From contig MU057719.1 of assembly GCA_013265495.1 (NCBI GenBank), positions 312,001 through 376,000 of the forward strand: 64,000 bases of DNA, read 5' to 3'. The DNA is from Vicugna vicugna. Its lineage: Eukaryota. The notes below the pieces were generated by a model, which had not been told where the DNA came from, made no database searches, and saw only the letters and a program-made list of their open reading frames with translations. Positions 1-64,000 of this stretch are shown here, piece by piece (the first letter of the stretch is position 1; each line of letters starts with the position of its first letter). The position numbers and the translations under genes were made by a program.

Positions 1-621
1 CTGCCACCCAGGGCCCAGCTCCTGGCAGCAGAGCCACAGAGGTGGCGTCCACCCCGCCTGCCCCCCCTCAGCCGCACACATCCCTCCCCCAACTCCAAGC
101 TGCCCAAGGTGATAATGAAGTCATTTTTCTAAGGAATGTTCACCTGGAAGACAGCCCCGTCCGTGGGCCAGCTAATCGAGCTGGGAAGGCAGGCCCAGGG
201 GAGAGGCGGGGGCAGGGGTGGAGGGCAGGCGGGAAAGGAGGGGTGAGGCGAGCTGGGCGAGGATGGTTGGTGTGCTGTGAGCTGCAGTGCGTGGGGTGAT
301 TTATGTGGGAGCTCCTCCGAGCCAAGCGCTGCCTCTGCGCTGGCCGGATGCAGACACTGTGTTGGAAAGAGGTCTGGGGACAGACAAGGCCCCTCGGCAG
401 CCAAGCCCACCTGGCCTCCAGTGGGAGGACGTGGGATGGCCAGTGGTGCGAGCTCCAGCCGCGGCCTCCCGGGCACAGGAGATGCTCTGGCCGTGCACGC
501 CCAGCAGGGTCTCGCCCGCCAGCACCTCCTCTCCTCGCTGTGCACACTCACTGCTCACACACGTTTGTTCAGTCCCATTGTGGCTGGGAGCTGGCTGGGG
601 GCCCGGGGGACCCGGGTTCAC

Positions 622-678
622 ACTTGGGGTCCACGACTCACCTCCTGGCGCCTCAGTTTCCCCATCTGAGAAATGAGC
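622..678 (+). mobile_element. MIR SINE remnant
   Basis: Core-SINE motif gcctcagtttccccatctgagaaatg matches the MIR core (cctcagtttcctcatctgtaaaatg). Confidence 0.75.
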
Positions 679-1265
679 ATCCAAATGGGGCCCGGGCCGT
701 AGGTGTGTGTGTGAGCACCGAGGCCCTGGACGCGGCGCCCCATGGAAGAGAAGCCGGGCGGGAATGACCCAGAAGGTAGCTGACTCCTGGAGGCCAGGTC
801 GGGAGGGGGGGCCTCCGGGGACGGTGTTTACACCTTTCTGCTTTTCTGTGGCTTCCACGTTTGCTAAAATGGGTCTGTTGACTTTCAGGGGGGAAGCACG
901 GGCTGTGTGTGGCCTGGAGCCCGGCGGGCGGAGGCGGCGTGCAGGCAGCCGCAGCGGCTGGCGGGTGGGCCCGGCCTGGGCGGCGGCTCCGAGCACAGAG
1001 GGCGTCTGTGCGTAGGTCTGCGTGTGTCCTGACCCCGCAGCCCGCTGGCTCGGGTCCCTCTGTCGTGGAGAGTACGGGCCGTCCGTCAGGGCGATGGTAC
1101 CACCATTAATAGCGGCACCTCCGCGCCAGGCACACGCTGCCTCATCGCATCTTAAACCCGTGCTCCTCAGAGGGCACTGTCCCCACAGGGCCCAGGATAA
1201 CCATAAAGGGCCTGTTTTCCGTTCCTCCCATGGGATTCTCCCCCACACCCCGGGGGCAGGTGCAT

Positions 1266-1345
1266 AACCCCATTTCACAGGCCCAGAGAGGCTGAGTAAC
1301 TTCCGAAGTCACACAGCTCCAGGGGACAGAGCAGGGATTCAGCCC
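1266..1345 (-). mobile_element. MIR SINE remnant
   Basis: ccccatttcacaggcccagagaggctgagtaacttccgaagtcacacagct...gggattcagccc matches the reverse MIR core. Confidence 0.75.
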
Positions 1346-4300
1346 CAATGGGAGGCCTAGAGCCAGTCACTCAAACCCCAAGGGCGCCCGGAAGGTTTCC
1401 ATGAACCCGGGGTCACAGGGAGACCCAGCAGGGAGTCTGCACCCTGGCGGAGCGCTCAGCATGCCCCTCCTTCACAGAGCTGTTTGGGGCCGGGTGATGG
1501 ACACGGGGGCCCAAGCAGGATAGGTGCGGGGGGCTGCGGCGAGGTGGGGCAGGACTGGAGCTAGGGGAGCAGCAGGAGGGAGGGTCTGGCAAGGACCGCC
1601 GGGCCCCACCGAGCAGCAGAGGGAGCAAAATGGGAGGTTCCCTCCCCAGGGACGCCATCTGAGAGGTGCTGGAGGGCAGGCCCCTACCGCTGTGACCGTT
1701 GCGGGGGGACACCCAAGCTCAGGGAAGAGCTGAGGGAAGAGCCGTCCCACGGGGGAGCAGTGCCCCGCCAGCCACATGGACCGGACCGTCCAGGCTGTGC
1801 TGTCAGGGGTCCCAGAGCCCTGCACCTGTTTGTGAAAACTGCAGGTTTCTAGGCCCCCTTCCCCAACCAGGACCCACTGGCAAACTGGAGACGGGGCCTT
1901 GGAACCCAGGATGACTGAGGGCAGCGACTGGGCCAACCCCCCTGGACCTCGACTCAGGGCCTGGAGCCTTTGGGGCAGAGCATGGAGCTCCTTGGGGCCA
2001 GCCAGCTCCGAGTGCCCTGCAAGGGATGCTGGCCGGGTGGTGGGAGGGGTCAGCAGAGAACGGGTCTGAGCTGCCCTCCTCCAGGTGCTCTGTGGCACCC
2101 ACAGGCCAGGACGCCGGCAGATTTGGATTTCAGTTACTGAATTTTAATAATAACTTACAGCTGGGTTGGCCAGACCAGTCTTCGGCGCCAACTGCAATCA
2201 GTTGGTTTTGGCTGAACAGGGAGGGCTGGGAGCCAGGCTCAGCGGGAGAGGAGCCCTGCTCGATTAGTCATGTCTGCCATGGGTACAGGAGGGGGCCTGG
2301 CAGCGGATGCCTCGGTTTGCCAGGTCTGTCCCAGAGGTGAGGTTCCATCGTGGAGCGGCCTTCCACCTGCTGACACAGCCCAGGTGTGGGAAGCCGGTCT
2401 CCCTCTCCCTCTGACGCTGCCTTGCATGTCTCCCTTTCAGGGCATCTTCAGACTGTCCAAGGCTTCTGTAACAGGACCTGCTGCACGTCTGCCAGCACCT
2501 GTCCACCCATCCATCCGCCCAGCTGTCCATCTAGCTCGAGCTGAGGCCTGCGGGGGCAGCAGCGCAGGAGGGAGAGGGACGGCCTTCCAGACATGGCCTG
2601 CCTCCAGGCCCCCTCCCGTGCGGACACGAGGTGACCCAGTCCGGACTTGGCACCTCGAGGGCCTGTGGACCCCATGAGGGGTCTGTAAGATGGGCCTGGG
2701 GGAGGGGCGGCGACTGCGCTTCCTGGGGGACGAGGTAGCAGGTAGGAACAGGGAGGTGCGGGCACGCCTTCCAGGACAGACAAACAAGGGAAGTGGAGTG
2801 GACACCTGGGTGGAGGACGCAGGAACAGCGTATGTGCCGAAGGGGTCCCGGCAGGGCGTGCTGACCTCCAGTCGGACGGACCTGGGTCACACTCGGCCCC
2901 CTCCAAACACCTCCACGTGGTTGCTCGACCTCTCAGCCTCAGTTTCTGCGTCTTTGAGACGGGGATGCTGGTTCTTGCTGCAGTGAGGTCACGCGCTGGA
3001 CACAAAGGCAGCAGCCGGCTCGTCCACGGCAGGAGGCTGCGGCTCGGCGGCTGGGGCACCCTCCAGCTCCTCCTGGGAGGCACCCCGCCAGCCCCTGGTG
3101 CGTAAGAGATCGTGTCCGGGAAAGTGCCCGAGCCCTTGCAAGAGGGAAACAGCATGATGGGGAGGGAACAACAAGGCTCGTGCCACGATCACAGCAGCAC
3201 CGTTCACATGGCGGCAGCGGACCGGAGCCTCCCAGGTGCCGACAGCAGGGAGCAGGGAGGCCGGCGGCCCAAGGCCCCCGTGGGTTGTGGGCTCGGTGGG
3301 GCAGGGCGGAGGCGGGGAGTGGGCAGGACCCGGCGGTGCGCCGAGGGCACAAGCAGAGGGAGCCGGAGTGGGGGGAGTGGCCCGGAGTCTCGAGTGGCCC
3401 GGGTGCCCCCTCGGAGCAGGCAAGGGGCTTTGGAGTCACATCTGGGGCCGGTCGTTCCCAGTGGGACCAGTGCGGCCAGTGCCTCCACCTCCCTCACCTC
3501 CTGTGGGGCAGCAGCGTTTCTGCTGAACCAGCGGACGGGGGCCTGGCCCTCGCCTGGCTGCTGGGCATTCAAAAGGGCAGCTGCTGCCTGGTTGGGTAGT
3601 GGGGTCGCTGGCTGAGGGGCTTCTGTGGGCCCTGGAAGCGCAGGCTGCCTGGCGCCCGCCCAAGCCTCCCGCTCTGACACAGGCTGAGCCCCTGGGCGGG
3701 TGGGCAAGAGCCGTCTGCAGAGTTCTAGCACACAGACTCCCCTCCCCCAGCCCAGGCCCAAGCACGGTGCGGGGCCAGGGGCAGGGGTTCCCTCCGGAGG
3801 CAGGCTGCGGGCCAGGGCCGAGCACCAGGCCTCCCTCACTTGCCAGGGGAGGCTCTCAGGGCGTGGGCCCCAGGGGGAAGCAGGGGCCTTGGGTGGGGCA
3901 GGGCAGTCCGCGGGGTCCCGGCCTCTGTCCAGCGCAGAGTAATCAGAGGCCCCTGGGGACCCCTGAGGAGGGCCAGGCCCCCAGCCCCCTGCACTGCTGA
4001 GCCCGGGACCTCTAGAAGGTTGTTCACACTCAGAGAGAAACTCAACCAGGCCCAGACCCTCGTAGCAGACGGACGGCTGCCCCGGGCCCTTGAGGAAGTT
4101 CCGCAGCCACGTTCCCCACGCTCACCGGCCGCTGTAGACGCTTTCCTGGGCGTGGTGTCATTCAGGTCACAGTCTCCACCTTTGTACAGTTTTTGCAAGT
4201 AGGGGATAGGGCGAGCACTGGCAAACTCAGAATCCAACCCAGGCCTCCCGTGGGCACTCGCTTTCTTTCAGCAAAACCACGTCGCCCGCCCAGGGACCCC

Positions 4301-5959
4301 TGGACGTCAGTCCATGAGGGGAGGGACCCTCGGCCCGCCCCCCCTTCCGTGTCCCCGAGTCCGGCGCTTGGCCCGGCCCCAGCAGGGACACGGCACCCCA
4401 CCCGCCCGGGCCCTCGGTGTCCACAGCCCCGGCCACCCAGGCCTTCCCCTCCCTCCCCTGGCCTGGAGGGGTCCGGGCCCAGGCTCTGCGGCCCTGGGGC
4501 GTCTCCTCCGGAACCCACCGCGAGAGCGGAGCACGTCCAAACCCTGTGCTCAGTGAATTATAATTTTCCTTCATTTCCCCTTCGAAACACACTAATTAAA
4601 CGGACATTGTTGAGACAGCCCATTGAAATTCAAAAAAGGGTCCTCTTTCTACAGAAGACATCTATTACTTCAGAGGCAATTGTGCGCATTGTGTGAGCAG
4701 CGCGTGGCCGCACACACGTGCTCGCACGCGCGCACAGGCGGGTGCGGACGCCCGGCCCCACCTGCGGGCTGTGCCTTCCCGCCCAGAGCCAGGGCTGCGG
4801 GTCGAATTGTTTCTTTTTCCTGATGTTTGCCAAGGCAACTAGGACGCAAACAACCTCAGAACGTCCTTTCCTCCCGCAGCGGCGTGGCACCCGTGCCGGA
4901 GGAGTCGGGGAGGCTGCGCAGCGACCCTCACGAGATGCCACCCCACGCACCGGGGGCCCCTCCCCCCGGCTGGCTGCTCCCACGGAGGACGTCATCTCCC
5001 CCACAGCCCTGTCCCCCCTTCACCTGAGCCCGTGCAGAGGCTTCTGGACCCAGCCTGGGGACGGGGGAGGCCCTGGCCAGCCTGGCGAGACCCTGACCCC
5101 AGTCTCCAGGGTGACAGACCAGGGGCTTCATGACCGGACAGGAAACCTTCAGCCTTCCAAAACCCGGCAGGGGCGCTGGGCCTTCTGGTACCTGGGACCC
5201 ACCCGGGGGCATCACGTTCCTTTTTAAACATAATTCCTTGATGTCTTTAGTCTAAGTGTAGCCAGCTTACCGAAAGTGCACACAGGATGGGACTTCTCAC
5301 ACAGTGCTGCTCTGCACGACCCCCGCCCAGGGAGGACCGGACTTCACCACAGAAAGGGCCCCTCCCGTCGCCGCTCCCCGGGCCCAGGCCACCGCCGGCA
5401 CCAGTCTTGACTCCTAAGCCCTCGGCTCTCTCTTGCCTGCTTGACCTTCTGACAAGGGGCTCATCTGTGAGTTGGTGTCCGGCGGCTGTCACCAGCTCCC
5501 AGGGGAGACTTGCCACGCGTGCAGGTGTAGCTGGTCCGTCCTGCAGCCACATGTGGATTTACTCCCGTGCTGCCACGCAAGAGCGCCTGCGTCCTCTCCA
5601 GCTTGGGGCCAGCACGGGCAGGGCTGCGGTGGTCCCCACCCCCCGGCAGCAGGATGCGCGTGCCTGGAAGTGGAGCTGCCGGGTCGCTGGTCCGTGGATC
5701 CCGCAGCCGCGAGGACAGAAGCCTCAGGTGCGGCTTCAGCCCAGGGCTTCTCAGGGAGATGCACACGGCTTCTCGTGTGGGCTCTCCCTGCCCCTCCACC
5801 CCTGCGCCGAGTCCAGGTCTCTCTCTCCTGGGGTTCTGTTCTCCTGCCTGTGGTCCAGCCTCTGCAATCCGGTCTCCTGGCCGACATCAGAACTGTGCTT
5901 TCCAGTAGGCAAAGCTGGACCTGTCGCTGGCCCTGTCACTGGCCTGGCCACTCTCACTG

Positions 5960-6028
5960 CCTATTCACGCATCTCCCCGGCACCCAGCACAGGGCTGGGC
6001 ATGGAGCAGGTGCTCAGTAAACACCTGG
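5960..6028 (+). mobile_element. L2 3' end remnant
   Basis: cacccagcacagggctgggcatggagcaggtgctcagtaaacacctg is the typical L2 terminal motif. Confidence 0.7.
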
Positions 6029-7522
6029 GAGGGAGCGACAGCCCCAGCGCCGCCGGAGCACCCCAGCGGAACACCCAGCCCACGCAGCACGCTGGGGGCT
6101 CTCGGCGCATCTTGAGGATGCAGCTCTGCCCCGTCTCCTGGCTCGGCCTACAGCCTCTCCCTGACACCCTCTCTCACCCCGGAGCCTAGCCCTCCTCGGG
6201 GCCATTGCTCATGGTGAGGCCGCCGGGTCCTGGGCCGGGTGCAAACATGTTTAGTGCAAAGCCGTGTCTCCCACCCCTCGCCGTGAACCCCAGGGTGTGG
6301 GAGACAAAGTTGCTCAGCATTCGGGAAAGGCTTGCATTTGCAGTGTCCGCACAACACCCGACGTCCCTGAGTCCCTGGAGGGGTGGGGCTTAGCTACCCT
6401 GCACCAGGCCTGGCCACCATCCTGTCCAGAGTTCTCCACCGCCTCCTCTGGCCGGATGGTATCCTTGCAGAAGTGGCTCCCAGGGTCCCCACAGGTTCTC
6501 CAGCTGGGAAGGTGAGCACTGCAAACAAGGAGACTCGACCCCGGAGTCCAAGGTCAGGCCAGGATTCCCAGACTAGTGACTCAGGCTTCAAGGAAACACA
6601 GACCGCCCTTCCCGCGGGCTGTCCTTGCCCTCCCCAGTGCCCTCTGCCTGAAGATGGCGCTCTGCCCGCCAGCCCCACCTGCCCCAAGGGCCACGGCACC
6701 TTGATGCAGGTGGGGGCCGGGGTGCCTCCCTTCCCTCATCAGACCCTTCAGTGCTGGGAGGGCCAGGCCTGGACAGCGTCCCTGGGGAGGAGGAGTTCAG
6801 ATCCCCGTGCTGACAGTGTAACCAGCCCTGGGACGGTCATACTTCCACGACAGACACACGTAGCTTGGACCTCCGTGGGAATTGCCGCCGTACCCTCGTC
6901 ACTGAAACGAGGCTCTCGGCGGCCAAGCTGACCATCAGATTATTTGGCCAATGACGGACCACGGTGCAGTGTGGTCCGGGCCTCAGGCTCCATCCACTTG
7001 CTTGGTTCTGGATCTTGAGAGGAGGGGCTCTTCTATCCTGTCTGTTCCTTGGGAGGAGGAGGTGGGTGCATTGTGGTGGGGGGGCCACAGGGAGCTGATG
7101 AGGACCAGAGACCTTGAGGGCAGACCCCACACGGCCACTGTCCTGGGGCCTGGCTGCAGCTGACTCCTGGGGCCAGGAAGCCCAGAGGCTCCCGCGAAGG
7201 CTGGGCCAGGGAAGGTCCCCCCAGAGAGACCACGCCTTGCTCCTGGGGTTGAGAGGGACCTGGCCACCCTCTCAGCAACCCTCTGGGGTAAATGATGACC
7301 CAGGAAACATCGAGTGAGCACCTGCTGTGTGTGTGTCACCAGTGACAGAAATGCACGGGGCGTGCTGGGACTGGGAAGCACTGCGGGTGGCCAAATGCAG
7401 GGAGGGAAGGCTTCCTGGAGGAGGCCATGTAGCCAGACTGGTGGGGGTGGGCAGAAAGAGGCATTCCTGGCAGAGGAAGGCCAGGTACAGAGGCCAGGAG
7501 GCTGGAGCTGAAGCTGGAAACT

Positions 7523-7523
<1 letters not shown>

Positions 7524-7564
<41 letters not shown>

Positions 7565-7685
7565 ATGTGTGAGTGTGTGCATGTGTGAATGTGTGGATAT
7601 GACTACAATGAGGGTGAGAGTGTGTGAATGTGAGTGTGAACGTGAGTGTGCGAGGGTGTTGTGAATATGTGGTGAGGTGAGTGTG
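7524..7685. repeat. (TG)n microsatellite with a degenerate TG-rich tail
   Basis: Pure (tg)n at about 7525-7563, followed by imperfect gtgtga/gtgtg units. Confidence 0.95.
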
Positions 7686-8187
7686 GGAGCAGTCTGGTAT
7701 GCACGTGGCAGGTCACCAGGGCCTCGCGGGCCATGATAACGTGATAAGCAGTCGGGACTCAGTCCTCAGGGTACTGGGGAGCCACAGGGTATGGTAGGAT
7801 CAGATTGATGATTTAGGCTTGTCCCTCCAGCTGGTGGGTGGAGGCTGGACCAGAGGCCAGATGTGGCCAAGGTATGAGCTGGAGGCCACCAGTGTTGCAG
7901 GACAGAGGGGGTGGTCCTGACCCGGGCCGAAGCTCTGGGGTCCATCTGAAAGGTGTCTGGCAGATAAATGTGTGGGATCTTGGTGTCAGGCCACAAAATC
8001 TTCAAATCCAGAGATGGAACAAGAGAGATGAATGCAGCCCCCCAGCCCTGCTGTCCCCCAAGACCTGAGGCCTGAACCCAGCACCTGAGAGCTGCCAAGC
8101 CCCACATTTGCCTGACACTTCTCACCAGGACTGAAAGGTCACGTGGCACTTTACACTGTGGTTGGGCTCAGCTCTCTGTCTACCTCT

Positions 8188-8277
8188 GGCCAGCTGGGCA
8201 GCCTTGGGTGCATGACCCAACCTCTCTGAGCCTCAGCTTCTTCACTGGTGCCATTGGAAGATAATAATAGTACCTCC
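8188..8277 (+). mobile_element. MIR SINE remnant
   Basis: ccttgggtgcatgacccaacctctctgagcctcagcttcttc...ataataatagtacct matches MIR. Confidence 0.75.
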
Positions 8278-8278
8278 A

Positions 8279-8600
8279 TGTATTAGTCAGTTCTTGCTGC
8301 ATAACAAAGCACCCAGAATTGACATCGTTACTACAACCAACAGTGGTGTCCTTGCCTGTGCATCTGTGGGTCGAGGTGGCTCTGGTGGGCTGGGCTGGCT
8401 TGGCTGGGTTGGCCTCAGGCTGCAGGCTGTGATCCAATGGGCTCCCTGAACCAGCAGCCCCGGGGATGCTCCTGGAGTGGCAGACCCCAGAGCATGAGAG
8501 GGCAGACAGGCCAAGCATGCTGACAGTGCCTCACTCGTCTCCACCAGCTCATCATTAGGCCAAGCCAGGCCCACTGAGGCAGGAGGGCGGGGGCAGGACA
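8279..8600. mobile_element. MaLR LTR remnant (MLT1 family)
   Basis: Begins tgtattagtcagttcttgctgcataacaaagcaccc; contains ggctgggttggcctcaggctgcagg and cattaggccaagcc, all typical of old MLT1 LTRs. Confidence 0.7.
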
Positions 8601-8639
8601 CAGCCACTGAAGGACTGACATGGCTATTGGCACCAAGCA

Positions 8640-9187
8640 AGAAGGCAGAGAAGTCCATTCACAATAGACCTGGAGGCCCAAGGTGGTGGGAGACCCGACC
8701 TCCAGTGGACCTTGAGTTTCATTACACACATTGTAATGTCCTAGCGTGGTGAATGACACCCCCACAGGCACCATGACAGTGCTGGGGCTGACCATGAAGG
8801 TCAAAGGGAGGGTGGGGCCCATTCCTGGGAATCCCCACCCTTTCCCCAAAGTAGTTGGAATAACCGTCCCACTTATTGGCCTATAAAAACTAGCCACACC
8901 TGCCTCCTGGTCCCTCTGTCTGGCCTTTCCTGGAGTATATATCCGCCTTCACTTTAACCACCCCGCCCCCCACCCCCTCCCTGTGGCCTCTCAGGCCTCT
9001 GAGACGACCCACGCTCAGTCTATGGAGCATGTATCTCTCTGAATAAATCTACTTTTACTCAACTCTGGCTCATTCTTGAATTCTTTCCTTTGCAAAGCCA
9101 AGGACCCTCACTTGGCGGGGTGCGTCCCCAGGACCCGTCAGAGAACTGGAACACGGCCATCCTCTTGCACCCCATTTTCCTGTATCA
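8640..9187 (+). mobile_element. ERV1-class solo LTR, MER41-like (artiodactyl type); 5' end unclear
   Basis: TATAAAAA at 8882, AATAAA at 9042, then ttgaattctttcc..gcaaagccaaggaccctcacttggcgg, ending ccccattttcctgtatca (CA terminus at 9187). Confidence 0.75.
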
Positions 9188-10311
9188 CGATGGCCCAGCC
9201 CAGCAGCGGTGGGCAGGGATGTTCCTCCACTGGGAGGAGGCCTGGGAGGGGTCCTAATCCTATTAGAGGGTGTGAGGAGCCGGACTCCCCACCCAGGCCC
9301 CACCTGCACCCCGGGCGTGGGGAGGGGCACGCAGGCTGGGTAGCGCGCACACTGTGCTCTGGACACGGGAGCAGACCCGGCCCACCCTGTGCAGGAGGAC
9401 ATGGCCAGCTCCTCCACGTGCTGGAGGGGCCGGAAAGGGGTCTGATGCCCCCTGAGGTTCCCCCAACCTCAGCTCCCCATGCACGGGTCCCGAGACTCCA
9501 CCCTCCCGGCAGGAGTCCCCTTGATGTGGGCCACCTCTGGCCCCAGCAGGACCCGGCACTATGGAGGCTCTGCCGTCCAGGGATCGGCCGGCCCCCCAGC
9601 CCTGCCTACCTTTGCCTCTGAAGCTGCAGCCCTGGGCTCAAGCCAACCTCAGGGAGGAGGGTGTCCCTGCCTCACCGCCCCTGAGGGGGCCCCACAAACT
9701 TGGTCCCCAGTGCCCCGTCCCCTCAGTGCTCTAGAACTGCTGTGAATCCCAGCCCGGAGGAGACAGCCACGAAAAGAGAGGCTCGGAAATGCGCACTGAC
9801 CCTTCAGCCTGCCCCCGAATTGGGGTGGGGGGCAGGGGCGAGGCAGCTCTCGCGGGAGGAGGGGGTCCAGCCCCAGGTCAGAGGCTGAATCAGCTTCACC
9901 TTGACGCAGAAGACTCCCGGCTGGTGGCTATGCAGCTTCCCTTACACACCTCCAGAAACAGGCAGCTCACTCCTGCCTGGGCTGCGGTTAGAAAGCTCTT
10001 CCTTATTTGGCCCCAGCTGTGCTCTGGGGTCCCACCTCCGCCTCTGCAGGGCACAGCACGTGCAGAGTGCAGCGTGGCGCTGGGCAGCCCGCCCCACAGC
10101 ACAGACACCGTCGCCTGGCCCCTGGGGCTTCGAGGCGCTCGGACACTGCAGGGCCGCCTGGTTGTCGGCCGGGATTGCCACCTCCCCCGGCCCCCTTCCC
10201 CTCTGGGGCCCCGGCCACCAGCAGTAAGAGGGAAAATGGTTCAGAGGCCTGAAGATGAGTGGTGATACCCCGGCCACCTGCCTGGTGGTCCATCCAGTAT
10301 GCTCCCAGTGT

Positions 10312-10516
10312 AGGGGGAGGGGGAGGAGGGAAAGAGGGAGGGAAGGGGGGAGGAGAGAAGAAAAGAGAGGTGGGGGAGNNNNNNNNNNNNNNNNNNNNNN
10401 NNNNNNNNNNNNNNNNNNNNNNNNNNNNNNNNNNNNNNNNNNNNNNNNNNNNNNNNNNNNNNNNNNNGAGAGGGGGAGGGAGAGGAGGGGAGAGAGTGGA
10501 GGGGGAGGGGGAGGGA
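10312..10516. repeat. GA-rich polypurine low-complexity tract spanning an assembly gap
   Basis: Almost pure G/A sequence on both sides of the N run. Confidence 0.9.
10379..10467. other. Assembly gap (89 N)
   Basis: Run of N characters. Confidence 1.
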
Positions 10517-12139
10517 GCTGCCACCGCAGGCTTTGTTGTCCGTCTCAGCACCACTTAACCCAACTGTTAAAGAGATTCCGAGGCAATTAGGCTCAGGGGA
10601 AGCCATAAATCTCAATAACCATCAGCCCAAGTTTTCTCCCCTCCTTGAAACAACAGATATAATTTCACTGGTTGCGCCCAGACTCCCAGAGGGCTTTCTG
10701 ATAAAAAGCCACTTCTTCAAAACATCAAACCCAAGTTCCTCTCATCTTTCAAGCAACCAAGGGTCAGGTTTCCCTAGAGTGGACGGAGGCCTGGGGCGGG
10801 AGGCGGGCAGGCAGCGGCCCGTCCTCTGTGGTCCCGCCTGCCTTCCACAGCCGAGAGGTCAGTGCCGAGGCCGAGGGTTCCCAGATCATTCTGTGGCCTC
10901 CTTGAGTCTGCCGTGACACCTCTGAGAGCTGGTCCCCTGATCTCTGCTTGGTTGCCCCTGCTGGCGGGGTGCTCACTATGGCTCGCACTGGTCCACGTCA
11001 GGAGGGCTCTTCTGGAAGGAAGTGCTTCTGATGCTGCTTCACACCTGCCTCCCACACCACCCCACAGGTCCTGGCTCTGTCTGGGGGTGTACAGGATCCC
11101 CCCTGGTGGGATGGGGAGCCTGCAGGTGACTCCCAGAAGCTGAGACACACACGGAGAAGATGGAGGGGGGACCCTCAGGAGTGGGGTGAGCAGGGGAAGT
11201 ACTCACATTGCATCTCTGTGGTTTTACTCTGGGTAAGCTTTATCCTTAGACATTGGAAGGGCTTGGAGAAAGTTCTCGAGCAGCCAGCCCCCTGCAGACG
11301 CCACTGATTCCTCACAATAACAGAGGTGGGAAAGGGGGAGGGGGAGGGCAGGTTTCACTGTTCCCATTCTACAGAGCGGGAGACTGAGGCTACCAAGGGC
11401 CCCGCCTGGCCCCCTCCTCGCGGAGGCCTCCCCAACTTCCCCTCCCAAGAGTTGGAGGTGGGGCTACACCTGGGAACTCTGGGCTCCCCTCCAGGGAAGG
11501 TGGGGACGCGGCCTCCTGGGCTTGCCTTTTTCCCCTCTGCCAGACGGGGAGCCCCTTGAGGGCAGACACTGAGCTTGTGGGGGTTCTCACCTCCCCCTGA
11601 ACCCTTGGCTCCCACCTCAGAAGACCCCTCCATAAAACAGGGTTACTGTGGAGACCCGGTGAGGAGGCGAGAGGAGGAGTCACCAGCGGTCCGATCCCCT
11701 GGGGCTGGGAGCGGGGGTCAGTCACACTCTGCAGCCCTGCCACCTCCAGCGCCCGGATCCTGCACGTGGGCTCCTGAACAGGCAAACGCCACGTCCCCTT
11801 GAAGGCGGCCCAGGACACCCCGTGGTCACGTATCTGCTGCATTTCCACCCCTGAGCTCGCTCTGCATGGGTTTGTCTTATTTTCAAGACAGCGAGCACGG
11901 TCTTGCAGAGCGCAGGGCCGGCTGCACCGGGCTGGGCGGCCACTCCCACCTGCGGGCTGCAAGGAATGAAGCCAGTCCTCCTGCTCCTCCAAGGCCGGGG
12001 TCCCTCTCTCCCCGTCGCAGGGCCTGCGGTGTGGTCACTACAGGCCGGCAGAGCAGCAGGTGAGGGGCCTGCGGCTGCTCTCTCCACCCAGAGATGCGTG
12101 GCCCAGGCCCTCCCGACGGCCAGCCCTCCCACAACCACC

Positions 12140-12400
12140 CTCACCTCCAGCACAGAGCAGAGGCTCAGAGAGGCTCAGCTTCTACCTACGGTCACATAGC
12201 AGTATTCAGTCAAGGCAGGATTTGAACCCAGGTCTGCTTGGGTCTTGAGCCTGGATTTGAGGCTCCACCTGGGACAAGATTCCTTTAAGGAAGTGGAGGG
12301 AGCCTTGGGGACCCTCCCTTCACAGATGGGGAGGCTGAGGCCCAAGAGGGGACTTGCCCAAGCTCACACAGTGAGCCCCAGCCAGAGCTAAATTCCAGTC
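12140..12400 (-). mobile_element. Two adjacent MIR remnants
   Basis: gaggctcagagagg...ggtcacatagc...ggatttgaacccaggtctg (12160-12237) and ttcacagatggggaggctgaggcccaagaggggacttgcccaagctcacacag (12319-12371). Confidence 0.75.
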
Positions 12401-12989
12401 CGGAGCTTGACCCAGCCCCGTGGGCCACGCCGACAGCCCTCCTTGGGGCACATGTCGGGGGTCTCTGCCGAGGAGGACTGGCAGGTCTGGCTTTGGGGAA
12501 CCCCCTGCTCTGTCCCAGAAGTGCCCATCGAGACACTAGCAGGGTGCAGACAGCCTGACCCCCATGACGGTTCCAGGGCCATGCGCCGCCTGCCATGAGA
12601 ACCAGGGCCCCAGGAGGCAGGCGGGATGCCCTGGGCTCCCTGTGGTCCGGCATGAGCACGCGGACCTCTGTCATGGGTCCCGCCCCAGGGTGCCAGGGCC
12701 GCTCCAAGTAGCCCTTCTCCCTCCCTGGCTCACGGGCCCCTTGGGCACTCGGGCCAGCCCCTCCAGCCAGGGCGGAGCAGCAGAATCCAAAAGGAAGCCC
12801 TGTGGTCTCCGGTCAGCGCCCCCAGTTCCCTCCTCCCTCCCCTGGTTCCTTGAGCATTTGACACAGGACTCACTGGGCTCAGCAGGGCCTTGGAAAACGT
12901 GAACAGGTCCAGGCTCTGGGGACTCTGCTCCTCCCCGAGCGGCTTAAGTCTGTGTGGCGGGGCCTCGGCTGGGCCAAGAGCGACGTATG

Positions 12990-13130
12990 CTTGTTCGGGG
13001 GCCCAATCCAGACCGGGGAAATCAAGGAGGGCTGCCTGGCAGAAGTCACATCCCAGCTGAGACCACAAGGATGGAGGAGCTGTGCAGACGGGGAGGAGAA
13101 GGGGAGGAAACAGCAAGCACAGGCAGAAAG
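12990..13130 (-). mobile_element. L2 remnant
   Basis: atcaaggagggctgcctggcagaagtcacatcccagctgagaccacaaggatg...gaaacagcaagcacaggc matches antisense L2. Confidence 0.6.
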
Positions 13131-14443
13131 GGTGGGTCCGGCCCTCGGGGCCGATGGTCGCCGGCGCGGCCGCAGCAGAACGTGGTCAAGGAGTGTCCCG
13201 CACAAGCAGCCTGGACCCTCCCCCAGGGGCGAGCAGCATCCCTCCGTGCCAGACCTGGCGCTGGGCTGTCCCCGCAGCCCACAGCGAGCGGGGCTTTGAG
13301 TCCAGTGCGGCGTGGCCCAGAGAGAAGGGAGGGGAGAGTGGCAGGGAGCAGGCGCTGGGGGAGCAAACGAGTGGATGAAACGCAACCCCGCGTCAGGGCG
13401 GGGCTCCCTCCAGACCCTCCAGTGAGCCGGGCGCGGCCGAGCTGGCAAAGATGCCCGGTGTCTGGAAACCGTGCCCACCTGTCTGCAGCCGTGGGCACTG
13501 AGACTTGCAGGCCCCGCGGGCATGGCCAGCCCGGCTGTGCCAGCTCTCAGCGAGTCGGGGCCAGGACACTCATGCCTGGGGACAAGGCTGGGCCACACCA
13601 AAGCCGAGGTGTCCTGGGGGCCTGCAGCCCGAGGTGGGGTGCTGGGGCCAAGGGGCTTCTGCCCCCATGTCCGCCATCTCCCCTTCCACTGGACCCAGGG
13701 CAAACCCAGCGGGGAGAATTTCCCCAGGCATCTTGACTCCGCGGAGGGGAATGCGGCTTGTAGAATGTCATCTGGAGGGAAGCGGGTTAGGAGGAAGTCG
13801 GGATACACGTGGGCAAGTGCAGCGCTGCCCTGGAGCCCACATCCGCCCGGGGCCTGGAAGTTGGGAGCAGGCGCGGCAGATCCAGGGGTGGGGGGCGTGC
13901 AGCAGGTGGCAGTCCCTGTTCTCCTGCCCAGGAGCCTGGTCCTGTCCAGAGGCGCTTTCTTGGATGTCTACCCTCCTCCTTCTTTGATGGCATCTTGCAT
14001 GGCTGATGATGTGAATGGAGATAATCTGCTGACCAATCCAGAACCATCTAAAGCATCCTCCTCCTCCAAGAAGCCTTCCTGCACTCACCTGGTGCACCCA
14101 GCACACAGGAGCCTCCGCATTCAGCGACACGCAGACAGCTGCCCCTGCCAGCCTCAGGCTTCGCCTCCCACCCCCTCTCCTCTGCTCTGGTCTTTGCCCC
14201 TCAAACGCATTGAGCTTTTGCAGTCACTGCCCCCTCTTCCCCCAGCATGGCCACGGCCTGACTGCAACCCAGCCGCAGGTCCTCCCCTCCCCCACCCTCC
14301 CCTCCGCAACACGTGCTCTCCAGGCGTCCCTGTTTGTCCACTTGCTTGTCTCCCTCACAGCACGGACGCCTCACGAGAACAAGCTCTCTGCTTCCTTCTC
14401 CTGACGCAATTCCACACTCCCCATCTGCACGTGCCAGGCACCC

Positions 14444-14446
<3 letters not shown>

Positions 14447-14478
<32 letters not shown>

Positions 14479-14552
14479 GAGGCACGTGCACGCATGCACA
14501 CACATGCACACTGGCACCCAGGGACACGTGTGCTTGCATGCATGTGCACACG
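14447..14552. repeat. (CA)n microsatellite with a degenerate CA/TG tail
   Basis: (ca)n at about 14447-14474, followed by gcacgtgcacgcatgcacacacatgcac. Confidence 0.9.
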
Positions 14553-16861
14553 CGCGGCCTTGAACCCTGGTCTCACGGTCTGTTCTGGCTCCTGCACTAT
14601 GCATTCCCGCTTCCACTCAAGTGAGTCAGGCTTAGAGACGTTGGGAACCCGCCGAGGGCCACACAGCTGGTGGAGCCGGGGCTAGACCAGGACTGCCCCT
14701 CACCACCAGGCCCCACGGGCCCCGCGGCAAGCAAGCACAGCTCCTGTGGTCGCTGGGTCCTCGCTGGGGCTGCTCCCGGGCGGAGAAGGAAAATTCTTGG
14801 CAGGCCTCTCTCCTCCATACCCTCCCCCCGCAACACAACGCAGACGTTCACCCAGGAGTAAGTAAACTTTACTAAGAGGAACAGAACCTTTAAAAGAAGG
14901 AAACTGAGATACCCAGAGGGGGAACGCCTAATTTCATCCCATTTCGCAACTGAATCGTAAATCGGTGTTGGAACGGAGCTCCCAGGCGGCGTGCTGAGAC
15001 CGCGCAGGTGGGGTCATTGCGGGCTTTCTCCTCCCCCCGCCCCCCCAGATCCCAGACCAGCGCAAACCGGGCTGGGTCCCCTGGGTCTCTCACGGAGCCC
15101 TTGGGCCAAGGCTGAGCTGTGTCACCCCGGGTCACTGAGCCCCGGGGTCTTCAGTGGACAGCTGCCGCGACCCCCCAGGCCTGAGGGGCCAGTGACGGTG
15201 CCACCAGGGCCCAGGCGTGTTACTGACTGAGCTTTCCGCCAGCAGCCAGCCACGTGCCTTAGCTGCCCATCTCTGCCCCCTGAGGCCCACTGAGACCCTT
15301 GGTCTCTTTCCACTCCCATGGCTGGGCCTCACAGCCGAGACGCCCCAAGACTTCTTGGGGGGCACTGCTGTGGCTAACTGACAACATGTGGCCCCAGGAT
15401 GGTTGGTGCTGGCTGCCCAGAATCAAAATCTGTGACATGTAAACTTTGCAAGAAGCAGCGTGAGCTTAGACGACAGTGTTCCCACCTGTTTATTGAACAG
15501 TCCCGAGAGGCCTTCCATGTCCCCGGTCCCTCTCATGTCACATACACCCCAGGAGCGCCCCCCCTCTGCCCACAGGACGGGGCCATGGGTGGAGGGGTGA
15601 GGGGGGCAGGGAGGCAGCCGGGGCCTGAGTGACGCCGGTGCCAGCGGGGCCTGCAGCCTCCTCCCTGTTTATGTCAGCATCTGTGAAAAGCATCCGTCTG
15701 GTTGCTCAGATGTATGCCAAGAGCTGGTAGCAGAGGTCATGACAAGCGGGGCGACCTTGGCCCTCGTCCAGCGGTCCTGACGCCTGGGAGAGAAGTGCTT
15801 ATGTCAGCAGCTCCATTCTGACCCCGTCCTGCGAGGTGGGGGCTTTCTCCATTCGACAGGTGGTGGGGCTGGACCCCCAGACCGCTCCTGCTCATGCTGC
15901 CGGACGGCAGTGAAGCCAGGATTTAGACCCGGATCTGATGCCAAAGCCTTTGCTCCCCTCTCAGCTCCCCACTGACTCCAGACACTGCTCCCGTTTCAGG
16001 CCATGGTCATCTCTGTGCCACACGGAAGGATGGCTGGGGGCCCAGCTAATGAACAAACAAGACTGTTCTTCTGAAAAAGTCCAAAGTCCCCTCTTTCTCT
16101 CCACCCTGTAGTCCTGTCCATGACCTCGGTGACCCAACCTCTCACCTGTTGATGCCACGTTGAGCCTGCATTTGACCTGTGGCCCTGACAACATGTGAGA
16201 GCCTGAAAGATGGCCAGCCTGGGGGTCTTCTGTGAAGGCAGACCGACAGCTCAGACCTGGAAGGAGGCCCCAGGCCGCCCTGCCTGCCCCAGGCCGACTC
16301 CCACACCAGCTGAACCTTCCTGCAGGTCCTCCTCCACCTGGGTGCCCAGCTCTGGATTCTCCACTTCCTGAATGCAACCCCTCTTCTGACGTTCCAGAAG
16401 GTTCTACTGACGAGAGCATGGAGGCTTCTCTAATTACTAATGGGCAAGTGCCCCCAGGGAAGCCCCCAGCCCCCAGGTCCTGAAACCTGAGGGATTCAAC
16501 CCCCTTCTCCAAGCTTCTGGTCAGACTATGGGCTGTGCAGGTGAGGGGGGGTCGGGGGGGGGCGTTCTCCCTTCACCGAACTACTCAGGGAAGAATTCCC
16601 ACCCCCTTCTCACCTGAGCAGAGGGTGCCTCCTCCTGCAGCGAGGAAACCTGGGCTTGGCGAGCACCACCCGCAGCGGGAGCCGGAGACTCGGCCCCACT
16701 CAAGGTGAGAGGACGACTCCTAACAGACCGGCGGCAGAGGTGGCGCAGTAGGCAGGTTTTCAGGGCTCCCCGTGAAAGCCTGCAAGGTCTGCAATTTCTG
16801 ATTTGAACTGAAATGGTGGGTAGAAAGGACCTACCCTCCACACACACATATCAGTGGATGG

Positions 16862-17170
16862 AGCCAGCCAGCCACCCACCCATCCACCCACCAACCTTGC
16901 TGCCCCACATACCTGTCCAACATTTTCCATTCATTTATCCATCTGTTCACCCTACCACCTACCCATCTCCACAAATTCATCCATCCAGCCACCCACCCTA
17001 CTGCCCAATCATCCATCCATCCACCCACCCACCCGCTTATTCAGCACTCACTCAGCTCCCACGACCTCTCTTACTGTCCACCGTCTCAGAGGGTGCAGAC
17101 GCACCAACCTGGTGGCGCTCCTGAGGAAGACAGACACAAAAGCAGATGTTTATAAACCACATCGGGGTGC
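16862..17170 (-). repeat. (CCAT/CCAC)n simple repeat grown from an antisense L2 tail, followed by an L2 remnant
   Basis: ccatccacccacc units at 16862-17035, then ttcagcactcac...gaggaagacagacacaaaagcagatg, which is L2-like. Confidence 0.65.
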
Positions 17171-20100
17171 AGGCACCCCTCCCCGGGGGAAGGACCTTAA
17201 CCACAGGACCACGGGCCGAGGCTGTGCAGCACACTGTCCCTGCTCCATCTTGGGGGTCCCTGCTGAGCCCTCCCCAGCTATCCCACTGCCTCCTACCCCC
17301 TGACTTGTGCATGTTCCAGACGTAACGTCCTCCACCTTGTCTGAATACCCAAACCCTGCCTGTGGGCAAGGCACACCTTGAAGCCGTGCCCTCCTGTGTG
17401 GCCCTGTTGGAGCACCTACCGCACTGCATCCAAACAGCCCGCTGTGTTTGCGCCCCCACTACTGGGGCTCCCCGGAGGGCAGAGACCCAGCTCTGCTCTG
17501 GCAGCACCCGGTGTGGAGCTGATGTGAGAGCTGACGCTTTTGAGAAGAGTCTGTGTAAGGAAGACATGGGGGAAGGGGAGGGGGAGGGACGAATGGCCAG
17601 AGCCCCCTTTCGTGATCCCCCCACTGGAGTCTTCAGCCCACTTGTCCTTCTGGATCTGGGGGCTGCCTTCCCACCCCTCCGTGGACCCACACATGGGACC
17701 TGACATCTGCCTGTGGACTGTTCTCCTAGGCCCCAGGAAAGACGCCCCCATCCCAGCCCCAGGCTCCGAAGGACCCGTGTCTTCCTATTCACCTCCCCCC
17801 AGGCCAGTCCCAGGGCGTGGGACTCCCTCTTCCCGAGGAGGGGCCTTGCCAGGCTGGGTCCTGGGAAACCAAGGAACCTTTGGAAAGGCCCTGGCCCAAC
17901 CCTGGGCAGCCAGCCCCCCTCCCCAGCCCAGCAGGGCATCTGGGAGTCTCTTCGAGGGACTGGCCCGTTTCGGAGGCCCACTGAGCCCCCGGGAGACAGG
18001 GCTGCCACGCTAGCGTCTTCCCACAATGGTCGGTTGGAGCACCCGTCTGTCAGAGAACGCTAAAGCCAAGACCAAGGGCCACGGCCTTGACCGCCAGCCC
18101 TGGACTCCAGAGACCACGTTTCGCAGGACACACACACCACTTAATATTTAACTCCCTGCAAGCTTTCGGGCCGCTAATGACATGACATTAACTTCGTGCA
18201 AATAAGAAGGTTCAGAGGCACCGACCTGCAATCCGTGGAGCATTGGCCAGGCCGCCGCACCCGCTCTGCCCACGAGGGCCCCAGCTGGCCGTCGGGGGCT
18301 GAGGGCCAGGGACGGGGCTGTGGGGGAGGGGTTGCGGGGGCGCAGGGCTCTGTTCCAACGCCCTCTTTTCGGTTGTTTCTAGACTCTGCTCGAAGGGTGG
18401 CTCCCCCAGGAAGCCCCCAGTCTCCCTGCCCCTCCCCACAGCCACGCTAGCCTCTGGGTACTTTCCTGTCTCCTCCACGCTCCTACAGGGCAGGGTAATG
18501 AACCAGCCACTCTGCCTTGGCCGGTCCCCGCTTAAAGCAGACTGGAGACCAGGCTGCAGCTGCGGGCAGGGATGCCGGGAAGCACGGTGGGGAGCGGGAA
18601 GAGAGGGGAAGGTGGGAGAACAAGGAAGCTGCTTTCTCGATGGGCTTCGGCAGCTGGCAGGGGGCTCAGGCCCCGGGGGCCCTGTGAGACTATGGAACAC
18701 ATTCCAGAATGTCCCTGTCTAGGGGGGCACCTTACTGACCCGCATCCTGCTTTAGGGTCGTTTGCGGGAACTTAACTCCCCAGCACCTGTCGCAGACCTT
18801 GCCTGCCACCAAAAAAAAACGCAGAACGTCAGCAGGGGACACGGGACAGCCCCCAAGTGCCATTCGCTGCGGACCCTCGGGCTGGGCCTGCGCAGGCACG
18901 CCCTCGCTCTCCTCGGCTCCTGGGTCGGTCCTGCTAGTGTGGGGTGGCTTGGCTAGGAAAGCTCACCATCCCCACTTTCGAGATTAGGAGACTGAGGCCA
19001 GGTGGGGCATGTGGCCCAACCAGCGGGCAGCAGAGCCAGATACATTCTGACCACCGGCCGCACGACTCGCTCTGAACTTGCAGCCGTGGTCCGTGAGCCT
19101 CCAGCCGCACACGCTCGGCTGCTGCAGGCCTCAGAGCTCGGGGTAGGGGAAGCAACCAGAGGAGGCGGCCTCCCCCAAGGTGAGTCCAAGGAGGCCACTG
19201 GAGACCAGGCAGGGCCGGCTCTGCCTCGCCGCTGTGGGCCCTGAGCCAACGTGGAGCCCCCACCCCCCGCCATAAGGGGGCGAGGGTGTGGGGCTGTCAC
19301 AGAGCTGCAGGGAGGCTCAGAGCGCTCCTGAGGACAGCCAGGCCGCCCCGGGCCTCTAGAGAGTCCTCATCAGACAGACAGCTGGGTCCTCCTCCTCAAG
19401 GAAGCACCTCTGCTGACCTGAGGGAAGACTCTCAACGTCGCTGACAGTGAACCTGAGCCCAGAGCCCGGCCTCGACCCAGGCTCCATCCTCTCTCTCTCC
19501 CTTCCCGCCAGGCCTCTGGGCTCGGCTGACGGAGCCCCGGAAGGAACCCTGCAAAGCCGCTTCCCTTGTTGGCCCCTTTGCTGTGCTGCTCCGGGGGCCC
19601 AGCGTGCAGAGGGTGCCAACGAGCCCCTTCCTCCCTCTCCCGGCTCCCAGCCTGGTCCCCGGCCCTGGGAGTCACCTCTGGGGCGACGCTCTCCTCCCAG
19701 CCTCCCAGCCCCCCCATGCTGCCTGGCCCTGCACTTCCAAACCCCCCAGAAATAGGTCGGCCGGCAGCTGAGGGGCGCGTGGGTGTGCAGAAGCAGGGTG
19801 CAGAGGTGTAGACCCAGCCCTCAAATTCAGAGTCGTGATCCACTGGGCTGCTGGGGTGGGGGCATTTCATGCGGGAAGCTTGACATCAGCCCGTCCGGCT
19901 TTCCCGAGCACCTGCGGACCAGAGGAGGCCCACGGAGGGGAAGACGCCATGTGCCCATGGCCCGGGAGCGGGCGGCGCAGGCGTGGACCCCACCCTGATT
20001 CCAACAGGGCTTTGAGATTACCCCGACCTCTTGCAGGAAGGAGTGCTCAGGGGGGCACAACGGGGAAGACACAAAAGATGTGTGTTGTGGGGGGGCTGCG

Positions 20101-20539
20101 TCAGAAGAGTGAACGACCCAGATGTTGCTGTCATACCCAGAAAAGACACCCAGATGACCTGGGAAATGACAGAGGACTGCCTGGAGGTGGCTGTGACTAA
20201 ACCAGGACCGCATTCAGCCAGGGAGAAGCGTTTCAGGCAGAGGGCACAGAGTGCACAATGGTAGAAGCAGGTGGCTGGAGCGTGGAGCAGGGTGTGTGGG
20301 GGGGGTGGTCAGGAGTCGAGTTTGGAAAGGAGGGTGAGGGGCTGGAATTCCTCCTGCCCTTGGGATCCTCCTGTGCCATGGACCCTGCACCCCACGGCCC
20401 CACCCTGCCGATCCCTGGCTCAGGGGAAAGCAGACCGTGACCACGGCCCAATCCTCCTCCCCCCACGCAGGCTCCAGCCCCACTGAACTGGTGTTAGCAG
20501 TCCACACTCACCCACCAGATCCTGCCTGCCCGGAGCTGG

Positions 20540-20838
20540 GTTGCTTACACCCACACCTGGTGAATACACCCTCCTCACTTTCCAGGTGTCGACTCACCTG
20601 TCACTGTCTGGGAGACGCTTCCTGGTCCCATTCTGGGACAGGTGGCCCCACTCCGAGTTCCTGCAGCTCCCGGTACTGCCCCCACCCCTAGGCTCCCCCC
20701 GACTTACTTTCCCTTCCACCAAACTGTGGGTGCCACAGGGTAAGACCCTCTTCCATCTTGTTCGCCCCTCTGTCCTTGATGCCGACGGACAGCCTGGCGC
20801 ACAGTAGGTGCCCAGTAAAAATACGTTGAAAGAAATCA
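20540..20838 (+). mobile_element. L2 3' end remnant
   Basis: aaactgtgggtgccacagggtaagacc...cagcctggcgcacagtaggtgcccagtaaaaatacgttgaaagaaat matches the L2 terminus. Confidence 0.8.
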
Positions 20839-20894
20839 TGGACAAATGCCAACAGATAGAAGCTTCAAGGAGGCAGGTTTTTAATTCAGTCCTT

Positions 20895-20960
20895 CGCTGT
20901 AGGGAGTGAGTTCCCCATCATGGAAGGTATCCAAGCAGAATCTGGGTGGCGTTTTGCAGG
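20895..20960 (+). mobile_element. L3/CR1 3' remnant
   Basis: gtgagttccccatcatggaaggtatccaagcagaatctgg resembles the CR1/L3 motif gtgagctccccatcactggaggtgttcaagcagaggctgg. Confidence 0.6.
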
Positions 20961-22214
20961 TGATGGACGAAGCCATCCATGTCTCACCCACAGGGATGGG
21001 CTCAGGCCCAGGGGAGGCTCTGCACTGGAGGAGGGTCTGTGCAGCCGGAGGCAGCCCCAGGAGAGGCGGGTGGCTGTCCCTTTGCAGGAAGTGGGGCCGG
21101 GATAGGGGCTCAGGAGCATCCCATGTGGAGGGAGACTCCGTATTGGGCTCAGCCCTGCGGAAGGAAATCTCGATGACCCCTCTCAGCTCTGGCAAAGTAG
21201 GCGCGCTGTGAGCGGACCCTCAGCTCTGCTTCTAAATCGCTGCCATTTCTCTGAAATGCCTGCGCTCCTGCTTAGGCCTCCACTTCCAGTGACATACTCT
21301 GGGGTCCAAAGAGAGTCACTTGCCAAGCACCTGCCCGCCTTCCAGCGGGGCAGGCCACTTGAGGGCCTCTTGGTCCCCTGATGGCAGCCCCTTGGTGGTG
21401 GGGGTGAGGAGCTGCAGTGGGGTCCAGGGCCGAGCCCCACCCCTGCTCCCGGGATGGGAGGGTTTCACACAGAGCTGGTGCTGAAGCCGGTCCTGTGTCC
21501 TGCAGTGCGGGGGTGGGGGAAGGCCGTTCGGGGTGTCCTGTCCCCCTAGGCAGCCATGGGACAATGCTGGGGAGCCCCTCCCGCCCAGCCCTGCCAGCAC
21601 TCCGAAGCTTCTTCCAGTCTCCTCTCAGCCACAGCTGACTGGCCCTTGTCAGCACCCGCTCAGGGAAAGGGCTGGAGCTGGCCCGCTGAGTCCCCCCCAC
21701 GCGGGGTTAACCGGTCCCTGCGGCAACCCTGGGAGGAAGAGGGGCCGGGAGGTGGTGTCGCCCGGGCAGAGCGCCCCGCCGGCTCTGCTCCTGCCGCGTG
21801 GGTGGGGATCGTGGCAGCGGGATTAAACCAGGCTGAGCCGGGGTCCCTGAGCCAGCAGACGAGGCCTCAGCAGCTCCCGCTCCCAGGCTCACTTTCCGCA
21901 CTTGGCGGACGCTCACAGGGCAGGGCTGCTCTCTCCGCTCGCGTCTGTGCCCTCGACGGGCCGGCGCACAGTGGATGCTTTGCCGAAGGTGCGGATGAGC
22001 CCTGCCCGCCTGCCTGTGCCTGCCTGCACCTGCCCTGTGTGGGACGCGCCCGGGGCTGTCCCCACAGTCCCACCCCCGCCAGCCAGGGCTGCCTGGCCTT
22101 CAAATGCTGCCTCCGACTCCTGGACTCGGGGACAACACAGTGCTTTCCCGAAGAACCAGAACAACATGCATTAAAACCCCAGTCCTGACATTTCACTGGG
22201 AGGCGCCCCGGGAC

Positions 22215-22345
22215 GGGCAGCTTAGCCTCTCTGAGCTTCAGTATTCCTGGTCTGTAAATTGAAGATGATGACAGTGCCAGTTTGCTGTGAGACGCGTGCG
22301 AGAGCACGCAGTGAGCCGCCCAGTATACAAAGTTGCTATTAGCAG
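22215..22345 (+). mobile_element. MIR SINE remnant
   Basis: ttagcctctctgagcttcagtattcctggtctgtaaattgaagatgatgacagt...tgctgtgaga matches MIR. Confidence 0.7.
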
Positions 22346-24869
22346 TGTCCTTTCGAGTTTTCTGTTTTTCACTGTGTATTCCTCCCGCCGCCTGGTCGAG
22401 CCCACGGGATTCCCGGAGGCAAGATCCGGGCCTTCTGTGCCCCGTGGTTCAGCCTGTGTCCCTCGCGGAGGGCAGACGGACGTTCAGGGACAGAAAGTAA
22501 ACTCACGGGGTAAGTTCCATCACCTTTGGTCCATTGGCCCAACACTGTCTCCTCTCCCTGCCCCCGTCCTCAGTCTGTTTGCCCACGTCCAGCAGGTAAA
22601 CATGGCCCCAGCAGGTTGGCTCCCCTAGAGGCAGTGGGGGCAGCGGGGGCACCAGGGGACAGCCAGGAGAAGCTGGGGACAGGGTTGGGACGAGCCCGGG
22701 AGTCAGGGCCTGTGGGGAAGAGAGCCAGCTGCAGGAAAGGGCCCAGCCCCACTCCAGGGTCACAGACCAACAAGAACCCAGTCCAGCCAGCCACAGGCCT
22801 GCCTGGAGACCCCCAACCCTGCTCTCAGCCTACAGCCCTTACACCCCTAGTCCCAGGGCCCCTCCTCCCTCTGTGGGACCACTCTCTGTCCAAGTTCATG
22901 TGGGATTCCACAGCCAGAAAGTGAAGGTGTCTGCTCAGCTGACTCCATGCCTCACGGAAGTCTCTTGGCCTCCGTTGAGAGATCGTAGAAGAAAAAGCCT
23001 ATTGAAGGCATGGCCCACCCCTTCCTCTTTCATAAGGAAACATCTGATCAACCAATGCTGGGCTCTGGCCCCAGGAAAGTTAGTCCTCCTGGTGACTGCT
23101 TCCTCCCACTGGCCAGAATACACACCTGTTGTGCTTTCCTTGCTGTGGCTGCCAGGAAGCTCAGGAACACATTACATGACTCTCTCTGTCTCCTGAGACA
23201 CTCTTCTCTTTCCTCTTCTCTCTAGCTGATTCCTGAGCTCTTCCTTCAATTTCCATATTTAAGTTCTGTGTTTCAGTATGGATTTTTTCCAGAAGATTCG
23301 CAACTAATAGTCAGAAAATGTCTAATTGTGTATATACCCAGCCTCTTACCATTGTATAATAAATAATGTCTACTTGGATCCTCAAAGCACTGGCACACAC
23401 ATGCATGCCACATGACACAATCTTCAGGGCCCTCCCCTCAGCCCTCTCCTGGATGCGGTGCACCTCTAGAGGCATGAATGTGACACTCACTCCCCCAGGA
23501 GGCCGGCCATCCTTTCAACACACACCACGTCCCTGGGCACACTGCTGGGGAATGGGGTGTGGGAGGGGACTTGGCAGGCAGAGGCTCCAGGCCTGGATCC
23601 TGTTTTGCCCCCATAAAAGTGAAGCCTTGGGGGGCTCCCTCTGGGCCCCCAGTTACATACCTGGAACAAGGGAGTTAGTGACTGATCCTCTCGGAGGGGA
23701 GGGAGGACTGACTGCAGCAACACACGCCCAGGCACCAATAGCAGAGTCTGGCAGCCGGGGCACCCCCTTCCTGACTCTGGGCTCCCACCCTGTAGACCGA
23801 CCGAAGATTTGGCAGGCCCAAGAGAGAACCCCACAAAGAGCTGGCCCGAGCCAGGGCCACCCCATTCTGGGTGCTGCTGGGAGCCACGCGGGCCATTTCC
23901 TGTACGATGCCCTCCCTCTGTCTCCCATCCAGACTCGGGGCACCCCAAGGGCAGGGGCCTGCCCTTCACCCCACGGGCAGGCAGAAGCCAAAGTCAGGAG
24001 CCCCGGGCCTGTGGAAATGCCCAGACCCCTCCCCTCCTCAGCGTCCCGTCCTGAGCCGCTGAGGTCGTGGATGCCCCTTCCAGACCTGTGTGCCCAGTGA
24101 GTCCAGTCACAGGGGGACCGTGATGGGGAAACCAGAGCTGGGACAGGCCAAAGAGGCAGGACCGCAGTGCCCCCGGCACAGGGTCCCTGGGCCCCGCGTG
24201 AAGCTCCCGCCCGCACGCTCTGCGGGACAGCCAGCTCCACGCCGCCCGGCAAAGCCGCCTCGGCCGGTGCCTGGAAACAACCCTCCCCAGCCCAAGTGCG
24301 ACATGCGATGGAGGGAGGGCAGTCAGTATTAATACCAGTTACTGCTGTTGATTCCAGCTTTAAGGAATCGATTCCAGTCTGGGCCCCTTTCATGAGACCC
24401 AGCAGAGACACGTGGGTGCGGCTGCTCCGCTCTTGCTGGAAAGGCCCCTCACCTGGCTGGACCTGCGGAAACCACCCGGGGGCGTGAGGATGCTGGAGAG
24501 TGAGCGGAGGAGGACGGCGCTGGGGCGGGACCCAGGGAGGAACTCTCCCCATGCTCTGTCCTTCACAGGGAGCTGACACCAGGCTGGGTGGACCTCACTC
24601 ACCCAGGGACCACGGATCCTAACTCACATCACAGAGCTGCTCTTTCTCCACACCCCCTACCCTCAGCCCCAGGGCCCTGCAGGATAAGCCTGCCTCCTGC
24701 TGCGTTCTCCCGAGCCCGAGCCCCGTCCCCTGCCCACGCAGACCCCTGGCTCCCCCATCCCGCTCCTGCTGGAATGCCCAGGGTCGGCTGGGGCCCTGCT
24801 CTGGGCTCCTACCCACCGCAGCCCTGTCGGTGCCCACTGATGGGGCAGGCATAGAAGCCTGGGCCTCAC

Positions 24870-25090
24870 TCTGAGTTACCTGCAGGGACGCACTGCAAGC
24901 CTGGCTCCCACACACACACAGGTTTGTTGAATGAATGAATGCCCACAAGCGTTTTGAGCACCTACCACAAGCCTAGTCATAGGATCCTAGAGTGTCAGTT
25001 AGAGACGCTTTCATTTGCCCTTGGACAGATGGGGAAACTGAGGCCCAGGAAAGGAAGAAAGGGAAGTGACTTTCCCAGAATCACTCGCTC
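24870..25090. mobile_element. L2 tail followed by a MIR remnant
   Basis: gtttgttgaatgaatgaatg (L2 end), then acagatggggaaactgaggcccagg...gtgactttcccagaatcac (reverse MIR core). Confidence 0.7.
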
Positions 25091-27914
25091 CTCTCCGGGG
25101 CTCTCGGGAAGGACCACGCGGTCCTGCCAAGGGGAGGGGCAGGAGCAGGACCCAGCCGACGTCCTCATGTGGAATCTTCGCATCGACAGGAAAAAGCTCT
25201 GCCGCCCCCACCCCCCACGGAGCCCACTCTCCCACCCGGCTGGCTCCTGACCGGGCTGGGGAGAGCAGTCCTCTCTCCCCCTCTCCAGCCTCCACCACTT
25301 CAGATTCAAGGCAAGGCAAGAACCCATGTCTCTGCTTGTCTCCAAAGCACAGTTTCTCGCACACGACGTGAACTAACACCAGGATTCATCACTCCTCCCT
25401 TAACCGTCCATCAGCTCATTGAAGACCTTACCAAGCGACGGTGCCAAGAAAGTCAAAGAAGGGCCAGGACGGTAAACACGACAAACCCAGGCATCTTGTG
25501 ATGCTTTCACAGGCGTGAAAGCTGCGTCCTAGAGAAGACCGGAGCGGCGAGCCCCTTATGCTCAGAGGCGGCAGTGTGTCCTGGGAAGCGGGGCAGCCTC
25601 GGGGGGCCACTCTAGGGGGCGAGGCCCCTCACCTGACTCCCAGGGGCTGCGGGCTCCCAGTCCACCCCAACCCAGCCCCCTGCACTAGGGGCGCCCTCGT
25701 TTCTTTGACGGGGTGGAGGGCTCTTTGGGAACCTGGTGGAGCCCATGAGTCCTCCCCAGCAGTGCGGGTGGGGTCAGAGGACATGCACCCTGAAGCACCC
25801 AGACACCGTCCAGGCTTCCCGGAAGCAGGTGGAGCCCTGCTTGCACCGCCCAGGCACCGTGCACAAGGGTCTCCTGAGATTCCCAAAGTCACGGTGGTGA
25901 GAGGCAAAGCTGAAATCCAGTCTGAGGTCTGCTTGATCCCAAAGCCCAGGTCTTTTCCTTCGGAAGCTGCCTGTGCCCCCTTCTCCAGGTCCCCAAAGAT
26001 GGCCCCGAGCTGGGGGTCTGGACATTCAAGGGGGTCCCTAGGATGCAACGCAGGAGTTTGCCGGATGCTAAGAAAGCAGCTCCCCTCTGACCCAGCAATG
26101 TCCCCATGTCACCCCCATCAGAGCCACCCCCCTCCGCCCCTGCCCCTCCGTCCTGGTTTCCAAGCCGACTCCCTGAGCCATCTCTGCGCTACAGAATCAT
26201 ACCCCAGGTGCCAGCCTGCCCGCGGAGAGATGGTTTTATGCAATTGTGTGAGGATTTCCCAAGAAGGTGACCATTCTCTTCCTTCCGTGGCTGAGTCATA
26301 AAAATAGAGTGGCCTCCGCGGCAGTGGGCTCGTCCCCCGCCCAGCCCTCCGCATTCTGGCTAATGTGCCGTCCTCCCCCAGGCTTCGGCAGGCAGCAAAA
26401 TATCTTCTCCTGCGACCCGGGCCGCAGAGTCCTTGCCTCCTGAGTGGCCAGTAAACTCTGCCCCAATTTAGCTAACGAGGAACCAGTGGGGCCGGACTTC
26501 CATCTCCGCAGGCGCCCCACTGCCAGCCGGGACCCGTGAGTCGCCTGGCATCATCACTGCCAAATGAAGGCGGCCGGGAGCCCCACGCACCTGCTCAGGA
26601 CCAGGCGGGCCCAGGGGGTGGGAGTGAGAAAATGGGTCTTTAAATAATTATCATCTCAATCCCTCCCTAAAAGCTACATCGGGCAAAAGGCTTTGAATAT
26701 TGTTTGAGCCCATTACCAGCCTATAAAGTAATCGCTCACGGCACACTGAGGCGGCGTAAGGGGGACTGGGAGGGGGTGAAGCGGTTACGCACAAGGCCCG
26801 AAACGCCCGCAGAAGAGGCGTATTTCGCACTCAATTACAATTAAATTTGGAGACATCTCCTCCAGCCGGTGAGCAAACAGAATCTGTGTCAGCCTCCCCA
26901 AGGGCTGCGGCCCGATCGGTTTATCTACTTGCTGTTGGAAGATCCCGAGCAGGTGGCCCCCTGGGGTCTGGGCTTCAAATGTGGACGCAGAAAAGAGCCA
27001 GGACATGGCCTTCAAGGCAACCCCCTCTTGCCCACATTTGCGAGTATCAAACCTAAAAATCCAGAGCCTGCCCAGCAACCTGCAGGGAAGAGACGCGTGA
27101 TGAGCTCTCACGGGCCCAGGGCTCCGCGACGAGGAGCGGGGGGCGGGGGAGGGCCCTCCAGGGTCAGGGCCAGCCGGGGGCCTGCGAGCAGGGGAGGCGG
27201 GAAGCCCCGGAGGGCCTTCAGACGCCGCCCAGCGACGGGCGCCGGGGTCCTGCCAGTGGGAGGGCCCCGCGCCAGCCCCGGGTGATGGCGTCTTTGTGCT
27301 CCACCTGCTCGGCCAAGCTAAAAAGCAGCAAGGCCACAAGCGCCCTCTTCCAGAACCGTGGGGAGACGGGGTGGGTCTGCCCCGCACCTCGGGCCCCTCC
27401 TTGGGACAATTTCTGCTCTCTCCTCCCAAACAGGCAAGTTCCATGACTGCCTTTCCCCACCCAGTGCAGAAGGTGATGAGCCTAGAGCTGCTGAGAAGGG
27501 TGAACTCCCAGACCAGCGCCGGCCCCTCCTGTCGGCCCCTCGGGAGGGCTCGGACGGGGTCATTGACGGGTGCGGACGGCCCCCTGCCCTCCCCGAGGGC
27601 TCCCCACATGCCCCGCGCTCGCATCTGACCCCTCGGCAGAAGGCGCTGTGGGTGTCACCAACCCGTTTGGCCACAGGGAAGACTGAGGCTCCAGGAGGCA
27701 AAGCCGGCAAGCGGAGGAGCCGGATGCGAACCCAGCACCCTTGGCCTCAGAGGCCCGTCCAGTACCTGCTGCCCTCTGCCCTCGCGGAGGTGGGCGGGAG
27801 GGAGCCCACACCCGCGCCAGGTGGGAGCGGAGGGAGGCGACCTGGCCCCCGGGGCAGGGAATCGCACCCCCCCCACACGGCGCGGGGGCGTGGGGGCGGC
27901 GTCCCAGTCTGCCC

Positions 27915-28267
27915 AGCGCGGGCTTGGCGCTTATAGGACAGAAGGGTGTTCTCTCGGTTTTGGGGGCTAGAGGTCCAAGATCAGGGTGCCGTCGGGCTGG
28001 GTGCTGGTCCGAGCTGGCTTCCTGGCTCACAGGTGGCCGCCCTCTGCCCGCGGCCTCACGTGGCCTCTTCCCTGTGGGGGCCGAGAGAGCTCGGTGCTCT
28101 CTTCCTCTGCTTACAGGGACACCAGTCCCACCGGATCAGGTCCCACCCTTACAACCTCATTTAACCTTAAGTTCCTCCCTAACGGCCGTGTCCCCAAGTG
28201 CGGTCACGCTGGGTGTTACTCAGGGCTTCAGCACAGGGATCTGGGGGACACAGTTGGGTGCGTAACA
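27915..28267 (-). mobile_element. MaLR LTR (MLT1A-like)
   Basis: ggctagaggtccaagatcagggtgcc...cctcacgtggcctcttccctgtg...tcttcctctgcttacagggacaccagtccc...acctcatttaaccttaa...gggacacagttgggtgcgtaaca. Confidence 0.85.
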
Positions 28268-28589
28268 GTGGGGAGGTCCTCTCACCCCGAACGGGGAGTG
28301 AGGAGCCGAGATCACCAGGTCATGCATTCATCATGAGACTTGGAGGCCAGGAAACCCCTGACCAGCAGCCAGAGAACACACCTCAGGTCTAGCCAGACCG
28401 ACCAGGTCCAGGGCCACGTGGACAAGAAAGAGGGGACAGATTACAGACCGGCGGGCGACCCAGCAGCCCGAGAGAGCCGAGTGGCAGAGTTCACGAGCCT
28501 GTAGACCACCGACCACTAACCAACCACCCCGACCACCCCGACCACGCAGGGCAGTGCGTCCCCCGAAGCGCGCACTGTGGTGGGCTCTC

Positions 28590-29208
28590 AGAAAACCCAG
28601 ACCAGGGCCACCCAAGCACCACCCCCTGCGGTCACTAACGGCCCCGTAACCACTGCCCTGACTCCTGAAGCCACAGGGTAGGTTTGCCTGCTTTGGAACC
28701 CACCTAAACGGAACCAGACAGAGCGAGCAATTCCTCTTCCCCGGCTCCTCGCGCTCAGCACGCTGCCTGGGAGGCGCCAGCATCGCCGCTCGCGCGCGGC
28801 CCACGGTTCATTACTGTCGGGCCGCAGCTGTGGCGGGAACCCACGCGGCTAGTCCACCCCCGACTGATGATGGACGTCGGAGCAGGTGCAGCTTCTCGGC
28901 TCGTTCAAACCGTGGCGGTAGGATAGCTCCCGTGTGCCCCTGTGGGAGGGCCCAGTTGCTGGGCTCCGGCTTCGCGGGCCACACCGGAGCGCTTCCCAAG
29001 ATGGCGGAGCCGCCCCGCACGCCCACCAGCGGCGGGAGTCCCGGCTCCGGCACAGCCCCGCCGGCACAGGGTATGCTGCCGGTGTCTTAAGTTGTAGCCG
29101 TTCTGGTGGGTAGGTCTGCTGGTGCCCCCTGGAGTTTCACTGGCATTTCCCACATGAATGATGAGGTTGGCCAGCTTTTCGTAGGCTGAGTGGCTACCTG
29201 GAAATCCT
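28590..29208 (-). mobile_element. Ancient L1 (L1M/L1ME-like) 3' UTR, heavily GC-substituted and CpG-rich
   Basis: Collinear landmarks of the antisense L1M 3' UTR: gtaaccactgccctgactcct, ttgcctgctttggaac, ctcagcac, tgatggacgt, ttgctgggc, cccaccagc, tagccgttctggtggg, gcatttccc, tgatgaggttg. Confidence 0.75.
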
Positions 29209-29209
29209 A

Positions 29210-29512
29210 TGTTTTTTAAATTGCAGTACAGTCGGTTACAACGTGACAATTTCTGGTGCACAGCATATGTCCCAGTTGTGCATGTCCATATACATGCATG
29301 CATTTGCTTTCACGTTCTTTTTCATCAAAGATTATTACAAGATATTGGATATAGTTCCCTGTGCTCTACAGAACAAATCTGGTTTTTATCTGTTTTTATA
29401 TATAATGGTTAACATTTTAAAATCTCAAACGCCCAGATATACCGCATCCCACACCCTTTCCCTGGTAACCACAAGATTGTCCACTACGTCTGCAGGTCTG
29501 TTTCTTCTGTTC
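29210..29512 (-). mobile_element. 5'-truncated camelid-type L1 3' end inserted in the older L1
   Basis: Poly-T start, then cagtcggttacaacgtgacaatttctggtgcacagc...gatatagttccctgtgctctacag...ctggtaaccacaag...gtctgtttct. Confidence 0.85.
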
Positions 29513-29519
29513 ATCAGTG

Positions 29520-29750
29520 TCCTCCTCCTCCGCCTCCTCCGCCTCTTTCTTCTCCTTCTTCCTCTCCCTCTTCCTCTCCTTCCTCTCCCTCTCCCTCCCC
29601 TTCTCCTTCCCCTTCTCCTTCCTCTTCCTCTCCTTCTTCCTCTTTCTTTCTCATTCCCCTTCTCTTTCTCCTTCCTCTTCCTCTCCTTCTTCCTCTTTCT
29701 TTCTCCTTCCCCTTCTCTTTCTCCTTCCTCTTCCTCTTCCTCTTCCCTTC
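29520..29750. repeat. CT-rich polypyrimidine low-complexity tract
   Basis: About 230 bp of nearly pure C/T (tctcct/tcttcc units). Confidence 0.95.
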
Positions 29751-29980
29751 TGTTTGAAGCAGAGCTTGTTCAAGAGTCCTGCCCCCTTCTCTACTGGTCA
29801 TCTTTTCCTTGTTGATTTGTAGGCGTTCTTCCTGCCCCCCAGGTGTGAGGTTTCTGTCAGGTGACTGTATGGCAAACATATTCTCCAAGTCTGTGACTTG
29901 CCTTTTCGGCTCTCAGTTGTGTCTTTTGATGAACAGAATTCTTAGTTTTAAAGGAGAATAGTTCATAATTCTTTCCTCTG
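29751..29980 (-). mobile_element. Continuation of the ancient L1M
   Basis: ttgttcaag..ttgttgatttgtagg..gcaaacatattctccaagtctgtgacttgccttttc..gtgtcttttgatgaacagaa continues the L1M consensus after the insertion. Confidence 0.8.
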
Positions 29981-30489
29981 GGGCCCCCGTCACTGTGGCT
30001 GGTCTTACGGCCAGACGGTCAGGCTCGCTGCCTCCTGACTGGCTCCAGGCCACTTGCCCCTTCCAGGATGGCCTCTTGGCAAAAAGGAGCCTGGAATGAC
30101 TGGGTGGCAGGTATGACTTCATGTTTAATGGCATTCTTATGGTGTCCCTGGTGCAAGTGTCCCCTTCTGGGAAGCAGGACTTGTAGACCGCAGAGCTGGA
30201 GTCGTGGGGATGGAAAATAAAAATTTCCAAAATAGGTCACTGGGAGCGACAGTGAGTAGGGCCCCTCCTACCGAAACCCTTGGCTCCCAGCCCCCAGACT
30301 CTGCCTGTGGGGGCGCAGCATCACGCGTCCCGGAGGATGCGCGCCATCTTCACAGGGGGCGTCTACAAGCCAGAGGCAGCGGTGCCTTCGCAAGGCTGCT
30401 CCGTCTGTCCCCGGGCCGGCAGCTGCCGGATGCAGTAGCCAGCACAGCCACGGCCGGATGCCCGCAGCCCAACCCCCTCTGTTGTAAAG

Positions 30490-33450
30490 CTTCTCCTTCC
30501 TTTTCTAGTTTCTTAGGACGGAAGGTGAGGTTATTGATTTGAGATCTTTTTCACACTAGACGTTTACCCATGCAGTTCCCTCTGAGCGCTGCTTTAACCG
30601 TATCCCTTGTGGTTTGGGTACGTTCTGTTTTTGTTTGCATTCTTTTTGAAGTATTTTTTCTAGTTTCCCGTCTTCCTCTTCCACCCATTTGTTATTTAGG
30701 AATGTGTTGTTTAATGCCCACATATCTGTGAATTCCCCAAATTTCCTTCTGGTTTTAATTTCTAATTTCTTTCCGTTGCAGTCAGAGCACATTTTTTGGT
30801 ATGATTTCAATCCCTTAAAATGCACTGAGACTTGTTTCATGCTGTAATACGCGGTCTGTCCCAGAGAGCGTTCCACGCGCACTTGAGAAGAACACGCATT
30901 CTGCTGCTGATGGCTGGAGTGTTCCACAGGCACCTGTTAAGCTCCCTGGTGGATGGTTCTGTTGAAGTTTTTATTTCCTTGTTGCTTTTCCATTTGTTAT
31001 ATCTATTTTTGCAAGTGGAGTATTGAGGTTTCCAGCTATTGTAGTTGAACTGTCCGCTTTTCCCAGTTCTGTCACTTTTTGCTGCGTGAATTCTGTTGTC
31101 AGGTACGTATACGTTTATAATCATTGAGTCTTCTTCGTGGATTGACCCTGTTACCACTACACCCCCCTTCTCTGTCTCGATAACAACTTCTGTGCCGACG
31201 TCAATTTTGTCCAGTATTAGTATGGCCACTCCAGCCCTCTTTTGAACAGTTTACATGGAATAGCTTCCTCCATTCTTTTACTTTCAACCCGTTCGTGTCC
31301 TTGGCTCTGAAGTGAGTCTGTCTGTTGTAGATAGACATCATTGGATCCTGTCATTTTATCTGGTTTGCTAATCTCTGCCTTTTAATTGCAGAGTTTTAAC
31401 CTATTTACATTTAATATAATTACTTTTAAGAACGAACTCACTTCCGTTTTGCTATTTGTTTTCTGTATGTCTTCTTTGTTTCTCAGTTCCTCCATCACTG
31501 CCCACACTTGTGATAAATAGATATTTTCTGCTGTACCATTTTAATTTCACGTAACTTCTTTTACTGTACATTTTGAGTTACTTTCCCATGGTTGCCCCAG
31601 AGATTACAATTAACATCTTAATTTGTAACAAGCTAGTTTAGATTAATATCATTGATTTTCAATAGTACATAAAAATGTTGCTCCTGTGTATCTCCACCCC
31701 CTACTTTTATGCCATCACTGTCATCCAAACTGTGTCTTCATACACTGTGTGCCCATCAGCCTGGATTTATAATTATTATTTCATGCAATTATCTTTTAAA
31801 TCAGATATTTTAGGAATAAGGTGCAAACTGAATACACGTCCTCGGCTGTCTTACTCAGGATTGTTTGTGCATGGTGCTTCATTTCTGCTGCTCTCAAGAG
31901 TCTCACTTTGTCTTCAGCTTTTGAAGGTTGGGTTACGATGGGTGAATCTCTGAGTTCTTTGAGCTTCCTAGATATGAAAAAAAATATTTCCTGTCAAATT
32001 TGGGAAGGTTTTAGCCACTGTTCTTCAAATATCCTTTCTTCCTCTCTCTTTCTCTTCTCTCCTTCTGGAACTCCCATTATGCGTATTTTGGTTTACTTCG
32101 TGATGTCCCACAGGGATCTGAGGGTCCGTTCATTTTTCTTCATTCCTTTTTCTCTCTGTTTCTCAGAACGGATCATCTCAAGTGACCTACCTTCAAATTT
32201 GCTGACTCTTTCTGTTCCTCACTCTGTGGCTGAGCTACTTTAGTGGCTTTTTCACTTCAGTTATTGTGCTTTTCAACTCCAAACCTTCCGTTTGTTTCTT
32301 TCTTATATTTTCTATCTCTCTGTCAATTTTCTCAGTCTGGTGAGACATTGTCCTTTAGTCCTTTAGACGTAGTTTCCTTTAGCTCATTGGACACATTTTA
32401 AATTGCTCACACAGAGTCTGTCTAAAAAGTCCCAAGTCTGGACTTCCTGCGGGATGGTTTCTACTGATTTCTTTCTCCCCGTGTATGAACCATACTTTCT
32501 TGTTTCTTTGCATACCTTATAATTTCTAGTTGAAAACTGGACATTTTGAATACTATAATGTGGCAATTCTGGACACCAGATTTTGTCCTCTCCCCAAGGT
32601 TTGTTTTTGCTGCTACTGATTGCAGTTGTTGGAATTTTTTTAAGTGACTTTTTGGAACTAATTCTGTAACATCTGTATGATTGTCATATGTGAACCTGAA
32701 ATCTCTGTTTTGTTAGCATATGGTCAGCTACTGATGGACAAAGATTTCCTTAAGGGCCTGGGGGGGGGGGAACTTTCCAGTCTTTGCCAAAGGGCTCTGG
32801 GGCCAAGCCATCAACACTGAGCCAGGCAGCTTCCAACTCTGCCTTAGCCTTCACTTCCTGCCTCTGCAGAGAGTGCCAGCAGGAGGCAAGAGCTCGGGGC
32901 CTGCTCGGCCTCTCCTGAGGAAGCGTGCTTTGCCTCTTAGATCCCTAGGAGCGAGTCCAAGCTCTCCAAACCCCTTGGGGGCATCTCGTTCCCAGCCTTT
33001 CCTCCCAGACTTTGTGATTAGTCTGTTGTTTGCCCAGCTGTTCTCTGTCACCTCAAGCAGAGCTCAGAAACTGTGCTCAGTAACTGCCCCAGCATACACC
33101 TCGAGCCCTAGGCCAATTCTGAGGGAGGCGAAATGCAGACAAGCTTTGGAGCTGGCCTTCCAGAGAGCACAAGACGAGTCAGAACACATAATTAGTCAGG
33201 ACTCTGTGCATGAGGCCTGTTCTGCTTTCTCCAGTATTGGGAACGTGGGCTGTTATTCTCACAGCCACTGCCGAGCTGAAGAGCAGTGGGGGGACTGGGT
33301 TAACAGGCCATCGGATGAACTGCACTCACTGAGAATCAGCTGTTTCCCTCAAGTAAGCATTCCCCGGGCTGCTGCAAGCCTTTGGGTGACTCCTAGTGTT
33401 CTGGGGGAGAAAAAGTGGTTGCTTACAATGTTTGTCCCTTTTAAAGCTGC
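30490..33450 (-). mobile_element. Degenerate L1M fragment: ORF2 endonuclease region, inter-ORF, ORF1 and 5' region
   Basis: Minus-strand peptides AILILDKID..GSIHEEDSMIINVYVP (30837-31229) and SDCNGKKLEIKTRRKFGEFTDMWALNNTFLNNKWV (30556-30933) match the L1 ORF2 APE endonuclease, with frameshifts. AT-rich block. Confidence 0.9.
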
Positions 33451-33469
33451 TTTATAAGAGGGCAGAGTT

Positions 33470-33755
33470 AGAATTCCTTCTCCACCATTTTTGCTGGCAG
33501 CACCCCACACTTCATCCCAGGCCCTCACCATGCTTCTCCCGTCCACTGACAGTAGCCAGTAATCGCATCCAGACCCATAGTCCTTATAATCACCACTTCT
33601 CCCCCCAGATCTCAAACACTTGAAGCGTTGCACCCACCAGCGCAGTGCTCCACCCCACCTCCCCACCAGGTAAAGTCTCAATGGCTGCACCACCATCACA
33701 TGCCAGGATCTGTCCCTACTTCACCTGCGCCGCTGCCCGGTTCCAAAATCCATTT
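33470..33755 (-). mobile_element. ERVL internal 5' (gag-proximal) remnant
   Basis: agtccttataatcacc..ttctcccccagatctc..catgccagg..cacct..ttccaaaatccc resembles the antisense start of ERVL-E-int. Confidence 0.55.
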
Positions 33756-33839
33756 TAAAATGTGCTCTGTGGTGTCACTTCCAGTTTCCAGGGCACTGGG
33801 ACTTCACGCTGCCTTGCCCACCAGGCTTAAACTTGGGCG

Positions 33840-33975
33840 GGTCAGCCCTTTTCAGATGAGGCAATTCTGGAGAAGTGCTCAGCTCCAGGACATCGGCAGG
33901 CACCAATCCCAGCAGCTTGGAAAATGGGCACCTCCACCCTGCCATGGGGATTTGGGCAGTGCATCACAGCCAGGT
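33840..33975 (-). mobile_element. ERVL LTR remnant (LTR33-like)
   Basis: ggcaattctggagaagtgctcagct..cccagcagcttggaaaatgggcacctc..gggatttgggcagtgcatcacagc. Confidence 0.55.
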
Positions 33976-35524
33976 GGCCCCGTCTTCCATGGGAGACCAT
34001 GGGGGACCCCAGGAACACCTTGGCCCCTGCAGACCTCCTCTCCCTCCTGCCTGGCCTTTCTGCCCTTCCAGCACCTTTGGGACTGGTTCCCTACACTCAG
34101 TTCTCTCTGTGAGCCACCTGCCGTGAGCTCTGGTGTCCTGCCTGGCCCCTGGTGGCTGACAACTGGATAACAGCTCAGAACCCTCAACCTGCCATTCTCA
34201 CCTGGGGTCGCCCAGCAAGCTTACGGCCAGGCAGAGAGTAGCACCCAGGCCTCCCGCCCCCCAGCCTGGATGCTCTCTCGCCTTGTCCTGGCTTCCTCGA
34301 CCCGTAAGTGGGGTCACTAATACTGTCCTTTGTGGGCCACTGGGATATCCAGTGGCCTGGAGACACGAACGCTGGAAGCACTCGGGATGGTTAAGAGCAG
34401 CGTGCAGGAGGGGAGCTGACGCCTGCGGGCGGCACTCTTTATCCCTCTGGGATGGGTGTGTGGGACTCACAGCCCTGCCTGCCCCATGCTCCAGAGAGCC
34501 GGCTCGGGCAGCAAGCCCAGAGGGACAGAGATGCTCTTGTTGAGTTTCAAGCTTGCCCCTAAGAACAGGAATTCCAGGGGGTGGATTTCTGAAACCCTCT
34601 TGCAGGGAGGGGATGGAAAGAGGGCCTTTTCCCTCCCCACTGCCTCGGGCTGACTCAAACATCCTTCCCCCAGTGGAACGACTGTTTCCGATGATAAAGG
34701 AAATACATGCGCACTGTAAAAACAACAATAAAGAAGTCTGAGCAAGTCCCAGTGTGTGAATTACAGCGTGTCGCTGCCCCACCAGCCCCACGCCCCGGAG
34801 AGGATGCAGTTAACACACGGGCACGTGGCCACTGGGTGTTTTCACTGCGTCTGGGAAGATGCTGTTTCTGCCCAAGAGGGGCAGGGAGAACTGGCTGAGA
34901 GCCTGGGCTTCTGAGTTGGAGCGACCTGGCTGGGACTCCCAGTCCTGCCACCACTGCCACAGCTTCGTACACCTGAAAGGTGGGGACAGTCACACTGGCC
35001 TCACTAGGACGTGAAAATTCAATCTGAGGACACGGGTAAAATGCTAAGCAGAGAGCTGGGTCCTTACCAAGGTCTCCCCCGAGATTCTGATTCCAGTCCG
35101 TCTGTGTCCAAAACCCTCCCTCCCGAGCCTCGCCCTCCCCTGCCGCCGAGCCCAGCCAGCACGAACACAGAGGAAGGGGCGGGATGGGGCAGGGCTGACC
35201 CCCATGGGGGCTGCCCGCCCTTCTGCCCACCTGGAAGGGCCGGGACAGGGGAGGGGGGCCCAGCTGATCACAATGCCCCAACACCCCGTCCGGGGCTGCT
35301 CACCAAACGCGGCTCGGAGGACCGGCTGTCAGCGTGTTGGTGGGGCTTCCATGTGCGGAAGGCATTCAACAGACAAACAAGGGCAGGAATCGGGGTCAGG
35401 CAAAGGGGCACGGCCTTCCCCGCAGAATCCCTCGGCGACGTGAGCTGTGTTGGGACAGGGCTGCAGGGCCTTGCCCCCGCCAGGCGCCACCCCCTGACAT
35501 GTTCTGGGCTCTGGAACCTCCTTT

Positions 35525-36060
35525 TTGTTGGTAAACCTTATTTTTATAGACTCGTTGAAGATCTGCAGCAAACCTGAGGCGGCTGCCCAGAGAACCCCCA
35601 CCTCCCGGCACCTAGCTCCCCCGATCGCTGGCACCCGGCGTCCGCGTGGGGCGTCGGTTACGATGGGTCAGCCAACGGCGACACACTTGCTCAGTGTCCC
35701 CTAACGTCCTTCTCTGTCCCAGGGCCCCAGGGCCCGCGTGGCGTTCGGGCGTCGCGTCTCCTCGGGCCCCTCCGAGCTGGGCTGGTTTCTCAGACTTTCC
35801 TCACTCTGGCCAGCCGAGCAGCTTTGAGGAGGGCTGGCCGGGTTTCTGCAGATGTTCCTTAAAGGGGGCGGACGATGGGCTTGGGGAGGAGGACCCCGGA
35901 GGTGAGGCGGGGTGCGTGCTGTCCAGGGGGCTCGTCACTGCCGAACCCCGCCTCGGTCCCAGCGGAGGTCCTCTCTTCCGTGCTGCGCTCTGTGGCCCCC
36001 TGGGCCCCCCTTCTGGCGCCGCCCGTACGGAGCCTGCACTTGGGCGATGCTGATCCAAGT
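35525..36060 (-). mobile_element. Ancient L1MC-like 3' end, heavily GC-substituted and CpG-rich
   Basis: Landmarks: cagagaaccccc, ctaacgtccttctctgtcccaggg, gtctcctcggg, gtttctcagactttcct, tttgaggagggctggccggg, ggggaggaggaccccggaggtgag. Confidence 0.75.
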
Positions 36061-39000
36061 CCCGCATGCGGCAGGCGCCTGATTCACCGTCCCTGAGCTG
36101 AGCGGAGCCGGAAGCTAGGAGTGGCGCTCCCCCTCGGTTGGAGTCCCTCGCGGCTTGCGGTCTAGTTCAGCCCTGCCGCTCCCTGGAGCCTGGCTCGTCG
36201 GTTCGGCTCACTCGTGACTCGGGGGCTCCCCAGGCTCTGCACTCTCAGCCCCTGCCCACCCAGGAGGAGGGCGCCCCAGCTCCCCCACAAGTGCCCTGCC
36301 TGTAACCCCGCACAGACCTCAAAGGCACAGCAGCAGAGGGAAATCAGGACAGGTGAGGGCGCACGGTCCTCCTGGGGGGGGCGGTTCCGTGGCCGAGTGG
36401 AAACCACAGTGAGGTCAGGAGGAACGTGGAAAGGGCTCCGCGGGATCCCCGTGAGCGGGCAGCCCGGCCTGGGAGGGCCTGGCAGGGTGGGGGTGGACTT
36501 GCCCAAGCTCCACCCGCAGGTGGTTCGGGAAGAAGCCCCTACTCCACTCTTTCACTTTTTAAAAAAAATTTTTAAAGAAAAACAATTTAAATAATAAACT
36601 AAATAAATAAAATGAAGTCTCCAAACCAGGAACGGCGCTGACGGCTGCCTGCACCGTGGCAGCCGCCTGGGGGCCGGCCATGGCCACAGCGTACTCCCTG
36701 GACAGTGAGCTGGCTTCGCCTTGCGTGGGACTGAAGTTCAGGATTAGAGCCAGGGGGCGTTCTCTGTCTCCAGGGCCCTTGTGTCCCGCCTGGGATGCTG
36801 GCCTGTCGGGACGCTGTCCCGGGAGTGTAGCAGGTTTGTCTCTGACTCCAACCCCTCGGCCCTGGGGCACAGATGATGGGGGCTGCCGATCCCCATGTCA
36901 CAGGGGAAACTGAGGCAGAGTGATAACCCAGCTGGGCTCGCCAGCCCTCCAGCCAGAGGAAGTTGTCCCTGCTGGAGCCCCACCCAGAACACCTAGAATG
37001 CTGCTTCCTGGGGCCGACAGCCCAGGGCCTGGTGCGGAGAGGGCCGGACCCGAGCCGCCGCTCCAGGAGGGTGCAGCAGGGGCAGACCCTGGGGAGAAAG
37101 CAGCTGCCCAGTTGGAGGGGGAGGGCTCCTCTGGGGTGGAGGCCTGGTCAGACCCACCCCGCAGCCCCTCCCTGCCACCCCCACCGGGGAGAAGATCCTG
37201 CCTGGGAACAGTCACACTCGGGCCCGTGCCTCTCCCGGATGCCTACCGTCCAGAGAGGGTCCTCCCCAGCCACCGTCAGTTAGGGAGTGTGGGACGGAGG
37301 GGGCGGGGGTGGAGACCAGGAAGGGCCAGCAGCTGGCAGCCCTCCATGGAGGGCAAGCCCCCCCCCCACCGGCTGAAGGGTCCCTGGGCTGGACCCTCAA
37401 CCTCGCTGAGCCCGTGTCCTTCCTCAGAAGGGCGGCAGCAGCCAGCCAATCAATGGGGACTGGGAGGGGGCAGTGGGATTTGAATCCCGCACCTGGGGGT
37501 TCTGCCCACTGGGCCAGAACAGCCCGCGATGTGGGGGATGAGGGGGCACAAGGCGCCGGGACTCAGCCCTTCTTCCCTAGAACCCATCCAGAGGGCGCAC
37601 CACAGAGCTCCCCCACCGCCATGGGGACATCCCCAGCCACCAGGAGCCCCTCGGTCACATCGCCCCTTCTCCTGTGGAACCCTGTGCTCTTGCGCCGAGC
37701 CCGCCCTATGCCCCGTTGCAGGTCACCTCGCCGCCCTGAGCCTGACCTCCCGTCTGCAATGCACAGGTAACATTTGTTTCTGCTCCCGGACTCCACACCT
37801 GAGGGCTAAGACCGGAGGCCACCGCCAGCCTCCCTGGGGGCCCCGCTCTGGCCACCCTCCGTGCGCCGGGGGACGCCCACGGCAACGCACAGCGACGCAG
37901 GCAAACAGGAAGACACACAGCCGCAGCACCCAGGGGCACATCCCTGGGCTCGGCCTTGCTTTGGGGCCGGGGCACCCGGGGCTGTTCAATGACCACACCT
38001 CGTTCGGATGACTGCACTCAGCCCCGAGTGGCCAGCGGGCTCCGCAGGAGCCCCAGCAGAGCCCAGACCCCTGCCCCGCTCTGCACCCCTCTCCCTGACC
38101 CCCGCCTCCTTCTGGGGGCCGGGCAGGGGGGGCCCTGATCTAACCCTGAGGCCACTTGAACCCAGAGGTCAGCATCCGGGAGACGGCCCGAGGCCGATGC
38201 TTTAGTTTCTCCTGGCAGAACTACAGCTTCCTGCTTCCCAGGTAGAAGATGGAGCTCGGCTGTCAGATGGGGGACGGGCTGCTGACGAGCTTTGTGTGAA
38301 TAAATCAGAAACAGGCGGAGGAAACACCCCCGCGGTCTCACCGCAACGGCCAGGCACCAACGCTCAGGGGGAGTGTGTTGAGGGCAAAATGCCCCCGGGC
38401 CAACTCCAGCTCCGGCACAAACTCCCCGGGGACCCCACAGGCCGAACCTTTTCTGGGGACACAGCAGCTTGCGGGGAAGGGTCCAGGGCAGGAGGGTGTG
38501 CAGCCAGTTAGGCCCAAGGTACCCACAGGATGAATAGTCCTTAGAGGTAACCCCAGGAGCTCGAGGCCCAAGCCCTGGGCAGGTGGCTGCAGCCCAGACA
38601 CTCTCCTGTGAGTCTGCCTGGGCCTCAGTTTACCTGCCTGCTGAATGGGGACATCGACACTTGTGGGAACAGCCCCAGTGGGGCCACGCAGGAGGCCAGC
38701 CTCAGAGGCGTGGGTGTGCATGCTCTGGGGGAAAATTAGGGTCCCCCACCTTCTTGCAAATTGCTACCAGCAGTGTCCGACTCCTGTGGGCTTGCCACAA
38801 ACCTGCTTTCCCTCCATCACAGTGACTCGGTGACTCGGAAACCAAGCAGTGTGTCACTGCCTGTGTTGGCATTGCCAAGAGTGGTCACCCACAAAGCTCC
38901 CAGGTGCCCCACCCTCATACCCCCACCGGCACCGACCAGGCAGGCTGAGCACAAGGCCAGCTGGAGAACACATTCACTCCCTGGGCCCAGCCGAGATGGG

Positions 39001-42000
39001 CGCCCCACTTCCAGGCCGGGGTCACTGGGCCATGGCAGGCTGAGACCGGGTAGGTGAGCTTCCAGGGCACTGGGAAGGTGGGCAAGACTGAGGAGGAGGC
39101 TGGGAGAGAGCAGTGAGGACTGACAGTGGTGGGGAGTTGGGGAAGGAATAGGGGCAGGTCCAGGGAGCTGTGCAGCCAAGAAGAAGGAGTCAGGAAGCCC
39201 CGGGCAGGGCCAGGGTCCAGCCCAGAATCCACAGCCCCTCCTCCTCGAGGCCCTGGACACACTCCTCACCCCCAGCGCAGGCCCTGGGCTCCCCTGGGGG
39301 TAGCGGGGCAGGAGGAGAGGCCTCAGAGAGGAAGATTGTGTCCCAGGAGCAGGGTGCCTGGGTGCTCCTGGAACGTCCCCCGGGACACCACCACAGGGAC
39401 AGGAGTAAACAGACACCCACGGTGAGGGCTGTGCAGAGGCCCTGGAGATGAGCCATGAGAGGTTCCCCGGGTCTGGGAAGACGGGCGCCCACCCTGGCAC
39501 AAGAGTGACCATCAGCAAGGGCCCTGCCCCCCTCAGGGCCTCAGACACCCACAGTGGAGGGGCACGGCCGCTGGGACCACGGTCGCCGGGGGTGGCCTCT
39601 CGTCCGCGCCAGGTTCACGCCCCCACCTCCCAGGGCTGGGCTGAGAACCACAGCCAGAGGCCTTCGTGGGCAAGCGCAGGGCCCGGCCCCAGAACGTTCC
39701 TGAGGCTGAGAGGTTTCCCGAGGTCCCAGCGCCACTGGGACGGGATCTGGGTGGCGCTGGCTGGTTCACCAGCATGGTGATGACGTGAGTACACGGCTCA
39801 CTACGGGCTTCCTGGCCACGGCCCTCCAACCCCCACCCCCCCAGCCCCAGGCCCACTCTGGTTCACACCCCTGGAAACGAGGCCGGGAGAGCAGACGTGT
39901 CCACGTGGCGGGGGTTCTTCGCGGCGTGTCCCAAAGTCCTCCGTGACCCTCAGCCTGAGGCCCCCGGACCACTGCCTCTGCCCTCGACGGGACTGCAGTG
40001 CAGCAGCCCGTGTGGAGCAGGAAGGCCAGACGGCCCGGCCCCGCACATCTGGGCCCCCGGGAACCACGGCAGGTGAAGTGAAGTGGGGAGAGGAAGTGAA
40101 AGCTGGTGCTGTGGAGGGTGAGATGGCGGTGGGCCGGGGGCGGGGTCTCTGTCGAGGACAGGAGATCCGGGGAAGGGACAGCTGAGCTGGACGTGCAGGA
40201 GAGTGCAGCGTGATGGGCGGACAGGGAGGCAGGGACGCTGTCAATGGGGCTTACGCCAAGGGGCAGAGGTGTGGCCATAGCAGGGAGAGCGGGGACAGGA
40301 AGGCAGCCCAGGTGGGGTCCCCGGGTTCCCCTGGACATCCTCCGGAGGACGAGCGGGAGACGTGGAAGCTTGTGCAGGACCCGAGTGACGCGGTGGGATC
40401 TGTGTTCTAGAAAGATCCCGCCGGCTGACAGCCAAGAGCGGACGCATCCTCCAGGCGGAGCTGGAGAGGACCAGGGGTCAGGGCTCCAGAGACAGACGAG
40501 GAGGATCCTTGCTCCGTGGTGCTCATTTCCAGGGTCACCAGGGTGGCCAGGCCAGAGGGGAGAGAGCCCGTCTCCTGGAACTGGGGGCAGTCCCTGCCTG
40601 GAAGGGCCCCCGTGCGGGCGCTGGCCCCGCTGTGAGAAGCACGTGGGGAGGGGAGAGGCTCAGGAGGAGCTCTGCTTTTCTGATTTTCTTAGGCCCCAGA
40701 AGAGTCCGTCTGCCTGGTCTGAAGCTGAGCGTCCCTGCCTTGGAAATGCATCTGAGGGACAGTGCCCAGCTGGCTCCAGAGCCAGGGTCCCACGCCACCT
40801 GGTTAGGGGAGGGGACACTGAGCAGTGCCGGGAGGGAGCCCTGTGCGTGGGTGGCCTGGCCGGGACACAGCACTGCCCCATTAGAGGCCTGCTGCGGCCA
40901 GGGAGGAGGAGGCCTGTTACAGCAGCCTCTGCTCGTCCCAGGCTGGCCCTGGGGCCCAAGACACAGGCACAGGGCAGACGGCGGTGGCGGGGTGGCCTGC
41001 CCTGCGGGATCTGCTGTGCCTCTCCGTGTCCTGCGTCTCCTGGGAGGAGCCCCTCCATCTCCCCAACAGGGGTGCTGCTAGGTCCTCAACTGTGCCCCAC
41101 TGTACGGTCTGCCCCAGCCTGGGGGCCGCTGGGCAAGCCGCTGTCCCCTCCAGGGAGGAAACGGAGATGCGAGGAGGCAGCCACTTGGTGGCCCACACAG
41201 GCCTGTCTGCCCCGAGGCCCCTGGGCTGTCCCGGTTCCCACAGCCCCCACCAGTGCCTACCCCTAGGAGTGGCCGGAGGGTTCAGGTCCCAGCTCCCAAG
41301 GGACGTGGCTGCTGTTGTTCCCACAGCCCCTGGCACAGATGTCCAGCCTTCAAGTGCCGACACTGCTCAGGACCCCTGGAGCTGGGGAGGGCGGCCCCCC
41401 AGCTCCCAGGACAGGCCGGAGCCACACCAGGACTCCGGGAGGTGGGATGCCTGGACTGCTGGGCCCCACCTCGGAGAGGCTGCCTCCAGGCTGCAGCCCG
41501 GAATGTGGCTGGGTCAGAGCAGACCTTTCGCCTCTGTCCCAGAGTCGTTGGCACCCACGGACCATGCCCGGCTGTAGCTGGGGAACTGGGGGCTCCACTC
41601 AGTCCAGACCCTGCCCCAGACCTTCAGGCAAAAGGAGGGGGCTGAGAGCATCCGGGGACCGTCCCACGCCTGCCTGGCACGCACGGGTGTTTCCCTTCCA
41701 AATGTGAAGACACAGAGCAATTTTTTAGAGAGAAAATGCACTTGAGGTGAGAAGAGTAAAGCTGTCATGGGGGGAGGCAGGCGGGCAAAGGGGACGTCTA
41801 GAACCACCAAGCCGATGGGGCTGGAGAGCCTGCCCTGCCAGGGGGAGGAGAAGAAGGCATCTGGTCTGGCCTTGCGTCCCCGGTGTCACCGTGCGGGCTC
41901 AGGAGACAAGGACTCGCCACACCAGGCTGGCTCTCCCCTTGTGTAAACAGCCCTGGGAGAACCGCATGGGGCGTGAGGTCCACGGAAAGGAGGGGGTGGT

Positions 42001-43897
42001 GGTGGGCGAGGGTCGAGGGAGGCCGTTTGGGCAGGTGTGCCCCGTGTCCCCAGGCATGACTTAGAGCGAGCCAGAGGTGTGGGACCCAGGGGCCTGGGCG
42101 GGGCAGGAGTTGTCCGAGGCCTCAGTCAGTTAGCGTCCAGGCCGGGCCCGAAGCCAGCCTGCCCACTGACATCCTGCAGGTGGAACCGCAGCCCTTACAG
42201 TAGCCCCTCGGGGGCCAGAGCCACAATGACCGCTGTCACCTCCAGGTTCATCCAGGGCCCCTCACTCCCGGGTGGCGCCGCAGTCTGCCCAGGCTCTCCA
42301 GACCAGGGGTCCAAGAGTCTTCTGCCTCGAAACGTCCAATCCCCAACCCTCCAGGCGGCCCTCGCTCCCTGGGCAGGGCTTCGGCTCCCAGGCTCCTCCC
42401 TGCTGACAGGTAAATACCCACGAGCTGACCCCGCAGCAGGCTCCTCTCACAGCTTTCACGCAGAGCCTCAGACGAAGGGTGGGCTGCACCTTCCTCAGTG
42501 CCTGTCCCTCCAGGCCTGGGCGTGAGGACCCTCCAGTAAACGAGGCCACAGAAGGCTTCTCTCTTGAACAGGAAGACCTCTTTTCAGTCACATTTCCCTT
42601 TTCGCCCTGGCTGCCAGTAAGCTCAGCACTGCCCTCAGGGCCGGCCACATGGTCGCTCTGCTGGCTTCCCAACTCCATCCCTGGGGCTGGCTTTGCTTTC
42701 CCATCTCTTGTCTGTCTTCCTTGACATGCGTGTGTCCCTGGCAAACCTCCTCAGGCCTTGGAGGAGTAAGATGGCCTCACTTCATTTGCCTGAAGTTGCA
42801 TGCAGTGGAGCTGTATCCAGCAACAAAGCTGAAGTCCAAATGGGCCAGGAGGTCAGGAGGCAGTGGGTCCTGGGGAGGCAGGTCCAGGAGAAAGGAGGGA
42901 TGAGGGGAAAGGTCTGTGGGTCGCCCAGTGGTCTTCCGATGAGGGGTGCTGTCTGCCACAGGGTGGTCGTTGTAAAGGCTGGAACCTGGCGGGGCTGGAG
43001 GCGGCGGCACCGGGCAGGGGCAGGGGGCCTGGTCCCCGGGGCCCCACCTCCCACCGGGTGGCTCTGCTTTTCTTTCAGACTCAGCCCTCCAGCACGCAGC
43101 TTGAAGCAGCCTGTCTGTGGGCTCCAGCACCTTGGACGAGCCGTCTGCGGGGCGGGTACTGGGGGCGGGGGGTGCCCGGCCCCGGCCCTGCCCTTGGGGG
43201 CTCATGGCTGCGGGGGAGGCAGCCGGCACTGGCCTCCAGGCGGGAGCAGAGGATAAAGCCCCGCCGTGCTCGCCACTCCAGTCCTGCCTCAGGGAGAGGC
43301 TGAGCGGGGGTGCCCAGGGGTCCCTCACCAAATCCCGGTTACAAGGTCGTCATGATAGACTGGGGCCCTCTGTCAGCACAACAGTCACGGGTCTGCGGAG
43401 ACAGAGCGGGTGCTTTCAAGGCCCCCCTGTGCTGGTTCCTCTCTCGACGTTTTAATGCTCTGTGTCCCCAGGGACCCAATGTCAGAAGCCAGCAGCCCCG
43501 GGGGTGCGAGCGCCGGTCAGCAGTCCCAGGTCCGAGCCGGCGCCGTCCCGCACGGCGGGGAAGCCCAGCTGGCCCTTTAAGGAGGGGGGCCGCCGCTGGC
43601 ACCCGCGCGGCTGGCCCAGCGCAGAGCCGGGCACGTTCCTGATCCTGCTGGAAGGCTGAGCTGGAAAGGAGACAGCGTGTTCTCGCACAGCTCAGTAAAC
43701 AAGCCTGAAGTGTTTTGAAAGCCTCTGCCGATGTAAAGGACTGTGAAATAAATGCAAGAATTGCAAAAGAAGGGCCAGCTGCTGGGGAGGGGAGCGTGGG
43801 CGGGAGGAGGGCATCCAGGCTGCCCCCCCACCGGCTCCGGGTGCGTCTGTATGGTGATGGGTCACTGTGTGTGCCTGGGCTCCGGGCCACAGCCTGG

Positions 43898-43938
43898 GTG
43901 TGCAGATGTGGGGGCCGCGTGTGCAGATGTGGGGCCGC
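43898..43938. repeat. Two-copy tandem repeat of about 20 bp
   Basis: gtgtgcagatgtgggggccgc followed by gtgtgcagatgtggggccgc. Confidence 0.9.
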
Positions 43939-44449
43939 GCGCTCGCCCGACCGGCGAGGGTGCGCCTGGATCCGCGCCTCTGGGTCTGAACTCAGAGGGC
44001 GTGACGCCTGTGGGTGTTTCGGTGCCCGTGGGGCTGCCCCTGTGCCTGTGCCTGCGGCTGGGGCTGGTGTGTCTGCACACGCAGAGCGCAGCAGCGCCCC
44101 TGCCCGCCCCAGCTCTTCCCCGGGAGCCCAGCCGGAGGGGACCCAGGGTAAAGCCTCCCCTGGAAGGGAGCCGGGAGCCCCGCCCCCCAGGGAGCTAATT
44201 AAGGGAGCCCTGGCGTCTGAAGCTGCGACGTGGGCAGGAGCCCGGTGCTGAGGTGAGCCTGGCGGGGAGCACGCCTTGGGGCCTGGACCTGCTCACACAC
44301 TGCGATCGGCTCCTCCGGGAGTGTTTTACGCAGTAATGATGGTGCTGAGGGCACGGGAGCTCCTGCGGGGCTCTCCCGAGTGCTGGGGGAGGGGGCCTCA
44401 GACACCAGACCTGACCTTCCCGGCAAAGACCAGGATGGAGCCCCGCTCA

Positions 44450-44550
44450 GCCACTCCCTGCTCTGTGGACTGGAGCTCAGTTTCCTCATCTGTAAAACGG
44501 GCAGAACAGCGCCTCCATCCCAGGACGGTTGTGCGAGTTGGACGAGAGCC
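44450..44550 (+). mobile_element. MIR SINE remnant
   Basis: ctcagtttcctcatctgtaaaacggg...caggacggttgtgcgagttg, a near-perfect MIR core. Confidence 0.85.
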
Positions 44551-47289
44551 CTTGCAGGGGGACAAGGTGCCTACAGCAGAAACACACGCCCCGCCGCCCG
44601 CCCCACCCCTGCACTGTGGGCTGGAGGAGTGTGGCCAAGTCGGGCCTTGTTCTCCGAGCGCACTGGGACCGGCAGCCTCACCCTGGGGAGCAGGCAGGGT
44701 GTCGCTCTTCCTGGAATCATCCCCCCCAGATCCTCCACAGCCCAGCCCCCCCACAGCCCAGCCCCCCACCACGCCCCGTCACTCAGGAGCCAGGAGACGG
44801 GGCAGTCGGCTCGACTCAGGGCTGGGTGCTGGAGGGGCGCCCGCCCCAGGACAGGCACAAAGCAGAGCCAGGGAGGCAGGCGCCACGCTGCAGGAGAAAC
44901 ACGGCGGCCTTGGGACCATGGTGGGGCATCGGCCAGCCTGGGGAGCGGGGAGGCTGAGGCCTGAGAGGGCGGGGAGCCCAGGGAAAAGCAGGGCGGGCCA
45001 GGAGCAGGCACACAGTAGGTGCTCAGAGCCCGCTGAGTGAACGATTAAACCCTGTGAGGCTGGAGGAAACTGAATCCCAGAGAGGGCACGTCCCTCTAAG
45101 GTCACCAGGTCCTGTCTGCCTGGCCCCATGTGATGCCCCTCCCTGCCCGAGAGTGGGCTGGTGTCCCCAGGCCCGACGCCCGGGAAGGCCTGTCCCCACT
45201 GCTGCCCGCTCCCCGCCAAGTGCTGCAAACCCCTCCCGAGGCTCCGGGGTCAGAGCCAGAAGCCACTCTGTCCCCGGCATGGCTGGGGAGCCAGCCAGCT
45301 CGGGAACAGCCGAGTCCCTGAATACCTGCCTGAAGCCGCGGGGCGGCCTCGGGGGCAGAGCAGCGGCCTCCAGCCAGCGCCCACGGCCAGGCTGTCCACC
45401 CCTCGGGCGCCCGCGGCTGGCGCGTGGACTCCCCGCCGGCTGAGTCTCTGGGCACCTGTGAGCCAAACCACTCAGAAACCACAGGCCAAACGAACACACT
45501 TTCCAAAGTGCCCGGGAGAGAGGGAGACACCGCGGCTTCTGTGCCGCCGCCCCACCCCGCCCCGGGGAACTGAGGCAGCAAAGGGCGTGGGCGCCGGGGC
45601 AGGGTGGGACTCCACGCCCTGAGCTCCCCAGCCCCCGCCTGCTGTAGGCGCAGAAGCCCCTCTCCTGTGTCCAGCACTGGTCCTGGCCCTGAGGGGTCTG
45701 CTAACGCCCGGCAGGCCCTCTCCCTTCTCAGGAAAGGGACAAAGGCGGGAGGCATTGTCCCCGCCAGACTGGGACAGGGTGAAGCAGGGGGTGAGGACTG
45801 GTGACACGGCCACGCTGCCAAGACAGCCTCTCAGGGACCGATCTCTTGGCCGCGACATGGTGTCCTCCCACAGACTGGGCGCTTCCCCGGGGGCCTGGCT
45901 GGGTGTCCCCTCGGTGTCCTCAGTGTCCACAAGGCACCGACTCTCACAGCCCCGAAGGCCAGAGACACCGGGCCGGGTGCGCACGGCCTCGCTTCCCTAC
46001 GACCGCTCCAGGCGTGGCTGTGAGAGATCCCTTGACGTGTCAGTGGATGGACAGAGGGACAGGGGCCTTGAGCCCAGGGTCTCCCCCTGTCCCCAGGGGC
46101 CGAATGGCTGGGTCATTAGGACTTGGCTATCAACCCTCAGCCCAGGAAGGGGGGGAGGGAGGCGGGAACAAGGCCCCCAAGCTCCCAGAGGCAGCGAGAG
46201 GACAGGTGGGTGAGGCAGGGAAGGGAGTGGGTGTTCCTGGGACAGGGCAGTGTCCATCCTGTCCTGGGGGTGGGAGAGGGGAACCCACAGAGGATGTGTG
46301 CAGGAGCCTGTGGAGCGGGGATGGGTAGGGAGCAGGGGGAGGGTGTAGAGAGGTGGGATGGGGGAGGGGCAGGGGGAGGGGCAGGGGGAGGGTTCAGAGG
46401 GAGAGTACAGATGTGGCTCCTCAGTCCCCTTTCTGGCCTCCCGTCCCACATCTGTGAAAGGAGGAGGGGTCTGGCTGGAACTTCGTCCTGGTCCTTGGGG
46501 TCCAGGGCAGGGGACGTCTTAGTAAGAGGGACACCCCAGCTCTGTCGGTCACTCAGCCAGCGTGGAGAGGGTCCCAGGCTCTGTGCCAGCCTCGGGCTCT
46601 GGAGGAGCCCAGCCAGCACCACTCCTGCCTCAGAAGGCCCCCCAGTGACTGCACCCAGTAGTCACACCAAACCCGGAGCCCCTTCTCCTGCACCCAGCGC
46701 CCTCGCCTCCCTCTGGAGGGCCGGGCAAGGGGCGCCTGTCTGCGGGGACGCCCCCCCGCACTGAGGAGCCCTGTAGGCAGGGTGCCCGGGACCAGGACCC
46801 CCGCCCTCCCACACGCCTCGAACCCCCAGCAAAGCCCTTGCGGCACCGGGTACAGAGCGGCACCAGTACCAGCTGAGGGGAGCCTGCCGGGGCGGGGCAC
46901 CCCCACGGAAGAGCCTGTGAAAACTAATGCCGCGGGGTGTGCGGATCCCTGAGGAAACTCCTGTCATAAAAGACCCCAGGGGGGCTGCTGAGGGAAGAGA
47001 GGGAAACAAACGGGCAGCTGGGTGTGGAGGAGGAGGACGGAGACGCCCAGAACGGCCCTCTGGGGACCCAATGGCATCGCAGAGAAGGGGCGGCCAGAAG
47101 GGCACGGGGGTTGGGGTAGCAGCGCCCTGGCCACAGAAGCCCAGAGAGAGCTGACAGCCCCTGGCAGGGGTGGGGGATGGCAGAAATAGCTTCCCTCCTT
47201 CCCGCTCCAGACACCAGGTAATGCTTCGAGGAGGGGCTGTGGTCGCCCAGAGGAAGAGGAGCAGGGGCAGTGGGCAGGGTCCGGAGACT

Positions 47290-47422
47290 GATGTCTCTGC
47301 GCCTCAGTGTCCCACTCTGTAAAATGGGCACGTGTGTGGTCCTGACCCACCAGGGGTGCTGTGAGGATGAACCTAGGCGTGTGCGTGCAGGGTGCCAGGC
47401 CCACCCAGTACCTGATGAGCCT
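47290..47422 (+). mobile_element. MIR SINE remnant
   Basis: tctctgcgcctcagtgtcccactctgtaaaatggg...ggtgctgtgaggatgaa matches MIR. Confidence 0.8.
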
Positions 47423-50400
47423 TAATTCTCTTCCAGCCGCTGGCATCGCTCCTGCAGTGGGAAGGCAGCAAGCGCCCCCAGCCCAGAAAACCTGGGCCCT
47501 CCTTTCCCGCTGACTCCTGGTGCGCCCACCCTCCCCACCGGCAGGGGTTCAAAGGGGACGTGATCAGCGTTTGCCCAAGGGGGCTTTCCGGGCCCTGCCA
47601 CATGGGGGCCCCGGGCATGCACACTTGAGGGTCAACATGGGGGCTCTGGGGCCTGGGAGATGCGGACTGAGGGCTTGGCATCCTGCAGCAAAGATGGGGT
47701 TTGGCCCGAACCTGGGACCCCGAGACCCCCGTGCCCCAGAGCCCTTTCCCGGGGGCCCCGCTACCATCTCATAGGTCTGGTGCTCCTGGAGCAGCTTCCG
47801 GTAGCCCTGGGGCAGCCAAATGTCTTCCTCTTCCCCCTCCCCACAGAGCTTCATCTGAGGGGGCGGAGGTGGCAGTGGCAGGAGCTTTGGGGCGGCTCCA
47901 CGTGGCAGAGCCATCGAGTCAAACTGCCACCTCGGCCAAAGGGCAGGGAGAGTCCAAAGCCCCCACCTCACTGCTGGCATTTCTCACTGGCTTCACCGGA
48001 CATTTAAGAGCTCAGGGCTCCGTCTCCATCTCTCCGTCCAGCCCTCACATACTCCCTGCTGGCGTCAACTTCCCAAAACATGGGTGCCAGCCTACCATCC
48101 CGTCACTGCACAGTCCTCCTTGGCTCCCCGCTACCCCAGAATGAAAGTTCTCATCACACACAGGCTTCCTCTCCAGTGCCGGCCTCTCCTTCCCCACTCA
48201 GCTTCCCAAATTAAAGTCACACCTCCTCCTCCTGGATCTTCTTCCCAGGGACCCTCAGGATGTGCTGTTGCACCACGAGGCACCTCCCAGTCTGCCCCAC
48301 TCCCCTCATCACAATGGCCGGTGCCCGGTGCCCAGTGCCCCACCCCTCCCAGCCCTGCATGCAAGCTGGTCTGAACAGCTGATTCATACTAGAGTGAAAA
48401 TGGCTGAAAAGCCAGTAGCCGTGTGAATTTTCTCTGGAAACAAAGCACTATTTATATGGAGCTCCTTGTAGTCACACTTTAGCCAAAGACCCCGGACTTC
48501 AAGGTGGGGGGCTCCTCCTGCCCCCCCTTCTCAAGGCCCACAGTGTGACAGTGACTTGACCAGCCCCTCCTGGAGTTGATGGCAGGACTGGGTCAGGATT
48601 CCAGAGGCCCGGCCTGCAGCCCAGACCCCTCTATTTCCCAACCCAGCCGAGAGTGGGAGGCTGGGAGCCCTCTGGCCCCCGGAAGCATCTCCCGGTCATG
48701 GGACTCACAGGAGACTCCTGGTGGGGAGTGGATCCGAGGCCCTATCTCCAGGCGGGGGGAGGCCACGGGCCTCCAAATTCCAGGCTAATTGGCGTCTGGG
48801 GAGCGCACTCCTCAACGGCAGGCTTGTTCTCCTGCCCGGTCTGCGCACTGACGCTGCCCCGGGACACCCCCCCCAAACCCAAACTGACCCAGGCCCGTCT
48901 GCCGGGGCCGCCCCAGGAAGCCTCTGACCCGCGCCCTCTCCCAGCTGGGAGGCACCACAGCGGCTGGGCTGCCGGCCTGGGAGGAGAGCCCCCCTGACCT
49001 CGGGGCCAGAGCATCGCAGGGAAGCCGGCCCGAGACAGAGGCAGAGATGGAGCAGCCCGTGAGCAGCGGCAGGGAGAGGCGCCCACGCCGCCGCCGCCGC
49101 GGACACGCAGACCACGCTCTGGGCAGAGCTCGCCGCAAGAATTGCCCAACCAGACTATTGCAATAGGTTAGGGTTCCGATCGGCCCTGCAGATGGCCGTC
49201 AAGGCCAGGCCTCCCGGCCACCCTGAGCGCCCAGGCTTTGGGGACCGTGGCTGCCGAGTAGGGAGGAAAGGTCACATCCCTGGGCCCCCGAACACGTCGT
49301 CTGTGGGCAGGACGGGACGGGCAGGCATGGGGCTCACGGATGGTCATCCTCACCCCAGGACGGTCCTGAGGAGTCTCTCGTTTGGCCCCGGGGAAGCAGG
49401 GAAGAACCAAGTTGGGAAGACCGAGGGGGTAAAGGGACACAGCCAGACCACAGCCCAGGGCCCCGCTTCAGCATCCATCTTCCTCCAACCAAGACTCACC
49501 CTGCCCACCTCCCCCTCTGTCCAGCAGCCGGGCAGCCCCCTGGGCCTCTCACCAGCCCAGCCCAGGGCCTCTCAGCTTGGGTGGCCAGCAGACCAGACAC
49601 AGGTAGACGGCCCTGCAGGCAGACTGAGGGTCAGAGACTGCACTGACCTGCGCCTCCCTGGGCCCCCATCCCCTCTTTGAGGTTAGAGTCCTGCCAGGAT
49701 TCGGAAGCACCACCTGCATAGTGACGGCTCCCTTCCCACAGTCTTCTGGCTGGGGTCAACCCCAGAGGAGGGCCTCTCCACTCCCAAGGGGCCCCCAGCG
49801 CTCCCTGGTGAGATGCCCACCGTCCAGACTCGACCTTCCGCCCCACAGTGGGGTCTTGCCCTTGGGGTCCCTGCCAGGTTCTTGGCGAGCATCCCTGTGA
49901 CATGCTGGTCTCCGAGCCCCGCTTCCCAGCCACACCCACCTCCCAGCCACACCCACCTCTTGATCATGGAAGCCCAAGCAAGGAGAACCTTCTGGAAGGC
50001 TCAGCGGGGACGGGCCCAGCTGAGAGCTCTGTTGTCCGGCTACAGCCACGCTCAAGGATGTGTCCAGGACCACTGGCTGGCCCGTTCCCAGCAGATCCGC
50101 ATAATCCGCCCAAAGCAACATGGCTCGTTAAAAGTTTTATTGATTGAGCACAACTGAGTGTTGGTAGCAGAAGTCCTCCTGGTGTGGCCCACTTTTCCTA
50201 ATGGGTGATCTCAGGCACTCGAGCTAGTGTGTTAAAGGGGCTTTAGGACAGTTTAATAGCTCATAAAATTTTATAGTCCCAGTTGAAATCAGAGTGATAA
50301 CTCTGGTCTGCACAGCTAAATGTCTCTCATCTATTTTTTCCCCCGTTTATTGGAAAGTTAACATCTGCTCTGCTAAGGGCGGGAAGAAAAGGGAAGGAAA

Positions 50401-50649
50401 ATAATGATCTGTTTTTCTGGGAGAGAGGTAGGCAACTTGGGCTCTCCTGGCAGCATCTCATTTTCCAAGCGCATAGTTTTCCTTTAAGTCGGAAAGACGA
50501 TCGAGAAGCCGGCTGACCCACAGTTCACAGAACACCCCAGCAGGCATCGGTCCCCCCACAGCGACTGCTGAGAAGTTGAAGTCTATCCAGGCCACAGCCG
50601 CAGCCCGGGATCAGCACCAGCCTGGGGAGCCCATTAAGAGTCACTACTC

Positions 50650-50755
50650 GGTAATTTGCAAGACACCTACTGTGTGCATGGTCCAGGGGGGCCCACAGAG
50701 GCCAAGCACACAAGTTCACTGCCTGCGAGGAGCTTACCCTCGGAAGATAAAACTG
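50650..50755 (-). mobile_element. L2 remnant
   Basis: acacctactgtgtgc...cactgcctgcgaggagcttac matches the antisense L2 end. Confidence 0.6.
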
Positions 50756-51164
50756 TAACCGGGCTCTGCTCCCAGACAGCCCTTGCGAAGGCTTCTGGGA
50801 GGAGGCAGGGACAGGACAGACGCTCCAAGGAAGAGCAGGCTCAGAGGCTGGGCCCGACGACGGGAGAGCCCAAAGCCCTCGCTGCACCGCATGGTAGCGG
50901 GCCACCCGACCGACCTCCGGGAGCCCATTTCCCCGCCTTGCAAGTGCGAATCACGTTAGTACCTACCTCTCAGCGCCAGAGTGAGAACAAAAGGCAATAC
51001 AGCATGCGGAATGCCGGCCCACTGGTGTTTCAGACGCAGCCTCACAAGAAGGAGATCTGGGCAGACAGCTCGGTGGGTCCTCAAAAGTACACGTGGAGCT
51101 ACGCAGGCCCAGCAACTCCACTCCCCCATTTTACTCAAAAGAAGACTCAGCGGCACGGACAGGC

Positions 51165-51447
51165 GTTCCCACGCGGATGAAACTCAGACCCATCACGGGA
51201 GGCCCCGCGTGGTACGACTCCTTTGACGTGAAACATCAGCACAAGCAAATCCCTAGAGACAGAGAGCAGATTGGTGGTAGCCAGAGGCTGGGGAGGGGGC
51301 ATCCTTTTGGGGTGGTGACAGTGTTTCAGAACTAGAGGCGGTGGTTGCGCAACATTGTGAATGTGCTAAATGCCACTGAATTGCCTGCTTTAAATGGTTA
51401 GTATTTAGACATGTGAATTCCACCTCAATAAAAAACATTTTTTTAAG
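51165..51447 (+). mobile_element. L1MB-like 3' end
   Basis: gcaaatccctagagacagagagcagattggtggtagccagaggctggg...ggtggttgcgcaacattgtgaatgtgctaaatgccactgaattg...tgtgaattccacctcaataaaaa. Confidence 0.9.
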
Positions 51448-54045
51448 AAGGAAATTTACATTGAGAAACATGACCTATGAAACACTCGCCCGGGCCAGAC
51501 CCCAGACACAGTGCCTCCTGTCTCTCTCCAGCCTGTGACAAGCGAGCTGCCATGTCCCCCCGCCCACCCACCTGGTCCAGCCCTGGAAGCCCAGAGCCTG
51601 GATGCAGCAGGCAGGAGAGGGCGCGGGCTGGCTGCCCCACAGAGCGATGGAGAGGCCCGTGTCCTAGGGTGTTGGAAGGGTTAAGTTAAATAGATTACTT
51701 ATGGGAGGTGCATTATAAAGAGAGAGGGACAAGCCCTCAGGCACACTGGCTGTCCCCGCAGGGGAGCACCTGCCCTGGCAGCCTGCGGGGACAGGCACAG
51801 CTGGGGCACCCACAGGGGTCAAGGCAGAGCCCCGACCTGCCCCAGACTTCCGGGAAGCTCTGCTCCCCTGCCCACCTTCCCCGCCACTACCCCCCTCCCT
51901 GCTTCTCTGGTTTCCTCCCAGACTTCCCATCTTAATTCCACCCGGGAGAGGCAGCCTGGGGTGGTGGGTCTGTTGTGCCGCCCCACAGGCTGCCAGGCCC
52001 AGGGTGTGAGCCCGCCTGCCCCGAGGGAAGGCTGCCAGCCCCGCAGCCCCTGACGCAGCGCCGCCCACACGTGGCTGCCGCAGAGGCGGGACCCAGGCTC
52101 CCCACCCCGGGCCACCACTGCCTGGACAACCTCCTGGGCTTCTGCCTATCAGGGAAAGGCCAAAAAGAGGCCGCGTGCCTCCCGCCACCAGGAGGCAGCC
52201 ACGCACACAGGGCAACACTCACACGGACCTCAGGTGCTGGAGGGCCCCGCAGGCGTTCGCCGGGCGGGCGCCGCAGGCCCGCAGCGCTGCCCGGTGGGGC
52301 CCCAGGGCTCGGGGAAACGGCGTGGCCGCAGGTGCCCGGGTCCGCCCGATGGGCTGGGAGCTGCCCAGACTTTGAAATATCACTGCCTAGCAAGAAACAC
52401 GCCTGCCGAGGAATCTGCAAATCTTTGAATTCATAAATGCCCTGTGGGGTGTAGTGACCCCTTGGAAGGCAGGCGGCTGTCCTGGAAAAGGGCACGTGAG
52501 CCCAGCCCGCACGGACAGCAGGGAGGGGGTCGCAGAGCGCTCGCCTTTTCCTGGGGCGGGCTTTCCTCCAAGGAGTGGCTCTCATCGGATCCGGATGCCG
52601 AAGACCCCGGCAAGGATGCGGCCCCTGAAGGACCGGGCTGGACGGCCCGTCACGGGAGCCACACGCTGGCCCTGCACCCAGTCCCCACGTGCCACTCAAG
52701 CACAGGGCAGAGTCCCCCTCACGGGCCTGCAGTGAAACCTTGCACACAGCGGCAGGGTCTGCTGGCCACCCCTGGCCCCCAGCCTTCGCCTCCTCCTCTG
52801 TGTGGAGCAGGCCCATCCCACCTCCAGGTCGCCTCCTGGAGGCCATCCCCACCACCCCCGGACAGCAGCCCCGGCCCGGCCACGGAGGCGTCCCCTGGAG
52901 GCCCGTCCTCAAAGACCCAGCAGCACTCATGTCCCTCTGTCCTGTGTCTGATCTGTGTGTGTTTCCTGCCTCAGCCTCCGTGGGGCCTGACACCTTCCCA
53001 GCTGCACTTCCCGCGTGCTGAGCCCCAGGGGAGGTAAATGTTAGCTGACTGCGGACAGAATATCGAAACAGAAACACTGTGATCAAGACACCTGGGTTCG
53101 AGCCCTAGCCCGGCTGCACGGCGCTGTGCGCTTGCGCCCGTTTTTAACCCTTCTTGTCCGTACAATAGAGGAGACCCAGGGACGCACAGACCAGCGCTCT
53201 CTCCATCACTCCGCCTGCCCGCGGACCCCCAGAAGGCAAGGACTTTTTAGGGGGTCTTGAGACCGCCCCCACCCCCGGAGCGAGGAGCTGCAGTTAAGTC
53301 CTGTGCCCTCCCATCCTCGGGGGAGCTTCCGACGCGCTGACACAGCGCACTGTGGGCCCCGAAATCATCAGATTGCAGGAGAGGGAGGCAGAGAGGAAGG
53401 GGAGGGTAACTGAGCATCAGAGAGGAAGCTATTCTCAGGTCAGCCATTTCATGCTTCCTCCTCGTATGCATGTTTCCGAAGTCACCCCCCAGGCAGAGCA
53501 GTTCTGCTGTTTCACGACATAAAGTGGATGTTGTCGTGACAGCATCTTACAGAAACCATCGTAGCCCCGCTCACAGAACACCAGCGACGCACCATAAAAC
53601 CCTCCAGGTGGCCTCACTCTCCCACTTTGCAGCCGGGAAGACCACGGCCGCGCCGCCTGGGTCCCCAGGTCACGCGGGGCCTCGGCCACCGGTCGGCAAA
53701 GTCACAGGCCGCGCGCGCTCCCTCCCCTGCGCAGCTGCCAGCGACAGCCCGTCCCGATTCCGGGTTCACACCCAGCCCCCCGCAGGCTCAGGCCCCGCAG
53801 CCCTTTTCATTTCCAAGTCTGGCTACTACAGACGCAAAATGAAAAATGAGCCAATAACCCAGGAATTCCGAGCCACTCGGCGCGAAATGCAATAACCAGG
53901 GTGAGGACCGGGCGGCGAGTCCAGCCAGACAGATTAAGCGGGTGGCGGCGCCGAGGAGCTGCCCTCTCCGGCGCTCGGTGACGTTGAAAGGGCACAGAAA
54001 GGTCTCGCCCTGGAGGACACAGGGGGTCCCAGCCCAGGTGGGGCT

Positions 54046-54254
54046 CTGACTCGGCCTTCCCGGCCAGGGGTCCCCTCACCTTCCAGGTCTGGAAGATGGG
54101 GTCCCAGGACGCTCGGAGGACACACACACCTGGAAAGTCCAGCACAGGTGAGGGCACTGGAACTGACTCGGCCTTCTAGGTCTGGAAGATGGGGTCCCAG
54201 GACGCTCAGAGAACACATACACCTGGAAAGTCCAGCACAGGTGAGGGCACTGGA
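54046..54254. repeat. Two-copy tandem duplication (about 116 and 92 bp)
   Basis: ctgactcggccttc...aggtctggaagatggggtcccaggacgctc...cacctggaaagtccagcacaggtgagggcactgga is repeated; the second copy lacks 24 bp. Confidence 0.95.
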
Positions 54255-56159
54255 CCGCTGGTGCCCGTCCATGTGCTTGGAACGGCCGCGGCCCCACCGC
54301 TCTCGGACGGCGGCCTTCCAAGGCAGAACAGCAACGCTGGTGAAGGCTTTGGAGGGGAGCGTGTGTGTACGTTCTGGGGACATGAGGTCCTGAACAGAAG
54401 GCATCTTCGCTTGCTGGGGGCCTGTCAGGTCACCAGAGTGCCTGGCAGAGGGCCCCGAGGCCCATAGAACGGGCAGGGGCACCAGCCCTGCTCACCACGC
54501 TGCTCGTGCCATCCCAGGGGAGGGGCGGGCCGCGGAGGTGATGTCCACGCTGGGAGTGTTTGTCACCACAGACTCGGAGGTCCGCTGACCCCGTCCTGAC
54601 TGGCCCTCAGTCCTGGGGAGGTTTTAAGACATTCATGCCCAGTGTCCTCCAAACCCTGCAGACTTGGGTGCCACTGGCCTGGGTATGGCACCCCTGCCAT
54701 CTGAGCCCCGCAGGGCACCCCACCCATCAAGTGGGCCTCCCTCTTCGGTGCCTCGGTGCCTCAAGATGGGCCGGCACCACCCAGCCCAGCACAACCCAGC
54801 ACAGCCTGGTTCTGTGACGGCTTCAGAGATGTGCGTCCTTTCACGTGGAGTCACCAGGCACCCAGACCGACTGCTCAGATGCTCTCCAGACCCAAGACCC
54901 CGCACCTGCCGGTGAGTCTCCACCCACCAGGAAACCCACCAACCGCCGGGCTGGGCCTTCCCCACCCCAGTCAAGGCCGCTGGGTTCTGGGTCTGCGGCC
55001 AGAGCGAGGCCTCACCTTGACTGGCACGTGGCACGTGGCACTGTGGTCGTGAAGGGTCTGGACGGCCCCGGCACCCACAGGAGGGCTCCGCAGGACCACA
55101 CCGAGCACATGGACGCCTCCGCCCGGGAGACAGCCCTCAGGGTGAGCGCCCGCGGCAGGAGCCCGCCCAGCCTCGTCCAGCCTGGGGCAGAGGGTCATGG
55201 CAGGAGCAGGGACCCCCCATACTCAAGAACCGGGTGTTTTGTCTGCTGTGGCTGTCTGCACTAATTTGGGTTTTTAAGAAGATTGCATTGAGGCAGTGCT
55301 TCTCTCCATCCAGAGCTTCCTGGAGCCTGCGAGGAGCATCCTGCCCTCCTCGCCCTGGCCCGGCCCCGGCCTCTCGGCTCTGCTGTGCCGGTGCCAGCTC
55401 TCTGGGCCTCTGGACACCGCTGGCCACCCTGGTGGCCCACCAGGCCTCCAAGCACGTGAAGACACCTTCTGTTCAGGACCTTCTGTTCCCCAGAATATTT
55501 ATTGTCCCCAGGATCCATCATGATGGTCAAAAGCCAGGTGGCTCCACCTCCAGGGGACGTTTCGGGAGTTCAGGAAGGGCTATTTTGGGTTTTCCTGATG
55601 GCCGTGGCTGGCAGGCCTGGGCTGTGCCCTTGGCAGTGAACGAGGGCCCTCCATCGTGCAGACCAGCCCCACCGACCACACTGCCCCAGTCTCACACAAC
55701 TTCTAAAGACACCACCATACGTTCAAGTCCACCACGTGAGCTAGATGCTTACAAAGTGAACCCTGAGTGTCTTGAATGTGACCTTAGCAAGCCCTGGATT
55801 CTCCAGGGACACGTCCGCCTATAAATTAGAGGCCACGTGCCTGGCTCTGTTTGGAACTTTACCCTCTGGGGGAATCACACCCCAGACAGACGCATGTCCA
55901 GGTGCTGGGGCCCACACCTCCCTGTGCGCGGGGACCCCCCACGGCTGCTGCTGGAGGAGACCCGGGCATGCACACGCCACAATGCCGGTCACCTTGTTAC
56001 CCGTGGTTTCCCTTCAGTTCCTCCTTCATCACAGTCAGGACATTATACTGATTTCTTTTTCAAAGTTATGTATGAGATGAATTATCCTCCCCTAAGACCT
56101 TTATATCAAACAGTAAAGGGAGGGCCACCGGGCCTGGCGGGGGGAGCAGATCAGCCCAC

Positions 56160-56262
56160 TGTCCAGGCTGCCCATCAAACCCCTCGGGGGGCATTACAGA
56201 ATGCTGGTGCCTGGGCCCGAGTCGGATGCCCACACACCTGGTCTGGGGTGCAGCCGGGGCAG
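56160..56262. mobile_element. MER5A-like hAT-Charlie DNA transposon remnant
   Basis: ggctgcccatcaaacccctcgggggg..aatgctggtgcctgggccc..ggtctggggtgcagccggggc resembles MER5A. Confidence 0.55.
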
Positions 56263-58489
56263 GGGGCGGACCACACAGACCTGGGCTCCGGTCCCAGGCT
56301 GGGTAAATGCCCTGCCATCTGCGGGCCTCAGTTTTCCCATCTCTGAAGTGAGCGCATCCCAGACACACCAGAGCCAAGCACAGGAGCCCAGGAGTGCAGC
56401 CGCTTCCTTCTGTCCCACGTTCCCCCGACAGCAGGAGAGCGTGTCCATGTGTCGGCCCCAGCGCTTCCCCAGGGGGCCCTCTGCACGGAGCCAGCACACA
56501 GGAGGTGCTCCTCGAACGTGCATGGCCAAGAAATACGCCCTCTTGAGAGCCTCCCTTTCCTCAAGGGGGGCTAGTGGGGTCTCCCCATCCCCTCCGGGGG
56601 GAGGTAGCAGAGTTACAGGTGGCCGGTCTAACTGGCCGACGGGGTAATGCACCACTGAAGACGCAGGGCCCCCGAGTAAGTAGCTGGGCGCTATACATAA
56701 GGCCCGGGGAGGTTCATGAGCCCCAGGGAGGGAGGGAGGCAGGAGCTACTTCCTTCAGCACAGAATTCCCGCAGGGGCTGTCAGCGGGGGAGAGATGGAG
56801 CGGCCAGGGGCCCTGCCTGCAGCCCTGGAGCTGGGGGAGGCGGAGGCAGGGAGAGGGCTGGCCTGCCTTCAGGGGAGTGGTGGTGGACCCCTCCCAGGAG
56901 CCTCCCTATAATCTCAATTACTGCTCGGGGGGGCAAACGGGAGCCCCTCGCCCCAAGAGAGCGCCTAACGCTAAATCAGCCCATCATCTCCCCAGGCGGC
57001 CACCGGAATGGGGGAGCAAGTCAAGGAGCCGAGTGGCTTTGAGATGCCAGCTCCGTCCTCCACCCCGTCCCGCACCGGGCTCTCTGGGCATTTGGCTTGT
57101 TTGCCTGTTTGGTGACACTCCCCAGGGTGCTGTTTTTGCAGGAGGAAGGCGTGTCCCCAGAAGAGCCCTGCCTTCGGCTCCCAGCGGGCGCCTCGTGGCC
57201 CGGCCAGGGAGGGCCAGAGGCTAGGCGGGAGGTGGGCCCCCCTGGTGGCCAGGCCTCTGAGAGGAGACCCTCATCCCAGGAGCCCGTCCCGGCTTCACAG
57301 GGGGCAGCCGCTGCAGGCCCAGAGGGGGCAGAGGGACAAAGGGACAGACGGCACGGGCCCTTTCTGGTTGTCCCGGTCTCTGAGCAGCGTGTCCGGCCTG
57401 CACCATCCGGGGGCCGACTGGGTCTGGTACACGTGGGAAGAACCCTTTCTGGCTTTTGTTCAGCTATAATTTGCCTACAGCGCAGCCCACCCCTTTCCAT
57501 GCCCACGCCTGAGAGTTCTGACAATGCTTGCGGCCCTGTAACCATCGCCCTGTGGAGACCCAGCACACTCCATCACCGCAAACGGCCCGGTGCCCCTCGG
57601 CAGTCAGCCCGCCCCACCCCAGGCTCGTCCAGCCAGAAGGGGATGGAAGGAACCGTGTGTCCTGCAGCAGGTGAACTGAGCGCGAACTCGGCACCAGTGG
57701 TGAGGGAGAGGCCCCTGCAGCGGTCTCTCAGCCCCGCCAGCCCCGCCTTGTGTCCTTTGTTCCCGAGGGAGGCACGCTGGCGCTGGAGGGCCGCGGGGTG
57801 GCCGGGCTCACTGTCCCCTTGCCTCCCGCCGCCCGCCAGCGAGGAGATCACTCAGGCCCTGATATGATCACTGCGGGACAGGCGGAAATTGGAGTGTCCC
57901 CGGAGCTTGATCGCGCCAGCGAGAGCCACGGCCGCAGGGACATTAGCGGCCAGCGTAATGGCCTGCATTCAGCTCCCCTGGCAGCCCCGTGACCTTGGGC
58001 GGCTCGGAGCCCGTTGCCATTTTAATGAAAAATCAGGAGTTAGGGAATGGCTGTGGCTTAGAGAGGGCAGGAGGTGGGGAGCTCTGTGCCCGCCGCCCTC
58101 AGTCCATCTGTCCTCGCTGGCTGCAGGCCGCCCTGCCCCGCCGGCCCCATGGTGGTGGGGCCTGGGGACCCCTGAAGAGACAGAGATGCCCACGGCCGGG
58201 GACCTTGGGTCGAACCTGTGATGAGGAGCTGGGGAGCTGCCAGTGGTGGGGCTTCAGCAGGAGTCGGGGAGGGTACACCACGAGGGAGGCAGGGAGCCCG
58301 CAGGGGTCAGCCCTCACCACCCAGGACAAAGGGACCCTCGGTCCCTCCTGGGCCGAGTCACCCACTCCACCACCCGCTCATCAGCCTCAGTTTCCAGCTC
58401 TGCAGTAGCTCTGCCTGGTCCGGCTCCCCCAGGAGGAACCGACAGCTTCGATGAAGCACTTATTGTGTGTCCCCACTGTCCCCACAGCC

Positions 58490-58590
58490 CCGTGACCCTG
58501 GGCTGTCACTCACCCCATTTTCAGATGAGGAAGTGACCCCCAAGTTCACACAGCAGGCGGAGGGCCAGCCACCAGAGTTTGCACCCCCTG
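58490..58590 (-). mobile_element. MIR SINE remnant
   Basis: ccccattttcagatgaggaagtgacccccaagttcacacagc..gagtttgcaccc matches the reverse MIR core. Confidence 0.75.
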
Positions 58591-59699
58591 CCCGGGCGGG
58601 GCCGGCCCCCACTCTCACGCCGAGCTGTTTCTGTGAGCTCTTTTCTAGGTCAGGCCGAGGGTGAGGCCCGGGCCCCTCACCTCTCACTTCTGAGCCCTGC
58701 AGCTCCTCTGGGCTGACAGCTCTGCCCGCAGGAGGGTCCTCCCCCAGCAGAGCGCCCCTGTCCCGGGCGGTCTGCACCCCGCTCCGGGCCCACATGGGAT
58801 CCAAACGCCAAAGTCAAGGGGAGGGCCCAGGTGTCCCTGCTGGGAGCGCTCCTGGCCCTCCTGCTCCTCGTGAGAGGCCCCCCGGCGGCCACCCCCTTGC
58901 AAACACACACAAAGCACTGCGACCCCAGGCTGACCCTGGCGCGGCCCACCGGGGGTTCCCAGCCCAGCCTGAATAGGGCAGGGCACCCGGCCGGCACTCT
59001 TGGCCAGCCCTGCCCGCTGGGAGCTGATGGTCACAGGGCCAGGAGAGGGTCCACGGCTAGTGGGCCCACCCCAGTCTCTCTGGCTGCAGCGGGCTGGGGT
59101 GCAGAGAGCGTCACAGGCAGACCTGGGAGGCGAGGCCTGGGCTCAGGTGGGGGGAGGAGCAGGAGAGGTGGGGAGAACCTTGCCCCCCTGTCTCTCCTGG
59201 CTCTGCCTCCTCCATGCCTTGGCTCTGTCTTGGGCTGGCTGCCCTCATGGTCACAGCATAGCTGCCAGGGCGCCTTGGGGACCGTGGGCAGGTTCGGCAG
59301 CCAGCCCGGGACCCCAGGGGTCACCCCAGCTCCCAGGACCTCTTAGAGGCCGAGTTAGATCCAGGGCCTTGCAGGCCCCGGTCCCCAGACCGGGCTCTGG
59401 TGGTGACATCTTCCGCCGTGGGTGACAAAGAAGAACTGGACGTGTGATGAGCTGTCCTCTCTTCCGACTTCACGTCGCTTCCACTCTGTGGGTGTGCAGA
59501 TGTCCTTTGTTTCATGCACTCGTGGTAACAGCAGGTGGAAGTTGGGGTCTGTTTTGTTTGTGTGAGTGTCTTCACTCGGCAGAGCAAGAACGTAGCAACT
59601 CTGTCAGACCCCAAACGGCTGCGCTTTGTCTGTCTGGGGCGCTGATGGATCCAAGCCCCAGCAAGCAGTGAGCCTGGGGCTGTCCTGGGTGTTTCACCG

Positions 59700-60000
59700 C
59701 CACCACAGCACAGCTCCTGGTCTGACAGGAGCAAGGCAGACTTTCCCCTCTAAGGAGGGAGCTGGGCAGCTGTGAGTGGACTGGATGTTACACAGCAAAC
59801 AAGCAGGGACAGGGACCGAGAACAGTGGGGAGAGAGGGAGCCAACATCTGGGGAGGGGCTCCAGCCGGGGAGCAGCAGGTGCAAAGGCCCTGAGGTGGGG
59901 GTGGAGCCGCATGGCTGGGTGGAAGGAACGCAGAGGACAATGCCTCCAAGCGTCTTCAAGGACGTCCCAGTGTCAGCAGGGCCAGATGGGGAGTGAGGAC
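59700..60000 (-). mobile_element. L2 remnant
   Basis: ggagcagcaggtgcaaaggccctgaggtggg is a characteristic antisense L2 motif. Confidence 0.65.
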
Positions 60001-61289
60001 ACCGTTTAGGGGACGTGTGGACACAGGGAAGGCTGGGTTTCTGGTTTGGGCATGCCGAACTTGAGCTGCTAGGTAGTCTCATAATTAAGATTATAAGATG
60101 TTGACACATGAGAGTGGGTGACTGGATGCATAGAATTCTGGGTCTCAGGGTGGAGGCTGGAGCTGTGGGGCCGTGCACACAGAGACGCGGAGCCATCACC
60201 ACGTGGGTGGCATTTAAGGGGCCGGGAGAGGCCAGCTGGGGCTGAGCCCTGGCGCTCCCAGGTGGGGAGGAGGCAGAAGAACCAGCAGGAGAGACGGAGA
60301 AGGTCCTGCCCAGAGGGTGAAGGAGGCGATGGCTTCTGGACCGGAAGCCGAGGGCGCTGACGCCAGGCAAGAGCGAGAGCGGCTTAGGAGCTGTCCCGGC
60401 CCAACCTAGAGATCAGGCGCGTTTTGATGCCAAGCCCGATCCCCAGTGCCACAGCCAGAGGAAGCCAATTTTCAGGGCGCCTGAGTCGCTTGCCTCTGCT
60501 GCTGAAGCCCCCGTGGCCCCCCAGCACCCTCAGGTTGAGTCCAGACCCCCTCATGGCCCAAGAGGCCTGAGCTCCGGCCTCGCCCCTCTGCAGCCCCTCC
60601 AGGAAGCCCTTCCTCCATCCCCCTCCGCACTCTCCACAGCCAGGCTCACTCCTCACTGAGGTCTGCTCACTGCTGCCCCCTAGACCTCCAGCTCCAAGAG
60701 GCCTCAACTGTGTGGCCAGCCTGGCTGGGAGCGGACACTGACACACAGCCACAGAACCAGAGCCGTGACCACCGGGAGAGACCACAGGGGTCAGCACACC
60801 CCTCCCCCTGCCCCCTCCCCTTTCCCTCTCTGCTTGGGTCATCCAGTTTCCCCTTGAATGCCCCCCCACGATGGGGTGCTCAGCACCATGCAAAGCAGCC
60901 ATGTCCCCACTCTGGTTATTCCCTCCTGCTGTTGGTTCTAGGCCAGAGCAGGGAACCGGGGCCAACATGGCGGGGGTGGGAGCACGCTGCCCAGCTTGGG
61001 GGCTCTGCCACTTCTCTGCCTCCTCGAGGCCTGGGCACACATCTAGCAGCCTGCTCCCTGGCAGAAGACAGACCCTCTGCTCTCCGATGTGTGCTGTGAC
61101 ACGCAACTTTTCATCTGGACCCATTATTGTAACCTGGTGGAAATAAAGCACTTATCACCCCGAGAAGGAGCCACACAGGTGTTCCCAAATTTTCTTTCCG
61201 CCCGGCCCTCTGAAGCCTGTTCGCCATTCATGCCCATCATCCCAGAGGAAAATAATGTCCTTTCGGCAGTGCACACCCGCTCCACGGAG

Positions 61290-61780
61290 GCACTGTAAGT
61301 ACGTGGCGATGACATCCCGGCAGCGTGGCTGTGTGAGTGATGTCATCTTGGGGGGTTGCCTAGTAACGCGACAACGTTGGGAGGCGCTAATTCTTGAGCG
61401 GGGTAAAGTCACATTTCTGCAGTTCAGTTAATCAGCTTCCTGGCAACTCCGCCAAGATGATCTCATTTTATTCATGATTATTTGATGTAAAATGCACTTT
61501 TAGCTCTAAGAGAACACAAAGATTTAATTCAAAACCCGCCATTGCTTTATGTTTCCAGGGTGTCGTTAACACGGCGTCCATGCAAATAACCATGGTAACA
61601 CACGGGTAATTAGTATACACGGCCGGCAGTATTAATCCCGAGCCAGGACCAGCCCCCAATCAGCGCAGATTACGGCACGTTATTACTGGAGTAATTACCT
61701 GCAGTAACACACAAATTGAGCTAAATGGCCAACTGAAGTAAAGTGAATGGCTTTTTATTCTAGTCCCTAAATAATGTGTC
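61290..61780. promoter_or_regulatory. Candidate enhancer (RFX/POU/SOX/homeodomain motif cluster)
   Basis: AT-rich, non-repetitive island with X-box GTTGCCTAGTAAC (61355-61367), octamer ATGCAAAT (61580-61587), TAATCC, TAATTA and ACAAAG. Confidence 0.6.
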
Positions 61781-63011
61781 TGCCCGCCCGCCGCGCCCTG
61801 GGTGGGGAGCGGGCTTCCTCCCAGACGGGCTTTCCTGGGCGCCTTCTGCGGACCCACCAGCTCCCCCACCCCCGACAGGCACCCCAGGAGAGCGGGGCTG
61901 TCCCGAGTCTTTCTGCAGCGCCCTGGCCCTTCTTCGAAGCCCCGCGGCCTCGCCCAGCTGGCTCGCTCGCTCCCCCAGGGAAGGGGACGCAGCACCTCCC
62001 AGGTCGGGATGGGGTGGAAAGGCAAGGACCTTCCTCCCGGGACAGGACGGGACGTCTTCCTGCCCCTCTGGTGGGTGGGGCAGAGGCGTTCGTTTCCTGT
62101 TACAGGATGTCGCGGGGAGGGGGGGTCAAAGGTTCCTTCTGCCTTTATTAACAGAGCATTTCTCGAATTCCATAAACTTAGCGGATCTTCAAACAGGAAG
62201 TCACCCTGCACCCCGAAAGGGACCTCCGCACGCGTGCTCGACTCGGGGCGGACTGCCTTCCCTCCGGAGAGGCCTGGAGGGACCGAGAGCCATCCTCAGA
62301 TTCACAGGACAAGACTGGCGTGGCCAGATGCCCAGCAGTGGATAAAAGGGGACAAAATCAGCCTGCTTCCAGCCGTTTCCCACTGACACCGGACAAGGCG
62401 AGGGGGCCAGGGGAGTCTGGGCGAGAAGCATCCAGTCCCGCGGTGGACGGACGCGGCGCAGTCCCTCCAGCAGGCCCGGCACCAGGGGCCAGGCTCCAGA
62501 ACGACGGCCACTGGCCGTCAGGCCGACCGTCCAGGGCTGACCTGGAGCCCGAAAGGCACCAAATGCCATGAAGGCAAAGGGCGGGGTTCGGGGGGAGCGT
62601 GAAGGGGGCCGACCTGGCTGGGGGCTTCTCTCAGCAGCGATGCTGAAGCTGAAACCAGAGGGTGAGGGGCTTCGCAGGCCAGGCGGGGGGTTGGAGGAGG
62701 GCCGCGGGCCGGCAGCAGAACCGCCTGCGGACAGACACGCCGGGGGAGAGAAGCGTGACTTCCCAACCCGCGCTGCCCTCCTCCTCCACCCAGGGGTCCC
62801 GGCCGGGGTCACGCCCCTGCGCAAGCACCACCTCAAGACCCGACTCTGAACTAGGGGCCCAGGGTCTGGTAGACGAACCCCAGACCGATCAGGGCTGGTC
62901 CAAGGGGAGGGAGCGTGAGAGGCACAGACGGCCAGATGAAGCAAAACTCCAACTCCCCCGACTCAAAACGAGCCACCGAGCCAGTGTTTTTACAGCACAA
63001 GAAGCAATGGT

Positions 63012-63179
63012 GGCGGGACGGTCGGTCCAGCTCAGTGGCAGAGCACGTGCTTAGCACGCACAAGGTCCTGGGTTCATTTCCCAGTACCTCCATTAAAAAG
63101 AATAATTGAATACACAAAGCTAATTACGTCCTCCCAAAAAAGCAATAAAAACAAAAAGAAGACAAGAACAGCGACAAAA
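63012..63179 (+). mobile_element. tRNA-derived camelid-type SINE with A-rich tail and target-site duplication
   Basis: A box agctcagtgg (63029-63038), B box ggttcatttc (63071-63080), body cccagtacctccattaaaa..ctaattac. TSD AAGAAGCAATGGT (62999-63011) versus AAGAAGAAACGGT (63180-63192). Confidence 0.9.
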
Positions 63180-63289
63180 AAGAAGAAACGGTCGGAAGAA
63201 GAAACTCAGTTTGCACGGCAGTCTGACAAAGACCCTGAGGTTTCATTTCTACGTAGACATACGCAAAATCTAGCAGCTATTAAAAATGA

Positions 63290-63768
63290 ACAAAATGCCA
63301 ATGTACTTGAAAGGTACAGGAAGTTTAGATGAAGTGGGCAAACTTTTTTAAATACAGTAAGAAAATAATTCATCAAAAAAAGGCTAAACATCTAATCTGT
63401 TCTTAGAAACAATAATTAGTACATATACGAAAACTGAAAAATGGGCGGTGTGCTGTTTCTATGTACTTACATGCAACATAATGTGTGTGTGCAGTCGGAC
63501 TGCGAAAATTCTACGTAATAAAGCTGGGGGGAAAAGTACGTGCATGTATGACTGAAGCGTCGTGCTGCACACCAGAAGCTGACACAAATTGTAAAGCTGA
63601 CTGTATGCCAATAAATACACAAATACACAAAAAAGAAAAAGAAAACAAACTCAAGAAGACACGGGAAACTAATAGAAATAGAAAACCTGAGCAGTCCTAT
63701 AACCACCAGACAAATTTAATCAGTAAAAAAAACCTTTTCTAAATAGAGAACCTCAGGTCATGCTGGAT
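63290..63768 (+). mobile_element. Old L1 ORF2 fragment interrupted by a camelid-type L1 3' end (about 63540-63650)
   Basis: ttagatgaagtgggcaaact.. and gaaatagaaaacctgagcagtcctataac.. are ORF2 sense fragments; atgactgaagcgtcgtgctgcacaccagaagctgacacaaattgtaaagctgactgta plus an A-rich tail is a young L1 end. Confidence 0.75.
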
Positions 63769-64000
63769 GAAAACAGAAGCAGTTCTGTTTCTTCCTCTCC
63801 AATCTGTGTGCCTCGTATTTTTTTTCCTGCCTTATTCCACTGGCAGCACTCGCTCCACACACTGCTGAAGGGGAGAGGCGACACTGCGCGCCTTCGCTCT
63901 GCTCCTGCTCTTGGAGGGAAGCCATTCAGTATTTCATCACTAATTATGATGCTAGCTGTAGGTTTCCTGTAGACATCGTCTGTGAGACTGAGGAAATTCC
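63769..64000 (-). mobile_element. L1 ORF2 reverse-transcriptase region fragment, antisense, running off the window
   Basis: ttcttcctctccaatctg..gccttattccactggc..cattcagtatttcatcactaattatgatgctagctgtaggttt..tgaggaaattcc matches the antisense L1 RT region. Confidence 0.85.

Follow-up and report, generated by a model that had tools for sequence, protein, structure and literature searches.

A fragment of a dead, antisense LINE-1 (L1) element, lying at positions 28590-29208 of the 64,000-nucleotide stretch of Vicugna vicugna DNA analysed here (the window), has been rewritten toward G/C. The substitution pattern is best explained, with a probability that we put at roughly 70%, as the footprint of GC-biased gene conversion (gBGC) in a GC-rich region, conversion that was strong and either persisted for long or recurred, and we infer both gBGC as the cause and its long or repeated action. 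In this scenario, an old L1 would have inserted antisense and died, and a younger insertion would later have cut it in two. The distal part of the old element would have lain inside a zone in which meiotic recombination was repeatedly repaired toward G/C alleles, pushing A/T>G/C variants to fixation and purging G/C>A/T variants. The GC content of the block would thereby have risen from about 40-50% to 68-76%, with CpGs arising as a by-product. This process is a known side effect of recombination acting on a dead L1, and no new kind of element is involved.

Homology to L1 is clearest in the right-hand part of the block. The segment 28982-29208 was matched by nhmmer to two reference L1 copies, L002 and L003 (E 7.8e-5 and 1.4e-5), and to a piece of a third, L013 (E 6.9e-9), and none of 200 composition-preserving dinucleotide shuffles scored as high in alignment; the same count (0/200) was obtained for 29766-29973, across an intervening insertion. 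Because the two segments encode ORF2p residues ~1082-1158 and ~1005-1078, they are parts of one element split by 29211-29750, with the ORF2 numbering contiguous from 1078 to 1082 across the insertion. An earlier, sequence-only reading had described the block as an ancient L1M 3' UTR in antisense. The antisense L1 origin is borne out for 28982-29208, and L1M is kept here as a presumed subfamily label. The 3' UTR label is mistaken, as the aligned block corresponds to the C-terminal, zinc-knuckle region of ORF2p, and the landmark quoted in that reading, taken in antisense, encodes the ORF2p motif QPLWK (residue ~1150), just ahead of which ORF2p carries cysteine motifs at ~1129 and ~1141. In the published account of the protein, the wrist domain of ORF2p ends at residue 1061 and is followed by the C-terminal domain with its CCHC zinc knuckle (PMC10830420; PDB 9k6g/8uw3), which is the source sequence of the block. 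In contrast to the functional domain, the block is frameshifted and carries stops, and its frames found no match in protein-level searches (PDB, Pfam, our own ORF2p profile and tblastn). Self-BLAST of the 64-kb window returned no paralogue of the block.

Toward the left the homology fades. The stretch 28590-28980 gave no significant alignment to single references, bias-aware local alignment included, and anchored extension into it was weak, being equalled by 0-14 of 150 shuffles with L003 or L013 as the reference (as far as 28682) and by up to 26 of 150 with L002. A nucleotide profile built from 76 non-redundant ORF2p proteins extended colinearly from 28981 to ~28720, reaching residue 106 of 115. 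Shuffles did as well in 1-4 of 400 cases at end points 28882-28722 (12/400 at 28932; 7/400 at 28692), and the best extension score was attained by 7 of 318 other stretches of the window. Significant L1 alignment was therefore obtained directly for 28982-29208 and 29766-29973 and through the profile for ~28720-28981; 28590-28700 stays unaligned to L1, the 76-protein profile included. The ORF2 stop codon lies 354-372 nt past QPLWK in two intact references, a position that maps near 28700 in the window. ORF2 probably runs to about this point, and the 3' UTR remnant would take up at most ~110 of the 619 bp, at the CpG-poor left end. The CpG-rich part would be former coding sequence, because the ORF2 profile extends colinearly to ~28720 (Table 1).

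Table 1. The rewritten L1 block and its neighbours, in window coordinates
Feature	Positions	Strand	Remarks
CpG-island-like segment	28366-29189	.	824 bp, 65% GC, 64 CpG, o/e 0.73; Takai-Jones-style call
Possible L1 3' UTR remnant	28590-28699	-	by position only; CpG-poor (3 CpG, o/e 0.31)
Probable end of the ORF2 C-terminal domain of L1, strongly rewritten	28700-28981	-	68% GC, 30 CpG, o/e 0.93; anchored profile
Core of the bias, ORF2p ~1123-1158, cysteine motifs and QPLWK	28982-29085	-	76% GC, 13 CpG
Edge, ORF2p ~1082-1123	29086-29208	-	53% GC, 2 CpG
Insertion splitting the old L1	29211-29750	-	AT-rich piece 29211-29510 and C/T-rich tract 29520-29748
Continuation of the same L1, ORF2p ~1005-1078	29766-29973	-	equal-age internal control; 0/200 shuffles
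Separate L1 piece, ORF2 endonuclease region and ORF1 remnant	30461-33450	-	PDB, Pfam; 30461-30641 used as control

The AT-rich piece of the insertion (29211-29510) is, we presume, the 3' end of a younger camelid-type L1. The inserted younger piece has 37-39% GC and resembles a copy at ~63500-63620, and the only candidate for a target-site duplication is weak (9 bp with 2 mismatches). Its low GC means that it arrived late or lay outside the biased zone. Beyond it, the continuation (29751-29980) has 43.5% GC and a CpG o/e of 0.18, and the next L1 has 38-41% GC over 30490-32700, which agrees with the earlier description of the continuation and the L1 at 30490-33450 as comparatively AT-rich. The identity of the latter piece (30461-33450) is given by matches to the ORF2p endonuclease in PDB (E 8.4e-6) and to Pfam PF17489 (E 5.5e-5).

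Our references were natural L1 copies found on stray contigs of public collections (L001, L002, L003 and L013), together with 120 ORF2p C-terminal proteins. L003:443-1564 encodes ORF2p 895-1271 (PDB, E 1.5e-145); L002 and L003 share 90% identity, and either shares 74-76% with L013; we take these copies, by their look, to be rodent-type. They are modern, distant cousins of the vicuña element and not its L1M ancestor, and polarity is read against them. L002 and L003, like L016 and L017, are mammalian L1 contigs present as contamination inside two bacterial reference genomes, and L013 is an L1 in a viral-collection contig with construct-like, GC-rich flanks. L014 and L015 duplicate L003 and L002, L016 and L017 are too short for use, and nine matches between the window and the two contaminated bacterial genomes (L004-L012; E>=0.14) were dropped as chance. 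Viral contigs scanned with two patterns and with a single protein yielded no L1, and neither did plasmids or phages.

Over the core of the block, the references have 49-53% GC and 0-2 CpGs, against 76% GC and 13 CpGs in the window. The sequence-only reading had called the L1 consensus AT-rich, which is overstated for this region; the shift from about 50% to 76% GC is real. Changes were counted at columns in which all references agree, with the two columns beside each gap and 24 search-pattern positions dropped, and were compared with three L1 pieces of the window (29766-29973; 30461-30641, covered by one reference; 63767-63989, covered by two). Within 28982-29208, W>S changes affect 37 of 81 A/T (W) sites and S>W changes affect 7 of 60 G/C (S) sites, a ratio of 37:7 that differs from the 85:57 of the controls (85/283 and 57/176; p=0.0034, and 0.003-0.005 over three gap settings). 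This supports the earlier statement that the differences are mostly A/T to G/C. The bias is strongest in the core (28982-29085), where W>S changes occupy 15 of 23 W sites and no S>W change is found at 26 S sites (15:0, p=0.001), although these counts are small and the right boundary of the core was chosen post hoc from the CpG profile. The rate of W>S change per W site is 0.65 in the core against 0.30 in the controls (p=0.001), and S>S changes there number 4 of 26. The edge (W>S 22/58, S>W 7/34) does not differ from the controls (p=0.14), and the continuation shows 28/89 and 20/52.

The direction of the bias is stable to the choice of anchor. With L002 as the anchor, the core gives 16:1; the control continuation then leans W>S as well (22:11), a point against the gBGC reading. 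Two references compared with each other are near symmetric (135:114). At sites whose W or S state is fixed by the protein, the residue being shared by at least 80% of a non-redundant set of 63 ORF2p sequences (drawn from the 120), the block shows W>S at 19 of 46 and S>W at 1 of 44, and the polarity therefore does not depend on one reference lineage; the continuation offers too few such sites for comparison (W>S 2/10, no S sites). W>S transversions relative to W>W changes, at 12:5 against 25:28 in the controls, are not significantly raised (p=0.10, range 0.10-0.36), which counts against gBGC, a process that should raise W>S and leave GC-conservative changes at background. In its ratio of W>S to S>W changes, compared with neutral DNA nearby, the block carries the excess that characterizes a gBGC tract.

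The block is also CpG-dense, as the sequence-only reading had noted. Its 619 bp contain 48 CpGs (GC 64.9%, o/e 0.74), compared with 61.8% GC and an o/e of 0.45 for the whole window. Of 61,436 sliding 619-bp windows lying wholly outside the interval, 0.9% match or exceed its CpG count and 2.3% attain its o/e, and the tile containing it ranks 1st of 102 in CpG. Its GC content is the window norm, being attained by 39% of the same sliding windows. Of the 48 CpGs, 43 fall within 28700-29085 (o/e 0.87-0.93) and 3 within 28590-28699; the edge 29086-29208, GC-shifted yet poor in CpG, has the other 2. By the usual sequence definition (>=500 bp, GC >=55%, CpG o/e >=0.65), the segment 28366-29189 is a CpG island, one of 11 Takai-Jones-like islands in the 64 kb, and the claim of a new CpG island holds by these criteria and is confined to them. 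The left edge of this island lies ~220 bp left of 28590, and looser islands run near-continuously across 26133-29215. The rewriting had been called focal, and this description is apt only at the right edge, where the GC of the same L1 drops from 76% to 53% to 43% across ~300 bp of original sequence; leftwards, island-like sequence continues to ~26130. The block is therefore focal with respect to the L1 DNA on its right, with a GC content ordinary for the window and no fixed limit on the left. Its right edge is sharper than expected of the flank of a typical gBGC tract, a point against the gBGC reading. Further left, 27950-28270 (by eye an MLT1-type solo LTR, we presume) has 62% GC and 16 CpGs, and the biased zone may extend left of the block.

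These regional properties raise the alternative that no discrete hotspot existed and that the region drifted as a whole to ~65-70% GC under broad gBGC, with the AT-rich L1 pieces as recombination-cold exceptions. The window's overall GC, the 39% of stretches that are as GC-rich, the 11 islands and the island-like run to ~26130 would all follow from such a drift, and the control L1 pieces lean W>S too (85:57). We nevertheless consider this account improbable, as the same element, of the same age, is down to 43% GC no more than ~300 bp farther along its original sequence, and the block stands in the top 1% for CpG density with a core at 76% GC.

A second alternative, that germline hypomethylation alone kept and accumulated CpGs in a dead L1, can be addressed through the context of the changes. 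Escape from methylation halts CpG decay only. At sites that stand outside a CG, TG or CA context in both sequences, the ratio of W>S to S>W is 19:1 in the block and 47:28 in the controls (p=0.005), so that the bias is not confined to CpG-prone positions, as is expected of a gBGC tract. The main driver of this difference is the loss of S>W changes (1/21 against 28/84, p=0.007); W>S gain there, scaled to the number of W sites, is of borderline significance (p=0.04-0.14), a point against the gBGC reading. The missing S>W changes at these sites point to a fixation bias, of which gBGC is the established neutral source. Hypomethylation would account for the o/e of 0.87-0.93 over 28700-29085 and for the 8 of 15 window CpGs that stand opposite TG or CA in L013, some of which could be old CpGs lost in that reference. 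Against it, 6 of the 15 stand opposite other dinucleotides, and W>S gain is raised, protein-fixed sites included. Because the bias persists at sites that cannot be CpG decay, protection from methylation, which the sequence-only reading had offered beside local gBGC, is insufficient on its own; these counts largely refute it as the sole cause and make it very improbable, though it may have acted alongside gBGC. The gBGC half of the earlier proposal agrees with the substitution pattern (37:7; 19/46 against 1/44; 19:1). Strong conversion would also oppose CpG loss, so that the sequence fits a methylated island as well as an unmethylated one.

Selection is a still less probable source of the bias. 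If the fragment had been exapted as a regulatory element and its G/C and CpG gains selected, this would fit the association of orphan CpG islands with enhancer activity described in PMC11170920, and the AT-rich stretches at ~26200-26900 look conserved by eye. About two-thirds of the W sites of the core have changed and S>S changes reach 4 of 26, which gives no sign of constraint, and the longest plus-strand open frame over the core has no homologue, nor does the block match Rfam. Least probable of all is an artefact of alignment or a GC-rich L1 source: any GC-rich query shows W>S asymmetry against AT-richer references, and 28590-28980 aligns poorly, but 28982-29208 beats 200 of 200 composition-preserving shuffles, its ORF2 numbering is contiguous with the AT-rich continuation, and the result is stable to gap costs and anchor.

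The strength and duration of gBGC at the block were explored with a two-state toy model, for which the controls served as calibration. The model assumes a neutral GC* of 0.40 and places 50-90% of the control divergence on the window's branch. For the core, it gives B of 3.5-5 if conversion acted over the whole branch; confining conversion to the last fifth raises B to 16-26, and confining it to the last twentieth (5%) raises it to 64-110. Log-likelihoods for the core lie within about 3 units across durations, with no strong preference. In humans, B within hotspots is reported to have a median of 3.55 and to range up to 34, and hotspots to be at most 0.7-1.3 Myr old (10.1101/010173). Set against these values, the toy model makes it unlikely that a single short-lived hotspot sufficed, and we infer a long-lived or recurrent one. 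Slowly evolving, PRDM9-independent ("default") hotspots at hypomethylated loci are described as common in placental mammals (Joseph et al. 2024, PMC11161765), with the GC peaks of dog presented as a classic case (PMC4053742). Their slow evolution would supply the duration that the toy model calls for; the link is indirect at most, through that model's preference for long duration or an implausibly high B. The authors of the former study warn against applying substitution-based estimates to individual loci, and camelids were not found in its text or in four of its supplements. Such hotspots sit at existing hypomethylated CpG islands, whereas the block, known from sequence alone, shows the gBGC-tract pattern and fits the sequence definition of a CpG island; the status of functional island or hotspot goes beyond that.

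It is tempting to speculate that a self-reinforcing, PRDM9-independent hotspot arose de novo on dead L1 coding DNA. CpGs made by conversion would have escaped germline methylation and attracted further breaks, keeping the site active for tens of millions of years at a time-averaged B of about 3.5-5. The younger L1 insertion at 29211 would then have set the abrupt right-hand boundary and brought methylation to 29086-29208. We regard this extended history as conceivable and rather doubtful. If true, the birth of an island could be timed here with a ready clock, made up of the L1 scaffold, the control half that was split off and an insertion that can be dated.

Strong, long-lasting or recurrent gBGC would place the block among features that are already known. 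Islands that owe their CpGs to biased conversion ("BGC" islands) reportedly go back to Cohen, Kenigsberg and Tanay in 2011. They likewise gain CpGs through biased conversion, which requires neither selection nor hypomethylation, and a second-hand description has them constitutively methylated (PMC4417305); compared with these methylated islands, the block's o/e near 0.9 may mean hypomethylation or simply strong bias. The same source assigns BGC little contribution to keeping sperm-methylated human islands. Tracts of gBGC identified with phastBias have a mean length of 1,018 bp and are clustered toward the ends of chromosomes (Capra et al. 2013, PMC3744432), and the ~0.8 kb island fits their size. 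Orphan CpG islands overlapping gBGC tracts have been published (Kocher et al. 2024, PMC11170920). The present case differs from published tracts in that its ancestral state comes from L1 relatives rather than orthologues, and its GC shift is larger than in human-chimpanzee tracts. Our literature search, conducted largely outside the subscription journals, returned no paper on this locus and no camelid-specific paper on such rewriting.

Taken alone, the locus is one more instance of a published process and leaves our picture of that process unchanged. It is a tidy single-locus case of the birth of a CpG island without insertion of CpG-rich DNA, with a start sequence known from L1 relatives, half an element as a control and a younger insertion as a time mark. 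With orthologues and sperm methylomes, it could tell whether gBGC starts a hypomethylated island or only feeds an existing one.

Other repeats in the window show related compositions. The stretch 35525-35860 (63% GC, 26 CpGs, o/e 0.79) lies within an island at 35241-36275, and by eye we take 35525-36250 to be a second GC-rewritten antisense 3' end of an old L1. Likewise, 57455-57640 (62% GC, o/e 0.60), at the start of the island 57403-58056, is presumably a GC-shifted antisense old-L1 3' end. A sense L1 3' end at 51056-51437, whose ORF2 C-terminal part aligns to the references (0/300 shuffles), has a CpG o/e of 0.91 in its 5' half and 0.21 in its 3' half. A W>S bias in its 51056-51169 portion is not claimed, as pairwise counts of 22:4 and 18:8 gave way to 5:4 to 17:5 in 12 stricter counts (p>=0.07 against controls). 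The antisense L1 ORF2 fragment at 63767-63989 (E 3.5e-8) has 49% GC against 34-40% in the references and leans mildly W>S. A substitution test on MIR cores had no power, with none of 7 copies above the site threshold.

The remaining features are minor. A tRNA-derived SINE lies at 63029-63084 (Rfam tRNA, 35.6 bits), followed within 63029-63640 by an L1-like, AT-rich piece that is similar at its end to the insert at 29211-29330. Five AT-richer, non-repetitive-looking stretches (4550-4700, 10560-10760, 26200-26900, 50130-50500 and 61100-61780) resemble conserved non-coding elements by eye and may mark the neighbourhood of a developmental gene. An 89-base assembly gap interrupts a purine tract at 10379-10467, and a 93-bp tandem duplication, 95% identical, occupies 54079-54254.
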